DNA from: Holophagales bacterium
GTDB lineage: Bacteria; Acidobacteriota; Thermoanaerobaculia; Multivoradales; Multivoraceae
Direction: 5' to 3'
Length of the DNA stretch: 64,000 nt
Assembly (NCBI GenBank): GCA_009845425.1
Contig: VXZQ01000017.1
Location: forward strand, 273,463-337,462
Shown: piece after piece, positions 1 through 64,000 of the stretch
How the letters are laid out: every line of letters starts with the position of its first letter
Numbering within the stretch: the stretch's first letter is position 1
The notes under the pieces: generated by a model
The model's input: only the letters and a program-made list of their open reading frames with translations
Databases searched by the model: none
Told to the model about the DNA's origin: nothing
Translations under genes and position numbers: made by a program

Positions 1-8391: not shown

Positions 8392-11304
8392 CTAGAACCG
8401 CTGGCCGATCCAGAACGTCGTGCGGCTGTCGCCCGACTCCTTGAGATCCCACTGGGTCGCGAAGTCCCAGTGCAGATCGAGGCCGAGCATCCGCACCGTG
8501 ATGCCGAAGCCGTAGGCGGCGATCGCGTCGTCCAGCCGGCTGTTCTCGGAGTCCCAGACGTTGAAGTCCTGGATACCGTCGAAGTAGGCGCCGGCGATAT
8601 CGACGAAGAAGCGCCCCTGGATCCCCTGGAAGGTCCAGATCGGCGTCACGAAGAAGTCGATCAGGGGGAAGCGCAGCTCGAGGTTCGTGAAGAAACCGTG
8701 GTCGCCGACCATGTCGCGAAAGTCGACGCCGCGCACCGTGTCGAGCCCGCCGAAGTACACCGGGCTGGGGAAGTTCCCTTGCCTCACGCTGCCGAAGAGC
8801 CGGGTCGCGAAGACACTGCGCCGGGTGAGCGGGAAGTACTTGCGCGCGTCGAGCTGGAACGTCTGCGTGAGTGCCCCGGAAGTCTCGAGATCGGGAGCGT
8901 ACTCCGCGGACAGGCGGTAGCGGTGCCCGCTCGAGGGACCGGCTGGTCCGAACACCGTCGTGTCGCCCACCAGGGCGGCCTGGATCACCGGGTAGTCATC
9001 CTCTCGCGGAGTGATGGTCGGGATCGGCCGGCCGAAGTCGTCCAGCAGCAGGTTGTAGTCGCTGTCCCGGGCATACTGCTGGAAGTCCAGCTTGCGGCGC
9101 ATGTAGCCGGCGCCCAACTCGAACCGACGGTAGAAGCTCATCGGATAGGAGATCGAGAAGATGGCGCCGGTCTGCTGGAAGAACGACCGGCCCCGCTCGT
9201 AGTACCCATACCTGTAGTTGGCGCCGATGTAGAAGGCCCGGTCGTCGAACAGCGACACCTGCCACTGCAGCCGCCTCGAGAGGTTCAGGTAGGTCACGTT
9301 GAACTGGGAGAAACTCTCGATCGAAGCGAATGTCGTGAACAGCCGCCTGTCACCCAGGAAGTCCGAAAACTGCAGGTAGACCTGGCCCAGGAAGGTCTGG
9401 TTGTCGTCAACGCCGACCGCGGTCTGGGCATCCTCCAGGAACAGTCGCCAACCCCGCTTGTCCTCCTTGTTCGACTCGTCGATCGACACCTGGATGTCCG
9501 GCTCGAAGAGGTCGATCGCCGGGATCGGCTCGGAGGGTTCGCCCAGGTCCACGATCTGGACTTCCCCGATCGGTTCGTCGACGTCCGTCTCGTAGAGGTC
9601 GAACCGGCCCTGCCAGAAACCGGTGTACACCAGCCGGTCGTCACTCCCGGCCCGGCCCAGAACGGTCGGCTGGAAGCAGCCGGTGATCGCGTTCGTGTAC
9701 TGGCGAAGCTCACCTGTCTCGATGTTCAGCCCGAAGATGTTCTCGGCGCCCGTGCGGTCCGACGTGAAGTACACCGTCCGGTCGTCGCTCGAGAACACCG
9801 GATCCGTGTTGTGGTGCTCGTCGCTGCCCAGGCGCACGCGCTCCATCGTCTCCAGGTTCAGACGGAACAGTTGGGCCATCTCACCCGGAATCGAGGAGAA
9901 GACGAGCCAGTTGCCGTCGTGAGAGTAAGACGGAGAACCGTCGAAGACCGCGTCGTTGGTCAGGTTCCGGATCTCCAGCGTTCCCAGGTCGAGCTGGAAG
10001 ATGTCGTACTGCCCGTTCTGGTTGCCGCCGAACGCGATGCTCCCGCCGTCCGGACTCCAGGCTGGCGCCGTTTGCTGCTCGATCTCCATGTCGATGACGC
10101 GGCGCACGCCCCCACCCAGGACATTGACGATGGCGAGTGAGTAGCCTGCCTCCTTACGCACGAAGGCCGCCAGCGAGTTGCCGTCGGGCGAGAACGCCAG
10201 GTCGCTGCCGTGCTTGCGGCCCAGGGTCAGCATCTGGGCGACGTAGTGGCGGAAGTCGGCCGTGTAGCCCCGCGTCAGGTTGCGGACCGGCTCGCGCTCC
10301 TGAGTGTCGAAGAGCACGATGTCGACGTCGCCCTGGAAGGTCGAGAACGCCGCCACCAGGTCACCGGAAGGAGAGGCCACCGGTGACGTCTCCTGGCTGC
10401 CCTGGGGGCGGGTGCGGAACGGCCGCCCGAAGTCGCTGGGTTCGCCGGTCGCCACCAGCTCGGGCAGGTACCGGTTGCGAAGCCAGCGACGGAACTCGAG
10501 GTCGAAGTCCTCCGGGTCCATGCGGAAGGCCCGTTCGATCGCCCGGCCCACCCGCGAACCGATCGTGTTCCTGAACTCGAACAGGAAGTCGATCACCCCG
10601 TCGGCCCCCCAGCGCTCCTCCATGAAGTCGAAGGCGGCGTGGCCGTAGCGGTAGGCGAAGAAGCCGCCCGCCTGGCCCGAGGTAATCGGCGGCAGGCGGT
10701 CGTTGACGACCGCATCCCGCAGGTACATCCGGTCGGAAGCGCTCTCATCCTCCGCGAAGTAGCTCGCCATGCCCTCCATCAGCCATTGCGGCGGGCTGTT
10801 CGTCATCGCGCGCCCGAGGCTGCCGCCGAAGAGGATGTGGTACTGGAAGATGTGAGTCAGCTCGTGGAGGATGAGCTCGTAGAGTTCGATGTCCGGCAGG
10901 TCGATGGGCAGAACCATCCGGAACCGCGCCGAGGTTGCGAAGGCCGCGACCCCCTCCGGGATGAAGTTGACCATCACGTTGTTCTGGAGGAAGTCGGAGT
11001 GCGTGTTGTAGATGATCAGCGGCGTCGGTTCCTGGATCTGGTAGTCCAGGTCGAGCGACAACTGGTCGTACGCGCTCTCCGCGAGTGACGCCACCTTCTG
11101 TAGCTGCGGCTCACTCTCGGAGTAGTAGTAGATGTCGAAGTGAGTCGAGTGGTAGATGCGCCAGTCGAAGTCCTCGTAGCGGATCTTGTTCTTGCCGAAG
11201 CCCTGCGCCTCGAGACCGACGGCCGCGCAGACCAGGAGCGCGCAGGCGAGGGCGGTGACGCGGATGGCCGGCATGCCAGCCGGCCGGAGTGGTGCTGAAC
11301 TCAC
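8392..11304 (-). CDS. secreted multidomain envelope protein: N-terminal HExxH zincin-like domain, PD40/TolB-type beta-propeller repeats, C-terminal predicted outer-membrane beta-barrel (ends ...FWIGQRF)
   Basis: GTG start at 11304, preceded by AAGGAGGAG SD that overlaps the upstream stop. It has a signal peptide. LHELTHIFQYH motif. Multiple AFSPDG/WSPDG/YSHDG PD40 repeats. The C-terminal 300 aa are rich in aromatic/alternating residues and end in Phe. Confidence 0.8.
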   Translation of the reverse strand: MSSAPLRPAGMPAIRVTALACALLVCAAVGLEAQGFGKNKIRYEDFDWRIYHSTHFDIYYYSESEPQLQKVASLAESAYDQLSLDLDYQIQEPTPLIIYNTHSDFLQNNVMVNFIPEGVAAFATSARFRMVLPIDLPDIELYELILHELTHIFQYHILFGGSLGRAMTNSPPQWLMEGMASYFAEDESASDRMYLRDAVVNDRLPPITSGQAGGFFAYRYGHAAFDFMEERWGADGVIDFLFEFRNTIGSRVGRAIERAFRMDPEDFDLEFRRWLRNRYLPELVATGEPSDFGRPFRTRPQGSQETSPVASPSGDLVAAFSTFQGDVDIVLFDTQEREPVRNLTRGYTADFRHYVAQMLTLGRKHGSDLAFSPDGNSLAAFVRKEAGYSLAIVNVLGGGVRRVIDMEIEQQTAPAWSPDGGSIAFGGNQNGQYDIFQLDLGTLEIRNLTNDAVFDGSPSYSHDGNWLVFSSIPGEMAQLFRLNLETMERVRLGSDEHHNTDPVFSSDDRTVYFTSDRTGAENIFGLNIETGELRQYTNAITGCFQPTVLGRAGSDDRLVYTGFWQGRFDLYETDVDEPIGEVQIVDLGEPSEPIPAIDLFEPDIQVSIDESNKEDKRGWRLFLEDAQTAVGVDDNQTFLGQVYLQFSDFLGDRRLFTTFASIESFSQFNVTYLNLSRRLQWQVSLFDDRAFYIGANYRYGYYERGRSFFQQTGAIFSISYPMSFYRRFELGAGYMRRKLDFQQYARDSDYNLLLDDFGRPIPTITPREDDYPVIQAALVGDTTVFGPAGPSSGHRYRLSAEYAPDLETSGALTQTFQLDARKYFPLTRRSVFATRLFGSVRQGNFPSPVYFGGLDTVRGVDFRDMVGDHGFFTNLELRFPLIDFFVTPIWTFQGIQGRFFVDIAGAYFDGIQDFNVWDSENSRLDDAIAAYGFGITVRMLGLDLHWDFATQWDLKESGDSRTTFWIGQRF

Positions 11305-11313
11305 TGCTCCTCC

Positions 11314-12042
11314 TTAGGGCGTGAAGATCACGCGCGAGACTTCAATGTCCTTCTGCGTGAACACGCCGAGAATGCGGTCCTCCAGCGCGTACAGGTTCTC
11401 GAACATCCCCTGCAGCGGGTCCGCCTGCTCGCCCTCGAAGCTCTTGAAGTCCTTGAAGTTGTCGTTGTAGATCAGTTCGCCGGTCGAACCGTCGAAAACC
11501 ATGACCACGATGTCGTACTCGAAGCCTGTCTGCTCGACGAGTACCTGCCGGTACATGGTGCGGCCATCGAACGGCGAGATGTACTCCTCCGTGCGATAGC
11601 CGGACCGGTCCTGGATATCGAAGTCCAGGGTGCCGGCGAGGATGAGGTCCGACTGCGTGCTCTCGCCGAGATTGCGCCAGAAGTCCTCGTCCCTGGCCAG
11701 CATCTCGAGGTCGTACGTCGGGTAGTCGATCCGCCCCGCCTCGACGATCCGCAGGTCCGTCTCGCGACGGAGCACCTTGTTCAGGTAGCGCTCGAACTCA
11801 CCCTGGACGTCGATGTCGGATCCTTCGATCCGGCCCTCGCCTTCCTGGCTGACAACCAGAAAGGGTGCCGGCAGCAGCGTGTCGCGGCCGGTCAGGTCGA
11901 TCCGCGCCCGCATCGGCAGTTTCAGCCTCACTTCGACAGTCCCTTCCGCACTCGCCGGAGTCGCTGTCAGCGGCACCAGCAAGCCGACCAGGAGCGCAGC
12001 CGACGCCGCGATTGCCGATCCTCTAATGGCAGCTTGCGTCAC
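11314..12042 (-). CDS. secreted hypothetical protein (signal peptide), co-operonic with the large envelope protein
   Basis: GTG start at 12042 with GGAGGTG SD. N-terminal AIAASAALLVGLLVPLTATPASA signal. No recognisable family. Confidence 0.65.
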   Translation of the reverse strand: MTQAAIRGSAIAASAALLVGLLVPLTATPASAEGTVEVRLKLPMRARIDLTGRDTLLPAPFLVVSQEGEGRIEGSDIDVQGEFERYLNKVLRRETDLRIVEAGRIDYPTYDLEMLARDEDFWRNLGESTQSDLILAGTLDFDIQDRSGYRTEEYISPFDGRTMYRQVLVEQTGFEYDIVVMVFDGSTGELIYNDNFKDFKSFEGEQADPLQGMFENLYALEDRILGVFTQKDIEVSRVIFTP

Positions 12043-12114
12043 GCGTCACCTCCAACCTCGGGGCAAGCAAGAACTGTTCCATGACCTCCGGGCCGACCAC
12101 TGCCGTGAGCCATG

Positions 12115-12624
12115 TCACGGCGCATCGGCAAGCGGTCCGCTCGCACCGCCTCCACCGCTCTCGGTGGAGGCGGGCTGGACGGCTTCCGCCGCCACTGGCG
12201 ACCCCTCTTCGTCGTCCTCCCGGTCACCCTTGAAGTTCTGGTAGTACTCGACGAAGCGCGAGTAGTTCCGCCGGACATCCCGCTCGCGAGGCGCCAGCCG
12301 CAGCGCCTGCCGGTAGTAGCTCAGGGCTTCCTCGAACAGGCCCAGCGCTTCATGCGCGACCGCGATGTTGCTCAGGATCGCCGGGTGTTCCGGCTCGATC
12401 TTGCGAGCCTGTTCGAACCGGAAAAGGGCCTCGCTCCAGAGGCCCCGGTTGGCCATGTCGACGCCGAACTGCCACTGCTGCTTGGCCTCGGGGGCCACCT
12501 TGCGCTTCTGCGCTTCGGCGGTGCCGGAAATCGTCGCCAGGACCAGCACTCCCGCGATCAGCGCCAGAACGCGCGGCCGGCGGTAAGCAGTGCGCGTCAT
12601 CGAGCCAGTATAGATCACGGACAT
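12115..12624 (-). CDS. secreted TPR-repeat protein
   Basis: Signal peptide RVLALIAGVLVLATISGTAEA. TPR-like WSEALFRFEQARKIEPEHP...ALGLFEEALSYYRQALRLAP. Start at 12624 (MSVIY) or 12600 (MTRTAY). Confidence 0.7.
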   Translation of the reverse strand: MSVIYTGSMTRTAYRRPRVLALIAGVLVLATISGTAEAQKRKVAPEAKQQWQFGVDMANRGLWSEALFRFEQARKIEPEHPAILSNIAVAHEALGLFEEALSYYRQALRLAPRERDVRRNYSRFVEYYQNFKGDREDDEEGSPVAAEAVQPASTESGGGGASGPLADAP

Positions 12625-12689
12625 GGAATCCGTCTCTGTCTCTGAGCGCCGTTCCAGCAGAGCGCACGACCCGGGAGGAAGGCAGCGCG

Positions 12690-13859
12690 ATGGCAGAAAA
12701 ACCGGTCCCGAACGGGAACACTCCCAGAGACGCGGACGATGTCCGGAAAACTCTTGTCGCACTGAATCTGGTGCACGGAGACCGCGGTCTCATCTGCGCG
12801 CTCGCCCAACGCCTCCGCACCGCCGGCGAACTCCGCAGCGACCGCTTCGCCGAGGAAGCGGCCAGCAGCCTCGAAGCGCCATTGGACAGGGTTCGGACCA
12901 TCCTGTTCGCCGCGCGCGGCCGCCTCGACGACGCCCGCGCGGAGATGGCGCGGGCAAGCGAGGACGGCGTCGACATCGTCACCCTGTTCGATCCAGAGTA
13001 CCCACCGGCGCTCGCCGACCTGGGACTGCAGGCGCCTCCCGTCCTCTACGTCCGGGGCCGCTTGAGCGTGGCGCCCGGCATCTCGATCGTCGGTTCGCGC
13101 AAGGCGGACGCGTACGGTCTCGAGGTCGCGGCCTGGTTCGCGCGCCGCCTGGCCGCGGCCGGCCTGGTCATCATCTCCGGATTCGCCCGCGGCATCGACC
13201 AGGCGGCCCACCGCAGCGCCCTGGCGGCCCGCGCCGGCACCGGGAGCACCGCCGCCGTGCTCGGTTGCGGCATCGACGTCGACTACCCCCGCAACAGCCG
13301 CCGGACCGCGGCCGAGATCGCACGGCACGGCTGTCTCATCACCGAGTTTCCTCTCGGCCGTCAGCCCCGTGCCCACCACTTTCCGATCCGGAATCGCCTC
13401 ATCGCCGCCCTCGGGTTCGCTTCGCTTGTAGTCCGCGCCGCCCGGCGCTCGGGCTCCCTGATCACGGCGCGCCTGGCCCTCGACCTCGGGCGCGACGTCT
13501 ACGCGGTTCCGGGTTCCGTCCTCTCCCAGGAGTCCGCGGGCGCCCACCTGCTGCTGCGAGACGGAGCGATCCCCGCCCTCGATCCCGATGCCATGCTCGA
13601 GATCCTGCCCACGTCGATCCTCGCCCAACTCGAACGCCCTCAGCGAGACACGGCCGAACCGACTCGATCCACCTCCTCCGGCGTGTCCGACGTCGACGAC
13701 CTCCTGGTCGCCCTCAGGGAAGGCGCTCGAACGCCGGAAGAACTCGCATCCCGACTCCAACGACCAGTGCCCGGCGTCCTCGCCACCCTCGCCCGGCTGG
13801 AAGTCGACGGACTCGTGCGCCGCTACGAAGGAGCGAACTACGCCCTGATGGCACGCTAG
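12690..13859 (+). CDS. dprA: DNA-processing protein DprA (Smf)
   Basis: Rossmann-like DprA core (VGSRKADAYG...ISGFARGIDQAAHR...VLGCGIDVDYPR) plus a C-terminal winged-helix region. Confidence 0.9.
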   Translation: MAEKPVPNGNTPRDADDVRKTLVALNLVHGDRGLICALAQRLRTAGELRSDRFAEEAASSLEAPLDRVRTILFAARGRLDDARAEMARASEDGVDIVTLFDPEYPPALADLGLQAPPVLYVRGRLSVAPGISIVGSRKADAYGLEVAAWFARRLAAAGLVIISGFARGIDQAAHRSALAARAGTGSTAAVLGCGIDVDYPRNSRRTAAEIARHGCLITEFPLGRQPRAHHFPIRNRLIAALGFASLVVRAARRSGSLITARLALDLGRDVYAVPGSVLSQESAGAHLLLRDGAIPALDPDAMLEILPTSILAQLERPQRDTAEPTRSTSSGVSDVDDLLVALREGARTPEELASRLQRPVPGVLATLARLEVDGLVRRYEGANYALMAR

Positions 13860-13869
13860 CGCCTTCCTC

Positions 13870-16566
13870 CTAGCGCCGCACCGTCTTCTTCTTCGCCGGC
13901 CTCCGCTTCCGCGCCGGACGGCGCCGGGGCGCCCTGGGGTTCTTGCCCTGGGCCACGAGCTTCGCCTCCCGCGCCGCCAGGAGTTCGACCGCGGCTTCCA
14001 GGTCGACGTCCTGTGGATCCTTGCCCTTGGGCACCGTGGCGTTGACCTGACCATCCGTTACATAGGGACCGAAGCGCCCCGTCCTGATGGAGAGAGCGAG
14101 ACCGCTCTGCGGGTGTTCACCCAGCTCCTTTAGCACCGACGGCGACGAGCCCCGGCGGCGCTTCGGCTGGCGCAGCAGCGCCAGGGCCTCGTCGAGGCCG
14201 ATCGTGGCCATCTGCTCCTGGCTCTCCAGGCTGCGGCTCTCCTTGCCGCAGCGGATGTAGGCGCCGTATCTCCCGTCCTGCACCGTGATCACCTCATCGC
14301 TCTCGGGATGGCGGCCGACCTCGCGCGGAAAGGACAGGAGCAGGAGCGCTTCGTCGAGAGTGAGACTCGTCCGATCCATCGACGGCCACAGGCTGGCCAT
14401 CTTCGGCTTCGCCGCTCCGCTTCCGCGCTTCCTCCCCGATCCACCCGGGACGGCGTCGCCCAACTGGACGTAGTCGCCGTAGCGGCCCGTCTTGACGTAG
14501 ACGGGTTCGCCGGTTTCCGGATGGTGGCCAAGTGGACCGCTCTGTTCCGACACTCTCTCGAGCATCGAGAGGGCCCGCTCGAGAGTGAGTTCATCGGGCG
14601 GCACGCCGTCCTCCAGCGAAACCCGTTCCCCGTCGTCGCCGGCCTGGATGTACGGACCATAGCGCCCGACCCGGACGGCGACTTCGCGGCCCTCTTCGTC
14701 CTCGCCCAGCAGGAGGGAACACACCGCGCGGGCGTCGATATCGTCGATCCCCTCACCGACGAGCGACTGCAGGCCCCTGCGGCCGGCGACCCCCGGTCCC
14801 GGCGCGCGGCCGAAGTAGAAGTTCCGCAGCCACGGCGTGGCCTCTCGCTCTCCCCCGGCGATCGCGTCGAGATCGCTCTCCATTCGCGCCGTGAAGTCCA
14901 GGTCCACCAGATCCCCCAGGTGCTGCTCCAGGAGCCGGGTCACGGCGAAGGCGAGGAAGGTCGGCACCAGGGCCGACCCTTTCTTCCAGACGTACCCCCG
15001 ATCGACGATGGTCTGGAGGATCGCGGCGTACGTCGACGGCCGGCCCACGCCCTGCTTTTCCAGCTCGCGGACCAGGCTGGCCTCGGTGTAGCGCGCGGGC
15101 GGCTGGGTGGTGTGGCTTTTCGGCTCGACGGTCGCCACCGCGACCGTATCCCCCCGGCGGAGTGGCGGCAGGAAACGCTCCTCGTCTTCCGCCCGGGTGC
15201 GCGGATCGTCGCGACCCTCCACGTAGATACGAAGGAAACCGGCGAAACGAAGCACCCGGCCGGAGGCGTTCAGTTGCACCGCGCCGACCCCGGGGGTGGA
15301 CGTCTCGAGGAGCACCGTCGTGGTGGTGCCGGTGGCGTCCTTCATTTGGGACGCCAGCGTCCGCTTCCAGATCAACTCGTAAAGGCGCAGCGAGTCCCGG
15401 TCGAGGGCTCCCCGCAACTGGTCCGGTGTGCGGAAGCTGGTGCCGGCCGGCCGAATCGCCTCGTGCGCCTCCTGGGCGTTCGCTCTCCGGGCATAGACAC
15501 GCGCCTTGCCCGGCAGGTACTCGGAGCCGTAGAGATCGGCGACCTGCCGCCGCGCGGCCCCGATCGCCTGCCCGGAGAGCGCGGTCGAGTCCGTGCGCAT
15601 GTAGGTGATGTAGCCGTTCTCGTACAGCCCCTGGGCCACCCTCATCGTGCGCTGGGCCGTGTACCGGAGCTTGCGCGCGGCCTCCTGCTGGAGGGTCGAG
15701 GTGATGAAGGGCGCGTAGGGACGGCGGGTGAACGGCTGCTCCTTCACCTCGGCGACCACCGGACGGGTCGAGGGCAGCTCCTCGCCCAGGGTCCGCGCCT
15801 CGGTCTCCAACAGCAGATGGGCCCTGGTCTTCAGCTTGCCCGTTGTACGGTCGAAGTCCCGTCCGCGAGCCACCGTCCTGCCGCCGATCGCCGACACCCG
15901 TGCGGGAAAGCGTCGCGCCTGTCCGTCCTCCGTCTCGAGCTCCACCTCGACGGTCCAGTAGCCCGCAGGCACGAAGGCCATCCGCTCGCGCTCCCGCTCG
16001 ACGACGATTCGGGTCGCGACGCTCTGCACGCGGCCGGCGGACAGACGCGGCTGTACCTTCTTCCAGAGCACCGGGGAGACCTCGTACCCGTAGAGCCGGT
16101 CCAGCACCCGCCGGGCTTCCTGGGCGTCGACCAGACGGCGGTCGATGTCCCGCGTCCTGCCCAGCGCCGCCTCGACCGCGGACCGGGTGATCTCGTGGAA
16201 GACCATCCGGCGCACCGGGACCTTGGGCTTGAGCACCTCCTTCAGGTGCCACGCGATCGCCTCTCCCTCGCGATCCTCATCCGTCGCGAGCACGAGTTCG
16301 TCGGCATCGCGCAGCGCCTTGCGGAGCTTGGTGATCTGCTCCTTCTTTTCGCGCGGAATCACGTAGAGCGGATCGAAGCCGCCTTCGATGTCGACCCCGA
16401 GGCGGGCCCATGGACGGCCGCGATACTTCTGCGGCACCTCGGCGGCGGTCCGAGGCAGGTCCCGGATGTGTCCGATCGACGACTCCACCCGGTAGCCCGG
16501 CCCGAGGTAGCGCTCGATCGTCCGGGCCTTGGCCGGCGACTCCACGATGACGAGTGAGCTAGCCAT
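13870..16566 (-). CDS. topA: DNA topoisomerase I
   Basis: TOPRIM LVIVESPAKARTIERYLG, active-site region, C-terminal repeats and a Lys/Arg-rich tail. ATG at 16566 (MASSLVIV). The track ORF carries a 19-aa upstream extension. Confidence 0.93.
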   Translation of the reverse strand: MASSLVIVESPAKARTIERYLGPGYRVESSIGHIRDLPRTAAEVPQKYRGRPWARLGVDIEGGFDPLYVIPREKKEQITKLRKALRDADELVLATDEDREGEAIAWHLKEVLKPKVPVRRMVFHEITRSAVEAALGRTRDIDRRLVDAQEARRVLDRLYGYEVSPVLWKKVQPRLSAGRVQSVATRIVVERERERMAFVPAGYWTVEVELETEDGQARRFPARVSAIGGRTVARGRDFDRTTGKLKTRAHLLLETEARTLGEELPSTRPVVAEVKEQPFTRRPYAPFITSTLQQEAARKLRYTAQRTMRVAQGLYENGYITYMRTDSTALSGQAIGAARRQVADLYGSEYLPGKARVYARRANAQEAHEAIRPAGTSFRTPDQLRGALDRDSLRLYELIWKRTLASQMKDATGTTTTVLLETSTPGVGAVQLNASGRVLRFAGFLRIYVEGRDDPRTRAEDEERFLPPLRRGDTVAVATVEPKSHTTQPPARYTEASLVRELEKQGVGRPSTYAAILQTIVDRGYVWKKGSALVPTFLAFAVTRLLEQHLGDLVDLDFTARMESDLDAIAGGEREATPWLRNFYFGRAPGPGVAGRRGLQSLVGEGIDDIDARAVCSLLLGEDEEGREVAVRVGRYGPYIQAGDDGERVSLEDGVPPDELTLERALSMLERVSEQSGPLGHHPETGEPVYVKTGRYGDYVQLGDAVPGGSGRKRGSGAAKPKMASLWPSMDRTSLTLDEALLLLSFPREVGRHPESDEVITVQDGRYGAYIRCGKESRSLESQEQMATIGLDEALALLRQPKRRRGSSPSVLKELGEHPQSGLALSIRTGRFGPYVTDGQVNATVPKGKDPQDVDLEAAVELLAAREAKLVAQGKNPRAPRRRPARKRRPAKKKTVRR

Positions 16567-16632
16567 ACGCGCGGCGACGATAGTAGAGCGGTGAACCTTG
16601 TCAAGCCGGCGGGGCCTTGCCATGATGCGTCA

Positions 16633-18027
<1,395 letters not shown>

Positions 18028-18970
18028 TCGCTGACTTCCTGGAGTACCTGGAGCTGGAGCGCAATTGCTCCGAACACACCGTGCGTGCGTACGGCCGGGA
18101 TCTCGCGGCCTTCGCCGAGTTCCGAACCGCCAGCGGCAGCGATGACCAGAACCTCGACGACATCGACCAGCTGCTGGTCCGGTCCTTCGTCGCCGCTCTC
18201 AACCAGCGTCGACTGGCCCGGCGAACCCAGGGTCGCCACCTCTCGGCGCTGCGCGGCCTCTTCCGCTACGCCTGTCTGATGGGCCGGATGCAATCGAACC
18301 CGGCCGAGTCCGTGCCCACGCCGAAGGTCGAGAAGACCCTGCCGCGCCACCTGCGCCCCGGCGAGATCGAAGTCCTGCTTGAGGCTCCCGCCGGCCGCGA
18401 GGGACCGCTCGGCCTCCGGGACCGCGCGCTACTCGAACTGCTCTACGCCTCCGGTCTCCGGGTCGGTGAGCTGGTCGCGCTGAACTGGCGCGATATCGAC
18501 CTCGCGGCCAGGGTGCTCCGCGTCGTCGGCAAGGGAGACCGCGAACGGATGACGCCCTTCGGCGGGCCGGCCGAGCAGGCTCTCCGCCAGTGGCTCGACG
18601 CCTGGGAAGAGGTGTTCCGGCCTCGGGGCGGCGCCGAGGACGGGAACCTGGAACCGGTCTTCCTGAACCGGAACGGGGGCCGACTCTCGGCGCGGTCCGT
18701 TCGGCGCGTCATCGACCGCTACGTCGAGGAGACGGCACAGGCGGCGGGGGCTCACCCGCACGCCCTGCGCCACAGCTTCGCGACTCACCTGCTCGAATCG
18801 GGCGCCGACCTGCGTTCGATCCAGGAACTCCTCGGCCACGCTTCGCTCTCGACCACTCAGCGCTACATGCACGTGGATACGGGACGCCTGCTACAGGTCT
18901 ACCGCGAAAGCCATCCCAGGGCGAAAGGCGCCTGAGCTCCTTCCCGACAGTTCAAGAAGAGGAATCTCGA

Positions 18971-19783
18971 ATGAAACTCCCTGCCGCCCGCCGCAGCTCC
19001 GTACTGGCCATGGTCGCGTGCCTGACGATCTCCGGCGCCGCCATCGCCCAGGACGACCTGCGCGGCTTCCAGCTCGTTGGCGACTACCAGCTCTTCCTGC
19101 AGGGACAGGAAGCGCCCGACGCGCAGCTCTACCTCTCCCGCACCGCGGGCGCCTTCCTCGTGGTCGCCGACGGTCTGCCGTCACCGGTGCTGCTGAGCGC
19201 CCGCAATCAGATGACCCGCAAGGTCCAGCTCCTCAAGATCTCCCCGGCCGGCGAGGACACACTCGATCTCCTGCCCGGCGCCCTGTTCGGTCCCCCGATG
19301 CCGTTCCGGCCAATCCCCAAGGGACTCGAGTTCGCGGTCGATGGCGTCCTGGCCCAACTCCGGCAGAGACCCTCCTGGGCCGGCGAGGCGACCCTGACGG
19401 ACCTCTACACGCACGAACCGGGCTATCGCCGCGACGCCAGCTCCTACGAGAGCGACCCGGCGGCCGTTGCCGAAGCGGCCGCGCTCGGCGCCGGGATCGA
19501 GGTCCGGGTCGTGTTCGGTTCCTGGTGCCACGTCTGCGAGCGGTTCATGCCGCGCGGCCTGAAGGTCCACGAGGAGCTCCAGGACTCGCCCGTTCGGTTC
19601 ACCTACTACGGCCTCGGGGACGACAACCCGTGGGGTGACGCCGAGGTGGACCGTCTCGGGGTCACGGAACTCCCGACAGCGATCGTCTACCGGAACGGCG
19701 AGGAGATCGGCCGTTTCATCGGCGGCCCAGGCTGGACCCGTCCCGAAGTGTCCCTGCTCAACATTCTGCGAGAGAATCCGTAG
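18971..19783 (+). CDS. secreted thioredoxin-fold protein (WCHVC motif)
   Basis: ATG at 18971 with AGAGGA SD. Signal peptide MKLPAARRSSVLAMVACLTISGAAIAQ. C-terminal VVFGSWCHVCERF CxxC thioredoxin-like motif. The track ORF's upstream extension overlaps xerC and is rejected. Confidence 0.7.
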   Translation: MKLPAARRSSVLAMVACLTISGAAIAQDDLRGFQLVGDYQLFLQGQEAPDAQLYLSRTAGAFLVVADGLPSPVLLSARNQMTRKVQLLKISPAGEDTLDLLPGALFGPPMPFRPIPKGLEFAVDGVLAQLRQRPSWAGEATLTDLYTHEPGYRRDASSYESDPAAVAEAAALGAGIEVRVVFGSWCHVCERFMPRGLKVHEELQDSPVRFTYYGLGDDNPWGDAEVDRLGVTELPTAIVYRNGEEIGRFIGGPGWTRPEVSLLNILRENP

Positions 19784-19833
19784 ACGAGCTGCGAGCCCCC
19801 CGTAACGGGAAGCTCCGAAAGCCCCAGCCAACC

Positions 19834-20382
19834 ATGACGACGATCCTGCTCGTGCGCCGCGGCGACACGACCTGCATGGCCAGTGACGGCCAGGTGACCA
19901 ACGGCGCCGCGAACACGGTGGTCAAGGCGAGGGCCCGCAAGGTCCAGCGCGCCGGCAAGGGGAGGATTCTGGTCGGTTTCGCGGGCGGCGGCGCCGACGC
20001 GCTGGCCCTCTTCTCGCGGTTCGAGGCGAAGCTCGACGAGTACCAGGGGAACTTCGAGCGCGCCGTGGTCGAACTGGCCATGGACTGGAGGACGGATCGC
20101 GCTCTGCGACGGCTCGAAGCGCAGATGATCGTGGCCGACGGCCGCAAGAGCTTCCTCGCGATGGGCAACGGCGACCTACTCGAACCGGACAGCGACATGC
20201 CGCTGGCGATCGGCTCGGGAGGGAACTACGCGCTGGCTGCGGCTCGCGCGCTGCTCGAGCACACCGAACTCGACGCGGAACGGATCGCGCTCGAGGCGAT
20301 GCGGATCACCGCCGATCTCTGCATCTACACGAACGACCAGATCACCGTCGAGCGTCTCGAAGCCGGCGGGGACGGCGCATGA
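19834..20382 (+). CDS. hslV: ATP-dependent protease subunit HslV
   Basis: MTTILLVRRGD... N-terminal Thr nucleophile. GSGG motif. Confidence 0.95.
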   Translation: MTTILLVRRGDTTCMASDGQVTNGAANTVVKARARKVQRAGKGRILVGFAGGGADALALFSRFEAKLDEYQGNFERAVVELAMDWRTDRALRRLEAQMIVADGRKSFLAMGNGDLLEPDSDMPLAIGSGGNYALAAARALLEHTELDAERIALEAMRITADLCIYTNDQITVERLEAGGDGA

Positions 20383-21752
20383 CGCTTCCGCCCGCGCCAC
20401 CCGCTCCCTTCGTCGAGGATCTCACGCCGCGCGAGATCGTCGCCGCGCTCGACCGCCACGTCGTCGGCCAGAAGGACGCCAAGCGCGCGGTGGCGATCGC
20501 CATGCGCAACCGCTGGCGGCGCCAGCAGCTCGACCCGGAGACCGCCGAGGACATCGCGCCCAAGAACATCCTGATGATGGGCCCCACCGGCGTCGGCAAG
20601 ACGGAGATCGCGCGCCGGCTGGCCAAGCTCGCCCGCGCCCCCTTCCTCAAGATCGAGGCGAGCAAGTTCACCGAGGTCGGCTACGTCGGTCGCGACGTCG
20701 AGTCGATCGTCCGCGATCTGATGGAACTCGCGGTGGTGATGGTCGGAGAGGAGAAACGGGCGGCCGTCGAGGCCGACGCCGCGTCCCGGGCCGACGAGAG
20801 GCTGCTCCAGATCCTGGTCCCCCAGGCGCCCCAGCCGACCGCCGAGTCCGGCGATCCCGCGGACCAGCCCGCGCCCACCGAGACCCGCGAGCGCTTCCGC
20901 GAGTGGCTCGAGGAGGGCCGCCTCGACCACCGGATGGTCGAAATCGAGGTCGACGACGCTTCCCACCAGCAGTTCGAGATGTTCACGCCCCAGGGCGTCG
21001 AGGCGGTAGGCATCAACCTGAAGGAGATGCTCCCGGGCCTGTTCGGCAAGCGCAAACGCCAGATGGTGGAAGTAAGCGAGGCGCGGGAGATCCTGAGGCG
21101 GCAGGAAGCCGAGGCGCTGATCGACCGCCAGGACGTTGCCGAGGAAGCCCGGCTGCGGGTCGAGCAGGCCGGCATCGTCTTCCTCGACGAGATCGACAAG
21201 GTCGCCGGCCGCGACGGCGGCCACGGTCCCGACGTGTCGCGCGAGGGGGTTCAGCGCGATCTCCTGCCGATCGTCGAAGGGACGACGGTGACCACCAAGT
21301 ACGGACCGGTCAAGACGGACCATGTGCTGTTCATCGGCGCCGGCGCGTTCCACGTGGCCAAGCCGTCGGACCTGATTCCGGAACTCCAGGGTCGCTTCCC
21401 CATCCGTGTCGAACTCGGAGCGCTGGGCGAGGCGGAGTTCGTCCGCATCCTGACCGAGCCTGACAGCGCCCTGACCACGCAGTACAGCGCGCTCCTCGGC
21501 GCGGAGGGGCTGGACCTCTCCTTCGGCGACGACGCGGTGCGGGAAGTCGCCCGGCTCGCGGTCGAGGTCAACTCGCAGACCGAGAACATCGGAGCCCGCC
21601 GGCTGGCCACCCTGATGGAGCGGCTGCTGGAAGAAGTCTCCTTCGAGGCGCCGGACATGAACGGCGTGACCCTGGAGGTCGACGCGGCCTACGTCAACCG
21701 GGCGCTCGCCGACGTGGTGAAGGACCGTGATCTCAGCCGCTATGTCCTCTGA
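20379..21752 (+). CDS. hslU: ATP-dependent protease ATPase subunit HslU
   Basis: Walker A MMGPTGVGKTEIARRLA. HslU-like length. ATGA overlap with hslV. Confidence 0.95.
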   Translation: MTLPPAPPAPFVEDLTPREIVAALDRHVVGQKDAKRAVAIAMRNRWRRQQLDPETAEDIAPKNILMMGPTGVGKTEIARRLAKLARAPFLKIEASKFTEVGYVGRDVESIVRDLMELAVVMVGEEKRAAVEADAASRADERLLQILVPQAPQPTAESGDPADQPAPTETRERFREWLEEGRLDHRMVEIEVDDASHQQFEMFTPQGVEAVGINLKEMLPGLFGKRKRQMVEVSEAREILRRQEAEALIDRQDVAEEARLRVEQAGIVFLDEIDKVAGRDGGHGPDVSREGVQRDLLPIVEGTTVTTKYGPVKTDHVLFIGAGAFHVAKPSDLIPELQGRFPIRVELGALGEAEFVRILTEPDSALTTQYSALLGAEGLDLSFGDDAVREVARLAVEVNSQTENIGARRLATLMERLLEEVSFEAPDMNGVTLEVDAAYVNRALADVVKDRDLSRYVL

Positions 21753-21993
21753 GCACGGAAGGCGCCGCCCGCTCCGGCTGGCTGCAACCGGCGCGGTCCT
21801 GCTCGTCCTCCTCGCCAGCCTGGGCTGCGGTCTGAAGGGTGATCCCCTGCCCCCGATCCGCCCACCGGAACCGGTCGCGGAAGAGGTTCCGGTCGAGACC
21901 GAGGCCACGGACGAAGAGAGCGAAGACGCCGACTCCGCTGCCGACGACAGCGACGACGAGGAGGACGGCGACAGCGCTCAAGGGGCGGCATGA
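21742..21993 (+). CDS. small acidic lipoprotein (putative)
   Basis: MSSEHGRRRPLRLAATGAVLLVLLASLGC lipobox-like signal, then a D/E-rich tail. Its stop overlaps the dapF start (ATGA) and its start overlaps the hslU 3' end by 11 nt. Confidence 0.5.
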   Translation: MSSEHGRRRPLRLAATGAVLLVLLASLGCGLKGDPLPPIRPPEPVAEEVPVETEATDEESEDADSAADDSDDEEDGDSAQGAA

Positions 21994-22814
21994 GCGACCA
22001 GGACGGCACACCGTTCCTGCTCGTCTCCGGCGCCGGCAACGACTTCATCGCCCTCATCGAACGCCCGGCTCCGGCCGCCGGGACGATCCGGGCCTGGTGC
22101 CAGCGGGGCGTGTCGGTCGGCGCCGACGGCCTGTTCACGCTGCGCCGGACAGGCGAAGGACGCTACGCCCTTGACTACGCCAACGCCGACGGCGCCGGGG
22201 CGGACCTGTGCCTGAACGCCGCCCGCTGCGCGGCCCGGCTCGCCTTCGAACAGGAGCCTGACGCCCGGAGCCTGACGATCGAGACCGGCGCCGGCGACCT
22301 CGTCGCCGAACCGGTCGACGACACCTGCACCGCCGTCCACGTGCCGGCGCCCGGGGCCGGCCGGCGGATGACGCTGCGCGCGAACGGCCGGGATGTTCCG
22401 GGATGCCGGATCGACGCCGGCGTCCCCCACTTCGTCCTCTGGTGGCCAGGCGAACTGGATAAGGCACCGGTCGCGTCGCTCGGTCCGGTCCTTCGGGCGC
22501 ACCCCGACCTGGGCCCGGATGGCGCCAACGTCCACTTCGTCGACCTCGATCCGCCGGAACGCTTCCGCATCCGGTCATTCGAGCGTGGAGTGGAAGGGGA
22601 GACTCTCGCCTGCGGCACCGGCGTCGTGGCGGCGGCCGCCTGCGGGATCGCCGAGGGCCGGCTGTCGCTGCCCATTGCGGCCGTCACCAGGAGCGGCTTC
22701 GAACTGCGTCTCGAGGCCGCTCCGGACGGCCCGGACGGCCACGGCCGCTGGCGCCTGTCCGGCGACGCCAGGATCGTTGCCAGGGGTCGCATCGCCGGCA
22801 CCGCCACGGCGTGA
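21990..22814 (+). CDS. dapF: diaminopimelate epimerase
   Basis: GNDF and CGTG catalytic Cys motifs, ~274 aa. Confidence 0.85.
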   Translation: MSDQDGTPFLLVSGAGNDFIALIERPAPAAGTIRAWCQRGVSVGADGLFTLRRTGEGRYALDYANADGAGADLCLNAARCAARLAFEQEPDARSLTIETGAGDLVAEPVDDTCTAVHVPAPGAGRRMTLRANGRDVPGCRIDAGVPHFVLWWPGELDKAPVASLGPVLRAHPDLGPDGANVHFVDLDPPERFRIRSFERGVEGETLACGTGVVAAAACGIAEGRLSLPIAAVTRSGFELRLEAAPDGPDGHGRWRLSGDARIVARGRIAGTATA

Positions 22815-22836
22815 AACCGGCTGCTACCCTCCGCCC

Positions 22837-24072
22837 ATGAGCAGCGGCTTTGCTCCCATCGACGAGCAGATGGAACTGCTCCTCCGCGGCGCGGTCGACG
22901 TGGTCGAAGAGGACGCCCTGCGGCAGAGGCTGGAGCAATCCCGCGCCGAGAGCCGTCCGTTGCTCGTCAAGACGGGCTTCGATCCCACCGCGCCCGACCT
23001 GCACCTAGGCCACGCCGTGCTGCTGCGGAAGATGGGCCACTTCCAGCAACTGGGGCATCGGGTCGTGTTCCTGGTCGGCGACTTCACCGCGATGATCGGC
23101 GACCCGACCGGCAAGAAGGCCACCCGCCCCCAGCTTAAGCGCGAACAGGTCCTGGCCAACGCCGAGACCTACCAAGAGCAGGCCTGGCAGGTTCTCGACC
23201 GTGAGCTAACCGAGATCCAGCACAACAGCGAGTGGCTCGGAGCGCTCGGCGCGGAGGGTCTGGTCCGCCTCGCCGGCTCCTACACGCTGGCCCGGATGAT
23301 GGAGCGGGAGGACTTCCGGGACCGCTTCGAGAAGCACGAACCGATCTCGATCCACGAGCTGCTGTATCCCCTGACCCAGGGCTACGACTCCGTCGTCATG
23401 GAGGCCGACGTCGAACTCGGCGGCCACGACCAGTTGCTCAACCTCCTGGTCGGCCGCGACCTGATGCGCGCCCGCGGAATGGAGCCCCAGATCGCGCTCA
23501 CCGTGCCGCTGCTGGTCGGCACCGACGGCACCCAGAAGATGTCGAAGAGCCTGGGCAACGCGATCGCGTTCGAGGACTCGCCCCGCGAGATGTTCGGCCG
23601 CACGATGTCGATCCCCGACGACCTGATGTGGGACTGGCGCCTGTTGCTCACCGACATGGACGAGACCGAGATCGAGCGCCAGAAGGCCGACGCGGCGAGC
23701 GGCCGGGCCAGTCCGCGCGACCTGAAGGCCGACCTCGCACACGATCTCGTGAGACGCTTCCACGGCCCGTGCGCCGCCGACGAGGCGCGCACCGAGTTCG
23801 ACCGCATGTTCCGTGGCGGCGGCGTGCCGGACGAGATCGAAACGCGCGTCGTTCCGTCCGGACAGGCGCTCTTCACCCTGATCGCCGACGCCGGTCTCAC
23901 GGGGAGCCGGGCCGAAGCCCGGCGCCTGATCCAGCAAGGCGCCGTTTCCCTCGACGGCGAGAAGATCGGCGATCCCTACTTCACCCTGCCGGATGGCGCA
24001 AACGCGCTGCTGAAGGTGGGCAAGCGCCGCTTCCTGCAGGTTGTAGCCCCGGCCGCCGATGCCGCAGACTGA
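22837..24072 (+). CDS. tyrS: tyrosine--tRNA ligase
   Basis: HLGH (PDLHLGHAV) and KMSKS motifs. C-terminal S4 domain. ATG at 22837. The track ORF's 5' extension overlaps dapF out of frame. Confidence 0.93.
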   Translation: MSSGFAPIDEQMELLLRGAVDVVEEDALRQRLEQSRAESRPLLVKTGFDPTAPDLHLGHAVLLRKMGHFQQLGHRVVFLVGDFTAMIGDPTGKKATRPQLKREQVLANAETYQEQAWQVLDRELTEIQHNSEWLGALGAEGLVRLAGSYTLARMMEREDFRDRFEKHEPISIHELLYPLTQGYDSVVMEADVELGGHDQLLNLLVGRDLMRARGMEPQIALTVPLLVGTDGTQKMSKSLGNAIAFEDSPREMFGRTMSIPDDLMWDWRLLLTDMDETEIERQKADAASGRASPRDLKADLAHDLVRRFHGPCAADEARTEFDRMFRGGGVPDEIETRVVPSGQALFTLIADAGLTGSRAEARRLIQQGAVSLDGEKIGDPYFTLPDGANALLKVGKRRFLQVVAPAADAAD

Positions 24073-24367
24073 GCCTCACCCGGAACTGCAGGCGCACTCC
24101 CTCGGCGACGAGGAACTGCCGCCGCTGCGCGTCGGCGTTCGCATTCTCCTGTTCGCCCTAGGGTCCCTTCTCGTCCTCTTCGGTCTCATCTTCGGCCCGC
24201 TGCCCCTGATACCCGCCATCGTTCTCGTGCCCGCGGGTGTGGCTCTGCTGTCACTAGCCAGCAACCGGCTGAACCTCCGGCTCAGAGCCTTCATCATGCG
24301 CCGCTGGCCCAACGCCTGGCACAGGATCCAGGGAGTCCGTGCCTGGCTGCACCGCCGCCTGAGCTGA
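24059..24367 (+). CDS. small integral membrane protein (two predicted TM helices)
   Basis: 102 aa, hydrophobic core LLFALGSLLVLFGLIFGPLPLIPAIVLVPAGVALL. Overlaps the tyrS end by 14 nt. Confidence 0.5.
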   Translation: MPQTEPHPELQAHSLGDEELPPLRVGVRILLFALGSLLVLFGLIFGPLPLIPAIVLVPAGVALLSLASNRLNLRLRAFIMRRWPNAWHRIQGVRAWLHRRLS

Positions 24368-24374
24368 GTCGACG

Positions 24375-25811
24375 CTAGCCGGCCTTCGCCGCGCGCTTCC
24401 TCAATCCGCGCAGGAAGACGCCGTTGAGCGCGATCAGCACCACGGCGACCACGATCCACTGCGCGAACATGTTGCCGACGCCCAGAGGCCCCCAGAGCGG
24501 CTCGTTGCGGGCGCTCCAGATCATCCAGGCAACGAGCACCACCGCCTCGATCGCGACCAGCCGGATCGCCCAGTCCCACCAGGCGCCTACCCGCATGTCC
24601 TGGTCGCCGGTGTTGATCATCTCGGCGCGGAAGCGGGTGACGCCGTAGCGGATCACGATCAGGGCGAAGAACAGGCCGCAGAACATCAGCGCGACGCTCC
24701 AGACGGTGTCCTGGTTCACGAAGGACGACTGCCACAGCGCCGAGGGCACGCCGAGCACGAAGGCGGCGACCGCGATCGAGATGATCGCCTTGCGCCGTTC
24801 GAGTCCCGCCTCCTCGAGCGCCAGGCCGACCAACTGGAACATCGCCACGAGCGACGTCCAGGCGGCAAACACCAGGGCCATGAAGAACAGGATCATGAAG
24901 AACGAACCGCCCGGCATCGCGTTGAAGAGCTGGGGTATCCAGATGAACGTCAGGCCCTCGTTGCTGGCGCCGACGATCTGGTTGGCGGCGCCGGGCATGA
25001 TCGAGAAGACGGTGCAGAGCACCATGACGCCGGCGAGCAGCGACACGCTGTTGTTCCCGAACGCCAGCAGGAAGGAGTTCAGATTCGTGTCCTCCCGGCG
25101 GCGCGAGAACACCGCGTAGGTCAGCACCAGACCCCAGCCGGCGCCCGTGTCCCAGGCGTTCTGGGTCAGCGCCTGCAGCCAGATGTTCGAGTCCAGCAGG
25201 TCGCTCCAGTTGGGCCTGAACAGGAACTCGAGACCGTTCACCGCGCCCGGCAGCGTCACCGCCCGGATGGCGAGCACCACGACGAGCACCAGTAGCGCCG
25301 GCATCAGGATCCGTACCACGCTCTCGATGCCCCGGATCCCCTTGAGCACGACGATCACGCCCATCGCGAGCGCCAATGCGTGGAAGATGAGCACCTGGGG
25401 CGTGTAGGAGAAGTCCTCCCAAAGCTGGACCGACCGCTCGCCCTGAAGCTGCATCGTGATGGCGGCCAGGAAGTAGCGCAGGGTCCAGCCCATGACGACG
25501 GCGTAGTAGAAGCCGATCGCCGCCGCCACCCAGGCGATCCACGCGCCCATCCAGGCGAACCGCTCGCCCATCATCGAGGCGAACGTCCCCACCGTGCCGT
25601 TGCGCACCTTCTTGCCAAGCGCGAACTCGGCCAGGATCAGCGGCACCGACCAGAGCATCAGGAAGACGACCCAGGCGACCAGGAAGGAGCCGCCGCCGTT
25701 GGACGCGGCAATCCGGGGGAATCGCCAGATGTTGCCCGTGCCGACGGCCATGCCGAGCATGGCGAGCATCAGGCCCCACCGGCTCGAGAACAGTTGGGTC
25801 GCTGTGGTCAA
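24375..25811 (-). CDS. sodium-dependent transporter, NSS (SNF) family
   Basis: GNIWRFP signature, 12 TM-like segments. TTG start at 25811 with GGGAGG SD. Confidence 0.88.
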   Translation of the reverse strand: MTTATQLFSSRWGLMLAMLGMAVGTGNIWRFPRIAASNGGGSFLVAWVVFLMLWSVPLILAEFALGKKVRNGTVGTFASMMGERFAWMGAWIAWVAAAIGFYYAVVMGWTLRYFLAAITMQLQGERSVQLWEDFSYTPQVLIFHALALAMGVIVVLKGIRGIESVVRILMPALLVLVVVLAIRAVTLPGAVNGLEFLFRPNWSDLLDSNIWLQALTQNAWDTGAGWGLVLTYAVFSRRREDTNLNSFLLAFGNNSVSLLAGVMVLCTVFSIMPGAANQIVGASNEGLTFIWIPQLFNAMPGGSFFMILFFMALVFAAWTSLVAMFQLVGLALEEAGLERRKAIISIAVAAFVLGVPSALWQSSFVNQDTVWSVALMFCGLFFALIVIRYGVTRFRAEMINTGDQDMRVGAWWDWAIRLVAIEAVVLVAWMIWSARNEPLWGPLGVGNMFAQWIVVAVVLIALNGVFLRGLRKRAAKAG

Positions 25812-25910
25812 GCCGCCTCCCGCGCTGGTTCTGCCGTGCCGACGAGGGACCCTATCAACACGCCCCCGGCGGCACCGGGAGCGGCCAGCCGTACGACGAC
25901 GACGGCCATC

Positions 25911-27206
25911 TCAGTTCCGCCAGCGCCAGAGGAAGTAGAAAGGCACGCCGAATCCGATGATAAGGAGACCGCCGCCTGAGGTCGCGGGACTTTCGCGGAG
26001 AGCATTGACGACGATCAGCAGGCTCGCCACCACGAAGAACAGAGGCGCGAGAGGGTAGCCCCACGCCCGGAACGGACGATGCTCCAGCGGCCGTCGCCGC
26101 CGCAGAACGAACACGGCGAACACGGCGACGCCCGCGAACAGCACGACGCCAAAGCCCGTGTACTCGACGAGCTGGTCGAAGGTGCCGGTCAGAACCAGCA
26201 CGCTGCTCCAGACGGCCTGAGCAGCGATGGCCACGACCGGCGTGCGAAACCGAGGATGCACCCTGCCGGCCGCGGGAAAGAACAACCCGTCGCGGGCCAT
26301 GGCGTAGTAGACCCGAGGCCCGGCCAGCACCATGGCGCTGATGGCTGCCGCGATCATCACGATCGATGCGGCCGCCCAGGCTCCCGCGGCACCGGGTCCG
26401 AACAGCCGTTCCACCGCCACGTCGCCGATGCGAAGCGCCTGATCGGGGAACTCCTCCACCGGCATCGCGTAGACGTAGACCATGTTCAAAGCCAGGTAGA
26501 TCACGACGACGATTGCCGTACCCATCAGCAACGCTCTCGGAACGTTCTTCTCCGGGTCCCGAATCTCCTCGCTGACATAGGCCGCGGCGTTCCACCCCGA
26601 GTAACTGAACAGCACCGGGATCAACGCGAACGTCCAACTGGCGAAAGCTATCGGGCCACCTTCGGCATAGTGCGTCGCGCTTCCGCGCCCCAACGAAAAC
26701 CCGAGCGCGACGACGACCACCAGCACGGCGACCTTGGCGCCTGCCAGCAGGTTATTGACGATCCGGCCCGGACCGAGGCCCAGGCTGTGGACGACCGACA
26801 TGCCGACGATGGCCGCGAGGGCCACCGCGCTCTGAGGTGACAACGTCAACGATACGAACACCAGGGAAACCGAGAAGATCGGTGTGGTGTCCGCGGCTGC
26901 GGGAACGAAACGGCCCAGGATCCCGGCCATGCCGACCGCACTGGCGGCAATGGCGCCGGAGAATCCCGCAACGAACGACGTCCAGCCGGCCAGAAAGCCC
27001 AGGAGGGGGCCGTAGGCTTCCTTTAGGTAGACGTACTCACCGCCGGCCTGCGGACGCAGGGCAGCCAGTTCCGCGTAGGCCAGCGCACCCGCAAGTGCCA
27101 GTGCTCCGCCGACCAGCCACACCCCGAGCATGGCGGCCGGGCTCGGCGCCAGTTGAGCCACCACGGCCGGCACGATGAAGATCCCGCTGCCGATCACGTT
27201 GGACAC
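25911..27206 (-). CDS. amino acid permease (APC superfamily)
   Basis: SNVIGSGIFIVP... typical APC TM1 motif, ~12 TM. The annotated GTG start truncates the conserved N-terminus. The true start may lie upstream (see findings). Confidence 0.8.
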   Translation of the reverse strand: MSNVIGSGIFIVPAVVAQLAPSPAAMLGVWLVGGALALAGALAYAELAALRPQAGGEYVYLKEAYGPLLGFLAGWTSFVAGFSGAIAASAVGMAGILGRFVPAAADTTPIFSVSLVFVSLTLSPQSAVALAAIVGMSVVHSLGLGPGRIVNNLLAGAKVAVLVVVVALGFSLGRGSATHYAEGGPIAFASWTFALIPVLFSYSGWNAAAYVSEEIRDPEKNVPRALLMGTAIVVVIYLALNMVYVYAMPVEEFPDQALRIGDVAVERLFGPGAAGAWAAASIVMIAAAISAMVLAGPRVYYAMARDGLFFPAAGRVHPRFRTPVVAIAAQAVWSSVLVLTGTFDQLVEYTGFGVVLFAGVAVFAVFVLRRRRPLEHRPFRAWGYPLAPLFFVVASLLIVVNALRESPATSGGGLLIIGFGVPFYFLWRWRN

Positions 27207-27286
27207 GACGATCGCGGCGCCGTCGAGGGCGCCCAGTCTGCGTTCGAGTGTCGGCGGCGAAGCCGTGGCCCGTCTCCCGGGCGGTA

Positions 27287-27703
27287 TCAGCCGACCAGGT
27301 CGCAGGCGGCGAAGAAGAAGGCGCGCTCAACGCCAGCGTTCTCAGGCGAGTCGCTGCCGTGGATCGCGTTGTTCTGGATGTTCGTGCCGTAGAGGTTGCG
27401 GATCGTCCCCTCGGCGGCCTGCGTCGAGTCGGTGGCGCCCATCACGTCGCGAAGATGAACAACCGCGTTCTCGCGCGCCAGCGCGATCGCCACCACGGGG
27501 CCGCTCGTCATGAACGCGACCAGGTCGGCGTAGAACGGTCGCTCGCGATGCACCGCGTAGAACGCCTCGGCCTGGGCGCGCGAAAGACGCATCCGGCGCG
27601 TGGCCTGGATCTCGAAGCCCGCGTCCTCCAGGTGGGCGACGATCCGGCCCGTGTTGCCGGCACGGACGGCGTCCGGCTTGATGATGGTCAGCGTTTCTTC
27701 CAT
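27287..27703 (-). CDS. ndk: nucleoside diphosphate kinase
   Basis: MEETLTIIKPDAV...NAIHGSDS (active-site His). 138 aa. ATG at 27703. The upstream part of the track ORF is an out-of-frame extension. Confidence 0.93.
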   Translation of the reverse strand: MEETLTIIKPDAVRAGNTGRIVAHLEDAGFEIQATRRMRLSRAQAEAFYAVHRERPFYADLVAFMTSGPVVAIALARENAVVHLRDVMGATDSTQAAEGTIRNLYGTNIQNNAIHGSDSPENAGVERAFFFAACDLVG

Positions 27704-27708
27704 CCCGA

Positions 27709-28581
27709 CTATCTCCCTAGTGCCTCGGACACCCGCGCGCCCATCTCGGCCGGCGAGTCGACGACCAGGACCCCGGCGTCGCGGAGCGCCGCCTTCTTCT
27801 CGGCCGCGGTGCCCTTGCCGCCGGCCACGATCGCGCCGGCATGGCCCATCCGCCGACCCGGCGGAGCCGTAGCGCCGGCGATGAAGCCGACCACGGGAAC
27901 GTCGAGGTGCTCGCCGATCCAGGCCGCCGCCTCCTCTTCCGCCGTACCGCCGATCTCGCCGATCAGGACCACGGCTTCCGTCGCCTCGTCCCCGGCGAAC
28001 AACTCCAGCACGTCGATGAAGCTCGTGCCGTTGACCGGATCGCCGCCGATGCCGACGCAGGTCGTCTGGCCGAGCCCTTCGTTGGTGAGCTGCCAAACGG
28101 CCTCGTAGGTCAGCGTGCCGCTCCGACTGATCACGCCGACGTTGCCGGCCTCGTGGATGTGGCCGGGCATGATGCCGACCTTCGCCTGGTCCGGGGTGAT
28201 CAGGCCCGGGCAGTTCGGCCCCAGCAGACGGCTGTTCCGGCCCCGGAGGAAGGCCTTGACCCGGACCATGTCCTGAACCGGAATGCCCTCGGTGATGCAC
28301 ACGATCAGCTCGACGCCGGCGTCGGCCGCCTCCATGATCGCGTCGGCGGCAAACGGCGGCGGCACGAAGATCAACGTCGCATTGCAGCCGGTCTCCCGCC
28401 GCGCGCGTTCGACCGAGTTCCAGACCGGAAAGCCCTCGACCGTCGACCCGCCCTTGCCGGGGGTCACGCCGCCGACCACGTCGGTGCCGTAGTCCCGGCA
28501 GCCCATCGCGTGGAACAGTCCTTCCCTGCCAGTGATGCCCTGGACGATCAGGCGCGTGCTTTCGCCAACCAGAATCGACAT
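27709..28581 (-). CDS. sucD: succinate--CoA ligase subunit alpha
   Basis: [21 protein letters not shown]...SRSGTLTYE...GHAGAI (phospho-His). Start at 28581, 5 nt after the sucC stop. Confidence 0.93.
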
Positions 28582-28585
28582 CGGT

Positions 28586-29776
28586 TCAGCTTTCCGCCAC
28601 CCTGGTCCTGAGGGCCTCGACCGCGCTCTCCGCGGCGCTCGCCATGCCGTCGGCGACGAGGAAGTCGAAGTCCGCCCGCTCGAGCACCTCGCGGCCCTCC
28701 TCGACGTTCGTTCCCTCCAGCCGGACCACCACCGGCACCCCAACCGGCGTGCCGTCGGCCGCCAGCTCGTCGATCGCCGCGACCACACCGCGGGCGATGC
28801 GGTCGGTGCGCGCGATGCCGCCGAAGATGTTGATCAGCACCGCCTCGACCGCCGGGTCGGAGAGGATGATCCGAAAGGCGCTCGCCACCGCCTCCTGGGA
28901 AGCCGAGCCACCGACATCGAGGAAGTTGGCAGGCTCGGCGCCGTAGAGCTTGATGATGTCCATCGTCGCCATCGCCAGACCAGCGCCGTTGACCATGCAC
29001 CCGATGCTGCCGTCCAGCTTGATGTAGCTGATGCCGTGTTCCGAGGCCTCGACCTCGAGTGGATTCTCTTCGTGCACGTCCCGCAGCTCGACGACGTCGC
29101 GCTGCCGGAAGAGCGCGTTGTCGTCGAAGTTCATCTTCGCGTCCAGGGCGTAGACGTCGCCCTTCGAGTCCACCATCAGCGGGTTGATCTCGACCAGGGA
29201 AGCGTCGGTCTCCAGGTAGGCCGCGACAACGCTGGCGACGATCGACTGAATCTGGCGAGCCGTGCCGCCCTCGAATCCGAGTCCCGAGGCGATCCGCCGG
29301 CACTGGAACGGCAACACGCCGAGAAGCGGATCGATCAACTCACGCAGGATCGCGTCGGGATCCGACTGGGCGACTTCCTCGATGTCCATGCCGCCCGAGC
29401 GCGACGCCATCAGGAGCGGGCGCTCGGCGGCGCGGTCGAGGGTCACGCCCAGGTAGAGCTCCTGGTCGATCTCGAGCGCTTCCTCGATCAGAACCTGGCG
29501 CACCTCCTGACCATCGGGGCCGGTCTGATGGGTCACCAGTTGCATGCCCAGAATCTCGTCGGCCAACCGCGCCGCTTCGTCCGGGTTCGACGCCACCTTG
29601 ACGCCGCCGCCCTTTCCGCGACCGCCGGCGTGGATCTGCGCCTTCACCACGCAGCGGCCACCGAAGTCCTCACAGATCCGCGCCGCCTGAGCAGCATCGT
29701 CGATGACCTTGCCCTGGGGCACGGCAGCCCCGAACCGGCGCAGTATCCCCTTGGCCTGAAACTCGTGGATCTTCAC
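28586..29776 (-). CDS. sucC: succinate--CoA ligase subunit beta
   Basis: [16 protein letters not shown]... ATP-grasp. 396 aa. Confidence 0.95.
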
Positions 29777-29789
29777 GGGCGCGGGCTCT

Positions 29790-31052
<1,263 letters not shown>

Positions 31053-31107
31053 GTTGCCCGCCCGAACTCCGAGCCGGGTGGCGCAACGGACTGCTAAGGT
31101 CTTTTGA

Positions 31108-31575
31108 ATGAGCGCGCGGGGCGTCTTCCACCTGCCGACGCCGAATCACGGCGCCACGTGGGAGGGCATCGACTGGGAAGCTCTGGTCGACGCCGCCGTC
31201 CGGTGCCGGGAACAGGCCTACGCGCCGTACAGCGACTTCCGGGTCGGCGCCGCGCTATTGGCCGCGAACGGCAGGATCTACACGGGCTGCAACGTGGAGA
31301 ATCGGGTGCTGGGCCTCACCCTGTGCGCCGAGCGCGGCGCGCTTTCCGCGGCCGTAGTGGATGGTCAGCGCACCTTCGTCGCCATGGCGCTCGCCACCGG
31401 CGCCGTGCCGCCGAGCACTCCCTGCGGACAGTGCCGGGACGCCCTGGCCGAGTTCAGTTGCGACCTTCCTGTCGTGGCGGTCACCGCCGGCGCCCACGAC
31501 TTGCCGAACTGGAGCCGGTTCACGCTGCGCGAACTGCTGCCGGAGCCCTTCGTCCTCGATCCGCCCGAAGGCTGA
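31108..31575 (+). CDS. cdd: cytidine deaminase
   Basis: CAERGA and PCGQCR zinc-binding motifs. Confidence 0.88.
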
Positions 31576-31618
31576 TTCAGGCCGCAATGAGCGCCGGCAC
31601 GGGCGCCCCCGCGTCCGT

Positions 31619-31966
31619 TCAGGTCCCGCCGGCCTCCGCCGCGAGGGCATCCTCCACCGTGTCGTACGTCGGGAACAGGGACGCGACGCCGGCGACGGTC
31701 AGCAACTGGACGATCCGTTCCGAAGGGCGGATCAGGATGAGCTTCCGTTCCTCCGCGCGGAGTCGGACCAGGTACCCGACGAGCTCACCGATGCCGGTCG
31801 AGTCCATGTAGTTGACGTCGGAGAGGTCGAGCAGGACATTCCCGTCGCCTTCCGCCAGGCTCCGCTTCAAGGCGTCCGCCAGGAACCGCGCGCTCTCTCC
31901 GAGCTTGATCACGCCCTCCACCGCCAGCAGGCTGGAATCGCCGATCTGCCGTTTGTTGATGATCAT
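31619..31966 (-). CDS. STAS-domain anti-sigma factor antagonist (SpoIIAA-like)
   Basis: 115 aa, LDLSDVNYMDSTGIGELV phosphorylatable-Ser region typical of anti-anti-sigma factors. Confidence 0.8.
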   Translation of the reverse strand: MIINKRQIGDSSLLAVEGVIKLGESARFLADALKRSLAEGDGNVLLDLSDVNYMDSTGIGELVGYLVRLRAEERKLILIRPSERIVQLLTVAGVASLFPTYDTVEDALAAEAGGT

Positions 31967-32001
31967 CGGTGGAACGCCAGGCGCGGCGGCGACTCCTGGA
32001 G

Positions 32002-32664
32002 CTAGCGGCTGAACCGACCCACGAATGTGCTCCGCTTGCCGGGACTCTTCCAGGTGGCGCCAAGGCCCGGACCCTGCCAGGTGTGTTCGATGGCGACGCC
32101 GGGCACTGCTCCGTCCGTCGGAGCCAGCGGTGGATAGAAGACCGTCTCGTTGCCGCAGAGGTGGTCCCGGTGATCGAGCGGCCGCGTCCTCACCGCGGCC
32201 AGGTCGCCCGCCGTGACCGACGCGGCTCCGTTCGGCCGCAGAGCGAACGTGACGTCCGCCGCCTCGACCCGGGCCACATCGGCAAGGAGCACTCCCCCCA
32301 TGCCGCGCGCGAATCCCTCGAGCGCCGAACGCTGCGACCGGTCCGCGGCCGCGTCGACGATCAGCACGGACTCCGTGGTTCGCGATTCGGTGTACGGATC
32401 GCCCAGAGTCGCATCCGAGCGGACGACCGCCAGCACCGAGAGGCCCGAGAGGTCGACGCCGTCCCAGCCGCCCGCTTCGATCCGCCAGGCCATGATCGCT
32501 TCGTTGCCGACCAGCCCGACTTCGGAGTTGGCGAAACAGGGACCGGTGTAAACGTCGGCGGTCCGGGCTTCGAGATAGGTGCCGGCAACCCCGGCCGCGC
32601 TGGCGGCGGAGGGCAGGACGACCAGAAGCAGGGCGGGGATAAGAGTCCGTGAAGCGAATCTCAT
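32002..32664 (-). CDS. secreted hypothetical protein (signal peptide), downstream of molybdo-hydroxylase genes
   Basis: ATG at 32664 (MRFASRTLIPALLLVVLPSAASAAG). No confident family assignment. Confidence 0.6.
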   Translation of the reverse strand: MRFASRTLIPALLLVVLPSAASAAGVAGTYLEARTADVYTGPCFANSEVGLVGNEAIMAWRIEAGGWDGVDLSGLSVLAVVRSDATLGDPYTESRTTESVLIVDAAADRSQRSALEGFARGMGGVLLADVARVEAADVTFALRPNGAASVTAGDLAAVRTRPLDHRDHLCGNETVFYPPLAPTDGAVPGVAIEHTWQGPGLGATWKSPGKRSTFVGRFSR

Positions 32665-32909
32665 GTCGGCAGGTCTCCGTGGCTCTCGAAACACCGGCGG
32701 CCTTCCCGGCAGTCCTCGCGGGAGGCTACCGCGCCGTCGGGCCCGAGACAGTTCATGCTGTGCGTACACCAGACGAAGCCGTCGTCGATCTCGTGCTGGG
32801 GGTCGAGGTCCGCGCCCGGCTCCACCGGCGCCAGGGCCATGAACATCGTCTTCCAGCGCAGCCGCCGGCAGAGCTGCGGAGCCTGTGGAGCAGGGAGTCG
32901 GTCGGCCAT
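32661..32909 (-). CDS. small Cys-containing hypothetical protein (4 Cys: C..C...C-x5-C)
   Basis: Coding-like ORF between the FAD-subunit gene and the secreted protein gene. Its stop overlaps the downstream start (ATGA). The start is ambiguous (MADRLP or MFMALAP). Confidence 0.45.
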   Translation of the reverse strand: MADRLPAPQAPQLCRRLRWKTMFMALAPVEPGADLDPQHEIDDGFVWCTHSMNCLGPDGAVASREDCREGRRCFESHGDLPT

Positions 32910-32913
32910 CGCT

Positions 32914-33888
32914 TCAGATCTCCATCCCGGCGGCCTGGCCGAGCGCTCGCCGCACCGCGGTCCGGGCAAGCTGGACCTTGTATCGGTTGCCGCTCATCGG
33001 CCGGGCGTCTTCCACCGCCGCATCCGCGGCCGCCGCGACCGTCTCCGGCGTCAGTTCCTGCCCGGACAGAAGGTCACCCGCCGCTGCCGCCACATGCGGC
33101 GTCGGAGCCGCGTGACCGAGCACGATCCGCGCCTTCTCCGCTCGCGGTCCCGAGCCTGTCAGCGTCACCGCGGCCGCCATCAGCGGCCAGTCCAGCGAGC
33201 GGCGCTGGCGGACTTCGTACACGGCCGACCGGGATCCGTCGACGTTCGCTTCGACGCCGGCGAGGAGTTCGCCCGGCGCCAGCGTGTTCTCGCGCTCTTC
33301 GGCGGTTTGGGGCGCCTGGTACAGCGCCTCTACCGGCAGCCGGCGCTCACCGGCGGGCCCGTGAACCACCGCTTCCGCCCCGAGGGCGACCAGCAGCGGC
33401 GCGAGGCTGGAAGGGTTGACGAAGCGGGCCTGCCCCGTGGGGAAGATCGCGTGGTAGCGGTTGTCGCCCTCGGCGACCATCGAGCGGCCGTCGGCGGCCA
33501 GCGCCAGGAGGCCGAAGCCCCGGCGGTAGTACCAGCACCGGGGCCGCTGGAGCAGATCGCCGCCGACCGTGCCCATCTCCCGCAACTGCGGGCTGGCCAC
33601 TCCGTCGATGGCCATCGCCAGAGCGGGCAGGGCCGCGATCGCGCCGTCGTGGTCCCGCAGTTCCTGCAGGGTCGTCATGGCGCCGATGCGGAGCATGCCG
33701 CCGTCCAGCTCGATCCCGGAGAGACCCGCCACGCCGCGAAGCGCGACCAGGCGGTCGACCCGCTCGACGTCGTCCTTGAGCAGGCTCAGAAGATCCGTCC
33801 CGCCGGCCAGCGCCTCGCTGCCCTCCGCTGCCAGCAGGCCGACCGCCTGTTCCACGGTCGCCGGCGCCGCGTAGCCGAACGGGCGCAT
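32914..33888 (-). CDS. xanthine dehydrogenase-family FAD-binding (medium) subunit, CoxM/PaoB-like
   Basis: FAD-binding PCMH-type MRPFGYAAPATVEQAVGLLA...ALAGGTDL. ATG at 33888 overlaps the stop of the large-subunit gene. Confidence 0.88.
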   Translation of the reverse strand: MRPFGYAAPATVEQAVGLLAAEGSEALAGGTDLLSLLKDDVERVDRLVALRGVAGLSGIELDGGMLRIGAMTTLQELRDHDGAIAALPALAMAIDGVASPQLREMGTVGGDLLQRPRCWYYRRGFGLLALAADGRSMVAEGDNRYHAIFPTGQARFVNPSSLAPLLVALGAEAVVHGPAGERRLPVEALYQAPQTAEERENTLAPGELLAGVEANVDGSRSAVYEVRQRRSLDWPLMAAAVTLTGSGPRAEKARIVLGHAAPTPHVAAAAGDLLSGQELTPETVAAAADAAVEDARPMSGNRYKVQLARTAVRRALGQAAGMEI

Positions 33889-36017
33889 CAGGCCGGCCCT
33901 CCACGTCCGGCCAGCGCATCCAGAACCCGGTCGGGCGTCAACGGCAGATAGGGCACCCGGACGCCGATGGCGTTCGCCACCGCGTTGCTGATCGCGGCGC
34001 CGGGCGATATGACCGGCGGTTCGCCGAGGCCGATCACGCCGCGCTCGTCGTAGCCCGGGCCGGTCATCATGTGGACCTCGAGCGACCCCACATCGACCAG
34101 ACCGGCGAGCTTGTAGAACTCCATGTCCGCGTTCAGCAGCCTGCCGCTCACCGGATCCGGAATCCACTCCTCGTAGAGCGCGTAGCCGACGCCCATGATC
34201 AGGCCGCCGTACACCTGGCTCTCGGCCAGCCGGCGATTGATGATCAGGCCGCAGTCCTGGACCGCGATCATCCGCTCGACGTGCACGACACCGGTGTCGA
34301 TATCGACCTCCACTTCGGCGATCTGGACACCGCCCACGCCGCTCGATATCAGCCGGCCGGGGCCGGGATTCCGGCCCTGAACGCTGATCGGCGCGCCGCC
34401 GATCTGCGCCGCCGCCTCGCGCCAGGACATCCCGCGGGAGGAGTCGCCGTCCACGAACACCCGGCCACCCTCGGCAACCAGTTGCTCCGGCTCGGCCTCG
34501 AGTCGCGGCGCCACGTGGACGAGCACCTCGCGCAGGGCGTCCTGCGCGGCCCGCCGGGTCGAAGCGGTTACTCCGCCGACCGTCGAACTGCCGCCGGAGG
34601 GACCCGACTGCGGATACACGTTGTCGCCCAGGGACACCCGCACCTGGTGGAGCTCGAGGCCGAACGTCTCGGCGAGCACCTGGGCCACGATCGTGCGAGT
34701 CCCGGTTCCAATGTCCTGACTGCCAATCCGCGCTTCGACCGCGCCGTCCGGATGCACCGTCACGTCGCAGTTGCTCGAGTGGCCGCGCCCGCCCCAGGTG
34801 TGAACGGAGACGCCGAGCCCCCGCTGAACAGCGCCCTCGCGCTCACGCCCGCGGGGCTGCCAGCGCTCCTTCCAGGACGCCATCTCGGCGGCGGTCGCCA
34901 GTTGCTCCCGGTAAGTGTCCGGCCGCCCGGTCAGGTCCAGGTTGCGTTCGAGAAAGTCGATCGGATCGAGACCCAGTTCGTCCGCCAGGTCGTCCAGCAC
35001 GGCCATCGTCAGGAAGCAGGCCTGCGGATGGTTGGGCGCCCGCCAGGCCCTGGAGCCGGCCAGGTTCGTCGGCACGGAGGTATGGCGGGTGCGGCGGTTC
35101 GGCAACCTGCTGAAGACGTACGGCAGCGGCGTCTGGCCCGTGCCCGGAAGGCCTCCCGAACCCCAGGAGTCCGAATCCCACGCCACGAGCTTGCCCTGCT
35201 CGTCGGCCGCCGCCCGGATGCGGGCGAAGGCGGATGGCCGGCTGCCCGCGACCGTCACCTCCTGGTCCCTTTCGAGGAAGAGCTTCACCGGCGCGTTCGC
35301 CTTGCGCGCGAGCTCGGCGCCGACGATGCCCCAACGATCGGGCGAGAACTTGGAACCGAAGCCGCCGCCCATGTACTCGGTCCGGATCCGGACCTGGCTC
35401 GCCGGCACGCCGAGTTCCGTCGCGAACTGCCCGGCCAGGGTCGAAACCGCCTGGGTCGATGCGTGAACCTCCAGCTCGTCCCCGGCCCAGGAACAGACCT
35501 GGCCATGCGGCTCCAGGCACATGTGGGCCATCTGGGGCATGCCAAGCGTCCGCTGCACCGTGCGGTGAGCGGTGGCGAAGGCGGCGTCGGGATCGCCCTC
35601 CGCCCTCTCCCCGGCCTCCCTGGCGCCGGGAGCCTGATCGCGGTCCTCTTCCGTGACGAAGTGCGGAAGGACCTCGTACTCGACCCGAATCGCCCGCAGG
35701 GCGTCCCGGGCCACGTCCTCGGTGACGGCGGCGACGGCCGCGACCTCGTCGCCGGCCCACTGGATCTCGGAGCCCTCGCCCTGGATCACGTGGACCACGC
35801 GCACACCGGCCATGGCCTCGGCGGCCGAGGTATCGATCCGGACGATCCGGGCGTGGGCATGCGGGCAGGTCAGGATCTTCGCGGCCAGCAGGCCCCTCGG
35901 GTTCTGGTCGGACGGGTACTTCGCGAACCCGGTCGACTTGACCGGACCGTCGAGTCGCGCCGGCCGGGCTCCGATCTGGGCCCTCCGGTCCGCCTCCGGC
36001 CACGAGTAGTCAGCCAC
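33888..36017 (-). CDS. xanthine dehydrogenase-family molybdopterin-binding (large) subunit, CoxL/PaoC-like
   Basis: 709 aa with typical aldehyde oxidase/xanthine dehydrogenase a/b hammerhead and MoCo-binding regions. Confidence 0.9.
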   Translation of the reverse strand: MADYSWPEADRRAQIGARPARLDGPVKSTGFAKYPSDQNPRGLLAAKILTCPHAHARIVRIDTSAAEAMAGVRVVHVIQGEGSEIQWAGDEVAAVAAVTEDVARDALRAIRVEYEVLPHFVTEEDRDQAPGAREAGERAEGDPDAAFATAHRTVQRTLGMPQMAHMCLEPHGQVCSWAGDELEVHASTQAVSTLAGQFATELGVPASQVRIRTEYMGGGFGSKFSPDRWGIVGAELARKANAPVKLFLERDQEVTVAGSRPSAFARIRAAADEQGKLVAWDSDSWGSGGLPGTGQTPLPYVFSRLPNRRTRHTSVPTNLAGSRAWRAPNHPQACFLTMAVLDDLADELGLDPIDFLERNLDLTGRPDTYREQLATAAEMASWKERWQPRGREREGAVQRGLGVSVHTWGGRGHSSNCDVTVHPDGAVEARIGSQDIGTGTRTIVAQVLAETFGLELHQVRVSLGDNVYPQSGPSGGSSTVGGVTASTRRAAQDALREVLVHVAPRLEAEPEQLVAEGGRVFVDGDSSRGMSWREAAAQIGGAPISVQGRNPGPGRLISSGVGGVQIAEVEVDIDTGVVHVERMIAVQDCGLIINRRLAESQVYGGLIMGVGYALYEEWIPDPVSGRLLNADMEFYKLAGLVDVGSLEVHMMTGPGYDERGVIGLGEPPVISPGAAISNAVANAIGVRVPYLPLTPDRVLDALAGRGGPA

Positions 36018-36657
36018 CGGTCACTCCTCCGCCCTTGCCGCCGGCGACCACGGCGCGAATGCCCTTGTAGGTCCCGCAGCGGCAGAAGTTGCCGCCAAGG
36101 CCCGCTTCGATCTCCGGTTCCGAAGGCGCCGGGTGACGCGCGAGCAAGGCCGCGGTCGCCACGACGAACCCGGGTGTGCAGTACCCGCACTGCTGCGCGT
36201 CGTGGTCGACGAAGGCCTGCTGCACGTCGTGCATGGCGTCCGGCGAGCCCAGTCCCTCGACCGTCGTGATGCTGCGTCCCGCGGACTCGATCATCAGCCG
36301 GCTGCACGCGTAGATCGGGCGGCCGTCCTCGAGCACGGTGCAGGCGCCGCAGGTGCCGCGGTCGCAGACCCGTTTCGGACCGGTCACGTCCAGCCGATCG
36401 CGCAGGCCGTCGAGCAGGGTGACCCGCGGCTCCACCGCGAGCCGGCTGGCAACGCCGTTCACCTCGAGTTCGATCTCGACCGGACCCGGACCGACCGTTT
36501 CCGTCGCGTCCGCGTCGGCCGCCGCGGCGCCGGCCTCGCCGGTCAGCAGGCCCGTGGCCAGACCGCCCGAGAGGGCGCCCGCGGCGCCGCCGCGCAGGAA
36601 CGACCGACGAGAGAATCCTGATCGCTTTGCGTCGTCCGTCACGCGCCTACCCTTCAT
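36010..36657 (-). CDS. (2Fe-2S)-binding small subunit with Tat signal peptide (PaoA-like)
   Basis: Twin-arginine SRRSFLRGGAAG. Two [2Fe-2S] motifs (CDRGTCGACTV and CGYCTPG...CRCGTY). Confidence 0.9.
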   Translation of the reverse strand: MKGRRVTDDAKRSGFSRRSFLRGGAAGALSGGLATGLLTGEAGAAAADADATETVGPGPVEIELEVNGVASRLAVEPRVTLLDGLRDRLDVTGPKRVCDRGTCGACTVLEDGRPIYACSRLMIESAGRSITTVEGLGSPDAMHDVQQAFVDHDAQQCGYCTPGFVVATAALLARHPAPSEPEIEAGLGGNFCRCGTYKGIRAVVAGGKGGGVTGG

Positions 36658-36711
36658 CTACGCCCAACTGAATCGAAGCGAATCGGAAGCCGCCACTCTA
36701 CCAGCTAAGCC

Positions 36712-37833
36712 CTAGGAACTTGCTCCCGCGTCGCGATGTCGAAGCCGGCGACACACCTCGACGAACTGGGACAGCCCGTCCGCGGTCAGCATCCCCTGCA
36801 ACTCATGGTCGCGAACGACCCAGAGCGCACGCGCCGGACTCTGGAGATCCCGCAACACGTCCAGCAGGTCGCAGTCCTCCGCCACCGTCAGCGGGTCCCG
36901 GTTCATGAGCTCCAGCAGGGGCGTGTCGCTCGGAAACCGGGTCACCGATTCGAGCAGGCGGTCGCGGTCCACTTCGCCGGCCACCCTGCCCCAGCCGTCG
37001 ACCACCGGGAACTGGCGCTGCGTGGTCGAGAGCAGCAGGCGGACCGCCCACTCGATCGTGTCCTGGGGCGCCAGGCGCTCGCAGCGGGTCATCATCGCTT
37101 CGCCCGCCCGGCGACCCTGCAGCACCTGGAGCGTCTTGACCAGAGAGGACTCCCGACTCGCGCCCACGAGAATGAAGAAGGCAGTCAGGAACAGGAACAG
37201 GTTGAACGCCACACCGAACTGCCAGGGGATGAGAGCGGCGAGACCGAGAAGACCGGAGAGCACCATGCCCAATCGGGTGGCGACCTTGGTCGCCCGCTCC
37301 TGCCCCATGGCGAACGAGAGAGCCGAACGAAGGATGCGGCCGCCGTCAAGCGGGAACGCGGGGAGCAGATTCAGCGCGAACAGCAGGAGATTGCCGACCA
37401 GCAGCCACTGCAGCGCCGACGGCACGTCGACGACCGCTCCCGCGCCCAACGGCGGCAGCCCCGCGACCGTCAGCCCGACGAAGAGCACGATCGCCAGTGC
37501 CAGATTGAGCAGGGGACCGGCGGCGGCGATCGCCAACTCGACCATGCCCTTGGGATAGCCGTCCAGGCGCGCCACGCCGCAGACCGGAGTGAGGACGATG
37601 TCGCGCGTCTCAATGCCGAAGCGCCGCGCCATGAGGGCATGGCCCAGTTCGTGGACGATGACGCTCGCCAGCAGGCCGACGACGACGAACGTCAGCAACA
37701 GCGCGCTGCTGCCCATGTCCGGCGCCAGCACCGCGAGCCAGACGAACAGGAGGATGAAGGTGAAGTGGATCCGCACCCTGATCCCGAACAGGGTCAGCAT
37801 GTGGAACGCGAGGCCGCGCGCCAGGGGTCTCAT
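36712..37833 (-). CDS. site-2 protease family (M50) zinc metallopeptidase with C-terminal CBS pair
   Basis: HELGHALMARRFG HExxH motif within TM helices. LDGG motif. C-terminal CBS-like region. ATG at 37833. The upstream 71 aa of the track ORF is Arg-rich frame noise. Confidence 0.85.
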   Translation of the reverse strand: MRPLARGLAFHMLTLFGIRVRIHFTFILLFVWLAVLAPDMGSSALLLTFVVVGLLASVIVHELGHALMARRFGIETRDIVLTPVCGVARLDGYPKGMVELAIAAAGPLLNLALAIVLFVGLTVAGLPPLGAGAVVDVPSALQWLLVGNLLLFALNLLPAFPLDGGRILRSALSFAMGQERATKVATRLGMVLSGLLGLAALIPWQFGVAFNLFLFLTAFFILVGASRESSLVKTLQVLQGRRAGEAMMTRCERLAPQDTIEWAVRLLLSTTQRQFPVVDGWGRVAGEVDRDRLLESVTRFPSDTPLLELMNRDPLTVAEDCDLLDVLRDLQSPARALWVVRDHELQGMLTADGLSQFVEVCRRLRHRDAGASS

Positions 37834-39032
37834 CTCGCTCGACCTCCGGCAGCGAAGGACGGAGCGACGTGCCCGGTCGACCGGCTGAGAACGCGGACGA
37901 GGCCCTCGAGCCCTGAAGCCAGCACCTCGTCGCTGCAGGCGAAAGACAGCCGCAGGTGACCCTCGCAGCCGAAGGCGGAACCGGGCGTGGCGGCGACGCG
38001 CGCCTCGTCCAGCAGGCGGCGGCAGAGGGAAGCGGAGTCGGAACACGACTCGTCGAGGCAGGCCCTCACGTCCGGGAAGGCGTAGAACGCCCCGGCCGGC
38101 GGCGGACAGACGACTCCGGGCACCCGGCCCAGTTCCCGGAGCACGAGTTGCCGGCGGCGCGCGCAGGCCGCGACCAGTGCCGCCGACTCGGGCGGCTCCT
38201 CCGCCAGAACCGCTTCAGCCCCGGCCATCGCGAAGGAGGTCGCGTTCGAGGTCACGTGGCTCTGAACGGCGGCCGCGGCCGCGACCACTTCGGCCGAACC
38301 GAGCAGATAGCCCACTCGCCAGCCGGTCATGGCGTAGCTCTTCGAGAACGAGCCGACCAGCACCACCGTGTCCGGGTAGCGGGCCGCCAGCGCCGCGACG
38401 CTGGCGTGCCGCCGGCCGTCGTAGACGAAGCGCTCGTAGGTCTCGTCCGAGATGAGGAGCGCCCCCCGCTCGGCGCAGGCCGAGGCCACGCGTTCCAGAT
38501 CGAGGATAGAGGCCACGGCTCCAGTCGGATTGCACGGCGTGTTGACGATCACCGCCCGGGTCCGCTGCGTCATCGCCTCGATGAGCGGCTGGGCCCGGAT
38601 GGCGAAGCCGTCCTCCGCCGCCATCGGCACAGTCACCGCCTCGGCCCCCGCGAGTCGCACCTGGGCCGGAATGCTGACCCAGGCCGGCGTGGGTATCACC
38701 GCTTCGTCGCCCGGGCCCAGAAACGCCCGGGCAAGCTGGTACAGGGCCGCCTTCGCGCCCACCGTGACCAGCACGTTGGCCACGCTCCAGGGCGCTCCAG
38801 AGGCGCCGTACCGTTCCGCCAAAGCCGCTCTCAACTCGTTCGTGCCCTCCAGGACCGTATACTTCGTCCTGCCCTCGTCGAGGGCTCGCTGCGCAGCCTT
38901 CACGGCTGTCTCGGGCGAGGGGAAGTCGGGCTCTCCGGCTCCCAGGTCTAGGACCTCGATTCCCTCGCTGCGAAGCTCGGCAACCCGCCGGGAAACCGCC
39001 ATCGTCGCCGACTCGCGCTCACCGGAAGCCAT
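37830..39032 (-). CDS. pyridoxal phosphate-dependent aminotransferase (class I, AspAT-like)
   Basis: GAGEPDF, NTPCNPTG and SFSKSYAMTGWRVGY (PLP Lys) motifs. Start at 39032 or 39000. The track ORF's upstream extension is rejected. Confidence 0.85.
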   Translation of the reverse strand: MASGERESATMAVSRRVAELRSEGIEVLDLGAGEPDFPSPETAVKAAQRALDEGRTKYTVLEGTNELRAALAERYGASGAPWSVANVLVTVGAKAALYQLARAFLGPGDEAVIPTPAWVSIPAQVRLAGAEAVTVPMAAEDGFAIRAQPLIEAMTQRTRAVIVNTPCNPTGAVASILDLERVASACAERGALLISDETYERFVYDGRRHASVAALAARYPDTVVLVGSFSKSYAMTGWRVGYLLGSAEVVAAAAAVQSHVTSNATSFAMAGAEAVLAEEPPESAALVAACARRRQLVLRELGRVPGVVCPPPAGAFYAFPDVRACLDESCSDSASLCRRLLDEARVAATPGSAFGCEGHLRLSFACSDEVLASGLEGLVRVLSRSTGHVAPSFAAGGRAR

Positions 39033-40920
39033 GGAACAGGATCGTAACAGCGGCAAGGCGCTCCGAACCGCCGTCCTTTTCGTCGCGGCAACGGCTCTGG
39101 CCGTGGCGGCGAGCGGCCAGTTCAGACCGCCCCCCAAGGCCTCGGTCGAGGCCTTCACCGACCTTTCGTCCTACGCCGCCGGTACGTCGGTCCGCATCGC
39201 CGCCGTGGTGACGATCGACGAGGGATGGCACATCCAGAGCCATACGCCGAGCTACGAGTACCTGATTCCCACCGAACTCGCCCTGGAGTTGCCGGAGGGC
39301 TGGCCCCAGGCTGTCATCCGCTATCCCGCCCACATCATGTGGCAGTCGCAGTTCGCGGAGGATCCGCTCGCGGCCTACGAGCACGAAGCGGTGATCCACG
39401 TCGACGTGGAACTGCCGGCCGACGTCGCGCCCGGCGGCGTCGAGGTGCCGGTCGAACTCCTGTACCAGGCCTGCGACGAACTCGTCTGCCTGCCGCCCAC
39501 CACCGCCGAAACGACGGTTCGGCTCGAGATCGGCGAGGCCGGCGAGCCGACCGGTCATCCCGCCTTCGAGGCCGCGCCGGCGCCGCCACCCCCGACCGGC
39601 GGGGGCCTGAGCCTCCTCGCCGCGCTGATCCCGGCGCTGCTGGGCGGCCTGATCCTGAACGGCATGCCGTGCGTCCTGCCGATCGTCTCGCTCAAGCTCT
39701 TCGGGTTCGCTCAGGCATCGGGCAGACCGCGCCGGGAGATCGTGGGCGGCGCGCTGATGACGACCCTGGGCATCCTGGTCTCGTTCTGGGCACTGGCCGC
39801 CGCAACTCTCCTCGCCCGCTCGGCCGGGCAGGCGGTGGGATGGGGCATTCAGTTCCAGAACCCCGTGTTCGTGACCTTCCTGGCCCTGGTACTGACCCTG
39901 TTCAGCCTGAACGTTTGGGGTCTCTTCGAGATCCAGTTGCCGCACGCACTAGCCAGCCGGCTGGGCGGCCACACGCATTCTGCGGACGAAGGGCACTCGC
40001 ACTCACACTCGCATTCGCACTCAGCGCCCGCCGCCACCCATCAGGCCGGCGGCGGAGGTGGATACTCCGGGCACTTCTTCTCCGGCGTGTTCGCCACCCT
40101 GATGGCCACGCCCTGCTCGGCGCCCTTCCTGGGCACCGCGGTCGGCTTCGCGTTGAGCCAGCCGGCGACCACGATCGTCTTCGTGTTCACGGCGGTCGGC
40201 ATCGGCCTCGCCACACCGTACCTGCTGCTGGCCGCCATGCCCCGCGCCACGCGGCTGCTGCCACGGCCCGGCGAGTGGATGGTGACGCTGCGCGGCGTCA
40301 TGGGCTTCCTGATTGCCGGCACGACGATCTGGCTGCTCTACGTACTCGCGGCCCAGATGGACAGCGCCCGGCTCGCCTTCCTGGAAGTCGGCCTGCTCAC
40401 CCTGGCCCTCTTCATCTGGCTGCAGAGCCGGAGCCAGAAGATGGCCCTGCGCGTCTTCGGTCGCGCCGGCGCGGCGGTAGCTGCCGTCCTGGTGCTGCTG
40501 CTCGCGAACGGCGCGACCGCCCAATCGCGCGGCCCCGGCGCTGCGGCAGGTGGCGTGCAGGTCCTGGACTGGGTGCCGTGGGACCCGGTCCAGGCCGAGA
40601 CGCTCGCCGCCGAGGGCCGGCTGGTCTTCGTCGACGTCACCGCGGACTGGTGCGCGACGTGCAAGGTGAACGAGCGGCTGGTGCTCGAGACCGACGAGAC
40701 GGCCGAGCTCTTCGACCGCTACGACGTGGTCGCGATGAAGGCCGACTGGACCAACCGGAACGACGACATCGCCCGCTACCTGGCGAGCTTCGGCCGCTAC
40801 GGCATTCCCTTCTACGCCCTCTACCGCCCGGGACAGGAGCCCCACGTGTTCAGCGAACTGCTGCGCGGCGGCAGGCTGGAGGAAGCGATCAGGACCTCAG
40901 CCGGCGGCGCGGCCGGCTGA
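39031..40920 (+). CDS. dsbD: thiol:disulfide interchange protein DsbD (N-terminal DsbD-alpha domain, CcdA-like TM core, C-terminal thioredoxin domain)
   Basis: ATG at 39031, followed by signal peptide LRTAVLFVAATALAVAASG. TM Cys motifs GMPCVLP and PCSAPF. C-terminal WCATCK. Contains an (HS)5 insertion. Confidence 0.88.
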   Translation: MEQDRNSGKALRTAVLFVAATALAVAASGQFRPPPKASVEAFTDLSSYAAGTSVRIAAVVTIDEGWHIQSHTPSYEYLIPTELALELPEGWPQAVIRYPAHIMWQSQFAEDPLAAYEHEAVIHVDVELPADVAPGGVEVPVELLYQACDELVCLPPTTAETTVRLEIGEAGEPTGHPAFEAAPAPPPPTGGGLSLLAALIPALLGGLILNGMPCVLPIVSLKLFGFAQASGRPRREIVGGALMTTLGILVSFWALAAATLLARSAGQAVGWGIQFQNPVFVTFLALVLTLFSLNVWGLFEIQLPHALASRLGGHTHSADEGHSHSHSHSHSAPAATHQAGGGGGYSGHFFSGVFATLMATPCSAPFLGTAVGFALSQPATTIVFVFTAVGIGLATPYLLLAAMPRATRLLPRPGEWMVTLRGVMGFLIAGTTIWLLYVLAAQMDSARLAFLEVGLLTLALFIWLQSRSQKMALRVFGRAGAAVAAVLVLLLANGATAQSRGPGAAAGGVQVLDWVPWDPVQAETLAAEGRLVFVDVTADWCATCKVNERLVLETDETAELFDRYDVVAMKADWTNRNDDIARYLASFGRYGIPFYALYRPGQEPHVFSELLRGGRLEEAIRTSAGGAAG

Positions 40921-40927
40921 GACGCGC

Positions 40928-42025
40928 TCAGAGCGGCCGCCCCGGCGCCGCCACGAAGACATCCCCCTCGCCTTCTTCGTTCACGGTGAAGATCCGGTCG
41001 AGCCGGCGCACCGTGGCGCCGGCGTCGAAGTCCAGGCACAGGTCCGCGCCGTCCAGCATCCCGACAGCGCCCTCGGCGCTGTCCGCGAACAGGACGGCCC
41101 AGCGGTCGCCGACGTGAACCAGATCACCCGGCGCCGGCGAGCCTTCACCGGCGGCGCTCCACCCGGTGCTGCCGTCGAGCGGTGCGAGTTCCCAGGTCAG
41201 GTCCTCCCAGGTGACGCCGCCCGCGGCGAGAATGTCCCGCAGCACGGAGACCTGGCTGAAGGCGAGGCGGTCGTCGTAGAGCTGCTGCAGCCGGGCTACG
41301 GCAGAGGCGTCCCAGCCGTCCCCTTCCCGGTGGATGCCAGGCAAACCAAAGACCGCCGACGAGGTACCTAGTGCGCCCGGCAGCCGCGCCTCGAGCCGGG
41401 TGGCGTCGGGGGGAGCGGGGGACTTGACGCGCTGATCCGGGACCAGGGCGTCACCATCGATTGCGGCTTCGACCCAGACCTGGTAGCGGAGGGTGCCGAA
41501 GTCCCGGTCGATGTCAGGACCGTCCTTCTCGAGCCAACCGTCGAAGTGGGCCTCGAGCGTGCCGTCGATCGACCAGGCGCTGCCCCACTCTGGCCGGAAG
41601 AAGGGCTCGTAGGCGAAGCGCTCGACATCCGCGCCGTCTTCCAGCTCCCGGAACGGAACGCCATGTTCGACGCTGAACCAGAGCATCCGCACCCAGCCCA
41701 GCCCGCCGATGCGTTCCGGCGGAAGGGTCTCGATCCGGCGGCCGTCGATCTCGACCTGGGGAACGGCGCTGTAGTAGACCGGTTCGCCTGGTTCGTCGCC
41801 GCGCGGCTCTGTCGCGAGGATGGCGTGCAAACGGAAACCCTGACCGGCGACCATCTCGATGTCGCCCGTCCTCGCCACGCCATCGCCGGCGACCTCGACG
41901 CCAACCCAGGCAGCGGACAGGGTCGGCGCACGCAGCCGCTCCGCTCGCGGCAGGAACCAGAGCACCGCCGCCGCCACCGCGACGATCCCGCCCATGATCA
42001 GGAAGAGCAGGCGATTTCCTTGCAC
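40928..42025 (-). CDS. membrane-anchored hypothetical protein (single N-terminal TM helix)
   Basis: GTG at 42025, with AGGA SD overlapping the rnhB stop. N-terminal LLFLIMGGIVAVAAAVLWFL. No recognisable family. Confidence 0.6.
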   Translation of the reverse strand: MQGNRLLFLIMGGIVAVAAAVLWFLPRAERLRAPTLSAAWVGVEVAGDGVARTGDIEMVAGQGFRLHAILATEPRGDEPGEPVYYSAVPQVEIDGRRIETLPPERIGGLGWVRMLWFSVEHGVPFRELEDGADVERFAYEPFFRPEWGSAWSIDGTLEAHFDGWLEKDGPDIDRDFGTLRYQVWVEAAIDGDALVPDQRVKSPAPPDATRLEARLPGALGTSSAVFGLPGIHREGDGWDASAVARLQQLYDDRLAFSQVSVLRDILAAGGVTWEDLTWELAPLDGSTGWSAAGEGSPAPGDLVHVGDRWAVLFADSAEGAVGMLDGADLCLDFDAGATVRRLDRIFTVNEEGEGDVFVAAPGRPL

Positions 42026-42034
42026 AACGAGATC

Positions 42035-42655
42035 CTAGCCGTCCCTCCGGCCGGGCAGGACCGAGCGGAAGGTGAGGCGATGAAGCGGCGTCGGGCCGAG
42101 TTCGCGCAACGCGGCGCGATGACGTTCCGAGGCATAGCCCTTGTGGCTCGCGAAGCCGAAGCCCGGGTACTGCCGGTCGTACGCCATCATCATCCGGTCC
42201 CGGTCCGTCTTGGCGATGATCGAGGCGCAGGCGACGGCAAAGCTGAGCGAGTCCGCCCGCACGAGCGGCAGCGTCGGGACGGCGGCGCCGCGGACTTCGA
42301 CCGTGTCGAGGGCCACGGCATCGACCAGGGCGACCGCGGGCCGGACGGCCAGCGACCGCAGGGCCGTCCGCATCGCCCGGCGAGTCGCTTCCAGCACGTT
42401 GACGCGGTCGATCAACGCCGCGTCGCCGACGCCCGTGGCCCAGGCCACCGCTCTCTGCTTGATCGTGCGCGCCAACCGTTCCCGGTGCTTCCCGGAAAGC
42501 CGCTTGCTGTCGTCGACGCCGGGAATCAGGCAGTCGGGCCCCACGACGACAGCCGCCGCCACGACCGGACCGGCGAGACAGCCGCGTCCCGCTTCGTCGA
42601 TCCCGGCGACGAGTTCGTAGCCGGCCGCCGCGAACTGATCTTCGAGCCCGCGCAT
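42035..42655 (-). CDS. rnhB: ribonuclease HII
   Basis: GIDEAGRG, DSK and SIIAK motifs. Confidence 0.93.
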   Translation of the reverse strand: MRGLEDQFAAAGYELVAGIDEAGRGCLAGPVVAAAVVVGPDCLIPGVDDSKRLSGKHRERLARTIKQRAVAWATGVGDAALIDRVNVLEATRRAMRTALRSLAVRPAVALVDAVALDTVEVRGAAVPTLPLVRADSLSFAVACASIIAKTDRDRMMMAYDRQYPGFGFASHKGYASERHRAALRELGPTPLHRLTFRSVLPGRRDG

Positions 42656-42696
42656 CAGGCGCAGGCGGTATGTCTCGGCAAGCAGCGCCGCCGCCT

Positions 42697-43044
42697 TCAG
42701 CGGTCGCGACGCTCCTCGATACGGGCGGCGCGGCCGCGCAGCTTCCGCAGGTAGTAGAGCTTCGCCCGACGAACCTTGCCGCGACGTACGACCTCGATCT
42801 GGCCGATCACCGGCGAATGGAGCGGGAAGATGCGCTCGACCCCGATGCCGCCCGAGACCTTGCGCACGGTGAAGGTCTCCCGGGTGCCACTGCCCCGCCG
42901 GGCGATGACCACACCCTGGAAGATCTGGATGCGCTCCTTGGCGCCCTCCCGAACCCGGACGTGGACCTTGACCGTGTCTCCGGCCCGAAAATCCGGCAGG
43001 CCATCCCGCACGTACTCCTGCTCAACCTGCTGTAGATCGTGCAT
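42697..43044 (-). CDS. rplS: 50S ribosomal protein L19
   Basis: 115 aa L19-like protein in the conserved trmD-rplS context. Confidence 0.95.
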
Positions 43045-43091
43045 TGCGTGTCACCTCCGAGCCGCGTACCCCCGAAGCGGCAGGAGGCGGA

Positions 43092-43814
43092 TTATCGCCT
43101 GTTCGATGCCTTCGGCGCAACCTCGTGACCGCGAGCGTCGCGAGCCAGCAGGTCCGGCCGCTTGCGGCGCGTCGCCTCCAGCGCCTGTTCGCGCCGCCAG
43201 GCGTCGATGCGCGCATGGTCGCCCGATCGCAGCACGTCCGGCACCTCGATCCCCTCGACGGTCCGCGGGCGGGTGTAGTGCGCGTGGTCGAGCAGACCCG
43301 AGCGGAAGCTCTCGTTCTCGACCGATTCCGGCCGGCCGACCACGCCCGGGATGTGCCGGGACACCGCCTCGATGACCGTCATCGCCGGCACCTCGCCGCC
43401 GGAGAGAACGTAGTCCCCGATCGACAGCTCGGAGTCGACGACCAGCATCCGCACCCGCTCGTCGATCGCCTCGTAGCGTCCGCACAGGAGCACCAGCCGT
43501 TCCTCGCCGGCCAGGCTGCGCACCCTGGCATCGTCCAGGCGCTCACCCTGCGGCGAGAGCAGGATGCGGTGGGGCCGCGGGCCGTCGCCGGAAACCGCGC
43601 GCACGGCACGGAGCCAGGGAGGCGCGGTCATCACCATGCCGCCGCCGCCGCCGTACGGCTCGTCGTCGACGCTCCGGTGCGGATCCTCGGTGTAGTGGCG
43701 CAGGTCGTGGACGTGAACCTCGAGCAGCCCGGCGGCGATCGCCCGGCCGATCAGGCTCGCCCCCAGGAACTCCCGGAAGACGGCCGGGAAGATCGTTATG
43801 ACGTCGATCCGCAT
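43092..43814 (-). CDS. trmD: tRNA (guanine37-N1)-methyltransferase
   Basis: MRIDVITIFP...GGGGGMVM...SIGDYVLSGGE motifs. Confidence 0.95.
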   Translation of the reverse strand: MRIDVITIFPAVFREFLGASLIGRAIAAGLLEVHVHDLRHYTEDPHRSVDDEPYGGGGGMVMTAPPWLRAVRAVSGDGPRPHRILLSPQGERLDDARVRSLAGEERLVLLCGRYEAIDERVRMLVVDSELSIGDYVLSGGEVPAMTVIEAVSRHIPGVVGRPESVENESFRSGLLDHAHYTRPRTVEGIEVPDVLRSGDHARIDAWRREQALEATRRKRPDLLARDARGHEVAPKASNRR

Positions 43815-44323
43815 GCCTCGAGCAGTCCCTCCGGCAGGTCGCTCACAATCAGGCCTTCGCCGATGTCGATCTCCGGCAGCAGCGCGTTCGCGAACGGAAC
43901 CAGCACGGACCCGCCGCCGCTCCCGGACGCCGTAGCCACCTCGAGCAGGACGCCGCCGCCATCCTCCACCACGCTGGTGACCTCGCCGAGTTCTCCGAGC
44001 CTCCGGTCGACGACGCGACAGCCGACGAGCTGGAAGTAGTAGAACGTGCCGTCCTCGGCCGCCGGCACCTGGTCCTCCGGCACCTCGAGCAGGGCGCCGC
44101 GGAGTTCCTCCGCGCCATTGCGGTCCGTCACGTCCGCGAAGCGGACCAGTTGCCTGCCGCGATGCGGCCGGCTCGACGCCACCTCCAGCCGCCGGACCCG
44201 GCCCCCGAGGTTGGCGAGCAACCTGGAGCCCTTCCGGAACCTCTCGGGATTCTCGCTGTCCGCGTCGACCAGCACCTCGCCACGCAGCCCGTGCGCGCGC
44301 AGGACCGCGCCGACGGTCACCAT
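43796..44323 (-). CDS. rimM: ribosome maturation factor RimM
   Basis: VGAVLRAHGLRGEVLV... PRC barrel. ATG at 44323. Confidence 0.9.
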   Translation of the reverse strand: MVTVGAVLRAHGLRGEVLVDADSENPERFRKGSRLLANLGGRVRRLEVASSRPHRGRQLVRFADVTDRNGAEELRGALLEVPEDQVPAAEDGTFYYFQLVGCRVVDRRLGELGEVTSVVEDGGGVLLEVATASGSGGGSVLVPFANALLPEIDIGEGLIVSDLPEGLLEACGSTS

Positions 44324-44384
44324 CTCCGCTCCTTCGCTGCGGGTCGACTGCGGCGGCTCTTTCATCTTCTGCCGCGGCGACGCC

Positions 44385-44630
44385 CTAGTCCGGTTCGACG
44401 ATCTCGACCTCGTAGTACTCGCCGGCCTCGGCGCCCCGGACTTCCAGCAGGGCCCGCAGCGACCTGACGCTACGGCCCTGACGACCGATCACGCGCCCGA
44501 GTTCCTCCGGCGCGACCTCTACCTGCAGGACGATCGCGTCTTCTTCCTCGATCTCCTCGACGCGGACCGCGTCCCCGCGATCCACCATCGACCGAACGAC
44601 GCCGGCGAGCTGATCGGCGACCTCCGACAT
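44385..44630 (-). CDS. KH-domain RNA-binding protein (YlqC/UPF0109 family)
   Basis: 81 aa, GRVIGRQGRSVRSLRALL KH motif. Canonical position between rpsP and rimM. Confidence 0.85.
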   Translation of the reverse strand: MSEVADQLAGVVRSMVDRGDAVRVEEIEEEDAIVLQVEVAPEELGRVIGRQGRSVRSLRALLEVRGAEAGEYYEVEIVEPD

Positions 44631-44644
44631 GACCGCGGACCGCT

Positions 44645-44890
44645 CTACGATTCCGCGGCGGCCGCCCGCCGCACCAGGCCGCGGACGGTGTCCGTGAGCT
44701 GCGCGCCGCGCGCCACCCAGTGGTCGATGCGGTCCGACTTCAGCCGGATCACCGCCGGGTCCTTGCAGGGGTCGTAGTGCCCGACCTCCTCGATCACCGC
44801 CGACGTCGGCACCTTGCGGCTGTCCGACACCACCACGCGGTAGAAGGGTCTGTGGCGCGAACCCATGCGCCGGAGTCGTATCTTCACCAT
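44645..44890 (-). CDS. rpsP: 30S ribosomal protein S16
   Basis: MVKIRLRRMGSRHRPFYRVVV... Confidence 0.95.
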   Translation of the reverse strand: MVKIRLRRMGSRHRPFYRVVVSDSRKVPTSAVIEEVGHYDPCKDPAVIRLKSDRIDHWVARGAQLTDTVRGLVRRAAAAES

Positions 44891-44972
44891 GTCAGGATCT
44901 TCCAGAGTTGTTCGGGAGCCCGCCCGCCTGGGGCTAGTGGCGAGGCAGCGGCGCAGTCTAGCAGCAGGAACC

Positions 44973-46286
44973 TCAAACGCCCCGGATTCCCTGCATCCAC
45001 TTGCCGCGCGTTCGCTTCATCAGCTTCAGCATCTGGCGGTACTGCCTGAGCAACTGGTTCAGTTCCTGGACGGTGCGGCCGGAGCCGCGGGCGATGCGTC
45101 GCCGCCGGCTGGCGTTGAGGATCGCGGGGTTGCGGCGCTCGCGCGGCGTCATCGAGTCGATCAGCGCGGTGATGGCGACCAGGCGGCTCTCATCCATGGC
45201 TCCCGCCAGGTTCGCGCCGCGGAACTGACCGGGGAGAAGCTCGAGGAACTGGGACAGGGGCCCCATGCGGCGAAGTTGCCGCAACTGGTCGCGCAGGTCC
45301 TCGAGGGTGAACTCCTGGCGGGCGATGCGCTCGGCGAGACGCTCCGTTTCCTGGCGGTCGACGACCCGCTCGGCCTTCTCGATCAGGGACAGCACATCGC
45401 CCATGCCGAGGATGCGGGAAGCGATGCGGTCGGGCGCGAAGAGCTCCAGGTCCTCGAGCTTCTCGCCGACGCCGACGAAGCGAAGCGGGACCTGGGTCAC
45501 GCCCCGCAGCGAAAGCGCGGCGCCGCCCCGGGCGTCACCGTCGAGTTTGGTCATCACGGCGCCAGTGAGCGCCGCGCCTTCGGCGAACGCGGCCGCGCTC
45601 CGCACCGCGTCCTGGCCGGTCATCGCATCGCAGACGAAGAGCGTCTCGCACGGGTCGACCCGCTCCGCCAGCGCGGTGAGTTCGGCCATCGACTCGGCGT
45701 CCACGTGGAGGCGGCCCGCGGTGTCGAAGATCAGCGTGTCGAAGCCGCCGTCCCGAGCCGCCGCCAGGGCCCGGTTCGAGAAGGCAGGCAGATCTTCTCC
45801 GGCCGCAGGCTCGATGACCGTGGCGCCGGCCGCCGCGCCGACCTGCCTGAGCTGCTCCACCGCCGCGGCGCGCTGGAGGTCGCCGGCCGCCAGCACCGGG
45901 TTTCTGCCCTGGCCGCGGAGCCGAACCGCCAGCTTGCCGGCGGCCGTCGTCTTGCCCGAGCCCTGGAGGCCGCAGAGCAGCACCACCGCCGGCCGGCCTT
46001 CGAACTGTAACTCCGCGCCCGGCTCTCCCAGCACCGCGATCAGCTCATCGCGAACGATCCGGATCATCTGCTGGTCGGGAGTCAGGCTGCTGAGCACCTC
46101 CTCGCCCAGCGCCAGCTCCTGGACCCGGCCGACGAAGGAACGGACGACCCGGACATGGACGTCGGCCTCCAGCAGCGCGAGGCGGATCTGCCGGACGGCG
46201 CGCCGGACGTGATCCTCCGAGATCCGGCCCTCCGAGCGCAGTGACCGGAAGACCCCCTGGAGCTTGTCCTGCAGGCCCTCGAACAT
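44973..46286 (-). CDS. ffh: signal recognition particle protein Ffh
   Basis: N, G (GLQGSGKTT, DTAGR) and M domains. 437 aa. Confidence 0.95.
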   Translation of the reverse strand: MFEGLQDKLQGVFRSLRSEGRISEDHVRRAVRQIRLALLEADVHVRVVRSFVGRVQELALGEEVLSSLTPDQQMIRIVRDELIAVLGEPGAELQFEGRPAVVLLCGLQGSGKTTAAGKLAVRLRGQGRNPVLAAGDLQRAAAVEQLRQVGAAAGATVIEPAAGEDLPAFSNRALAAARDGGFDTLIFDTAGRLHVDAESMAELTALAERVDPCETLFVCDAMTGQDAVRSAAAFAEGAALTGAVMTKLDGDARGGAALSLRGVTQVPLRFVGVGEKLEDLELFAPDRIASRILGMGDVLSLIEKAERVVDRQETERLAERIARQEFTLEDLRDQLRQLRRMGPLSQFLELLPGQFRGANLAGAMDESRLVAITALIDSMTPRERRNPAILNASRRRRIARGSGRTVQELNQLLRQYRQMLKLMKRTRGKWMQGIRGV

Positions 46287-46302
46287 CAGACGCGCCTTGC
46301 CA

Positions 46303-48882
46303 TCAGGCCCCGCGCGCCGCGCGCCGTCGCTGGCCGAGCGCGACCAGAGCCGGCAGCAGCGTGATCGAAACCAGCGCCGTGGCGACCGCGCCGAGGATGG
46401 CGACGATGCCCATCGAGCGGAGTCCCGGGTAGTGCGACAGCGTCAGGGAGCCGAAGCCGACGCTGGTCGACACGGCGGCCAGCACGATCGCCTTTCCCGT
46501 CTCGCCCAGGCTCGCGACCAGGCGGTCGTCCTGAGACGCCTCCGGCCCGAAGCCGATCTCGCGCCAGCGGTGCACCATGTGGACGCCGTAGTCGACGCCG
46601 ATGCCGATGATCATCGTGACGACGAAGACGTTGAAGAAGTTCATGTCGAGTCCGATCAGGACCATGATCCCGAGCATCCACACGACGCCGACCGACAAGG
46701 GCAGCAGGGACAGCAGGGTGCTCAGCAGCCAGCGATAGTCGAGGAAGAGCAGCAGCGCGACGAGGACGAAGCCGATGATCGAGGCGGTGACGGCGTCCAC
46801 CCGGATGCCGTTCCGGAGCCTCTCACCCACTACGTTGACACCCGACAGTGCCGCCTGTGGGCCAAGGCCCTCGACGATCTCGGAAGCGCCGGGTGGCGCG
46901 CTGCGCCGCCACTGGCCCGGTGGCGGATACAGGTAGACGACCAGCTTCGGCTCGCTCTCGTTGCGGCTCCGGTAGCGCTCGAGCATGCGCTCCAGCCGCG
47001 GCTCGGAACGAAGCACCGAAGGCGTCACCTGTTCCCGGTTGCCTCCCGCGTCGGCGAGCAGCTCGATGCCCCGCCGGAAGGGTGCGGACCGGATGCCCTC
47101 CTCCGTCGCATACTGCTCGAAGAGGTTGTGGAGGCGCTCCCCGTCGAACAACTCCCGGCGCTGGTCGAGCCAGTCGTGGGCTGTCGCCTGTCGCACAGGT
47201 GAAGGCACCAGACTGCCGATCCCGTCGATCCCGGTGAGGACGCCGTCGTCCACGAGTTGTCGAGCTCTCTCCTCGGCCAGGTGCGACAGCTCCAGTGCCG
47301 CTTCCTCCGTGTCTCCCGAGAGCACGATCATCGTGTAGTTCAGGCCCGAGCCGAAGTACTCGGCCACCTCGTCCTGGACTTCGACGCCGGGGTTCCCCTG
47401 AGGCCGGAGTTCCCGGATCGCGTCCTCGAACTCCAGGCGCGGCGCGATCACGCCCGTGGCCGCGGTGACGAGCGCGCAGCAGCAGATCACGGTCACCGGC
47501 CGCTCGAAACTCCAGCGCACCAGCCGGCGGGCGCCCAGGCCGTGGAGCACCAGCCGGGGCTGGCGCCCGGACGCCGGCCGGTGATCCTCCCTCCAGGCGA
47601 GCATCGCCGGCAGCAGCAGGAGCACGGAGACCATGCAGAAGAGGATGCCGGTGCCGGTCAGGAGCCCCATCTGACGAAGGCCGACGAAGTCGGTGACCAG
47701 GAACGCGTAGAAAGTGGCGGCGGTCGTGATCGCGCCGGTCCAGACCGCCCGGCCCGAGGAGCCGCTCATCGCCACCAGGGCCGCTTCCAGGTCGGCCCCG
47801 CGACGCCGCTCCTCCACGTAGCGGCCGTAGGAGACGATGACGAAGTCGATCCCGAGGCCGACCAGCAACGCCGCGAAGCCACTGGTCAGGGCGTTCAGCT
47901 CTCCCAGCACGGTGCCGGCGAAGCCGAAGGCGAGCACCAGGCCGAAGGCGAGCGGAATGAACGCGTACGCGATCAGGCCGACGCGCCGGAAGGCGAGCGC
48001 GAACAGGAGCAGGACGCCGATCAGCGACGTCGCCAGGTTCGAGATCAGCCCGCCCACGATCGTGCCCGCGTCCGAGACCGCGGTGACGTAGGTGCCGCCG
48101 AAGGCCACTTCGGGCAGCGGCAGCAGTTCGCCCTCGCGGTCCTCACCGCCGAGTTCGGGCCAGCGGCCCTGAAGATCCGCGGCCAGTTCCTCGACCGCCA
48201 CGATCAGCCGGCGGCCGAACTCGACCTCCTGCGCCGGCTCGGCCGGCCGCGCGATCAGCAGCGCGCGGGAGTGGTCCTGCGACAGGTAGTAACCGGTCGT
48301 CCAGTCGACCTTGAGGCCGCCGCGGGCGAGTTCGAACTGGTCAAGGAAGATGTCGACGAGGCCCAGGGGATCGAGGAGCATCGCGTCGCGCAGGGCCAGG
48401 CCCTCGGGGGTGGCCAGCCGGCGGCTGAGTTCCCGGACCCGGAGCTCGAGGCCGTCGTCGGTCAACCGGCTCGCCACCTCTTCGCGGGCCGCCTCGTCGA
48501 GGTAGACGAAGGCGTAGGGGAAGAGAGCCTCCGCCAGCTCCTGCAACTCGCCGAAGTCGTAGTTGACGTAGTCGATCTCCTCGAGCGCCTCCATCGAGGC
48601 GCCCAGCTCCTCCACGAACGACAGGTACGGATCGAGCGGCACGTCCGGCGGCAACCGGACCAGGACGAGCAGATAGTCGAGGCTGCCGAAGTCCTCGATC
48701 GTCGACCGGAAGGTCGTGACCACCGGATCGTCCTTCGGCAGCAGATTCAGGATCTCCGTATCGAACCGGAGTCGCGTCGCCGACCACACGCAGAGGACGA
48801 CCAGCACCGCGGCGGCGATGAACACGGCCCGGTGGCGGCGCCGCGCGAAGGCCGCCAGCCGGGCCAGGACGGACTGGATCAT
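46303..48882 (-). CDS. MMPL/RND-superfamily exporter (HpnN-like lipid transporter)
   Basis: 859 aa. Two 6-TM bundles, each followed by a large periplasmic loop. RND/MMPL topology. Confidence 0.85.
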   Translation of the reverse strand: MIQSVLARLAAFARRRHRAVFIAAAVLVVLCVWSATRLRFDTEILNLLPKDDPVVTTFRSTIEDFGSLDYLLVLVRLPPDVPLDPYLSFVEELGASMEALEEIDYVNYDFGELQELAEALFPYAFVYLDEAAREEVASRLTDDGLELRVRELSRRLATPEGLALRDAMLLDPLGLVDIFLDQFELARGGLKVDWTTGYYLSQDHSRALLIARPAEPAQEVEFGRRLIVAVEELAADLQGRWPELGGEDREGELLPLPEVAFGGTYVTAVSDAGTIVGGLISNLATSLIGVLLLFALAFRRVGLIAYAFIPLAFGLVLAFGFAGTVLGELNALTSGFAALLVGLGIDFVIVSYGRYVEERRRGADLEAALVAMSGSSGRAVWTGAITTAATFYAFLVTDFVGLRQMGLLTGTGILFCMVSVLLLLPAMLAWREDHRPASGRQPRLVLHGLGARRLVRWSFERPVTVICCCALVTAATGVIAPRLEFEDAIRELRPQGNPGVEVQDEVAEYFGSGLNYTMIVLSGDTEEAALELSHLAEERARQLVDDGVLTGIDGIGSLVPSPVRQATAHDWLDQRRELFDGERLHNLFEQYATEEGIRSAPFRRGIELLADAGGNREQVTPSVLRSEPRLERMLERYRSRNESEPKLVVYLYPPPGQWRRSAPPGASEIVEGLGPQAALSGVNVVGERLRNGIRVDAVTASIIGFVLVALLLFLDYRWLLSTLLSLLPLSVGVVWMLGIMVLIGLDMNFFNVFVVTMIIGIGVDYGVHMVHRWREIGFGPEASQDDRLVASLGETGKAIVLAAVSTSVGFGSLTLSHYPGLRSMGIVAILGAVATALVSITLLPALVALGQRRRAARGA

Positions 48883-48937
48883 GGCCGCCGTCCCACGCCG
48901 GCGGGAGCGAGCGCCGGCGAGGCCGGGGAGCGCACGG

Positions 48938-49555
48938 TCATTGCTCCGGGGATGCCGCCCCGAACGCTTCGAGCACCCGCCGGCCGTTGCGCACGAAGTA
49001 CTCGATACCCGAGTAGAGCGTCGCGACCAGCGCCACCCACAGCGACAACGGCGCGAGCAGGTCGAACGACCCCAACTGGTCCGAGATGATCAGCAGCGAG
49101 ATGGCGACGATCTGGGTCACGGTCTTCACCTTGCCCGCGAAGCTCGCCGCGAGGACAACATCCTGGGCCGCCGCCAGCGAACGCAGCGACGAGACCGCAA
49201 ACTCGCGCGCGATGACGACGACCACCATCCAGGCCGGCGCCAGACCGAGACCGACCAGGGAGATGAACGCGGCCGAGGTGAGGATCTTGTCCGCGGCCGG
49301 GTCGAGCAGCTTGCCGAGCGCCGTCACTTCCTTGCGCCGACGGGCGAGGAAGCCGTCGAGGAAGTCGGTCAGAGAAGCGACCAGGAACAGCCCCAGGCCG
49401 ATGAACTCCCAGCCGTCGATCTTGGTCAGCAGGACGACAACCAGCAGGGGGACGATCAGGATCCGGCTGAGCGTCAGCGTGTTCGGCAGGTTGAGGCCCG
49501 CTCGCAGCAGGGCAGCCGTCGCGAGTTGCTGGCGGTCCGCTTCCCGCTCCGTCAC
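48938..49555 (-). CDS. pgsA: CDP-diacylglycerol--glycerol-3-phosphate 3-phosphatidyltransferase
   Basis: CDP-alcohol phosphatidyltransferase motif DFLDGFLAR...G...DPAADK. GTG at 49555 with AAGGGGAGAA SD overlapping the alaS stop. Confidence 0.88.
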   Translation of the reverse strand: MTEREADRQQLATAALLRAGLNLPNTLTLSRILIVPLLVVVLLTKIDGWEFIGLGLFLVASLTDFLDGFLARRRKEVTALGKLLDPAADKILTSAAFISLVGLGLAPAWMVVVVIAREFAVSSLRSLAAAQDVVLAASFAGKVKTVTQIVAISLLIISDQLGSFDLLAPLSLWVALVATLYSGIEYFVRNGRRVLEAFGAASPEQ

Positions 49556-49566
49556 GCGTTCTCCCC

Positions 49567-52200
49567 TTAACTGAGACAGTCTTCGATGAGCTGTTCGGCG
49601 GCAGCGAAGGCGGAGGTCAGGTTCTCGGCCCGACCTCCGGCCTGGGCGAAGTCTCGGCGACCGCCGCCGCTGCCCGAGATCGCGGAACCCATCGCCCGCG
49701 CTACTGCCGCAGCGTCGATGCGATCCTGAACATCCCTGGTCACCGAGGCGACGAGCTTCGCCTTGCCGTCATCCAGGGCGCCAAGGACGACGACGCCCGA
49801 TCCGAGGCGGCCCCGCAGGACATCGGCAAGGTTGCGAAGCTCGCCCACGTTCGAGGCCGGCACCTCGCGCAGGACGACGTCGACGCCGCGAATGGACCGC
49901 GTGTCGCCCGCGGCATCCTGGCCCGAAGCCGGCTTGCCGTCGCCGGCGAGCACGCCGAGCCTGAGCTGGGACAGCTCCCGTTCGATGTCGCGCAACCTGT
50001 CCTTGAGCGCCCGCACCTCGGCCGCGGCCTGTTCGCCGGACGCCCCGATCTCGCGTTCCAGGCTGGTCAGCAGATGCAACTGACTCCGGCGCAGGCGGTC
50101 GGCGCGGTCGCCCGCGAGCGCCTCGATCCGTCGCACCCCGGCGGCCACGCCACGCTCGCCCACCAGGGCCACCGGACCGATCTCGCCCGTGTTGCCGACG
50201 TGACAACCGCCGCAGAGTTCGAGGCTGAACCCGGGCACTTCGACGGTACGCACCCGGTCGCCGTACTTCTCGCCGAACAGGGCCATCGCTCCGGCCGCGA
50301 CCGCCTCGTCGTACGAACGCTCGCCGATTTCGAGCGGCACGGCGCGCCGCACCCACTCGTTGACCGTGTCCTCGATCGCCTCCTGCTGCTCTTCGTTGAC
50401 CGGTGCGCCGTGCGTGAAGTCGAAGCGCAGCCGGTCGGGGTGGACCAGGGAACCGGCCTGGCGCACACCCGTGCCGAGGTGCTGGCGGAGGGCCGCGTGC
50501 AGCAGATGGGTCGCGGTGTGGTGGCGCTGGGCGGCCTCCCTCTTCTCGCGGTCGACCTGGAGTTCAACGGCAGCGCCTTCCTCGAGCGCACCGCCAACGA
50601 CGTCGATCCGATGCACGATGCGCCCGCCGTCGTGGAAGGTGTCGACAACCCGCGCCTTGCCGCCGTCCCATTCAACGAAACCGACGTCCCCGACCTGGCC
50701 TCCCGCTTCGGCGTAGAAGGGAGTACGTTCGAAGACGGCGAAACCGGTATCTCTCACTTCCCTGACCGGCGCTCCCTCGGCCGATGCGACGGCAACCGCT
50801 CGCGAGTCCGCCTCCAGATCGTCGTAGCCGGTGAAGTCCCTCCCGGCACGCGGGGACGAAATCGAGAACTCGACCCTGGCCGGCATCACGGTCGCCGTAG
50901 CCCGACGCGAACGCTCCCGTTGCTCCGCCAGCGCCGCCTCGAACCCCTCCTCGTCGATCGTGAACTGCTCCTCCTCGGCGATCTCCCGTACCGTCTCGAT
51001 CGGCAGGCCGAACGTGTCGTAGAGCCGAAAGACCTGCTCGCCGACAAGCGCCGAACCGCCCTCGGCGCGCGCCTCCTCGATCGCCTGCTGGACCTTGCCG
51101 GCGCCGACCGCGACCGTCTCCAGGAACCGGGTCTCCTCGGCTGTGATGGTGGCCGCGGACGGCTCGCGCGCCTTCTCCAGTTCCGGGTAGTGGCCGGCGA
51201 ACGCCTCTTCGAGCGAGGGCAGGAGCGAGGCCATGAACGGCTCCTCCAGGCCCAGCTTCATGCCGTGGCGCGAGGCGCGGCGGAGGAGCCGGCGCAGGAC
51301 GTAACCGCGGCCCTCGTTGCTCGGCAGGACGCCGTCGGCGAGCAGGAAGCCGACCGCCCGGAGGTGGTCGGCTACCACCCGCATCGACACGTCCGCCTCC
51401 GGATCGCGGCCGTACTCGCTTCCCGCCGCCCCGGCCACCGCGGTCAGGATCGTGCCGAACAGGTCCGTGTCGTAGTTCGAGTCGACCCCCTGGAGCACCG
51501 CGGCCACCCTCTCCAGTCCCGCGCCCGTGTCGATCGACGGGTTCGGGAGCAGCTCGCTCCGGCCGTCCTCGTGACGCTCGAACTGCATGAAGACGAGGTT
51601 CCAGATCTCGAGGTATCGGCCCGAACCCTCTCCCTCGTCCCAGCCGACCTCGGGCAGGTCCGGCGCGGTGTCGACGAAGATCTCGCTGCACGGACCGCAC
51701 GGGCCGGTGTCGCCCATCGCCCAGAAGTTGTCCTTCTCGCCGCAGCGCAGGACCCGCTCCGGCGGCAGGCCGGAGATCCGCAACCACAGGTCCTCGGCCT
51801 CGTCGTCCTGCTCGAACACGGTGGCGAAGAGGTGTTCCGGCCGCAGGCCCCAGGGTCCGGTGACCAGCTCCCAGGCGGAAGCGATCGCCTCCTCCTTGAA
51901 GTAGTCGCCGAAGGAGAAGTTCCCGAGCATCTCGAAGAAGGTGTGATGGCGCGGACTCGGGCCGACGTTCTCCAGGTCGTTGTGCTTGCCGGACACCCTG
52001 AGACACTTCTGGGAGGTCACCGCGCGCGGCGACTCCGGCTGCTCGACGCCGAGGAAGTAGTTCTTGAACTGGACCATTCCCGCGTTCACGAACAGCAGGG
52101 TCGGATCGTCGCGCGGCACGAGGGGCGAACTCGCCACCGCCGCGTGCCCGCGGCCGGCGTAGAAGTCGATGAAGCTCTGCCTGATGTGCCGACTCAACAT
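49567..52200 (-). CDS. alaS: alanine--tRNA ligase
   Basis: ATG at 52200 (MLSRHIRQSFIDFY...). Editing-domain HxxxH/CxxxH motifs. C-terminal DHHA1. The 86-aa upstream extension in the track ORF is rejected. Confidence 0.93.
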   Translation of the reverse strand: MLSRHIRQSFIDFYAGRGHAAVASSPLVPRDDPTLLFVNAGMVQFKNYFLGVEQPESPRAVTSQKCLRVSGKHNDLENVGPSPRHHTFFEMLGNFSFGDYFKEEAIASAWELVTGPWGLRPEHLFATVFEQDDEAEDLWLRISGLPPERVLRCGEKDNFWAMGDTGPCGPCSEIFVDTAPDLPEVGWDEGEGSGRYLEIWNLVFMQFERHEDGRSELLPNPSIDTGAGLERVAAVLQGVDSNYDTDLFGTILTAVAGAAGSEYGRDPEADVSMRVVADHLRAVGFLLADGVLPSNEGRGYVLRRLLRRASRHGMKLGLEEPFMASLLPSLEEAFAGHYPELEKAREPSAATITAEETRFLETVAVGAGKVQQAIEEARAEGGSALVGEQVFRLYDTFGLPIETVREIAEEEQFTIDEEGFEAALAEQRERSRRATATVMPARVEFSISSPRAGRDFTGYDDLEADSRAVAVASAEGAPVREVRDTGFAVFERTPFYAEAGGQVGDVGFVEWDGGKARVVDTFHDGGRIVHRIDVVGGALEEGAAVELQVDREKREAAQRHHTATHLLHAALRQHLGTGVRQAGSLVHPDRLRFDFTHGAPVNEEQQEAIEDTVNEWVRRAVPLEIGERSYDEAVAAGAMALFGEKYGDRVRTVEVPGFSLELCGGCHVGNTGEIGPVALVGERGVAAGVRRIEALAGDRADRLRRSQLHLLTSLEREIGASGEQAAAEVRALKDRLRDIERELSQLRLGVLAGDGKPASGQDAAGDTRSIRGVDVVLREVPASNVGELRNLADVLRGRLGSGVVVLGALDDGKAKLVASVTRDVQDRIDAAAVARAMGSAISGSGGGRRDFAQAGGRAENLTSAFAAAEQLIEDCLS

Positions 52201-52216
52201 GAGTTCTGACCCCGCA

Positions 52217-52705
52217 TCAACTCGTCCCGGCCGAGTCGAACACGACGGTTCCAATAGTACGGGGAAGGAAGCCGCGCCGCTCGAGGTGCCGGGCCAGGGC
52301 AGCGGCGTCGCGTGACGGATGAGTCGACCTGAACCTCGCCGCCACGGCCGCCGCCCGCTCCAGCTCGTCCTCGTCGTCGACGGTTTCGAGCGCCGTCCGG
52401 GCCGCAGCCTCGTCGGCGCCGCGCCGGCGCAGGTCGAGTTCGAGTCTCCGCCGGCCATAGCCCCGTCGCTTGAGCGACCGCACGAGCACGTGCGCGGTCT
52501 CCCCTTCGTTCAGGTGACCGGCAGCGGTCAGCCGTTCGACCGCGCTCTCCACCTCGGCCGCCCCGTAGCCGCGCTGCCCTAGTTTCGTCGCCAGTTCGGC
52601 CGCGAAGTGCGGGCGCCGCGCCAGCAGATCCAGCCCACGGTCGTACGCGGGCTTCGGCGCCCGCTTTCGACTGGGCCTTCCGCGACTGGATTGGGAGTTC
52701 CGCAC
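52217..52705 (-). CDS. recX: recombination regulator RecX
   Basis: RecX-like three-helix repeats (LDLLARRPHFAAEL...). GTG at 52705. Confidence 0.8.
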   Translation of the reverse strand: MRNSQSSRGRPSRKRAPKPAYDRGLDLLARRPHFAAELATKLGQRGYGAAEVESAVERLTAAGHLNEGETAHVLVRSLKRRGYGRRRLELDLRRRGADEAAARTALETVDDEDELERAAAVAARFRSTHPSRDAAALARHLERRGFLPRTIGTVVFDSAGTS

Positions 52706-52738
52706 GTCACTTCTCCGGCGGTTCGAAGACTAGCGCCG

Positions 52739-53425
52739 TCACGGCGTCCCACTGAGGGCAACGGCGAGCGCGGCAATCGCGGCCGTCTCGGTCCGCAGCA
52801 CGCGGGGTCCGAGGTCCGCCGTAACCGCTCCACGCGCGGCCAGCTCCTCGATCTCCCGTTCGCTGAACCCGCCCTCGGGGCCCACCACGACCGCTTTCGC
52901 CGATCCCGCGACGGCCATGAACGGCGTCGCGGCGCCGGGGTGCAGCGCCACCGACCCGGCGCCGATCTTCACTTCCCCGAGCGGGACGGGCGCGGCGATC
53001 TCCGGCAGCCACGAACCGCCGCTCTGCTCGAGCGCCGACTTCGCGACCCGGCGCTGACGCTCCAACGCCTGCTCGGGCAGCGAACGGCTGGTGCGCTCCG
53101 AGACGAACCACCCCAGTTCGCGCAGTCCGAGTTCCGTCGCCTTCTCAACCAGCCAGGACGCGCGCTCCGGCCGCACCACGGACACAAACAGGGCCACGCG
53201 CCGGGCCGGCTCGAACACCGGCGCCGCACCTTCGATCCGCAGCACCGCCCGCAGCGCGGTCACCTCGTCCACAACCGACCAGCGAGCCGCGCCGCGACCG
53301 TCGACGAGTCGTACCCGGTCGCCGACCTTCAGCCGGCGGGCCCGAAACAGGTGCCGGTGATCCGCGCCTTCGACCTCGACCGTCTCGCGGGCGAGATCAC
53401 GGGCTTCGGCCAGCAGGTGGATCAC
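52739..53425 (-). CDS. rsmE: 16S rRNA (uracil1498-N3)-methyltransferase RsmE family
   Basis: C-terminal SPOUT fold VVGPEGGFSEREIE...LGPRVLRTETAA. Proposed GTG at 53425. The N-terminal 129 aa of the track ORF lie in another frame over dnaJ and are rejected. Confidence 0.8.
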   Translation of the reverse strand: MIHLLAEARDLARETVEVEGADHRHLFRARRLKVGDRVRLVDGRGAARWSVVDEVTALRAVLRIEGAAPVFEPARRVALFVSVVRPERASWLVEKATELGLRELGWFVSERTSRSLPEQALERQRRVAKSALEQSGGSWLPEIAAPVPLGEVKIGAGSVALHPGAATPFMAVAGSAKAVVVGPEGGFSEREIEELAARGAVTADLGPRVLRTETAAIAALAVALSGTP

Positions 53426-53453
53426 GAGCCCGGGTCGGTCAGGCGACGCGGCG

Positions 53454-54566
53454 TCAGAAGAGATCCTTGACCCGGTTGAACAGGCCGCGTTCCTCGCGGA
53501 TCGTGGCGTCGCCGTCGTCGGAGAGCTCGGCCAGCGCCCGCAGATGCTCAAGCTCGCTCTCCGAGAGGTCCCGCGGCGCCGGCACGTTGAGCAGCACCTC
53601 GACGACGTGGTCGCCGCGGCCGCGGCCGTCGATCCGGGGAATCCCCTGGGAGCGCAGCACGAAGGTCGAACCGTGCGCCGTCGCCGGCGGCACCTCGAGT
53701 TGCGTTGTGCCATGCACGGTCTCCACGTCCACCGCGCAGCCGAAGACCGCCTGAGGAAAGCCGATCGTGACCGAGCTGAGGACGTCGCCGCCGCGCCGGC
53801 TGAACCGTTCATGCGGCTCGACTCCGATCACGACGTAGAGATCGCCAGGCGGACCGCCATGCCGGCCGTGTTCCCCCTCGCCGGGAAGACGGAGGCGGGA
53901 CCCCGTGTCGACGCCGGCAGGCACCCGGACCTGGATCGAGCGCTGCCGCTCCTTCCGCCCCTCGCCCCGACAGTCGCCGCAGGGATCGCGGATGACGCTC
54001 CCCGCGCCGCGGCAGTCGGGACAGGTGCGGGCCACGGAGAAGAACCCCTGGCTGTACTGCACCTGACCCCGGCCGCCGCACATGCGACAGGTGGTGGGAC
54101 CGGACCCGGGCGCCGCGCCGCTGCCGCCGCAACCGTCGCAACGTTCGAGCCGCGGAATGCGCAGCTTCGGCTCCACTCCGAAAGCCGCATCCTCGAACGA
54201 GATCCGCAGGTCGTAGCGAAGATCCGCGCCCGCGCGCCGGCGGCGACCGCCGGCGCGACTGCCGAAGATGTCGCCGAAGCCGAAGACATCGCCCAGGATG
54301 TCCGAGAAGTCGGCGAAGATAGTGGGATCGAAGCCGCCGCCGGCCGGCGTCGCCTGGTGTCCGAAACGGTCGTAGCGCTGCCGCTTGTCGGCGTCCGAGA
54401 GCACCGCGTACGCCTCCGCGGCTTCCTTGAACTTCTCCTCGGCAGCGCTGTCGCCCGGGTTGCGATCGGGGTGGTGGCGGACGGCCAGCTTGCGGTAGGC
54501 CGACTTGATCTCCTGCAGAGTCGCCGAACGTTCGAGGCCCAGGACCTCGTAGTAGTCACGCGGCAT
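53454..54566 (-). CDS. dnaJ: molecular chaperone DnaJ
   Basis: J domain with HPD. G/F region. Four CxxCxGxG zinc repeats. Confidence 0.95.
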   Translation of the reverse strand: MPRDYYEVLGLERSATLQEIKSAYRKLAVRHHPDRNPGDSAAEEKFKEAAEAYAVLSDADKRQRYDRFGHQATPAGGGFDPTIFADFSDILGDVFGFGDIFGSRAGGRRRRAGADLRYDLRISFEDAAFGVEPKLRIPRLERCDGCGGSGAAPGSGPTTCRMCGGRGQVQYSQGFFSVARTCPDCRGAGSVIRDPCGDCRGEGRKERQRSIQVRVPAGVDTGSRLRLPGEGEHGRHGGPPGDLYVVIGVEPHERFSRRGGDVLSSVTIGFPQAVFGCAVDVETVHGTTQLEVPPATAHGSTFVLRSQGIPRIDGRGRGDHVVEVLLNVPAPRDLSESELEHLRALAELSDDGDATIREERGLFNRVKDLF

Positions 54567-54574
54567 GGCGTATC

Positions 54575-55183
54575 TCAGGCGCCGCCGGCCGCGGCGTCCG
54601 CGTCGGCCCCGGCGCCGTCCTCGACGTTGCCGTCCCGGGACGCCGGCGGCGGCGCCGGCACGGCGACCCGGACCATCGCGGCGCGTAGCAGCCGCGACTC
54701 CATCATGTATCCGGTCTGCAGCTCCTGCACGACAGTGGGCTCGTCGACTTCCGCGCTCTCTTCGCGCGCGACGGCCTGGTGTACGTTCGGATCGAAGGGC
54801 GCGTTCACGCCCTCCACCGGCTCGACGCCGAACCGTCGCAGAAGGTCCCCCATCTGACGCCGGATCATCTCGACGCCGGCGCGCAGGTCGTCCGCCGACG
54901 CCTCGGCCTCCAGCGCCCGGTCCAGGTTGTCGACCACGCCCAGGAACTCGCGCAGCGGACCGGCCGCCGTGTTCCAGCGCGATTCGAGCCGCTCCCTTTC
55001 GGCGCGCTTGCGCAGATTGTCGAACTCGGCCGCGGCGCGCCGCAGCCGGTCGACTTCCTCGCTCGCCGCCGCGAGCTCGGCCCGAAGCTCGCCCTCTGTG
55101 TCCGGCACGCCGGCGTCGACCGTCTCGCCGCCGCCCTGGTCCTCCTCGTGAGAGTCCGGGCTCTCCTTCGCCTCGATCGTCAT
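54575..55183 (-). CDS. grpE: nucleotide exchange factor GrpE
   Basis: GrpE coiled-coil plus C-terminal beta domain (FDPNVHQAV...). Confidence 0.93.
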   Translation of the reverse strand: MTIEAKESPDSHEEDQGGGETVDAGVPDTEGELRAELAAASEEVDRLRRAAAEFDNLRKRAERERLESRWNTAAGPLREFLGVVDNLDRALEAEASADDLRAGVEMIRRQMGDLLRRFGVEPVEGVNAPFDPNVHQAVAREESAEVDEPTVVQELQTGYMMESRLLRAAMVRVAVPAPPPASRDGNVEDGAGADADAAAGGA

Positions 55184-55217
55184 GGTCCAGGTTGCTGCGT
55201 CATGGTTCGGGTCCCTG

Positions 55218-56258
55218 CTAGAGCCTGCCGGTCAGAGCCTCGGACAGGCGCTCGCCCAGGTAGTTCACCAGCGGCACCATCCGCGGATACTCCATGCGCG
55301 CCGGCCCGACCACGGCGACCGACCCCGCAACGCCGTCGCCCGCCTTGTAGCTCCGCACGACGAGACCGAACCCGAGCTCCTCGGTCAGTCTCGAGTCCTG
55401 GCCCAGGACCACCCGCACGCCGTCCGCGTCGAGGCAGCGGTTGAGCAGACCCGCCAGCCGGGCGCGCTCGGCGAACATCTGAAACATCCCCTCGATCCGC
55501 GACATGCCGGGCCCCGCATCGAACAGGCTGTGCGTCCCGTCGACCACGAGCGACGGCGCGTGGCCGATGTTCATGCCGTCCCGGGCGAGTTCGATTGCCC
55601 GTCGCAGCAGCTCGTCGAGCCGGGCACGCTCGTCGCTCATCAGCCGTAGCAGCTCTTCCCGGATCTCGAAGAGGGTCCGCCCGCTGTAGTTCTCGGTCAG
55701 GTAGTTCGAAATGCGCACGAGGTCTTCGCGCGGGATCGGCTCGTCCGTGACGACGAGCTTGTTCTCGACGAAGCCGGTCTCGGCGACGACCACGCAGAGC
55801 ACCTTGCGCCCGCTGAGCGGCACGAACTCGATCGCCTTCATCACCGCCGAACCGAGGGCGGGAGTCAGTACGACTCCGACGTGGTGGGAGAGCTGCGAGA
55901 GCAGTCTCGAGGTTTCCTCGGTCAGTTCCTGGCCTGTGCCTCCGGCCGTCGTCAGCCGGTCGTCGATCAGGCGCCGGTCGTCGTCGCTCACCACCTCCGC
56001 CGACATCAGGTCGTCGATGAACAGGTGGAAACCGGCCTCGGTCGGCAGCCGACCCGCCGAGACGTGCGGCTGCCGCAGGTAGCCCATGTCCTCCAGGTCC
56101 GCCATCACGTTGCGGATCGTGGCGGCGGACAACTGGACCTGGCGATCCTTCGCGACCCTCCGCGAGGACACGGGTTCTCCCGACGACAGATACGTCTGGA
56201 TCACCTCCCGCAGAATCTCGCGGTCCCGGTCGCTGAGCTGGTCGTTGACACGACTCAT
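55218..56258 (-). CDS. hrcA: heat-inducible transcription repressor HrcA
   Basis: N-terminal wHTH LSDRDREILREVIQTYLSSGEPVSSRRVA. 346 aa. Confidence 0.93.
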   Translation of the reverse strand: MSRVNDQLSDRDREILREVIQTYLSSGEPVSSRRVAKDRQVQLSAATIRNVMADLEDMGYLRQPHVSAGRLPTEAGFHLFIDDLMSAEVVSDDDRRLIDDRLTTAGGTGQELTEETSRLLSQLSHHVGVVLTPALGSAVMKAIEFVPLSGRKVLCVVVAETGFVENKLVVTDEPIPREDLVRISNYLTENYSGRTLFEIREELLRLMSDERARLDELLRRAIELARDGMNIGHAPSLVVDGTHSLFDAGPGMSRIEGMFQMFAERARLAGLLNRCLDADGVRVVLGQDSRLTEELGFGLVVRSYKAGDGVAGSVAVVGPARMEYPRMVPLVNYLGERLSEALTGRL

Positions 56259-56301
56259 GGGAGCGGCATTCTACCCCCGGTGGTAGCGTTCCAGCGTCGG
56301 C

Positions 56302-56766
56302 ATGAGATGTCCATTCTGCGGCGCCAACGACGACCGCGTGGTCGATTCGCGGGACGTTCGCGGCGGGGAGACGGTCCGGCGCCGGCGGGAGTGCCTGAAC
56401 TGCGGCCGCAGGTTCACTTCCTACGAACAGATCGAGAACATCGCCTACCGGGTCGTCAAGTCGGATGGCCGCCGCCAGGAGTTCGACCGGCAGAAGCTCC
56501 TCGGCGGCCTGCTCAAGGCCTGCGAGAAGCGGCCGGTCGGTCTGCCTGCGCTGGAGGAGATCGTCGACCAGGCCGAAGCCCTGCTCCACCGCAAGGAGGA
56601 CCGCGAGATCTCGACGTCGGAGCTGGGCAACTTCGTCATCGACCGCCTGAAGACGCTCGACCAGGTGGCCTACGTCCGCTTCGCCTCCGTCTATCGGAAG
56701 TTCGAGGACGTGGACGAGTTCATGGAAGAGCTGCGGGTGCTCCTCGAAGCGTCCCGCAAGGACTAA
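56302..56766 (+). CDS. nrdR: transcriptional repressor NrdR
   Basis: MRCPFCG...CLNCGRRFT zinc ribbon plus an ATP-cone. Confidence 0.95.
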   Translation: MRCPFCGANDDRVVDSRDVRGGETVRRRRECLNCGRRFTSYEQIENIAYRVVKSDGRRQEFDRQKLLGGLLKACEKRPVGLPALEEIVDQAEALLHRKEDREISTSELGNFVIDRLKTLDQVAYVRFASVYRKFEDVDEFMEELRVLLEASRKD

Positions 56767-56821
56767 AAGGCGGCATCCGCAGACCGTCCCACAGCGTCCC
56801 CGGGGCTGGTACCGTGACCCC

Positions 56822-59236
56822 ATGGCCCAGAACCCGGTAGATGAGCAGGCGGACGCGATCTCGCTGCCCGACGTCCTGCCGGTGCTGCCGCTCAAGGACG
56901 CGGTCATCTTCCCCTACATCATCCTGCCGCTTTCGATCAGTCGCGACCCGAGCATGCTCGCGGTCGAGGACGCGCTGAACGGCGACCGCATCATCCTGCT
57001 CGCCCCCCAGCGCGACGGATCGATCGAGGCGCCGGGAGAGGACGACCTCCACGAGATCGGCACCGCGGCCCAGATCATGCGGATGCTGAAGCTGCCCGAC
57101 GGCCGGGTGCGGATCCTGATCCAGGGTCTCGCCAGAGCCCGCCTGCGCTACCTGAGCCAGACCGAGCCCTTCCTTCGCGCCCGCGTCGAAGAGGTGGACG
57201 AGGCCGGCGAACCCCACCACGGGCTCGAGGCGGAAGCGCTCGTGCGCAGCGTCAAGGAGGGTCTCGAGACGGCCGTCAACCTGGGCAAGGACATCTCCTC
57301 CGAGGTCATGGTGATCGCCGCGAACCTCGATCACCCGGGCCGGCTGGCGGACCTGGCGGCCAGCAACCTCGACCTGCGGGCGGACGAGGCCCAGCTCGTG
57401 CTGGAGACGACGCCGCCCCTCCAGCGGCTACGGAAGGTCGGGGACCTGCTGACCCGGGAGATCGAACTCCTCAGCATGCAGCAGCGGATCTCTGCCCAGG
57501 CCAGGAGCGAGATGGACCGCAGCCAGCGCGAGTACTTCCTTCGCCAGCAGCAGCGGGCGATCCTGGACGAACTCGGCGAAGGCGACGACCTCCACGGGGA
57601 CATCGAACGGTACGTGAGCGCCGTAGAGGAGAAGGGTCTGAGCGAGGAGGCGGCCCTGGAAGTCGAACGCCAGGTCAGACGGCTTGAGCGAAGCTCTCCC
57701 GACAGCGCCGAGAACGCGACCATCCGCACCCACCTCGACTGGCTGACCGGCCTCCCGTGGTCGACCCTGAGCGAGGATCGAATCGACCTCGACCGGGCCC
57801 GCACCGTGCTTGACGAAGATCACTACGACCTGGACCGCGTCAAGGAGCGGATCCTCGAGTACCTGGCGGTCAGGCGGCTCAAGCCGGACGCCAAGGGTCC
57901 GATTCTCTGCCTGGTCGGTCCCCCGGGCGTCGGCAAGACGTCGCTCGGCCGCTCCATTGCCCGCGCAATCGATCACAAGTTCGTTCGCATCTCGCTCGGC
58001 GGCGTCCGCGACGAGGGGGAGATCCGCGGCCACCGCCGCACCTACGTCGGTTCGTTGCCGGGTCGCGTCATCCAGGGCCTGAATCAGGCCGGAACCAGCA
58101 ATCCCGTCTTCATGCTCGACGAGATCGACAAGCTGGGCGCCGACTACCGGGGCGATCCGGCTTCCGCGCTGCTCGAAGTGCTGGATCCCGAGCAGAACTC
58201 GACGTTCAGGGACCACTACCTGGGCGTCGAGTACGACCTTTCGCGCGTGTTGTTCATCGCCACGGCCAATCTGCTCGAACCCATTCAGCCCGCCTTCCTC
58301 GATCGTCTCGAGGTGCTTCGACTCTCCGGCTACACCGAAGACGAAAAGGTACTGATCGCACGCCGCCATCTGTTACCCAAAGCCACGGACGAGAACGGTC
58401 TGCCGGCCGGCGCCCTGACCATCACGACGCCCGCGCTCCGCGGCCTCATTCGCGGCTACACGAAAGAGGCCGGCGTACGCAATCTCGAACGCGAACTCGC
58501 AACTCTCTGCCGGAAAGCGGCCGTACGCGTGGCGCGGGGGGACGGTCGGGAACTGAAAGTGACGCCGGCCCGGCTGAAGAACCTGGTCGGGCAACCGCGT
58601 CACTTCAGCGAGGAACTGCTCGACCGCGACCGGATCGGCGTGGCGACCGGACTCGCCTGGACCGCCTCCGGCGGCGACCTCATGCTGATCGAAGTCGCGG
58701 CGCCGAAGGGCAGGGGCAAACTGATCCTCACCGGTCAACTCGGCGACGTGATGAAGGAGTCGGCCCAGGCGGCGTTGAGTTGCGCCCGCACGACGTACGG
58801 CGCCGGTCCGGGAGCGGGAGGGCCCGATTTCTTCCGTAACCACGACCTCCACATTCATGTCCCCGCCGGTTCCGTACCGAAGGACGGCCCGTCGGCGGGG
58901 GTCACGATTGCCGCCGCCATCGTCTCCGTCTGCAGCGGGCGCATGATCGATCACAAGGTCGCGATGACCGGCGAGATCACGCTGCGCGGCGAAGTGCTCC
59001 CCGTCGGCGGCCTGAAAGAGAAGCTGCTCGCCGCGCGCGGAGCCGGAATTCGCAAGGTCGTCCTGCCGGAACGAAACCGGCGGGACCTTCCGGAGATACC
59101 GGCCGCGGTGACGCGAGGTCTTGAACTCCTGTTCGTCGAACACGTCGATCAGGTCCTGGAAGCCGCCCTTCTGGACCCGGAGTACCGGCTCGATTCGGAG
59201 CACCAGCGGTCATGGCCGGCCGCGAAGACCGGCTGA
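56822..59236 (+). CDS. lon: ATP-dependent protease Lon
   Basis: LON N-domain. Walker [11 protein letters not shown]-terminal proteolytic PKDGPSAG (catalytic Ser). Confidence 0.95.
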
Positions 59237-60204
59237 TCGCCTGGCTCGCGGGCTTCGCGGGCTCTGGAGATCGGATCGGCGACGACGCGGTCCTGCTCAC
59301 GCTCGGCGAGCGGCAGTACGCGTTCAGCGTCGACACGCAGCGCGCCGGCGTCCACATTCCGATCGATCTCGATCCCGCGGACGCAGCCCGCCGGCTGCTT
59401 GCCGTCAGTCTCTCCGATCTCGCCGCCACCGGGGCGATGCCGCGGTGGATGCTCGTCGCACTCGGCATCGACGATGAGGACACCGCCCGCCGTTTCCTCG
59501 CCGCCCTGGTGCGCGCCGGCCGCCGGTACGAAGTCGAACTCATCGGCGGCGACACCGCCAGGCCGACGACGCCGGGCCGGCTGGACGCCAGCCTCACCGT
59601 GGTCGGCGAGATACCGGAAGACGGCTCGCCTCTGACCCGCGACGCGGCTCGACCCGACGACCGGCTCTGGATCGGTGGACCGGTCGGAGAGTCCGCTCTT
59701 GGACTCGACCTGGTCCGCCTCGGCGCCCGGATGGCGAGACGGCGCGCCAACCTGCCCGAGGGGCTTCCCGACGGGCTGACCCGTGTCGCCAGCCGGGTCC
59801 TTCGCCGCCACCTCGAACCCCGGCCCCAGCTCGATCTGGGCCTGCTGCTCGGGCGGCGGTCGCCGGCGGGTGCCGCGATCGACGTGTCCGACGGCCTGGC
59901 CGCCGACGCGGTGCGGCTCTGCCGGCAAAGCGGCGTCGGCTGCGAACTCGAGGAAGGCGCACTCGCCCTCCGGGCCGACGCCCGCCGCCTGGCCGGCCAC
60001 CTGGACCGCGAGCCCCTGGAACTGCTTCTCGCCGGAGGCGAGGACTACGTCCTTCTGTTCACCCTGCCGCCGGACGCCGATCTACGCCATCCCGGGTGCC
60101 GGCCCGTTGGCCGGATCACGACCCGGCCCGGGCTGCGTTTACGCCGAACCGACGGAACGACCGAACCGCTGCCCGCCGGAGGCTGGGACCACCTCAGCGA
60201 TTGA
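59212..60204 (+). CDS. thiL: thiamine-monophosphate kinase
   Basis: AIR-synthase-related fold. N-terminal [10 protein letters not shown]...GDDAV. Overlaps the lon 3' end by 25 nt. Confidence 0.82.
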   Translation: MAGREDRLIAWLAGFAGSGDRIGDDAVLLTLGERQYAFSVDTQRAGVHIPIDLDPADAARRLLAVSLSDLAATGAMPRWMLVALGIDDEDTARRFLAALVRAGRRYEVELIGGDTARPTTPGRLDASLTVVGEIPEDGSPLTRDAARPDDRLWIGGPVGESALGLDLVRLGARMARRRANLPEGLPDGLTRVASRVLRRHLEPRPQLDLGLLLGRRSPAGAAIDVSDGLAADAVRLCRQSGVGCELEEGALALRADARRLAGHLDREPLELLLAGGEDYVLLFTLPPDADLRHPGCRPVGRITTRPGLRLRRTDGTTEPLPAGGWDHLSD

Positions 60205-61108
60205 GCGTGACGGTGATCGGCTGGTCCAGCTTCTGCAGCACCAGGCTCACCTGGGCCTCGAGCGCCGCCAACCTTGCCTCCACGCTGCCGGCCGCCGGCT
60301 GGCGCCTCACCTTGGCGGCTCTCGCCTTGCGCTTTCGCCGCGCCGGCGCCTTCGCGGCGGCCGCAACCTTGGCCTTCGGCTTCCGACCACGCCTGCTCCG
60401 GGAGCGAAGCTCGCGGAACACCGCCACCGCCTCCGGGTGATAGCGCCGCTTGCGGCCCTCGCCCTCGTGCGGTATCCGATCGCCGTACAACTTGAGGTAA
60501 CGCTGCAGCGTCGGACCGGAGATGCCGGTCTGCTGACCGATCGCGGTAAGCGTCAGGAGCTTCGGAGCGGGGGCCGCGGGCGTCGCCGCAACGCGCGCCT
60601 TGCGCTTCTTTCGAGCCGGCGACTTGGCCGCTGCGGCCTTCGGCTTGCGACCCGGCTTGCTCTCCGCTCGAAGCTCGCGGAACACCGCGACGGAATCCGG
60701 GTGGTAGCGCCGCTTGCGACCCTCACCCTCGTGCGGTATCCGATCGCCGAACAACCGGACGTAACGCTGCAACGTCGGATAGGAAATCCCGGTCTGCTGG
60801 CCGATGCTGGACAACGTCAACAGGGACGGACCGCCTGCCGCGCCCTTCGCTTGGGTTCCTGCCGCTTTCGTCGCGGCCTTCTTCTTCCGTCCCGCGCCCC
60901 GACGCTTCGTTGACCGTTCGTTCTTGAACGCCTTGAACTCCCTGACGGCCGCAACCGGATACCGCTGCCTGCGACCCTCACCCTCCGACGAGATCCGGTC
61001 CTGGTACAGCTTCTTGTACCGCAGCGCCGTGGCCATCGAAACACCGGCCCGGCGGGCCACTTCGCCCAACGTCAACAGTTTCTTTCTTCCAGCAGCCGCT
61101 GCACTCAC
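60194..61108 (-). CDS. protein with three tandem MerR/excisionase-type HTH repeats separated by Lys/Ala/Pro-rich linkers and a C-terminal coiled-coil
   Basis: GTG at 61108, preceded by AAGGAGA SD (5-nt spacer). Three ~88-aa repeats (LLTLxxIGQQTGISxPTLQRYxxLYGDRIPHEGEGRKRRYHPxAVAVFRELR + RKPKA/RKKRKA tail). The upstream 80 aa of the track ORF is rejected. Confidence 0.75.
   Translation of the reverse strand: MSAAAAGRKKLLTLGEVARRAGVSMATALRYKKLYQDRISSEGEGRRQRYPVAAVREFKAFKNERSTKRRGAGRKKKAATKAAGTQAKGAAGGPSLLTLSSIGQQTGISYPTLQRYVRLFGDRIPHEGEGRKRRYHPDSVAVFRELRAESKPGRKPKAAAAKSPARKKRKARVAATPAAPAPKLLTLTAIGQQTGISGPTLQRYLKLYGDRIPHEGEGRKRRYHPEAVAVFRELRSRSRRGRKPKAKVAAAAKAPARRKRKARAAKVRRQPAAGSVEARLAALEAQVSLVLQKLDQPITVTLNR
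60400..61075. repeat. intragenic tandem direct repeat, ~264-bp unit (two ~85% identical copies plus one diverged copy)
   Basis: AAGCTCGCGGAACACCGC... recurs at 60407 and 60671. Both DNA and protein periodicity are visible. Confidence 0.8.
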
Positions 61109-61165
61109 GTAGTTCTCCTTGCGCCGCCCTGTGGCGTTTCGGTCCGGTCCTTTCCGGGAAGTGAC

Positions 61166-61194
61166 AATATAGACGAGACGACAACAGAAGACAA
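61166..61194 (-). promoter_or_regulatory. candidate sigma70-type promoter for the triple-HTH gene (-35 TTGTCT, 17-nt spacer, -10 TATATT)
   Basis: An AT-rich patch in an otherwise GC-rich region, ~60 nt upstream of the GTG start on the minus strand. Confidence 0.4.
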
Positions 61195-61548
61195 GAATCG
61201 AAGAAGCCAACCGTGGGAGTGCCGAAGCGGTAGGCCACCTTCCCGCAGGGCCACCGGCGGCACAGTATCTCGTCGGTGCTGGAGCGGGACAGCCGTGGCT
61301 GGCAGCGCCCTCGTGAAGGGGCGTCTTTCGGCAGGCGCGGCGGAGCTCCAAGCTGGCTACTCGGCTCCCCAGCCACCACCAACTCTAGGTCGAGACGCCG
61401 ATGCTAAACGGGGCGGGGCGGGACCCTGGCAGCTCCATCGTGGCTGCTAGCATCGAATCATAGAGATTTCGCTATACTTGGATGCGTTGGCCGACGCACC
61501 TCAACCCCCCTCCCCCGGTGCTGGTACTGACCCTGCGGGCTTGCGAAC

Positions 61549-62676
61549 GTGGCTGGAACCAAGAAGAAACGACTCGCGGCAGGTCGTTCACATCCACTCA
61601 ACGCGATCTGCCCGTACTTCACGATGTTCCCGCTTGACTTCCCGTCCGGTATCTTGGCGCGGCGTGCCGCTGGGGCCAAACTGGTCTTCGACCCCTTTGC
61701 TGGCCGGGGCACTACCCTCTACGCGGCACGCCAGCGAGGCATCCGCGCCATTGGGATTGACTGTTCCCCGGTAGCGGTGGCCATCTCGCGGGCGAAGCTC
61801 GCGGACTTCACGACCGAAGGGCCGCTTGATCTAGCGAAGGTACTTGTCCAAGACCAAGGCCACGTCGAGGTGCCAGAGGGTGAGTTCTGGGAGTCAGCAT
61901 TCCACCCGGAGACATTGAGAGACCTCTGTCGCCTACGAGCGGGCCTCTTGAGCCTGGAAGACAACGATGCGTCCGTAGTACTTCGGGCGACAGCACTAGG
62001 TGTTCTACACGGCCCCATCACGAAAGTTCGAAGCTACCTGTCGAACCAGATGCAGCGCACGTTTTCCCCTAAGCCAAACTATGCCGTGCGATTCTGGAAA
62101 CGCCACGCGCTTGAGCCGCCAAGAGCGAGCGTCCTCGGGGCGCTGCGGCGAAAGCTCGATCTCATGGCCAAGGGTGTCTACCGGACCATCGAAGATGGAT
62201 GGCGAGACGTCCACCTTGGAGACTCTTCGAACTCCAAGTCGTACCGAGGTCTGCCGCCCTCCGTCGACACAGTGATCACGTCCCCTCCGTACTACGGAAT
62301 GAGGACGTATGTCTCTGACCAGTGGTTGCGTCACTGGTTTCTCGGTGGGCCAGACGACGTGGACTATACGACTTCCGGCGACTTGCCGTCATCGAGCCAA
62401 GACGACTTCTCGATCGCGCTCGGTCGGACGTGGACCAACCTAGGCGCCGTGGCGCCCGAAGGCCTCCGGCTGTTTGTGCGGTTCGGTACGATCCCATCCC
62501 GCCGGACGAATCCGCGCAAGCTACTGCTGAGTTCGCTGGAAGCGTCCAGCTTGAGTTGGCACGTCGTCTCGATCCGGAACGCGCGGAATGCGACGGCTGG
62601 CAAGCGCCAAGCAGATCAAATGTGCGGCTCAAGTAAGGCGATTGATGAGCTGGACCTCCATGCGGTCCTGTCCTGA
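61549..62676 (+). CDS. DNA amino-methyltransferase (N6-adenine or N4-cytosine), motif I FDPFAGRGTT then motif IV SPPY
   Basis: AdoMet motif VFDPFAGRGTT at ~aa 48 and catalytic TSPPYYG at ~aa 245. Lower GC (~58%). Start at GTG 61549 or the internal ATG at TMFPLD. Confidence 0.8.
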   Translation: MAGTKKKRLAAGRSHPLNAICPYFTMFPLDFPSGILARRAAGAKLVFDPFAGRGTTLYAARQRGIRAIGIDCSPVAVAISRAKLADFTTEGPLDLAKVLVQDQGHVEVPEGEFWESAFHPETLRDLCRLRAGLLSLEDNDASVVLRATALGVLHGPITKVRSYLSNQMQRTFSPKPNYAVRFWKRHALEPPRASVLGALRRKLDLMAKGVYRTIEDGWRDVHLGDSSNSKSYRGLPPSVDTVITSPPYYGMRTYVSDQWLRHWFLGGPDDVDYTTSGDLPSSSQDDFSIALGRTWTNLGAVAPEGLRLFVRFGTIPSRRTNPRKLLLSSLEASSLSWHVVSIRNARNATAGKRQADQMCGSSKAIDELDLHAVLS

Positions 62677-62679
62677 TCT

Positions 62680-64000
62680 TCAGACCGCGGGGTCACGCCA
62701 ACGAACCGTGATCCCTCTTGGGTCGTAGTCAGAGCCTCGGACCAGACTCGTTATGCGCCGGTCACACCACTCGTCGACCACGCCCCTAAGTGCGTGTGCG
62801 GTTTCAGCGGCGCGACGATCCTCTGGGATGTGGTTGGCCACCTCATCGGAGAGGAACACGATGCACTTTGCCATCGCTCGCGAGATTGCCACGTTGGTCC
62901 GTTCGAGCTGGAGCAGGAACCGCTCCTCGCCCCTAATGACATCCGGGTCGCCGACACCGAAGCTGATGATGATCGTGTGGCGTTCACTGCCCTGGAATCG
63001 TTCAACTGTGTCGACCGCCCCCTCAATCAGCTCAGGGTCGCAATTCGGAAACGTCCTCAGCAGCGTCTGCACGACCTGAGCACGCTGCGCGCGGTGAGGG
63101 GTGACGATGCCCAGACCCTGCTTCCAGAAAGTCTCGTCGTCCCACGGCCCGTGCGTCACTTCGCCAGGTCGGCCAGCCAGATGCTGCGAGGTCGATGATC
63201 GGAGGAGATGAGCAAGGGCAGCGACGCAGTCAGCTTCGAAGCCGTTAGCTTGGCCAGCCATGCCATCGGGGTAGGTGACCGCGACGATGGGCTTGGCAGG
63301 GTCAAGAAGCGTAGTCCAAGCGTCCGACGCGGCTAGGCCCATCTCCGCGAGGCTAGCCATGCAGTCTTCCAGCGGCCTCACTAGGTGGAGCCTAGTACTC
63401 CGGTTTGCCGCGTTCAGGCCAGTGGGGTAGCCGAGTCGCCGCGTGTAGGCCACGATGTCATGGTGGGAACGGTAGTTTTCGAGAAGTGGCACCGGTACCA
63501 CCTCGTCGAACCGCTCGATGAGGTAGTTCTGCAGGCTTCCGATGAGATGCTCGGCCCCTACCGGGGGCTCTCCGACAAAGATCGGAGGCATCTGTAGGTG
63601 GTCGCCGACCACCACCACCTGGAAGCACCGCTTCAAGAGAGCCAGCGGCGCCACTGCAATGCTCATGTCCATCTGAGAGCTCTCATCGATGACGACGAAG
63701 TCGAAGACTTCCCGCAGGGCCTCAGCGCCGTCGCGCTCTACTTTAGCTAGCTCCTCAGCGATCCTGGGGCATTGATGCGCCACGGCCGCGACGATCACGA
63801 CTCGACTTCCCTCTATAAAGTCAACTGCCATCTGCCGAAAGTGCGCGTTCGCCTCCTCCGCAAACGTCTCGAAGACTTCCATGTGTGTTCCGGTGTCCGT
63901 GGGTAACGGAAACCGGTCGTCGCGATAGCGCGAGTAAACCGGGTACAACCTGCACACCGAGGCCGGATCCTCAGCCAGTCCGTGGGCCAGTCTCCCGATG
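62680..64000 (-). CDS. superfamily 1B helicase, Upf1/DNA2-like (AAA_12 C-terminal domain). 5'-truncated, continues beyond window end
   Basis: Motif II VVIDESSQM, motif III VVVGDHLQMPP, motif V/VI TVERFQGSERHTIIIS. Walker A must lie upstream of the window edge. Convergent with the MTase, 3 nt apart. Lower GC. Confidence 0.8.
   Translation of the reverse strand, partial: IGRLAHGLAEDPASVCRLYPVYSRYRDDRFPLPTDTGTHMEVFETFAEEANAHFRQMAVDFIEGSRVVIVAAVAHQCPRIAEELAKVERDGAEALREVFDFVVIDESSQMDMSIAVAPLALLKRCFQVVVVGDHLQMPPIFVGEPPVGAEHLIGSLQNYLIERFDEVVPVPLLENYRSHHDIVAYTRRLGYPTGLNAANRSTRLHLVRPLEDCMASLAEMGLAASDAWTTLLDPAKPIVAVTYPDGMAGQANGFEADCVAALAHLLRSSTSQHLAGRPGEVTHGPWDDETFWKQGLGIVTPHRAQRAQVVQTLLRTFPNCDPELIEGAVDTVERFQGSERHTIIISFGVGDPDVIRGEERFLLQLERTNVAISRAMAKCIVFLSDEVANHIPEDRRAAETAHALRGVVDEWCDRRITSLVRGSDYDPRGITVRWRDPAV

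Follow-up and report, generated by a model that had tools for sequence, protein, structure and literature searches.

The 16-stranded Omp85 barrel has an established topology in which both of its ends face the periplasm, and to our knowledge all studied Omp85 proteins insert or translocate proteins. Within this superfamily, PlpD of Pseudomonas aeruginosa was originally proposed as an autotransporter (type Vd). Its Omp85 barrel anchors an N-terminal hydrolase, a patatin lipase, and the protein has one POTRA domain; the patatin domain has since been shown to be periplasmic, and PlpD illustrates that an Omp85 scaffold can simply carry an enzyme (PMC11116518). Another group, the "WD40-like Omp85" subfamily, was catalogued by Heinz and Lithgow (2014, Front Microbiol 5:370, PMC4104836) with approximately 100 members from Bacteroidetes, delta-Proteobacteria, Chlorobi, Gemmatimonas, Vibrio, and others. 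Table S3 of that paper lists BamA (4k3b), TolB (2w8b), ColH/ColT (4ar1/4ar9), F3 (1z5h), APA (4kxd), and ERAP1 (3qnf). Its main text mentions the propeller alone; the peptidase, the conservation of catalytic residues, and an operon with TPR and partner genes are unmentioned. In 2024 the subfamily was still described as uncharacterised and as an "intriguing" target (PMC11116518), and our literature searches found no experimental study of any WD40-like Omp85 member.

The window analyzed here is a 64,000-nt stretch from a Holophagales bacterium (GCA_009845425.1, contig VXZQ01000017.1, positions 273,463-337,462 of the forward strand). The ORF list places in it a minus-strand gene for a 970-aa protein, here called the Omp85-peptidase, which has five parts: signal peptide, gluzincin domain, propeller, linker, and Omp85 barrel. 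The gene and its features are as follows.

8392..11304, minus strand: Omp85-peptidase gene, 970 aa, GTG start (alternative ATG start at residue 11)
11206..11304, minus strand: signal peptide, residues 1-33 (...CAAVGLEA, followed by QG), read from the sequence (positive n-region, hydrophobic core, LEA-Q site)
10420..11205, minus strand: gluzincin (clan MA) metallopeptidase-like domain, residues 34-295, approximately 260 aa (AF2 and Foldseek)
10852..10866, minus strand: HELTH zinc-binding/catalytic motif, residues 147-151 (H147, E148, H151), invariant in alignments of 64 and 63 sequences
10774..10776, minus strand: E177, putative third zinc ligand (W174-x-x-E177-G178), invariant and aligned with the ColG Glu
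9580..10407, minus strand: six-bladed PD40/TolB-type beta-propeller, residues approximately 300-575 (Pfam, NCBIfam, PDB, Foldseek, and AF2 model)
9445..9579, minus strand: linker, residues 576-620 (45 residues), mostly coil in the AF2 model, weakly conserved and with gaps in the deep alignment
8395..9444, minus strand: 16-stranded Omp85-type outer-membrane beta-barrel, residues 621-970 (AF2, Foldseek, and NCBIfam)
8719..8739, minus strand: loop-6 T-V-R-G-V-D-F, residues 856-862, the Omp85 VRG(F/Y) hallmark (family consensus TLRGY)
8590..8607, minus strand: F-V-D-I-A-G, residues 900-905, the Omp85 (F/G)xDxG motif (63-sequence alignment)

The initial annotation had described a long secreted multi-domain protein, and the 970-aa ORF carried the claimed motifs in their places. 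The AF2 model of the full-length protein had a pLDDT of 80.5 and a pTM of 0.74. More than 4799 full-length homologues were found, and the WD40-like Omp85 subfamily is large, with at least 1140 clusters at 50% identity (family search, E ≤ 1e-30) from many phyla. These thousands of homologues, together with three independent domain signals, rule out a chance ORF or chance motifs. A plus-strand ORF (8239..10140, 633 aa) that overlaps the gene was rejected as a high-GC artefact because homologues and domains were confined to the minus-strand frame. No paralogue of the Omp85-peptidase gene was found in the 64-kb window. Conservation was counted in alignments of 64 sequences and of 63 sequences reaching down to 25% identity; all 63 aligned family members had a signal-peptide-like start followed by a conserved FGKNK motif.

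By architecture and by shared templates, the 970-aa protein belongs to the POTRA-less WD40-like Omp85 subfamily. It has the barrel, the PD40/TolB-like propeller, the aminopeptidase/collagenase-like N-domain, and no POTRA; the templates in Table S3 of PMC4104836 were recovered independently, with no architectural difference. Proteins from outside Acidobacteriota, for example from Ca. Glassbacteria and from a "bacterium" lacking a classification, were also within reach of the family profile and had the same Pfam set. Thus, the architecture, which the initial annotation had set outside the well-characterised families, is indeed uncharacterised but had already been catalogued. What is added here is the invariance of the catalytic residues and a conserved module of TPR, partner, and Omp85-peptidase genes. 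The two genes upstream of the Omp85-peptidase gene are as follows.

11314..12042, minus strand: partner gene, encoding an exported protein of 242 aa whose family has no name, separated from the Omp85-peptidase gene by a 9-nt gap
12115..12624, minus strand: small exported TPR protein, first gene of the module (Pfam TPR_2, E 4.4e-10); ORF listed to 12762

All three proteins start with signal peptides; the TPR protein likely starts at Met47 or Met55, directly ahead of its signal peptide RPRVLALIAGVLVLATISGTAEA. The TAA stop codon of the partner gene lies inside TAAGGAGGAGCA-GTG and is overlapped by the Shine-Dalgarno sequence of the Omp85-peptidase gene, an arrangement that, with the 9-nt gap, confirms the tight coupling to an upstream secreted protein noted earlier. 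The partner gene was adjacent in 62 of 62 Acidobacteriota loci (64-99% identity), and the TPR gene lay upstream in all 61 loci extending that far. More than 2149 partner homologues were found, all annotated as "hypothetical" and none with a Pfam domain. Among eight distant representatives at 28-31% identity, five showed the order TPR, partner, Omp85-peptidase amid otherwise unrelated neighbours, with intergenic gaps of -8 to 18 nt. Each of these five loci encodes a TPR protein of 107-132 aa and, at the position of the partner, a homologous protein of approximately 219-243 aa (hhalign of the partner against the five positional equivalents: probability 96.9%, E 1.4e-10; an earlier profile comparison with three of the distant equivalents only had given 29%). 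In other lineages and phyla the partner is a lipoprotein. The three genes are therefore a conserved operon in which the Omp85-peptidase gene is last. The TPR and partner genes were missing in 3/8 distant representatives, so they are not universal companions.

The motif LHELTHIFQYH occupies residues 146-156, and the separately modeled N-domain (pLDDT 77.9) placed it in a zincin fold, as had been proposed. This model matched the peptidase domains of M9 collagenases, ColT, ColH, and ColG among them (4ar9, 7zoc, 7z5u, and 4ar1; E 7e-6 to 1e-4, Foldseek), and the catalytic domains of M1 aminopeptidases (1z1w, F3; 4kx7, APA; 3qnf) and M30 lugdulysin, with TMq values of 0.5-0.62 over the M9, M1, and M30 matches. 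In sequence comparisons, ColG was a weak match (profile vs. PDB, E 0.05), and Pfam Peptidase_M9 (21.6 bits vs. a cut-off of 26, covering part of the profile) and Peptidase_MA_2 both scored below their curated thresholds; the fold assignment therefore rests on the structure model. The earlier note had asked for a third zinc ligand approximately 20-30 residues downstream of the motif. E177 lies 26 residues past H151, is invariant in the 63 sequences down to 25% identity, and in the profile-to-PDB alignment fell opposite the zinc-ligand Glu that ColG carries in TWFDEGTAEF. The features of clan MA(E) were thus present: HExxH, a downstream Glu, and a match to the thermolysin-like fold. Further invariant residues in the 63-sequence alignment were G178, R129, D197, and Y218. 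Because the catalytic residues are invariant over such divergence, the peptidase is probably active.

Clostridial M9 collagenases and Peptidase_MA_2 have the same gluzincin fold as the domain and the same zinc site, HExxH...(W/F)xxEG, at approximately 16% identity, but the activator, PKD, and collagen-binding domains of M9 collagenases are absent. Given the subthreshold Peptidase_M9 score and the missing activator domain, the protein was not assigned to the M9 collagenases. The GxMEN exopeptidase motif is absent from the 970-aa protein (G.MEN occurred in 1/63 family sequences), and no beta-sandwich precedes the catalytic domain in the AF2 model, which sets the protein apart from M1 aminopeptidases. 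The absence of GxMEN favours, at the level of sequence motifs, an endopeptidase of M9/MA_2 type over an M1 aminopeptidase.

The propeller was recognized by Pfam PD40 (E 6.4e-18), by the NCBIfam TolB propeller model (E 2.4e-34, with an alignment to the propeller part alone), by PDB TolB chains in a sequence search with the 970-aa protein (E 1e-20), and by a TolB fold match (Foldseek, E 1e-11). PD40-type motifs start at residues 371 (AFSPDG), 416 (WSPDGGSIAF), 460 (YSHDGNWLVF), and 504 (FSSDDRTVYF). The PD40/TolB character given in the initial annotation was retained, but its count of at least 4-5 blades was corrected to six, since the AF2 model showed six groups of 3-4 strands. Relatives of the Omp85-peptidase had precomputed Pfam matches to Tricorn_N, Tricorn_2nd, and DPPIV_N. 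Tricorn, DPP-IV, and prolyl oligopeptidase likewise carry a PD40-type propeller beside a peptidase; they are, however, serine peptidases and soluble or in the inner membrane, whereas the 970-aa protein is a predicted zinc peptidase on a barrel.

TolB was the best match of this middle domain in both sequence and fold, and the two share the six-bladed PD40 propeller. In addition, the partner weakly resembles FlgT_M, which is said, after Terashima et al. in 2013, to resemble the N-domain of TolB. These likenesses would fit a Tol-Pal-like tether, in which the propeller binds a Pal/OmpA-like peptidoglycan-associated protein, forms with the partner a "split TolB" that the outer membrane anchors, and leaves the peptidase to trim the tethering protein. 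This was the least probable of the readings considered, and we regard it as very unlikely: the TolB score of 119 bits falls far short of the 343 set as cut-off by NCBIfam, a PD40 propeller is found in numerous peptidases with no relationship to one another, and the FlgT_M match was subthreshold (in 15/19 partner family members) and had no PDB sequence match behind it. The N-terminal alpha/beta domain of TolB is missing from the protein, and tolQ, tolR, tolA, and pal were absent near the gene. The low score, the missing domain, and the lack of a tol-pal operon distinguish the protein from TolB of Tol-Pal.

The C-terminal region, which had been described as a probable outer-membrane barrel of approximately 300 aa, modeled as a barrel and not as a soluble domain, although its length is approximately 350 aa. 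The AF2 model had 16 long strands between residues 621 and 966, and Foldseek matched BamA barrels (7nrf, TMt 0.67; 6qgw, 0.65) and Sam50. NCBIfam Omp85_fam aligned to residues 751-939 (E 3e-8). In the 63-sequence alignment, loop 6 was conserved at R858 (63/63) and G859 (55/63); the FxDxG motif was conserved at F900 (59/63), D902 (61/63), and position 904, which was G in 55/63 (the 970-aa protein reads A904-G905). An NxExRFP motif was counted among the barrel hallmarks, and the C-terminal beta-signal, ...TTFWIGQRF, ended in F, W, or Y in 63/63 sequences. With the strands, the L6/FxDxG motifs, and the aromatic C-terminus of the superfamily, this is a genuine Omp85 barrel. The reported lack of POTRA domains also held: no POTRA match was found in Pfam or NCBIfam at E ≤ 0.1, and the 45-residue linker is too short to leave room for one.

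BamA and TamA share the 16-stranded barrel, the L6 VRG and FxDxG motifs, and the aromatic C-terminus with the 970-aa protein; unlike it, they have POTRA domains. Heinz and Lithgow suggested a BamA-BamB-like fusion (PMC4104836), and the protein might then be an outer-membrane protein assembly factor whose barrel inserts substrates, with the propeller as a scaffold for partners, the TPR protein as a BamD-like component, and the zincin mainly binding or acting as a chaperone. The conserved Omp85 motifs, a propeller and TPR partner that recall BamB and BamD, and the "BamA/TamA family" labels given to relatives by NCBI all agree with such a role. We nevertheless consider it unlikely, because the POTRA, the substrate-handling element of BamA/TamA, is missing, the propeller is of PD40/TolB and not of BamB type, and the TPR protein matched generic TPR models only (NCBIfam). 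That E148 and the three zinc ligands never vary, even among deeply diverged sequences, speaks for catalysis and not just for binding. The NCBIfam BamA score (16.9 bits vs. a cut-off of 297) and the lack of POTRA also place the protein outside BamA/TamA sensu stricto.

We infer that the peptidase and propeller face the periplasm. Both ends of an Omp85 barrel are periplasmic, the N-terminal patatin domain of PlpD is periplasmic (PMC11116518), and exported or lipoprotein partners need a periplasmic meeting place. The opposite orientation, in which the barrel exports its own peptidase-propeller passenger to the surface as an autotransporter, was raised by Heinz and Lithgow for Omp85 proteins that combine enzyme domains with a lack of POTRA (PMC4104836). 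On the surface, the peptidase would degrade extracellular proteins for nutrition. The nearest peptidase folds are those of secreted collagenases, and the relatives of the window organism are sponge-symbiont MAGs, the host being a sponge-associated heterotroph. Surface display is nonetheless improbable: the PlpD passenger proved to be periplasmic, a folded peptidase and propeller of approximately 540 residues would need passage through an Omp85 barrel that is closed, periplasmic proteins or lipoproteins make up the conserved partners, and the protein has neither POTRA nor TpsB-type features. PlpD is otherwise comparable in anchoring a hydrolase on an Omp85 barrel; it differs in its single POTRA and lipase, where the 970-aa protein has a zinc peptidase and a propeller.

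The reading that we prefer, with a probability of roughly one-half, is that the Omp85-peptidase is an outer-membrane-anchored, periplasm-facing, propeller-gated gluzincin endopeptidase that forms a complex with the TPR protein and the partner and acts on envelope proteins, either processing or degrading them. The protein would be exported by Sec and lose its signal peptide, and its C-terminal 16-stranded barrel would insert in the outer membrane and keep the gluzincin domain and the six-bladed propeller on the periplasmic side. The propeller may serve for docking or gating and, like the propellers of other propeller-peptidase enzymes, select what is admitted to the zinc site. The two exported proteins encoded upstream, the small TPR protein and the approximately 240-aa TolB-N/FlgT-M-like partner, would work with it, and the resulting outer-membrane proteolytic complex would process or degrade envelope proteins or peptides, possibly in quality control. 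A functional analogy may be drawn with BepA, which combines a zincin peptidase, TPR, and an Omp85 protein in outer-membrane quality control (PMC13067283). BepA, however, is a soluble M48 peptidase with its own TPR domain, whereas in our case peptidase and barrel form one polypeptide and the TPR module is a protein of its own.

A more speculative version of this proteolytic reading, to which we give little weight, is that the barrel captures beta-strand substrates, for instance outer-membrane proteins whose assembly has stalled or gone wrong, at its lateral seam and feeds them to the fused protease as a self-contained proteolytic machine. If so, BepA/BAM quality control would have a fused counterpart that works independently of BAM and is widespread in diderm phyla without BepA-type control. 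With the strictly conserved peptidase site and the two co-encoded partners, what was a catalogue entry becomes open to experiment: E148, H147/H151, E177, and the three genes are defined targets for mutation and co-expression, with location and envelope substrates as readouts.

Downstream of the Omp85-peptidase gene lies one further gene.

7506..8384, minus strand: MBL-fold hydrolase gene (Pfam Lactamase_B_2, E 2e-20), TTG start 7 nt past the Omp85-peptidase stop

The MBL gene is possibly co-transcribed with the Omp85-peptidase gene, but its membership in the module is doubtful. It was immediately adjacent in close relatives only and lay 1-2 kb off or was absent elsewhere. Two MBLs near distant triads were 50% identical to each other and belong to a different subfamily from the MBL in the window, and a fourth module member is thus unproven. 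The wider neighbours in the window were purSQL, dprA, and topA. In this setting the occurrence of the Omp85-peptidase gene is ordinary: in sponge-associated Acidobacteriota it is an envelope gene of housekeeping type, inherited vertically and kept in synteny.

The 970-aa Omp85 protein belongs to a known, large and uncharacterized subfamily, and its architecture is not new. Added here are evidence from sequence pointing to catalytic competence and a conserved three-gene module (TPR gene, partner gene, Omp85 gene). The overall observation of the initial annotation was confirmed and its interpretation supported; the motifs it had quoted (HExxH, PD40 type, C-terminus) were all found in the protein sequence.

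Features of the locus and of the Omp85 protein
Start 12690, divergent from the module: dprA, with topA beyond
12115 to ~12624, minus strand: small TPR protein gene, first of the co-directional genes
11314–12042, minus strand: gene of the 242-aa exported partner, second, followed by the Omp85 gene
8392–11304, minus strand: Omp85 ORF, 970 aa, GTG start (ORF listing)
7506–8384, minus strand: MBL-fold hydrolase gene, starting 7 nt past the Omp85 stop
After the MBL gene, minus strand: purS, purQ and purL, co-directional
Residues 146–156 of the Omp85 protein: LHELTHIFQYH, the HExxH motif
Residues 371, 416, 460 and 504 of the Omp85 protein: four PD40-type 'xSPDG' motifs
C-terminus of the Omp85 protein: ...TTFWIGQRF

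The partner ORF ends with a TAA stop inside TAAGGAGGAGCA-GTG, 9 nt from the Omp85 gene, and the proposed overlap of the Omp85 Shine-Dalgarno sequence with the upstream stop was seen. Mechanical ORF starts lay too far upstream in two cases (4241–6604 and 12115–12762, both minus strand): PurL profile matches began at residue 60 of the 787-aa first ORF, and the first ~46–54 codons of the TPR ORF lie before the signal peptide and would overlap the dprA start at 12690. GC content was 0.65 at 8001–12000, which holds the three module genes, vs. 0.69–0.70 in the flanks; the lower value may simply stem from which amino acids envelope proteins favor. The high GC content of the region produces long spurious antisense ORFs; one, 8239–10140 on the plus strand, was rejected, with domains and homologues found solely in the minus-strand frame.

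Pfam gave only sub-threshold peptidase matches at residues 78–276 (Peptidase_M9, 1.5e-4; Peptidase_MA_2, 3.5e-4). The full-length AlphaFold2 model (64-sequence alignment, mean pLDDT 80.5, pTM 0.74) has a helical alpha/beta domain at residues ~45–290. Modeled separately (pLDDT 77.9), this N-terminal domain matched the peptidase domains of the clostridial collagenases ColT, ColH and ColG (4ar9, 7zoc, 7z5u, 4ar1; E 7e-6 to 1e-4, TM 0.55–0.62), M1 aminopeptidases (tricorn factor F3, IRAP, aminopeptidase A, ERAP1, LTA4 hydrolase) and the M30 peptidase lugdulysin. The HExxH is thus embedded in a gluzincin fold, as had been proposed. In the profile-to-PDB alignment, HELTH...QWLMEGMASY pairs with HEYTH...TWFDEGTAEF of ColG, which places E177, 26 residues after H151, at the predicted position of the third zinc ligand.

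Gluzincin catalysis needs the zinc ligands and the catalytic Glu. In a deep alignment of 63 representatives of 50%-identity clusters (identity to the query down to 25%), only sixteen columns were invariant, among them H147, E148, H151, E177 and G178, together with R129, D197 and Y218 of the peptidase domain. By sequence, the gluzincin site is intact. The GxMEN motif of M1 exopeptidases was absent from the Omp85 protein and present in 1 of the 63 sequences; because the catalytic residues are invariant and GxMEN is missing, we infer that the peptidase is probably an active endopeptidase. Just upstream of the HExxH helix, residues 105–124 (window 10933–10992, minus strand) carry a highly conserved 'FxQ(T/N)N....IPEGVGGFxE', with pLDDT < 50 at residues 110–118. 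This segment may act as a flexible gate or as an edge strand that binds substrate, and its E117 (51/63) could bind substrate termini.

The propeller is TolB-type. Pfam detected PD40 (E 6.4e-18), NCBIfam matched the TolB propeller (2.4e-34; 119 bits, far under the 343-bit cut-off), and a PDB sequence search returned TolB chains only (residues ~370–540). The model has six blades of about four strands each (residues ~300–575), where at least four or five had been counted, and a Foldseek search of the PDB matched it to TolB (E 1e-11).

A 45-residue linker, mostly coil, leads from the propeller to sixteen long strands (residues 621 to 966). In the PDB, Foldseek matched BamA barrels (7nrf, target-normalized TM 0.67; 6qgw, 0.65) and Sam50; together with the model, these matches identify the C-terminal region as a beta-barrel and not a soluble domain. 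NCBIfam found Omp85_fam (3e-8, residues 751–939) and a faint BamA-barrel match. The loop-6 'TVRGVDF' (R858 invariant, G859 in 55/63), the 'FxDxG' motif (F900 in 59/63, D902 in 61/63) and an almost invariant 'NxExRFP' (n = 63) were conserved, and the final residue was aromatic in 63/63. Such motifs are hallmarks of functional Omp85 barrels, and the barrel is a genuine one. The absence of POTRA domains held in Pfam, NCBIfam and the model.

The protein is exported, with a Sec signal peptide read from its N-terminus (MSSAPLRPAGMPAIRVTALACALLVCAAVGLEA followed by QG). Directly after the cleavage site lies a near-invariant 'FGKNK(V/I)xY..F.W' (window 11185–11205, residues 34–40, minus strand; G37, N39 and K40 in ≥ 90% of the 63 relatives). 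Residues 20–42, covering FGKNK, are disordered in the model (pLDDT < 50); conservation this strong in an unstructured tail points to a pro-segment, a plug or a peptide used for docking.

Heinz & Lithgow (2014, PMC4104836) recognized ten subfamilies within the Omp85/TpsB superfamily, one of them a 'WD40-like' group in which a TolB-like propeller replaces the POTRA domains, likened to a BamA-BamB fusion. Their Table S3 lists ~100 members (Bacteroidetes, delta-Proteobacteria, Chlorobi, Gemmatimonas, Vibrio and others), each paired with templates for the barrel (BamA/TamA) and the propeller (TolB) and with a 'best aminopeptidase hit' (F3 1z5h, aminopeptidase A 4kxd, ERAP1 3qnf, or collagenases 4ar1/4ar9). 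These peptidase structures are the ones recovered here independently for the N-terminal domain. The tri-domain architecture is therefore already catalogued, and the peptidase is undiscussed in their text. The claim that it lies outside well-characterized families stood insofar as the subfamily is uncharacterized, but the architecture dates from the 2014 catalogue. Hanson et al. (2024, PMC11116518) call the subfamily 'not been well characterized'; our literature search on it recovered the catalogue paper and no experimental work. For Omp85 biology the subfamily poses a genuine open question, and this locus is a typical, vertically inherited example of it.

Full-length homologues numbered > 4799 in the 90%-clustered collection, and the 50%-clustered library held 1140 clusters at E ≤ 1e-30. 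Source names were 'BamA/TamA family outer membrane protein', 'PD40 domain-containing protein', 'peptidase MA family metallohydrolase', 'Tol biopolymer transport system component' and 'hypothetical'. The family profile also matched proteins beyond Acidobacteriota, e.g., Candidatus Glassbacteria. The closest relatives (89–99% identity) came from sponge- and marine-associated Acidobacteriota MAGs (Thermoanaerobaculia, 'Holophagales', Candidatus Multivorans). Because five loci (L001, L002, L032, L040, L054; Candidatus Multivorans, 'Holophagales' SB066x bins, CO36388 bins) were ~99% identical to the window here, the host is most likely a sponge-symbiont Thermoanaerobaculia.

The partner gene lay directly upstream of the Omp85 gene in 62/62 related Acidobacteriota loci, and the TPR gene was kept in every one extending far enough. 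Recent horizontal transfer is disfavored by the synteny seen throughout the class; synteny by itself proves little, since the housekeeping flanks are kept too. The decisive test used eight representatives at 28–31% identity in unrelated contexts. Five (L063, L065, L067, L068, L069) had the same order: a TPR protein (107–132 aa), a middle protein without Pfam domains (219–243 aa) and the Omp85 protein, with gaps of -8 to 18 nt and wholly different flanking genes. These middle proteins and the 242-aa partner are homologues (hhalign probability 96.9%, E 1.4e-10), and the operon with two exported partners is conserved. All five middle proteins are lipoproteins by their lipobox cysteine, unlike the Acidobacteriota partner, which has an ordinary cleavable signal peptide. 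Both partner genes were missing at the other three (L070, 1423–1815; L066; L071). In one of these three (P0255), a 130-aa protein without Pfam domains instead ends 1 nt before the Omp85 start. The family may thus contain sub-clades whose partners differ or are lacking; these could be paralogous classes, as up to 4–5 copies per genome are listed for Rhodothermus and Salinibacter (PMC4104836).

The partner family has > 2149 members, every one 'hypothetical', and no Pfam model; 15 of 19 members resembled FlgT_M, at sub-threshold level only (best E 2.7e-5), and a PDB sequence search with the partner gave no match. Within Acidobacteriota the partner was more conserved (64–78% identity) than the Omp85 protein (51–68%).

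The N-terminal domains would stay in the periplasm, given Omp85 topology, the location of the partners and the precedent of PlpD, a related Omp85 protein whose enzyme domain was shown to be periplasmic (PMC11116518). The propeller may select or dock substrates, as propellers do in Tricorn, DPP-IV and prolyl oligopeptidase and as TolB does in binding Pal. All three proteins would work as a single complex on envelope proteins or peptides. BepA, which combines a zincin with a TPR domain and acts at BAM, offers a functional analogy only. Among the rival readings, surface display and an outer-membrane protein assembly factor seem about equally improbable, and a Tol-Pal-like tether is less probable still.

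Genes for MBL-fold hydrolases were found near the module more than once (window 7506–8384, minus strand; L065, 8929–9552; L068, 6306–6917). The ~205-aa Lactamase_B_3 proteins of L065 and L068, within one to two genes of the module, share 50% identity (E 1e-70), and the window's protein shares only the HxHxDH motif with them; the recurrence may be chance or may reflect a loose link in function.

Follow-up and report, generated by a model that had tools for sequence, protein, structure and literature searches.

What does a protein do that strings three DNA-binding modules along one chain, joined by linkers resembling histone H1 tails? This question is raised by a minus-strand open reading frame (ORF) in the stretch of 64,000 nucleotides analysed here (the window), which comes from a Holophagales bacterium (contig VXZQ01000017.1). 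Bacterial chromatin proteins are known in detail for a few phyla only, and to our knowledge no nucleoid-associated protein or global regulator has been characterised in Acidobacteriota, notably in the uncultured sponge and coral symbionts Candidatus Multivoraceae. Literature searches on AT-hook and MerR in Acidobacteria found no paper describing the family to which the protein belongs, those on nucleoid-associated proteins, histone H1 or AT-hooks of Acidobacteriota likewise returned no description of it, and those on tandem HTH/AT-hook nucleoid-associated proteins and on Multivorans, Thermoanaerobaculia or sponge returned unrelated papers only. The protein is uncharacterised but built from known parts.

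The gene and its modular product

To judge from its conservation, the ORF at 60194-61108 is a real gene under purifying selection. Its GTG start codon and the Shine-Dalgarno sequence AAGGAG are both invariant across 16 aligned relatives, and overall dN/dS against orthologues is 0.08-0.28, with the HTH cores (0.03-0.18) more constrained than the linkers (0.11-0.55). It could be asked whether the ORF is spurious, a tandem repeat without coding function that stays open by chance at high GC, especially considering that the DNA here is rich in long spurious ORFs such as the antisense ORF 59783-60913. This has next to no probability and is ruled out by the conservation pattern: in addition to the selection and the conserved start signals, the search gave 744 homologues, hundreds of them share the same architecture down to ~41% identity, and the predicted folds are confident.

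The initial annotation had placed this gene at 60194-61108, its 3' end overlapping convergently that of thiL by 11 nt, and had described three ~88-aa MerR/excisionase-type HTH repeats, basic histone-tail-like linkers and a coiled-coil end; the ORF, on the minus strand, was borne out with its overlap, its repeats and its linkers, and its end was confirmed as a helix (Table 1). The 304-residue product has a net charge of +55 and a pI of 11.7. Its three units, anchored on LLTL at residues 11, 96 and 184, are 85, 88 and 88 residues long. Module 1 was located by an hmmsearch of unit cores, and its type-A sequence can be aligned between the two- and three-unit forms of the family. The linkers consist to 58-84% of Ala, Lys, Arg and Pro (83-84% in linkers 2 and 3, with 83% in linker 2), carry net charges of +9, +11 and +17 and are predicted to be disordered, with pLDDT below 50 at residues 80-92, 157-180 and 246-270, respectively. 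Within them, KRRGAGRKKK of linker 1 aligns with the canonical AT-hook RRGRPRK of two-unit homologues, G153 and R154 of linker 2 are conserved in at least 90% of members, and R240, G241 and R242 of linker 3 are nearly invariant, their RGR core being at least 90% conserved in the family. The chain ends in one helix predicted by AF2 at residues 274-295 (about pLDDT 94) and a tail motif found in 118 of 121 family members, in which P297 is invariant.

Table 1. Positions of the gene, the parts of its product and the flanking features in the window.
Feature	Position	Strand	Description
Three-module protein CDS	60194..61108	-	GTG start, 304 aa + stop; ORF list
Winged-HTH module 1	60923..61078	-	aa 11-62, type A, ...SMATALRYKKLYQDRI...GRRQRY
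Linker 1	60824..60922	-	aa 63-95; start extends helix 3, remainder disordered basic
Winged-HTH module 2	60668..60823	-	aa 96-147, type B, ISYPTLQRYV...GRKRRYHP
Linker 2	60560..60667	-	aa 148-183, disordered; PGRKPK, then KSPARKKRKA and Ala/Pro tract
Winged-HTH module 3	60404..60559	-	aa 184-235, type B paralogue of module 2, ISGPTLQRYL...GRKRRYHP
Linker 3	60293..60403	-	aa 236-272, disordered; RRGRKPK, then Lys/Arg/Ala tract
C-terminal module	60197..60292	-	aa 273-304; amphipathic helix 274-295, then tail QPITVTLNR
Shine-Dalgarno AAGGAG	61115..61120	-	about 5-6 nt before GTG at 61108
Sigma-70-like promoter candidate	61166..61194	-	TTGTCT-17-TATATT, 9/12 matches; putative function
thiL	59212-60204	+	TIGR01379, 211.8 bits vs cut-off 184
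Convergent 3'-end overlap with thiL	60194..60204	.	11 nt, from ORF coordinates
End of nucleotide homology with relatives / island junction	61191..61201	.	blastn vs 77 loci
Island methyltransferase	61549-62676		type II-like; matches MTase_II model
Island helicase-like ORF	62680 to beyond 64000		matches DpdJ/Mko helicase models (DpdJ/PLuB-like)

Fold of the modules and age of the third

The models show three independently folded modules of the MerR/Xis winged-HTH type, joined by flexible linkers of strongly basic composition. Pfam MerR_1 matches the protein at 40.7 bits (cut-off 21.6), best over residues 98-148 in module 2, and HTH_17 matches three stretches at 37.5 bits (cut-off 27). In the full-length AF2 model the modules reach pLDDT above 90 (86-94 over residues 11-60 of module 1), the linkers stay below 50, no inter-module contacts are predicted and the pTM is 0.29, which points to a beads-on-a-string arrangement. 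A single unit, modelled at pLDDT 94.3, has the topology strand-helix-helix-strand-strand-helix; its best Foldseek match is Pukovnik Xis, and RacA, CarH, SoxR, BldC and RdfS are matched too (TM 0.6-0.75, probability 0.9-1.0). The Foldseek matches also include BmrR and TraN. Sequence searches against solved structures with the full protein and with a profile of 38 units gave marginal matches (best E 0.0047-0.06), among which only those to CarH (E 0.014-0.06) covered the full domain, and the fold assignment therefore relies on Pfam together with AF2 and Foldseek. In modules 2 and 3 the last element is a helix of 12 residues that gives way to disordered linker. AF2 predicts no long coiled-coil helix directly after a winged-HTH domain and only one helix of 22 residues, at the far C-terminus. 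Beyond the winged-HTH modules, Pfam and NCBIfam revealed no other domain, the remaining chain being disordered linker with no effector or sensor domain, and no NCBIfam family scored over its cut-off with the three-module protein. The recognition helix PTLQRY and the wing GRKRRY are almost invariant across the class, and the helices of type A (SMxTxQRYKK) and type B (SYPTLxRYVK) differ consistently.

The gene had also been thought to contain a recent ~264-bp tandem duplication with copies ~85% identical. The spacing was confirmed, as 264 nt is the sole offset between 150 and 400 nt at which the gene matches itself with more than 40% identity. The identity holds only within the 52-codon HTH core of units 2 and 3 (83% in DNA and 85% in protein) and amounts to 68% in register, or 74% with gaps, over the whole unit; Tandem Repeats Finder reported no 264-nt array, and the repeat is visible only in the self-offset scan and at the protein level. 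The supposed recency did not survive comparison with relatives. In all of the 49 three-unit homologues compared, which reach down to ~58% protein identity, unit 2 is the orthologue of unit 2 and unit 3 that of unit 3, so that the duplication is fixed in Candidatus Multivoraceae and the third module is old. With the number of units fixed at three, gain or loss of the 264-nt unit between strains is improbable. Ancestrally the protein has two modules, together with AT-hooks of the canonical RGRP type and AKP tracts of H1-like character; the third module would derive from a duplication of the type-B module that took place when Candidatus Multivoraceae arose from their common ancestor.

A core gene of Thermoanaerobaculia

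Judging from the distribution of its sequences, the family is small, unnamed and confined to Thermoanaerobaculia (Acidobacteriota), in which the gene is apparently single-copy and class-wide. It was present in all 77 fetched loci, each from a different genome, and the variation in repeat number that the initial annotation proposed to look for in related genomes is indeed found, with two, three or five modules per member and linkers whose lengths range from ~30 to over 90 residues. A two-unit orthologue is carried by a Thermoanaerobaculum sp. MAG. The pair thiL-lon is the convergent downstream neighbour in at least 67 of the 77 loci and the only conserved partner adjoining the gene among them; upstream, close relatives carry a sigma-54 activator. 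No homologues were found in the phage, plasmid and IMG/VR collections, no tRNA in 55-64 kb and no Rfam match in 59-64 kb.

The gene was said to lie at the boundary of a low-GC island. GC does drop from about 0.69-0.72 to 0.61-0.63 beyond position 61000, but this boundary has no bearing on the function of a vertically inherited core gene. Alignments by blastn to the 77 related loci all stop at 61110-61201 and none covers 61202-64000; the island insertion, about 85-95 nt upstream of the start codon, is found only in this window. Since at least 67 of 77 genomes keep the thiL-lon synteny and all of them lack the island, the gene belongs to the core and lies outside the low-GC island. By synteny, then, it is a vertically inherited core chromosomal gene, and GC3 is 0.82-0.85 for this gene, thiL and lon compared with 0.70-0.73 for the island genes.

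Upstream, the promoter scan returned one site against 0.1 expected, and this candidate overlaps a conserved block, TTCTGnTnTnnTnnC, in which relatives read TGcTATcGT. Sigma-70 promoters matching at least 10 of 12 consensus positions lie 50-120 nt upstream in 27 of 38 two-unit orthologues, as opposed to 0.6% of random windows, while the best match in the three-unit clade, including the window, is 7-9 of 12, none of them near-consensus. Strong expression in the family is likely, as predicted from the promoters and the Shine-Dalgarno sequence. The 5' leader RNA yielded no supported consensus structure (2 pairs, no covariation), and no operator-like repeated motif was seen upstream of the gene beyond the promoter-like block. 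Within the conserved block, decamers beginning with TC recur weakly every 10 nt; this pattern was considered as an operator and set aside, as it cannot be told from a promoter footprint.

The chemistry of the linkers varies within the family. The window protein has GRKPK and RRGRKPK, with no RGRP core and no match to Pfam AT_hook (PF02178). RGRP occurs in 27 of 121 family members, and the two-unit homologues combine canonical RRGRPRK hooks with long AAPKAAAPK tracts, such repeats being carried by P0128 and P0142. The Pfam AT_hook model stayed under its cut-off in every member tested (12.9 bits against 17.4 in P0102). The motif is for these reasons of sequence best called AT-hook-like, and the likeness of the linkers to H1 is one of composition, not of homology. 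In H-NS and Lsr2, a Q/RGR minor-groove motif is combined with basic linkers and an oligomerisation domain (PMC6936261), and the HMGA-type and H1-type tails of CarD are described as functionally interchangeable in work cited as reference 5 of PMC4374960.

Proposed architectural binding, its alternatives and known systems

The two options of the earlier proposal, a nucleoid-associated protein and a regulator that reads direct repeats, survive as the two leading readings. We give about an even chance to the view that the protein is an architectural DNA-binding protein of Thermoanaerobaculia, be it a nucleoid-associated protein or a global regulator. As MerR, BldC and Xis proteins do, each module would insert its recognition helix PTLQRY into the major groove and set its basic wing GRKRRY in the neighbouring minor groove or close to it. 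The minor groove could also receive the linker motifs (RGR/GRKPK, SPxRKKRK and the Ala/Lys/Pro tracts), which would neutralise phosphates in the manner of AT-hooks and histone H1 tails; binding of this kind would be tight, hardly selective for sequence and somewhat biased towards AT-rich DNA. Oligomerisation is predicted to occur through the C-terminal helix and tail, in which case a complex would hold six or more HTH modules and could coat, bend or bridge DNA. The charge of +55, the H1-like linkers, the conserved RGR, the core-gene behaviour, the host-like GC3 and the likely strong expression in the family count for architectural binding; counting against it are the three-unit clade without near-consensus promoters, the near-invariant helix and wing, which would also fit one specific motif, the window protein's departure from the canonical RGRP core and the AT_hook scores under the cut-off.

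The near-invariance of PTLQRY and GRKRRY is equally a point in favour of a sequence-specific transcription factor whose three linked winged-HTH modules read three direct-repeat sites, or six in a dimer, as a single-chain version of the head-to-tail BldC oligomer in which the basic linkers add affinity only. This is possible, although we doubt it. BldC, a MerR-like winged-HTH protein without an effector domain, lines up head-to-tail on 9-bp direct repeats and uses a recognition-helix Arg and a basic wing in the AT-rich minor groove (PMC5859096), and its chains are among the Foldseek matches (TM 0.59-0.66, 20-36% identity). Likewise, TraN reads asymmetric half-sites with two MerR-like winged-HTH domains on one chain (PMC6158623), and the consistent differences between type A and type B helices suggest distinct half-site preferences. 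However, BldC protomers touch, whereas here 33-37 residues of disordered linker lie between the modules, which have no predicted contacts (pTM 0.29); module number and linker length vary widely, which is unusual for a fixed operator geometry; the region upstream of the gene offers no repeated operator-like motif but the promoter-like block; and the extreme charge and H1-like tracts are atypical of such proteins. A different role for the C-terminal part is assumed if the protein is a RacA-like adaptor for chromosome anchoring or segregation, with the winged-HTH modules on dispersed sites and the C-terminal helix and tail binding a partner or polar scaffold. Few structures match better than the DNA-binding domain of RacA (TMq 0.71-0.74, rmsd 2.0-2.8), RacA too combines a MerR-like winged-HTH with a C-terminal helical region, and outside the HTH modules nothing is better conserved than the helix and tail, in the 118 of 121 members mentioned above. 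Such an adaptor nevertheless seems improbable, as the helix has only ~22 residues compared with the long coiled coil of RacA, the conserved neighbours are the convergent thiL-lon with no partner gene, the AT-hook/H1-like linkers lack a counterpart in RacA and the sequence similarity to RacA is insignificant (E 0.84).

The position beside the methyltransferase/helicase island might instead suggest an excisionase (recombination directionality factor) or a regulator of the island, like mad1 of MADS, and the HTH_17 score over its cut-off, a match to phrog_66 ('excisionase and transcriptional regulator', 1.6e-13) and a PADLOC match to mad1 (1.3e-13) would agree with this. The mad1 match covers module 3 only (residues 184-232), and we rejected a mad1 identity as generic HTH similarity; MAD1 itself has been presented as accessory and as similar to regulators of wide occurrence (10.1101/2023.03.30.534895), and none of the mandatory mad6-8 genes was matched among the island genes visible before the window ends at 64000. 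We regard this reading as very improbable and as largely refuted by synteny, codon composition and absence from mobile-element collections: the thiL-lon context occurs in at least 67 related genomes and the island in none, close relatives have the sigma-54 activator upstream, GC3 is host-like and not island-like, phage, plasmid and viral contig collections hold no relatives, no tRNA is nearby, and the 77 loci are not regularly beside integrases or MADS genes.

If the protein is an architectural binder, the joining of MerR/Xis/BldC-type modules with AT-hook/H1-like linkers would be a new architecture of DNA organiser and the natural equivalent, in one chain, of BldC and Xis filaments, and would illustrate how the number of modules in a DNA-binding protein changes in evolution; should it prove to be a specific regulator of the ordinary kind, only the unusual arrangement of its domains would be of interest. 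We also put forward, tentatively, a stronger form of the architectural view, in which the family is the principal chromatin protein of Thermoanaerobaculia and represents an undescribed type of nucleoid-associated protein with BldC/Xis-like modules, AT-hook/H1-like linkers and an oligomerising short C-terminal helix. Such a protein would target the AT-rich tracts of a genome with ~70% GC and could be a xenogeneic silencer, as Lsr2 and H-NS are. Module number (2, 3 or 5) would then have been adjusted, and linker chemistry with it from RGRP to GRKPK and Lys/Ala tracts, while the genomes of the Multivoraceae, which live with sponges and corals, gained in GC.

Among known systems, BldC of Streptomyces (6ama, 6amk), the founding member of the BldC family of MerR-like regulators, resembles the window protein in its MerR-type winged-HTH without an effector domain, its GxRRY-type basic wing and its Arg-bearing recognition helix, and by analogy several winged-HTH units would be expected to line up on DNA in both. 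BldC is, however, a single domain of 68 residues that forms its multimers non-covalently (PMC5859096), whereas the family has two, three or five covalently linked modules, long disordered basic linkers and a C-terminal helix. The N-terminal winged-HTH topology and the wing signature are shared with the classical MerR regulators CarH, SoxR, BmrR and CueR, from which the protein differs in having three DNA-binding domains instead of one, without the long antiparallel coiled coil directly after the winged-HTH and without an effector or sensor domain. The same small winged-HTH fold is found in excisionases and recombination directionality factors (lambda Xis, Pukovnik Xis and RdfS; HTH_17), and Xis-type proteins also form architectural arrays on DNA; unlike them, the window protein has several modules with basic linkers and is encoded by a core gene of conserved synteny with no integrase or mobile element association.

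More than one MerR-like winged-helix domain on a single polypeptide is also seen in TraN of pIP501 (4pm3), whose two domains bind in neighbouring major grooves (PMC6158623). TraN differs in being a plasmid-encoded specific repressor and a compact internal dimer of fixed geometry, without disordered basic linkers or a C-terminal helix. RacA of Bacillus subtilis (5i41, 5i44) likewise joins a MerR-like winged-HTH to a C-terminal helical region, but it has one winged-HTH and a long coiled coil without AT-hook-like linkers, and its symmetric dimer acts on inverted repeats rich in GC (PMC5859096).

The protein can also be compared with bacterial proteins that carry eukaryote-like AT-hook or H1-like tails, such as Myxococcus CarD, and with the H-NS-like silencers H-NS, Lsr2, MvaT and Rok. 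These have disordered basic segments with an RGRP/RGR core or AKP repeats that bind the minor groove, as the linkers of the window protein would, and it would share their general plan, in which a basic linker is combined with an oligomerisation element and a DNA-binding domain (PMC4374960, PMC6936261). The candidate elements of the H-NS class stand in a different order in the window protein and have different folds, with oligomerisation predicted; Rok also uses a winged helix. H1-like tails are found in actinobacterial HU and AlgP as well. There is no homology to CarD, HU, AlgP, H-NS, Lsr2, MvaT or Rok, and, unlike CarD and the H-NS-type proteins, the window protein is made of repeated MerR/Xis-type modules followed by a short C-terminal helix that is predicted to serve oligomerisation.

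Gene model, fold and internal repeat

The three-module ORF is a real gene and encodes a DNA-binding protein. Its longest form in the ORF list runs on the minus strand from 61351, and the GTG at 61108, proposed as the start in the initial annotation, is the correct one: AAGGAG lies 6 nt before it, neither GTG nor AAGGAG varies across 16 aligned related loci, and the N-terminus MSAAAAGRKK is the common start of database homologues. Overall dN/dS against ten orthologues was 0.08-0.28; the range was 0.03-0.18 for the HTH cores and 0.11-0.55 for the linkers. A non-coding reading was refuted. The 11-nt convergent overlap with thiL is likewise real by ORF coordinates (Table). At its other end, thiL shares its first 25 nt with the end of lon, and the lon-thiL pair is kept as a unit throughout the class.

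The 304-aa product does contain three units, as first described, with LLTL anchors at residues 11, 96 and 184. It passes Pfam MerR_1 (40.7 bits, cut-off 21.6) and, in three stretches, HTH_17 (37.5 bits, cut-off 27), while no NCBIfam model passes. In a full-length AlphaFold2 model built with an 83-sequence alignment, each module is predicted to fold as strand-helix-helix-strand-strand-helix (pLDDT mostly 86-94), pLDDT drops under 50 in the linkers (residues 80-92, 157-180 and 246-270), and a helix occupies residues 274-295. The modules are predicted to lack a fixed mutual arrangement, since the full-length pTM is 0.29. A single unit, modelled at pLDDT 94.3, had as its best Foldseek matches Pukovnik Xis, the RacA DNA-binding domain, CarH, SoxR, BldC and RdfS (TM 0.6-0.75, probability 0.9-1.0); the small size of the domain limits the E-values to 0.03-0.3. 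By sequence alone, matches to solved structures were marginal, CarH being the sole full-domain match (E 0.014-0.06). The whole protein has a net charge of +55 and a pI of 11.7, and Ala, Lys, Arg and Pro make up 83-84% of linkers 2 and 3. Module 3 is hit by PADLOC mad1 and module 1 by phrog_66 ('excisionase and transcriptional regulator'; 1.6e-13); both are domain-level likenesses to widespread small HTH regulators.

When the coding DNA was compared with itself, the only peak was at an offset of 264 nt; Tandem Repeats Finder did not report a 264-nt array. The DNA identity of about 85% claimed for two of the copies holds, between units 2 and 3, only in the 52-codon HTH core, where it is 83% (protein 85%), and not over the whole 88-codon unit, where it is 68% in register and 74% with gaps (protein 71% with gaps). 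Over the whole unit, unit 1 shares about 56% of its DNA and 39-41% of its protein sequence with units 2 and 3.

Features of the window and of a related three-unit locus (L001)
Feature	Coordinates	Strand	Remarks
thiL	59212-60204		TIGR01379, 211.8 bits
Overlap of lon end and thiL start	59212-59236
HTH gene	60194-61108	minus	304 aa
Module 3 stretch matched by mad1	60404-60559		accessory HTH, MADS defence system; 1.3e-13
Unit 2 and 3 cores	within 60404-60823
Candidate promoter	61194-61166		TTGTCT-17-TATATT, 9/12
End of nucleotide homology with relatives	61191-61201		85-95 nt upstream of start codon
Low-GC island, probably part of a defence island	61201-64000
Type II-like DNA methyltransferase	61549-62676	plus	PADLOC MTase_II 5.9e-17
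SF1 helicase-like ORF	62680 to beyond 64000	minus	open at window end; DpdJ-like 1.4e-32, PLuB helicase-like 2.2e-24
EPSP-synthase-fold gene, ahead of activator	L001:1336-2661
Sigma-54 activator gene	L001:2658-5903	same as HTH gene	gap to HTH gene ~97 nt

Family, module number and age of the duplication

A word-indexed protein search returned 744 relatives, the best 97-98% identical, whose names are automated only ('hypothetical protein', 'MerR regulator', 'AlpA', 'excisionase family'). When 1.84 billion cluster representatives were searched exhaustively with an HMM, 89 clusters matched at E<=1e-30, rising to 729 at E<=1e-3; the family is therefore small. A locus scan that took a single genome for each species yielded 207 loci, of which 77 were kept; all 77 are from Acidobacteriota, the great majority from the class Thermoanaerobaculia.

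Among 121 sequences (the query and the 120 homologues listed), 81 have three modules, 38 have two, one has five and one, a fragment, has a single module. Loci with the two-unit form bear the labels Thermoanaerobaculum sp., Thermoanaerobaculaceae and Candidatus Multivoradales or belong to other Thermoanaerobaculia/Acidobacteriota MAGs. This form begins with a type-A module (SMPTLQRYKK...GRxQRY), a canonical AT-hook RRGRPRK and an AKP-rich tract that is often long, followed by a type-B module (SYPTLxRYVK...GRxRRY), RGRKPK, a helix and the conserved tail KP-h-x-V-x-h-x-R. The three-unit form, with a second type-B module, is that of Candidatus Multivorans and Multivoraceae. R240-G241-R242, which follows the last module, and P297 of the tail are among the most conserved non-HTH positions, and 118 of the 121 members carry the tail motif. 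Other layouts were also seen. In the 853-aa protein P0121, an unrelated N-terminal region is fused to four type-A modules that are almost the same, the product of either recent amplification or faulty assembly; acidic VEAxxVAVRDQLEA repeat expansions stand ahead of the C-terminal helix in P0076 and P0077; and P0094 and P0191, with five modules, and P0194, with about four, have no RGRP/RGRKPK hooks.

The initial annotation took the tandem duplication to be recent, which was not borne out: all 49 three-unit proteins compared show orthologous pairing of units 2 and 3, and the duplication is therefore older than the three-unit clade. The cores of units 2 and 3 in the window gene have a dS of 0.47 and match exactly over stretches of 24 and 20 nt, with a rare ATA codon in common; for unit-2 cores, which are orthologous, dS between the window and deep three-unit relatives is 0.8-1.6. 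The low value, for which patchy gene conversion between the two units and convergence through codon bias are alternative explanations, may be why the duplication seemed recent.

Genomic setting and expression signals

Downstream of the HTH gene, thiL is convergent in at least 67 of the 77 loci and is followed by lon in 66, the remaining locus stopping inside thiL; six of the other ten loci end just past the HTH gene. This context extends to two-unit orthologues of 41-58% identity. GC3 is 0.82 in the HTH gene, 0.85 in lon and 0.84 in thiL, as against 0.70-0.73 in the island genes, and phage, plasmid and IMG/VR collections held no relatives of the three-module protein. This synteny, the host-like GC3 and the lack of relatives in those collections mark the HTH gene as a core gene. 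Its vicinity contains no tRNA and no Rfam element.

Past 61 kb, GC drops from ~0.69-0.72 to 0.61-0.63, and 61202-64000 has no match anywhere in the 77 related loci. The DNA beyond the homology limit was probably inserted between the HTH gene and the gene that occupies the upstream position in close relatives, a 1081-aa TPR/sigma-54-interaction AAA+/Fis-type HTH activator. In the window, the methyltransferase gene and the helicase-like ORF occupy that place. The position of the HTH gene at the island edge is due to insertion into its upstream intergenic region. The activator has the same position in other three-unit loci as in L001; in two-unit loci other genes lie upstream, such as one for an Opp-type permease in L040.

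Sigma-70 promoters of at least 10/12 consensus (e.g., TTGACT-16-TATAAT and TTGACA-17-GATAAT) lie 50-120 nt upstream of the start in 27 of the 38 two-unit loci (L040-L077), and just 0.6% of 220-nt windows drawn at random from these loci score as high. These promoters often have a T-rich spacer right before the -10 element, with a leader of ~50-120 nt after it. Judged from sequence, such near-consensus promoters and strong Shine-Dalgarno sites suggest high expression. Among three-unit loci none scores above 8/12 for a sigma-70 promoter; they share an invariant block TTCTGnTnTnnTnnC, reading TGcTATcGT, which resembles an extended -10 element. Compared with the aligned loci L001-L031, the window alone has G at the second -10 position of the block, the equivalent of A(-11). 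The TATATT hexamer of the candidate promoter at the island junction lies 12 nt downstream of the block and is absent from relatives. The G in the block and the additional hexamer may reflect promoter turnover at this junction.

Possible role and comparison with known systems

The protein strings three independent MerR/Xis-type wHTH modules on disordered basic linkers that carry a conserved RGR/GRKPK motif, and it closes with one C-terminal helix and tail. By analogy with MerR, BldC and Xis proteins, each recognition helix would enter the major groove and the basic wing the adjacent minor groove; the units retain an Arg-aromatic pair in the helix (QRY) and a GRKRRY wing. Binding would be multivalent, of low specificity and biased to AT-rich DNA, and oligomerization through the C-terminal helix could multiply it, so that DNA would be coated, bent or bridged. 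Because of this architecture, and by inference from the MerR/BldC/Xis and AT-hook/RGR families, we favour an architectural, nucleoid-associated role, to which we give about an even chance. The main rival, a specific regulator that would read direct-repeat arrays like covalently linked BldC, is less likely: the recognition helix is near-invariant, as such a reader would have it, whereas module number and linker length vary and no inter-module contacts are predicted. A RacA-like role, in which the protein would serve as an anchor, is unlikely. An excisionase or island-regulator role is very improbable; the modules pass the HTH_17 test of Xis-type factors, but the mobile-element context that defines those factors is absent from the HTH gene.

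The three-module protein can be set beside several known systems. In BldC, a recognition-helix Arg and a His-Arg-Arg wing make the key contacts, and protomers are arranged head-to-tail on direct repeats (PMC5859096); BldC is defined by a single 68-aa domain, a criterion that the three-module protein fails. It passes the MerR_1 test of classical MerR regulators, but has neither their adjacent coiled coil nor an effector domain. CarD, H-NS and Lsr2 reach into the minor groove of AT-rich DNA with RGRP AT-hooks and RGR motifs, and basic linkers help non-specific recruitment (PMC4374960, PMC6936261). Without RGRP, the three-module protein is not a canonical AT-hook protein, and Pfam AT_hook stayed below threshold even in homologues having RGRP. 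Our literature search found no paper describing its family. TraN of pIP501 sets a precedent for a single chain with two MerR-like winged helices, although TraN itself is a compact internal dimer (PMC6158623).

Follow-up and report, generated by a model that had tools for sequence, protein, structure and literature searches.

What does the low-GC end of this Holophagales contig encode: one arm of a larger defence system, two genes that are neighbours by chance, or a module in its own right? The window, i.e. the whole stretch of 64,000 nucleotides that was analysed, ends with a DNA methyltransferase gene (M) that converges on a helicase gene (R), which runs off the last base. The features of this region are as follows.

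61109–61623, no strand: non-coding, upstream of M, approximate left boundary of the low-GC island (contig gene calls, GC profile)
61624–62676, + strand: M, DNA amino-methyltransferase, 350 aa (P0121, 100% identical; PF01555; PADLOC MTase_II)
61687–61716, + strand: M motif I, FDPFAGRGTT, putative AdoMet binding (translation; DPFxGRGT kept in 56 partner methyltransferases)
62281–62292, + strand: M motif IV, SPPY, putative catalytic motif (translation; SPPYY in 54 of 56 partner methyltransferases)
62677–62679, no strand: 3-nt spacer between the convergent stop codons of M and R (ORF coordinates)
62680–64000, − strand: C-terminal 439 residues of R (1090–1528 of P0241), frame open to base 64000
62983–62997, − strand: FQGSE element in the C-terminal RecA-like domain of R (translation; nearly invariant among homologs)
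63583–63606, − strand: R helicase motif III, GDHLQMPP (G1221, D1222, Q1225, M1226 and P1228 invariant in 30 homologs)
63673–63687, − strand: R helicase motif II, DESSQ (Walker B), within VVIDESSQM (D1194, E1195, S1197 and Q1198 invariant in 30 homologs)

The region differs in composition from the rest of the window. The GC content is 61.6% in 61352–64000 and 69.0% in 1–60000, and the fall begins near 60,750–61,250 in 500-nt windows. A sequence-only reading of the window had placed a drop to ~58% at ~61,400; the drop is real, but it is smaller. The same reading took the region for a foreign low-GC insertion, and this is borne out by the GC3 values, which are 0.71–0.73 in M and R versus 0.82–0.91 in Lon, ThiL, HrcA, GrpE and NrdR and thus rule out an effect of amino-acid composition. 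The flanking MerR-repeat gene is core-like (GC3 of 0.82 compared to 0.71 in M). Low GC extends at least 9 kb past the window end, and the island also carries an IS1595 transposase and a fusion of a methyltransferase with an Mrr-type nuclease domain. No tRNA or att-like direct repeat was found at the island edge, and no terminator-like site was found there or at 62677–62679.

The ORF of M spans 61549–62676 on the + strand. The database protein ('site-specific DNA-methyltransferase [Holophagales bacterium]') begins at ATG 61624, and GTG 61549 is an alternative start. FDPFAGRGTT and SPPY are separated by ~190 residues, so motif I precedes motif IV, as the sequence-only reading had noted. Both hallmarks of amino-methyltransferases, the FxGxG AdoMet motif and (S/D/N)PP(Y/F), are present. 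The Pfam family PF01555 matches M with an E-value of 6.8e-9 (36.4 bits, cut-off 26.7) and covers only the motif-I end, while the PADLOC model MTase_II matches residues 15–266 (5.9e-17); the best PADLOC matches are Type II models. Judged by the order of its motifs (motif I, a middle region, then SPPY), M is assigned to the alpha class of DNA amino-methyltransferases. SPPY, together with the UniRef name of one homolog (P0178), is a tentative lead to m4C as the product.

The window part of R begins just past motif I in helicase domain 1A and continues through domain 2A to a C-terminal tail, with the remaining ~1,000 residues encoded beyond the window. The window end is identical to positions 1–12377 of a longer sequence (L003) from the same contig of the Holophagales MAG, which was used to read beyond base 64000 and in which the full R gene occupies 11057–15385/15643. 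R is annotated at 1,528 aa (P0241), compared to ~1,440 aa in homologs, and its true start is near M87. In P0241 numbering, GPPGTGKT is found at 1044–1051 and DESSQ at 1194–1198. The Pfam families AAA_12 (2.9e-16) and AAA_11 match the helicase. Among solved structures compared by sequence, DNA2 gives 4.4e-16, and the DNA2/IGHMBP2/Upf1 matches range from 4e-16 to 1e-11. By these matches the C-terminus of R is assigned to the SF1B helicases of the DNA2/Upf1-like group, in agreement with the earlier description of an SF1B helicase whose stop codon lies 3 nt from that of M.

The sequence-only reading expected that a nuclease domain, if any, would lie in the helicase N-terminus past 64,000, and the extended contig does encode a predicted one. 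Its remark that no restriction endonuclease is visible is therefore correct for the window and does not extend to the off-window part of the R gene. The motifs and the predicted fold both point to a Cas4/AddB/Dna2-type PD-(D/E)xK nuclease with residues C102, E142, D225, D261-x-K263 and S271-Y272..E275..Y279, followed by a 'staple' of C379-x2-C382 and C407. In alignments of 30 and 22 homologs, C102, D225, D261-x-K263, Y272/E275/Y279, C379, C382 and C407 are invariant. The four cysteines have an 'iron-staple' arrangement and are predicted to hold an Fe-S cluster. Cas4 and Dna2 are the fold matches of this domain. R differs from Cas4/AddB in showing no sequence-profile match to them, in having no CRISPR context and in the spacing of its third and fourth cysteines, which is 24 residues in R and 5 residues in Cas4/AddB.

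The nuclease domain is followed by a helix-hairpin-helix (HhH)-like segment and a domain of ~200–250 residues with a predicted RNase H/DEDD-exonuclease fold (D503, E550, E597 and E697 invariant), ahead of a Dna2/Upf1-type stalk and beta-barrel and the SF1B helicase. The DEDD-fold domain does not have the canonical ExoI DxE and so may be non-catalytic. The AlphaFold2 model of residues 87–1020 has a pLDDT of 86.6 and a pTM of 0.82. Residues 1–1016 have no match among Pfam, NCBIfam, PADLOC, PHROGs or PDB sequence profiles; a profile built on the 434 N-terminal residues finds only spurious matches among PDB sequences (e.g. pantoate reductase), and a Foldseek search of the R model against the PDB finds nothing at E ≤ 0.001. 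Overall, R appears to be built like Dna2: nuclease, HhH-like segment, RNase H/DEDD fold, stalk/beta-barrel and a putative 5'-3' SF1B helicase.

PGAP names R 'AAA family ATPase', and such generic names of the two proteins are the only point in favour of a chance pairing of an orphan methyltransferase with an unrelated RecD-like helicase. The distribution and co-divergence of the two families refute this and leave coincidence with next to no probability. The search recovered 75 genome loci, from 75 species spread sporadically across many phyla, and clustering at 50% identity gives ~270 family clusters out of 1.84 billion representatives. In 59 of the 60 species with an intact R, the M family adjoins it despite three gene orders: M lies downstream and convergent in 42 of them, downstream and co-directional in 10, and upstream in the other 7. 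The single exception (L019) carries a divergent DUF6094 methyltransferase in place of the M family. Outside this contig, either 1–100 nt separate the two genes or they share a 4-nt overlap. The pair is also present in all nine IMG/VR loci and in both full-length plasmid loci. Furthermore, the two proteins co-diverge: over 56 pairs, the pairwise identities of R are correlated with those of M (r = 0.77, Mantel p = 0.001).

The association is asymmetric. An orphan M with no R nearby exists (L095), and three R remnants without M (L049, L059 and L067) are internally truncated; among the 60 loci with a complete R, none has an intact R without any methyltransferase. This asymmetry, in which an orphan M is tolerated and an intact R is always paired, is as expected of restriction-modification and fits a toxic R. 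The earlier suggestion of a modification-dependent system is unlikely for a nuclease that is inherited along with a methyltransferase of its own, and obligate linkage of this kind is incompatible with a Type IV nuclease that depends on methylation.

ORF clustering of 78 loci shows that M and R are the sole conserved genes and that their neighbours are unrelated between loci. Integrases, transposases, GmrSD and dGTPase are over-represented directly beside the pair, consistent with the sequence-only view of an uncharacterised pairing in a defence setting. One pair is located beside Kiwa; another, on a conjugative plasmid, adjoins DUF262 and an anti-phage dGTPase; and a third is at a prophage end. 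On two conjugative plasmids the pair lies near T4SS genes, and it also occurs in integrative elements common to different genera. M and R are a self-contained, horizontally mobile two-gene module.

The conservation of M and R alone runs counter to the proposal that they are one arm, or a piece, of a known multi-gene defence system (BREX, DISARM, Dpd, Mokosh or Nhi-like) whose remaining genes lie outside the window. That proposal drew on real matches. The best PADLOC matches of the R helicase core are DpdJ (7.5e-33), MkoC/MkoA (~1e-20 to 1e-23) and Hhe, the NCBIfam matches are PLuB_AAA and ProA, and the island contains the second, Mrr-fused methyltransferase. The matches are confined to the generic SF1B core, however: DpdJ is matched at profile positions 41–477 of 2,112, with no dpdA-K neighbours, and the MkoA, MkoC and Hhe matches are limited to helicase motifs. 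Their scores are far under the curated cut-offs (PLuB_AAA, 104 bits versus 999; Hhe in NCBIfam, 22.9 bits versus 2,000). The 9 kb past the window contain no PglZ, BrxC, DrmA/B, Dpd or PLD genes, and neither BREX (PglZ with BrxC/PglY) nor DISARM (DrmA with DrmB/DUF1998) was found there or in the homologous loci. Nhi, Hhe, Mokosh MkoA/MkoC and DpdJ share with R an SF1B/Upf1-like helicase core and a defence-island setting. Their accessory domains (PLD, Vsr, DUF4011) differ from those of R, and these systems are not known to have a dedicated methyltransferase and may discriminate self from non-self by other means. Membership of a larger known system is largely refuted and very improbable.

A literature search for named systems or follow-ups returned a sole precedent, the 2020 paper on the Bad protein of Geobacillus stearothermophilus and its 'Bad plus methylase' hypothesis (Wilkinson et al., NAR; PMC7430649). 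Bad (1,245 aa) combines an Fe-S nuclease with an SF1B helicase, acts both as a helicase (5'-3') and as an endonuclease on ssDNA, with a preference for ssDNA and 5' overhangs, and always adjoins a methyltransferase, in this case a Type III Mod-like m6A enzyme (GCCAT); it was proposed to represent a new class of restriction enzymes that unwind and degrade DNA (PMC7430649). By published description, R and Bad have the same order of parts, namely an N-terminal Fe-S 'iron-staple' RecB-family nuclease (predicted in R), a long central region that resembles no other sequence, and an SF1B helicase at the C-terminus. Both genes adjoin a DNA methyltransferase and are sporadically distributed. R differs in its length (~1,440 aa), in its alpha-order SPPY partner, in its cysteine spacing (CxxC-x24-C) and in the RNase H/DEDD fold and Dna2-like barrel predicted for its middle part, where Bad has a central domain without an assigned fold. 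None of the 75 loci with R-family motifs is a Firmicute, Geobacillus, archaeal or methanogen locus, and no protein of ~1,245 aa is present in the top 150 representatives.

The likeness to Dna2 and Bad raises the question of whether R instead works in DNA repair or the processing of DNA ends, as a bacterial counterpart of Dna2/AddAB. M would then supply a regulatory epigenetic signal, e.g. Chi-like 'self' stops or strand/age marks, and killing foreign DNA would not be the main role. The Dna2-like domain order and fold agree with this, as does the fact that Bad is a junction-specific 5'-3' helicase and flap/ssDNA endonuclease (PMC7430649). A 5'-3' motor joined to a 3'-5'-exonuclease-fold domain also resembles end-resection machines. 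Across 56 pairs, no hypervariable specificity domain was found in M or R; this is atypical of restriction-modification families with diversifying targets and counts against restriction-modification. In domain content R and Dna2 differ: Dna2 runs from a nuclease through a barrel/stalk to an SF1B helicase and lacks any further domain of catalytic fold, such as the one predicted in R. Eukaryotic and archaeal DNA2 (PDB id: 5EAN/5EAX) has neither an HhH segment nor an RNase H/DEDD-fold insert and no methyltransferase partner. The sporadic spread of R, its foreign composition, the asymmetry that fits a toxic R and the presence of the pair on conjugative plasmids, in prophages and in islands bordered by integrases or transposases are unlike the inheritance of a housekeeping repair gene. 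A primary role in repair is rather unlikely.

Carriage on mobile elements could also mean that the pair is mainly a selfish addiction or stabilisation module (post-segregational killing), or a barrier to incoming single-stranded conjugative DNA and not to phage. The location beside T4SS genes on two conjugative plasmids and the integrative elements shared between genera fit this, and a 5'-3' ssDNA motor of the SF1B type, by analogy with Bad, would suit a transferred strand that enters 5' end first. The pair is also found in chromosomal defence islands near anti-phage genes. Moreover, addiction is compatible with restriction-modification because classical restriction-modification systems also act as addiction modules. 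As the main role of the pair, addiction or a conjugation barrier is quite unlikely.

From its architecture, pairing and mobility, we infer that the M–R module is probably an ATP-driven, two-gene, restriction-modification-like system. Like Type III (Res/Mod) and Type I/ISP systems, it combines a methyltransferase with a large, putatively ATP-dependent subunit that has a helicase-like motor and a predicted PD-(D/E)xK nuclease, is inherited as a unit, tolerates orphan methyltransferases and occurs in mobile or defence settings. The motors of those systems belong to SF2 (ResIII/DEAD) and translocate or slide on the duplex without unwinding it, unlike the Upf1/Dna2-like SF1B motor of R. No ResIII or DEAD domain was found in R, and no SF2 domain, HsdS or fused methyltransferase accompanies M–R. 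The Res nuclease is a C-terminal PD-(D/E)xK domain, and that of R is N-terminal and predicted to be of the Fe-S Cas4 type.

The methylation target, self/non-self logic and degradation of DNA could be envisaged as follows. M would mark the host DNA throughout by methylating a short motif. R, by itself or with M, would load on incoming DNA that does not carry the mark and spend ATP on unwinding it in the 5'-3' direction while its nuclease domain(s) cut the strands. The restriction subunit would thus be an unwinding SF1B helicase-nuclease, as opposed to the SF2 translocase of Types I and ISP or the switch of Type III. Two observations count against restriction-modification: the preference of Bad for ssDNA and 5' overhangs, which would make it harder for such an enzyme to start on intact duplex phage DNA, and the convergent genes 3 nt apart, which offer no clue to how R would be restrained before M acts. 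More tentatively, the pair may represent an unrecognised ATP-dependent restriction-modification class, a possibility to which we give somewhat less than even weight. An SPPY methyltransferase would be joined by a single-polypeptide 'shredder' (Fe-S nuclease, second nuclease of RNase H/DEDD fold, SF1B helicase) that destroys unmethylated DNA by unwinding it and cutting both strands, unlike Types I–IV, on plasmids, prophages and islands in at least ten phyla.

The R family is invisible to PADLOC-DB v2.0.0 and NCBIfam naming and is therefore missed by defence annotation built on them. No copy was found in complete E. coli genomes with a Pluralibacter query. The pair does occur in cultivable Silanimonas, Ectothiorhodospira, Bradyrhizobium, Rhizobium, Cupriavidus, Methylotuvimicrobium and Pluralibacter, so the restriction-modification hypothesis is directly testable. 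For the 'unknown central domain' of Bad-like proteins, the RNase H/DEDD-fold and barrel domains predicted in R supply an initial structural hypothesis. If the module is a working restriction-modification system, it would be a mechanistically distinct type, with a true unwinding SF1B helicase-nuclease in place of a duplex translocase or a simple endonuclease, and bacterial Dna2-like enzymes, long a puzzle, would gain a biological role.

The features of the methyltransferase gene (M) and of the convergent nuclease-helicase gene (R) that lie inside the window are as follows.

61549/61624–62676, plus strand: ORF of M (ORF listing and translation)
61687–61716, plus strand: FDPFAGRGTT motif of M (translation)
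62281–62292, plus strand: SPPY motif of M (translation)
62680–62682, minus strand: stop codon of the R ORF, 3 bases from the stop of M (ORF listing)

Both methyltransferase motifs claimed in the sequence-only reading are thus found upon translation, and the convergent arrangement, with stops 3 nt apart, is borne out by the ORF listing. The helicase motifs VVIDESSQM, GDHLQMPP and FQGSE are all present in the translated minus-strand R ORF, the frame of which contains no stop as far as base 64000. M matches the Pfam family N6_N4_Mtase (E 6.8e-9), with the match confined to the motif-I end, and the window part of R matches AAA_11/AAA_12. Among solved structures, full-length R matches DNA2, IGHMBP2 and Upf1 via the helicase core.

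The compositional island in which the pair resides is real. The GC content is 61.6% at 61352–64000 vs 69.0% at 1–60000, a drop of about 7 points and not the 10 originally read, and GC3 is 0.71–0.73 in M and R vs 0.82–0.91 in Lon, ThiL, HrcA, GrpE and NrdR. The shift therefore affects synonymous positions and identifies the DNA as foreign. The same region is found on contig VYDY01000018.1 of GCA_009843175.1 (locus L003), where positions 1–12377 are identical to window positions 51624–64000 and the sequence runs past the window end; M is 100% identical to P0121 of a Holophagales MAG. Beyond R, L003 carries three small ORFs with no matches, followed by a methyltransferase–Mrr fusion, an IS1595 transposase and a pentapeptide-repeat gene, and a GC content of 0.55–0.64 persists through to its far end, at window-equivalent 72.7 kb. 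Two further features belong to these surroundings.

L003 17164–19397 (window-equivalent 68787–71020, outside the window): methyltransferase–Mrr_cat fusion gene and IS1595 transposase gene
60194–61108 (gene call) or 61351 (longest ORF), minus strand: MerR/HTH_17-repeat gene

The first encodes a 474-aa beta-class N6/N4 methyltransferase with a C-terminal Mrr_cat nuclease domain, and it overlaps the IS1595-family transposase gene. It is a second modification/restriction-like gene of the island, unrelated to the pair. An imperfect 46-nt inverted repeat (78% complementary; L003 15457–15502 and 18991–19036) has one arm just upstream of the R start and the other within the transposase gene, and may be a chance occurrence. 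The product of the MerR/HTH_17 gene is K/R-rich, contains three MerR/HTH_17-type HTH repeats and gives a weak PADLOC ‘mad1’ match (2.8e-13). A 264-nt tandem duplication (window ~60371–60586 and 60635–60850, 80% identical) underlies it. With a core-like GC3 of 0.82, this gene is probably outside the island.

On VYDY01000018.1, the R ORF is annotated with 1,528 codons, and hence the window contains only residues 1090–1528 (numbered according to the database protein P0241). All homologs begin at M87 of P0241 (MRFGKxVLSQ), which makes R about 1,440 aa long; the P0241 annotation is 86 codons too long (L003 15386–15643, window-equivalent 67009–67266). Residues 1–1016 have no matches in Pfam, NCBIfam, PADLOC, PHROGs or PDB sequences. 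Alignments of 30 homologs and of 22 more diverse ones reveal several sets of invariant residues in this region: C102, E142, D225, D261-x-K263 and N269/S271/Y272/E275/Y279; C379-x2-C382 and Y406-C407; N501-F502-D503, E550, Q586/W590/Q594/E597 and P695-R-E697-R-I. Likewise invariant are two motifs of the helicase, GPPGTGKT (1044–1051), which contains the Walker A residue K1050, and DESSQ (1194–1198).

The stretch C102–Y279 with its flanking cysteines matches the residue pattern that PMC7430649 describes for RecB-family nucleases of the Fe-S ‘iron-staple’ kind (AddB, Dna2 and Cas4). The off-window N-terminus, where the earlier reading had placed any nuclease domain, is thus predicted to hold one of Cas4/Dna2 type, judging by residues invariant in homologs. 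An RNase H-like sheet can be placed at residues ~485–700 by secondary-structure order, which would position D503 at the end of β-1, E550 at the start of α-1 and E597 in the helix after β-4. The canonical ExoI ‘DxE’ position is D-P-G in R, and consequently this RNase H/DEDD-fold domain is only putatively catalytic. Together, the residue pattern and the predicted sheet make R a Dna2-like protein with an inserted module of predicted HhH and RNase H/DEDD folds.

The family is large. The N-terminal 1,020 residues of R retrieve 37 proteins, nearly all 1,432–1,454 aa long, in a word-indexed search; the contigs that encode them agree in length with those of the closest M homologs. An exhaustive profile search for R in 1.84 billion representatives yields 273 clusters at 50% identity (E <= 1e-30), most of them 1,400–1,500 aa. 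When one genome per species is scanned, R turns up at 75 loci, cultured strains included, in Acidobacteriota, Alpha-, Beta-, Gamma- and Deltaproteobacteria, Planctomycetota, Chloroflexota, Cyanobacteria, Bacteroidota, Verrucomicrobiota and Nitrospirota. Silanimonas lenta DSM 16282, Ectothiorhodospira shaposhnikovii DSM 243, Bradyrhizobium manausense BR 3351, Cupriavidus pauculus and Methylotuvimicrobium sp. KM1 are cultured carriers. Shorter related helicases (640–760 aa; set P0024, P0054, P0030, P0022) occur in Agrobacterium and Microbulbifer, and the P. aeruginosa and Salmonella entries of the same list are shorter still, some of them partial. P0030 and P0022 have only the barrel/stalk and the SF1B part in common with R; neither the nuclease nor the RNase H-fold domain is present in them.

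Gene order, determined by tblastn on the 75 loci, ties M to R. R is complete at 60 loci; M lies directly downstream and convergent at 42 of them, downstream and co-directional at ten, and upstream and co-directional at seven. The remaining complete R and an M standing alone are located as follows.

L019 1550–7059: intact R without the usual M
L095 7001–8131: orphan M, 63% identical to the window M

At L019 the divergent upstream neighbour is a DUF6094 methyltransferase (4e-31), an apparent non-orthologous replacement of M. No trace of R is found within 7 kb of the orphan M at L095, which adjoins HerA-like DUF87, HNH and ImmA/IrrE-type genes. At three further loci (L049, L059, L067), R is an internally truncated remnant and tblastn finds no M. 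Both genes are present at all nine IMG/VR loci and both full-length plasmid loci. When all ORFs of 78 loci are clustered, the M and R families alone are widely shared. Pairwise identities of R and M are correlated (r = 0.77, Mantel p = 0.001, 56 pairs), and SPPYY is found in 54 of 56 M proteins. Adjacency kept through changes of order, replacement of M, the occurrence of orphan M and never of orphan R, and co-divergence are, taken together, what is classically seen where a cognate methyltransferase restrains a toxic nuclease. The pair is thus a complete two-gene module with its own methyltransferase, and neither one arm of a multi-gene system nor a modification-dependent system, as had been proposed. 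Two damaged copies of R were also seen. In Pluralibacter gergoviae ATCC 33028 (L075 10001–12751), the N-terminal part of R has one in-frame stop and M is intact; this R is a pseudogene, or else the stop is an error of sequencing. At L001 (6940–10428), R is broken into two ORFs of 618 and 539 aa, has no methyltransferase and adjoins Kiwa (KwaA/KwaB); it looks like a decayed copy.

Genes flanking the pair vary from locus to locus. They include AbiEi, an AAA_15/21 and HNH pair, resolvases and a serine recombinase. A conjugative Bradyrhizobium plasmid has an anti-phage dGTPase and DUF262 beside the pair, and a Rhizobium plasmid has T4SS genes. In Cupriavidus, the pair is at a prophage end, next to another methyltransferase and a ResIII/TnsA-like gene. 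Among the 126 immediate neighbours, the families seen most often are phage integrase and the transposition genes IS66, rve and TnsA, along with GmrSD, dGTPase and HEC-06; the enrichment is a qualitative statement drawn from these 126 alone. The surroundings are those of mobile defence islands, and the defence-like setting anticipated earlier holds, with Kiwa, anti-phage dGTPase, AbiEi, GmrSD and integrases at various loci. The same layout recurs at L014, L016, L017, L041, L062 and L075 in Ectothiorhodospira, Aquabacterium, Natronospirillum, Pokkaliibacter, Paenalcaligenes and Pluralibacter. Proteins of ~993 and 506 aa (exemplified in L014) neighbour the pair in 11 and nine loci, respectively. 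This suggests one mobile element passing between genera.

The domain architecture, the intact catalytic motifs of the window copy, the obligate methyltransferase pairing and the mobility are established here. As for the mechanism, M would mark host DNA, and R would engage unmarked DNA, perhaps after recruitment or licensing by M, in the way that Mod acts on Res. R would then unwind the DNA while its Cas4-type site cuts the tracked strand, and the RNase H/DEDD-fold domain, if active, would degrade the displaced 3′-ended strand, making R a single-polypeptide, AddAB-like two-strand shredder. We consider restriction–modification logic of the pair overall moderately probable, and the two-nuclease detail less so. 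No hypervariable, indel-rich specificity block was found in M or R; residues 141–180 in the middle of M are among its best conserved parts.

The closest precedent, likened from its published description, is Geobacillus Bad, an Fe-S cluster-containing, ssDNA-dependent ATPase, processive 5′-3′ translocase/helicase and ssDNA or 5′-flap endonuclease (PMC7430649). Like R, Bad is built of three parts, the central one having no relatives, and adjoins a methyltransferase, in its case a Type III Mod-like m6A enzyme. No Firmicute or methanogen is among the 75 loci with R-family motifs, which suggests that the R family is a lineage separate from Bad. Matches of R to DpdJ, MkoA/C, Hhe, PLuB_AAA, ProA and RecD2 in PADLOC/NCBIfam are confined to the SF1B core, with scores well under the family cut-offs, and no partner genes of the DpdJ, MkoA/C, Hhe, PLuB_AAA or ProA systems are present. 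Membership in Types I, ISP or III restriction-modification is rejected on a defining feature, since their motors are SF2 and that of R is SF1B. In a literature search of incomplete coverage, no later paper testing the Bad-type restriction idea or naming the M–R pair was found.

The sequence-only reading was therefore right in kind (a foreign island with a methyltransferase and a Dna2-like helicase that conceals a predicted nuclease, uncharacterised and defence-like) and wrong in scope, the system being a two-gene module. On balance, the pair probably works by restriction-modification logic, its restriction subunit being an SF1B Dna2-like protein, a combination earlier anticipated solely as a hypothesis for Bad. 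The M–R family is widespread, carries no system annotation and is directly testable in cultured strains.
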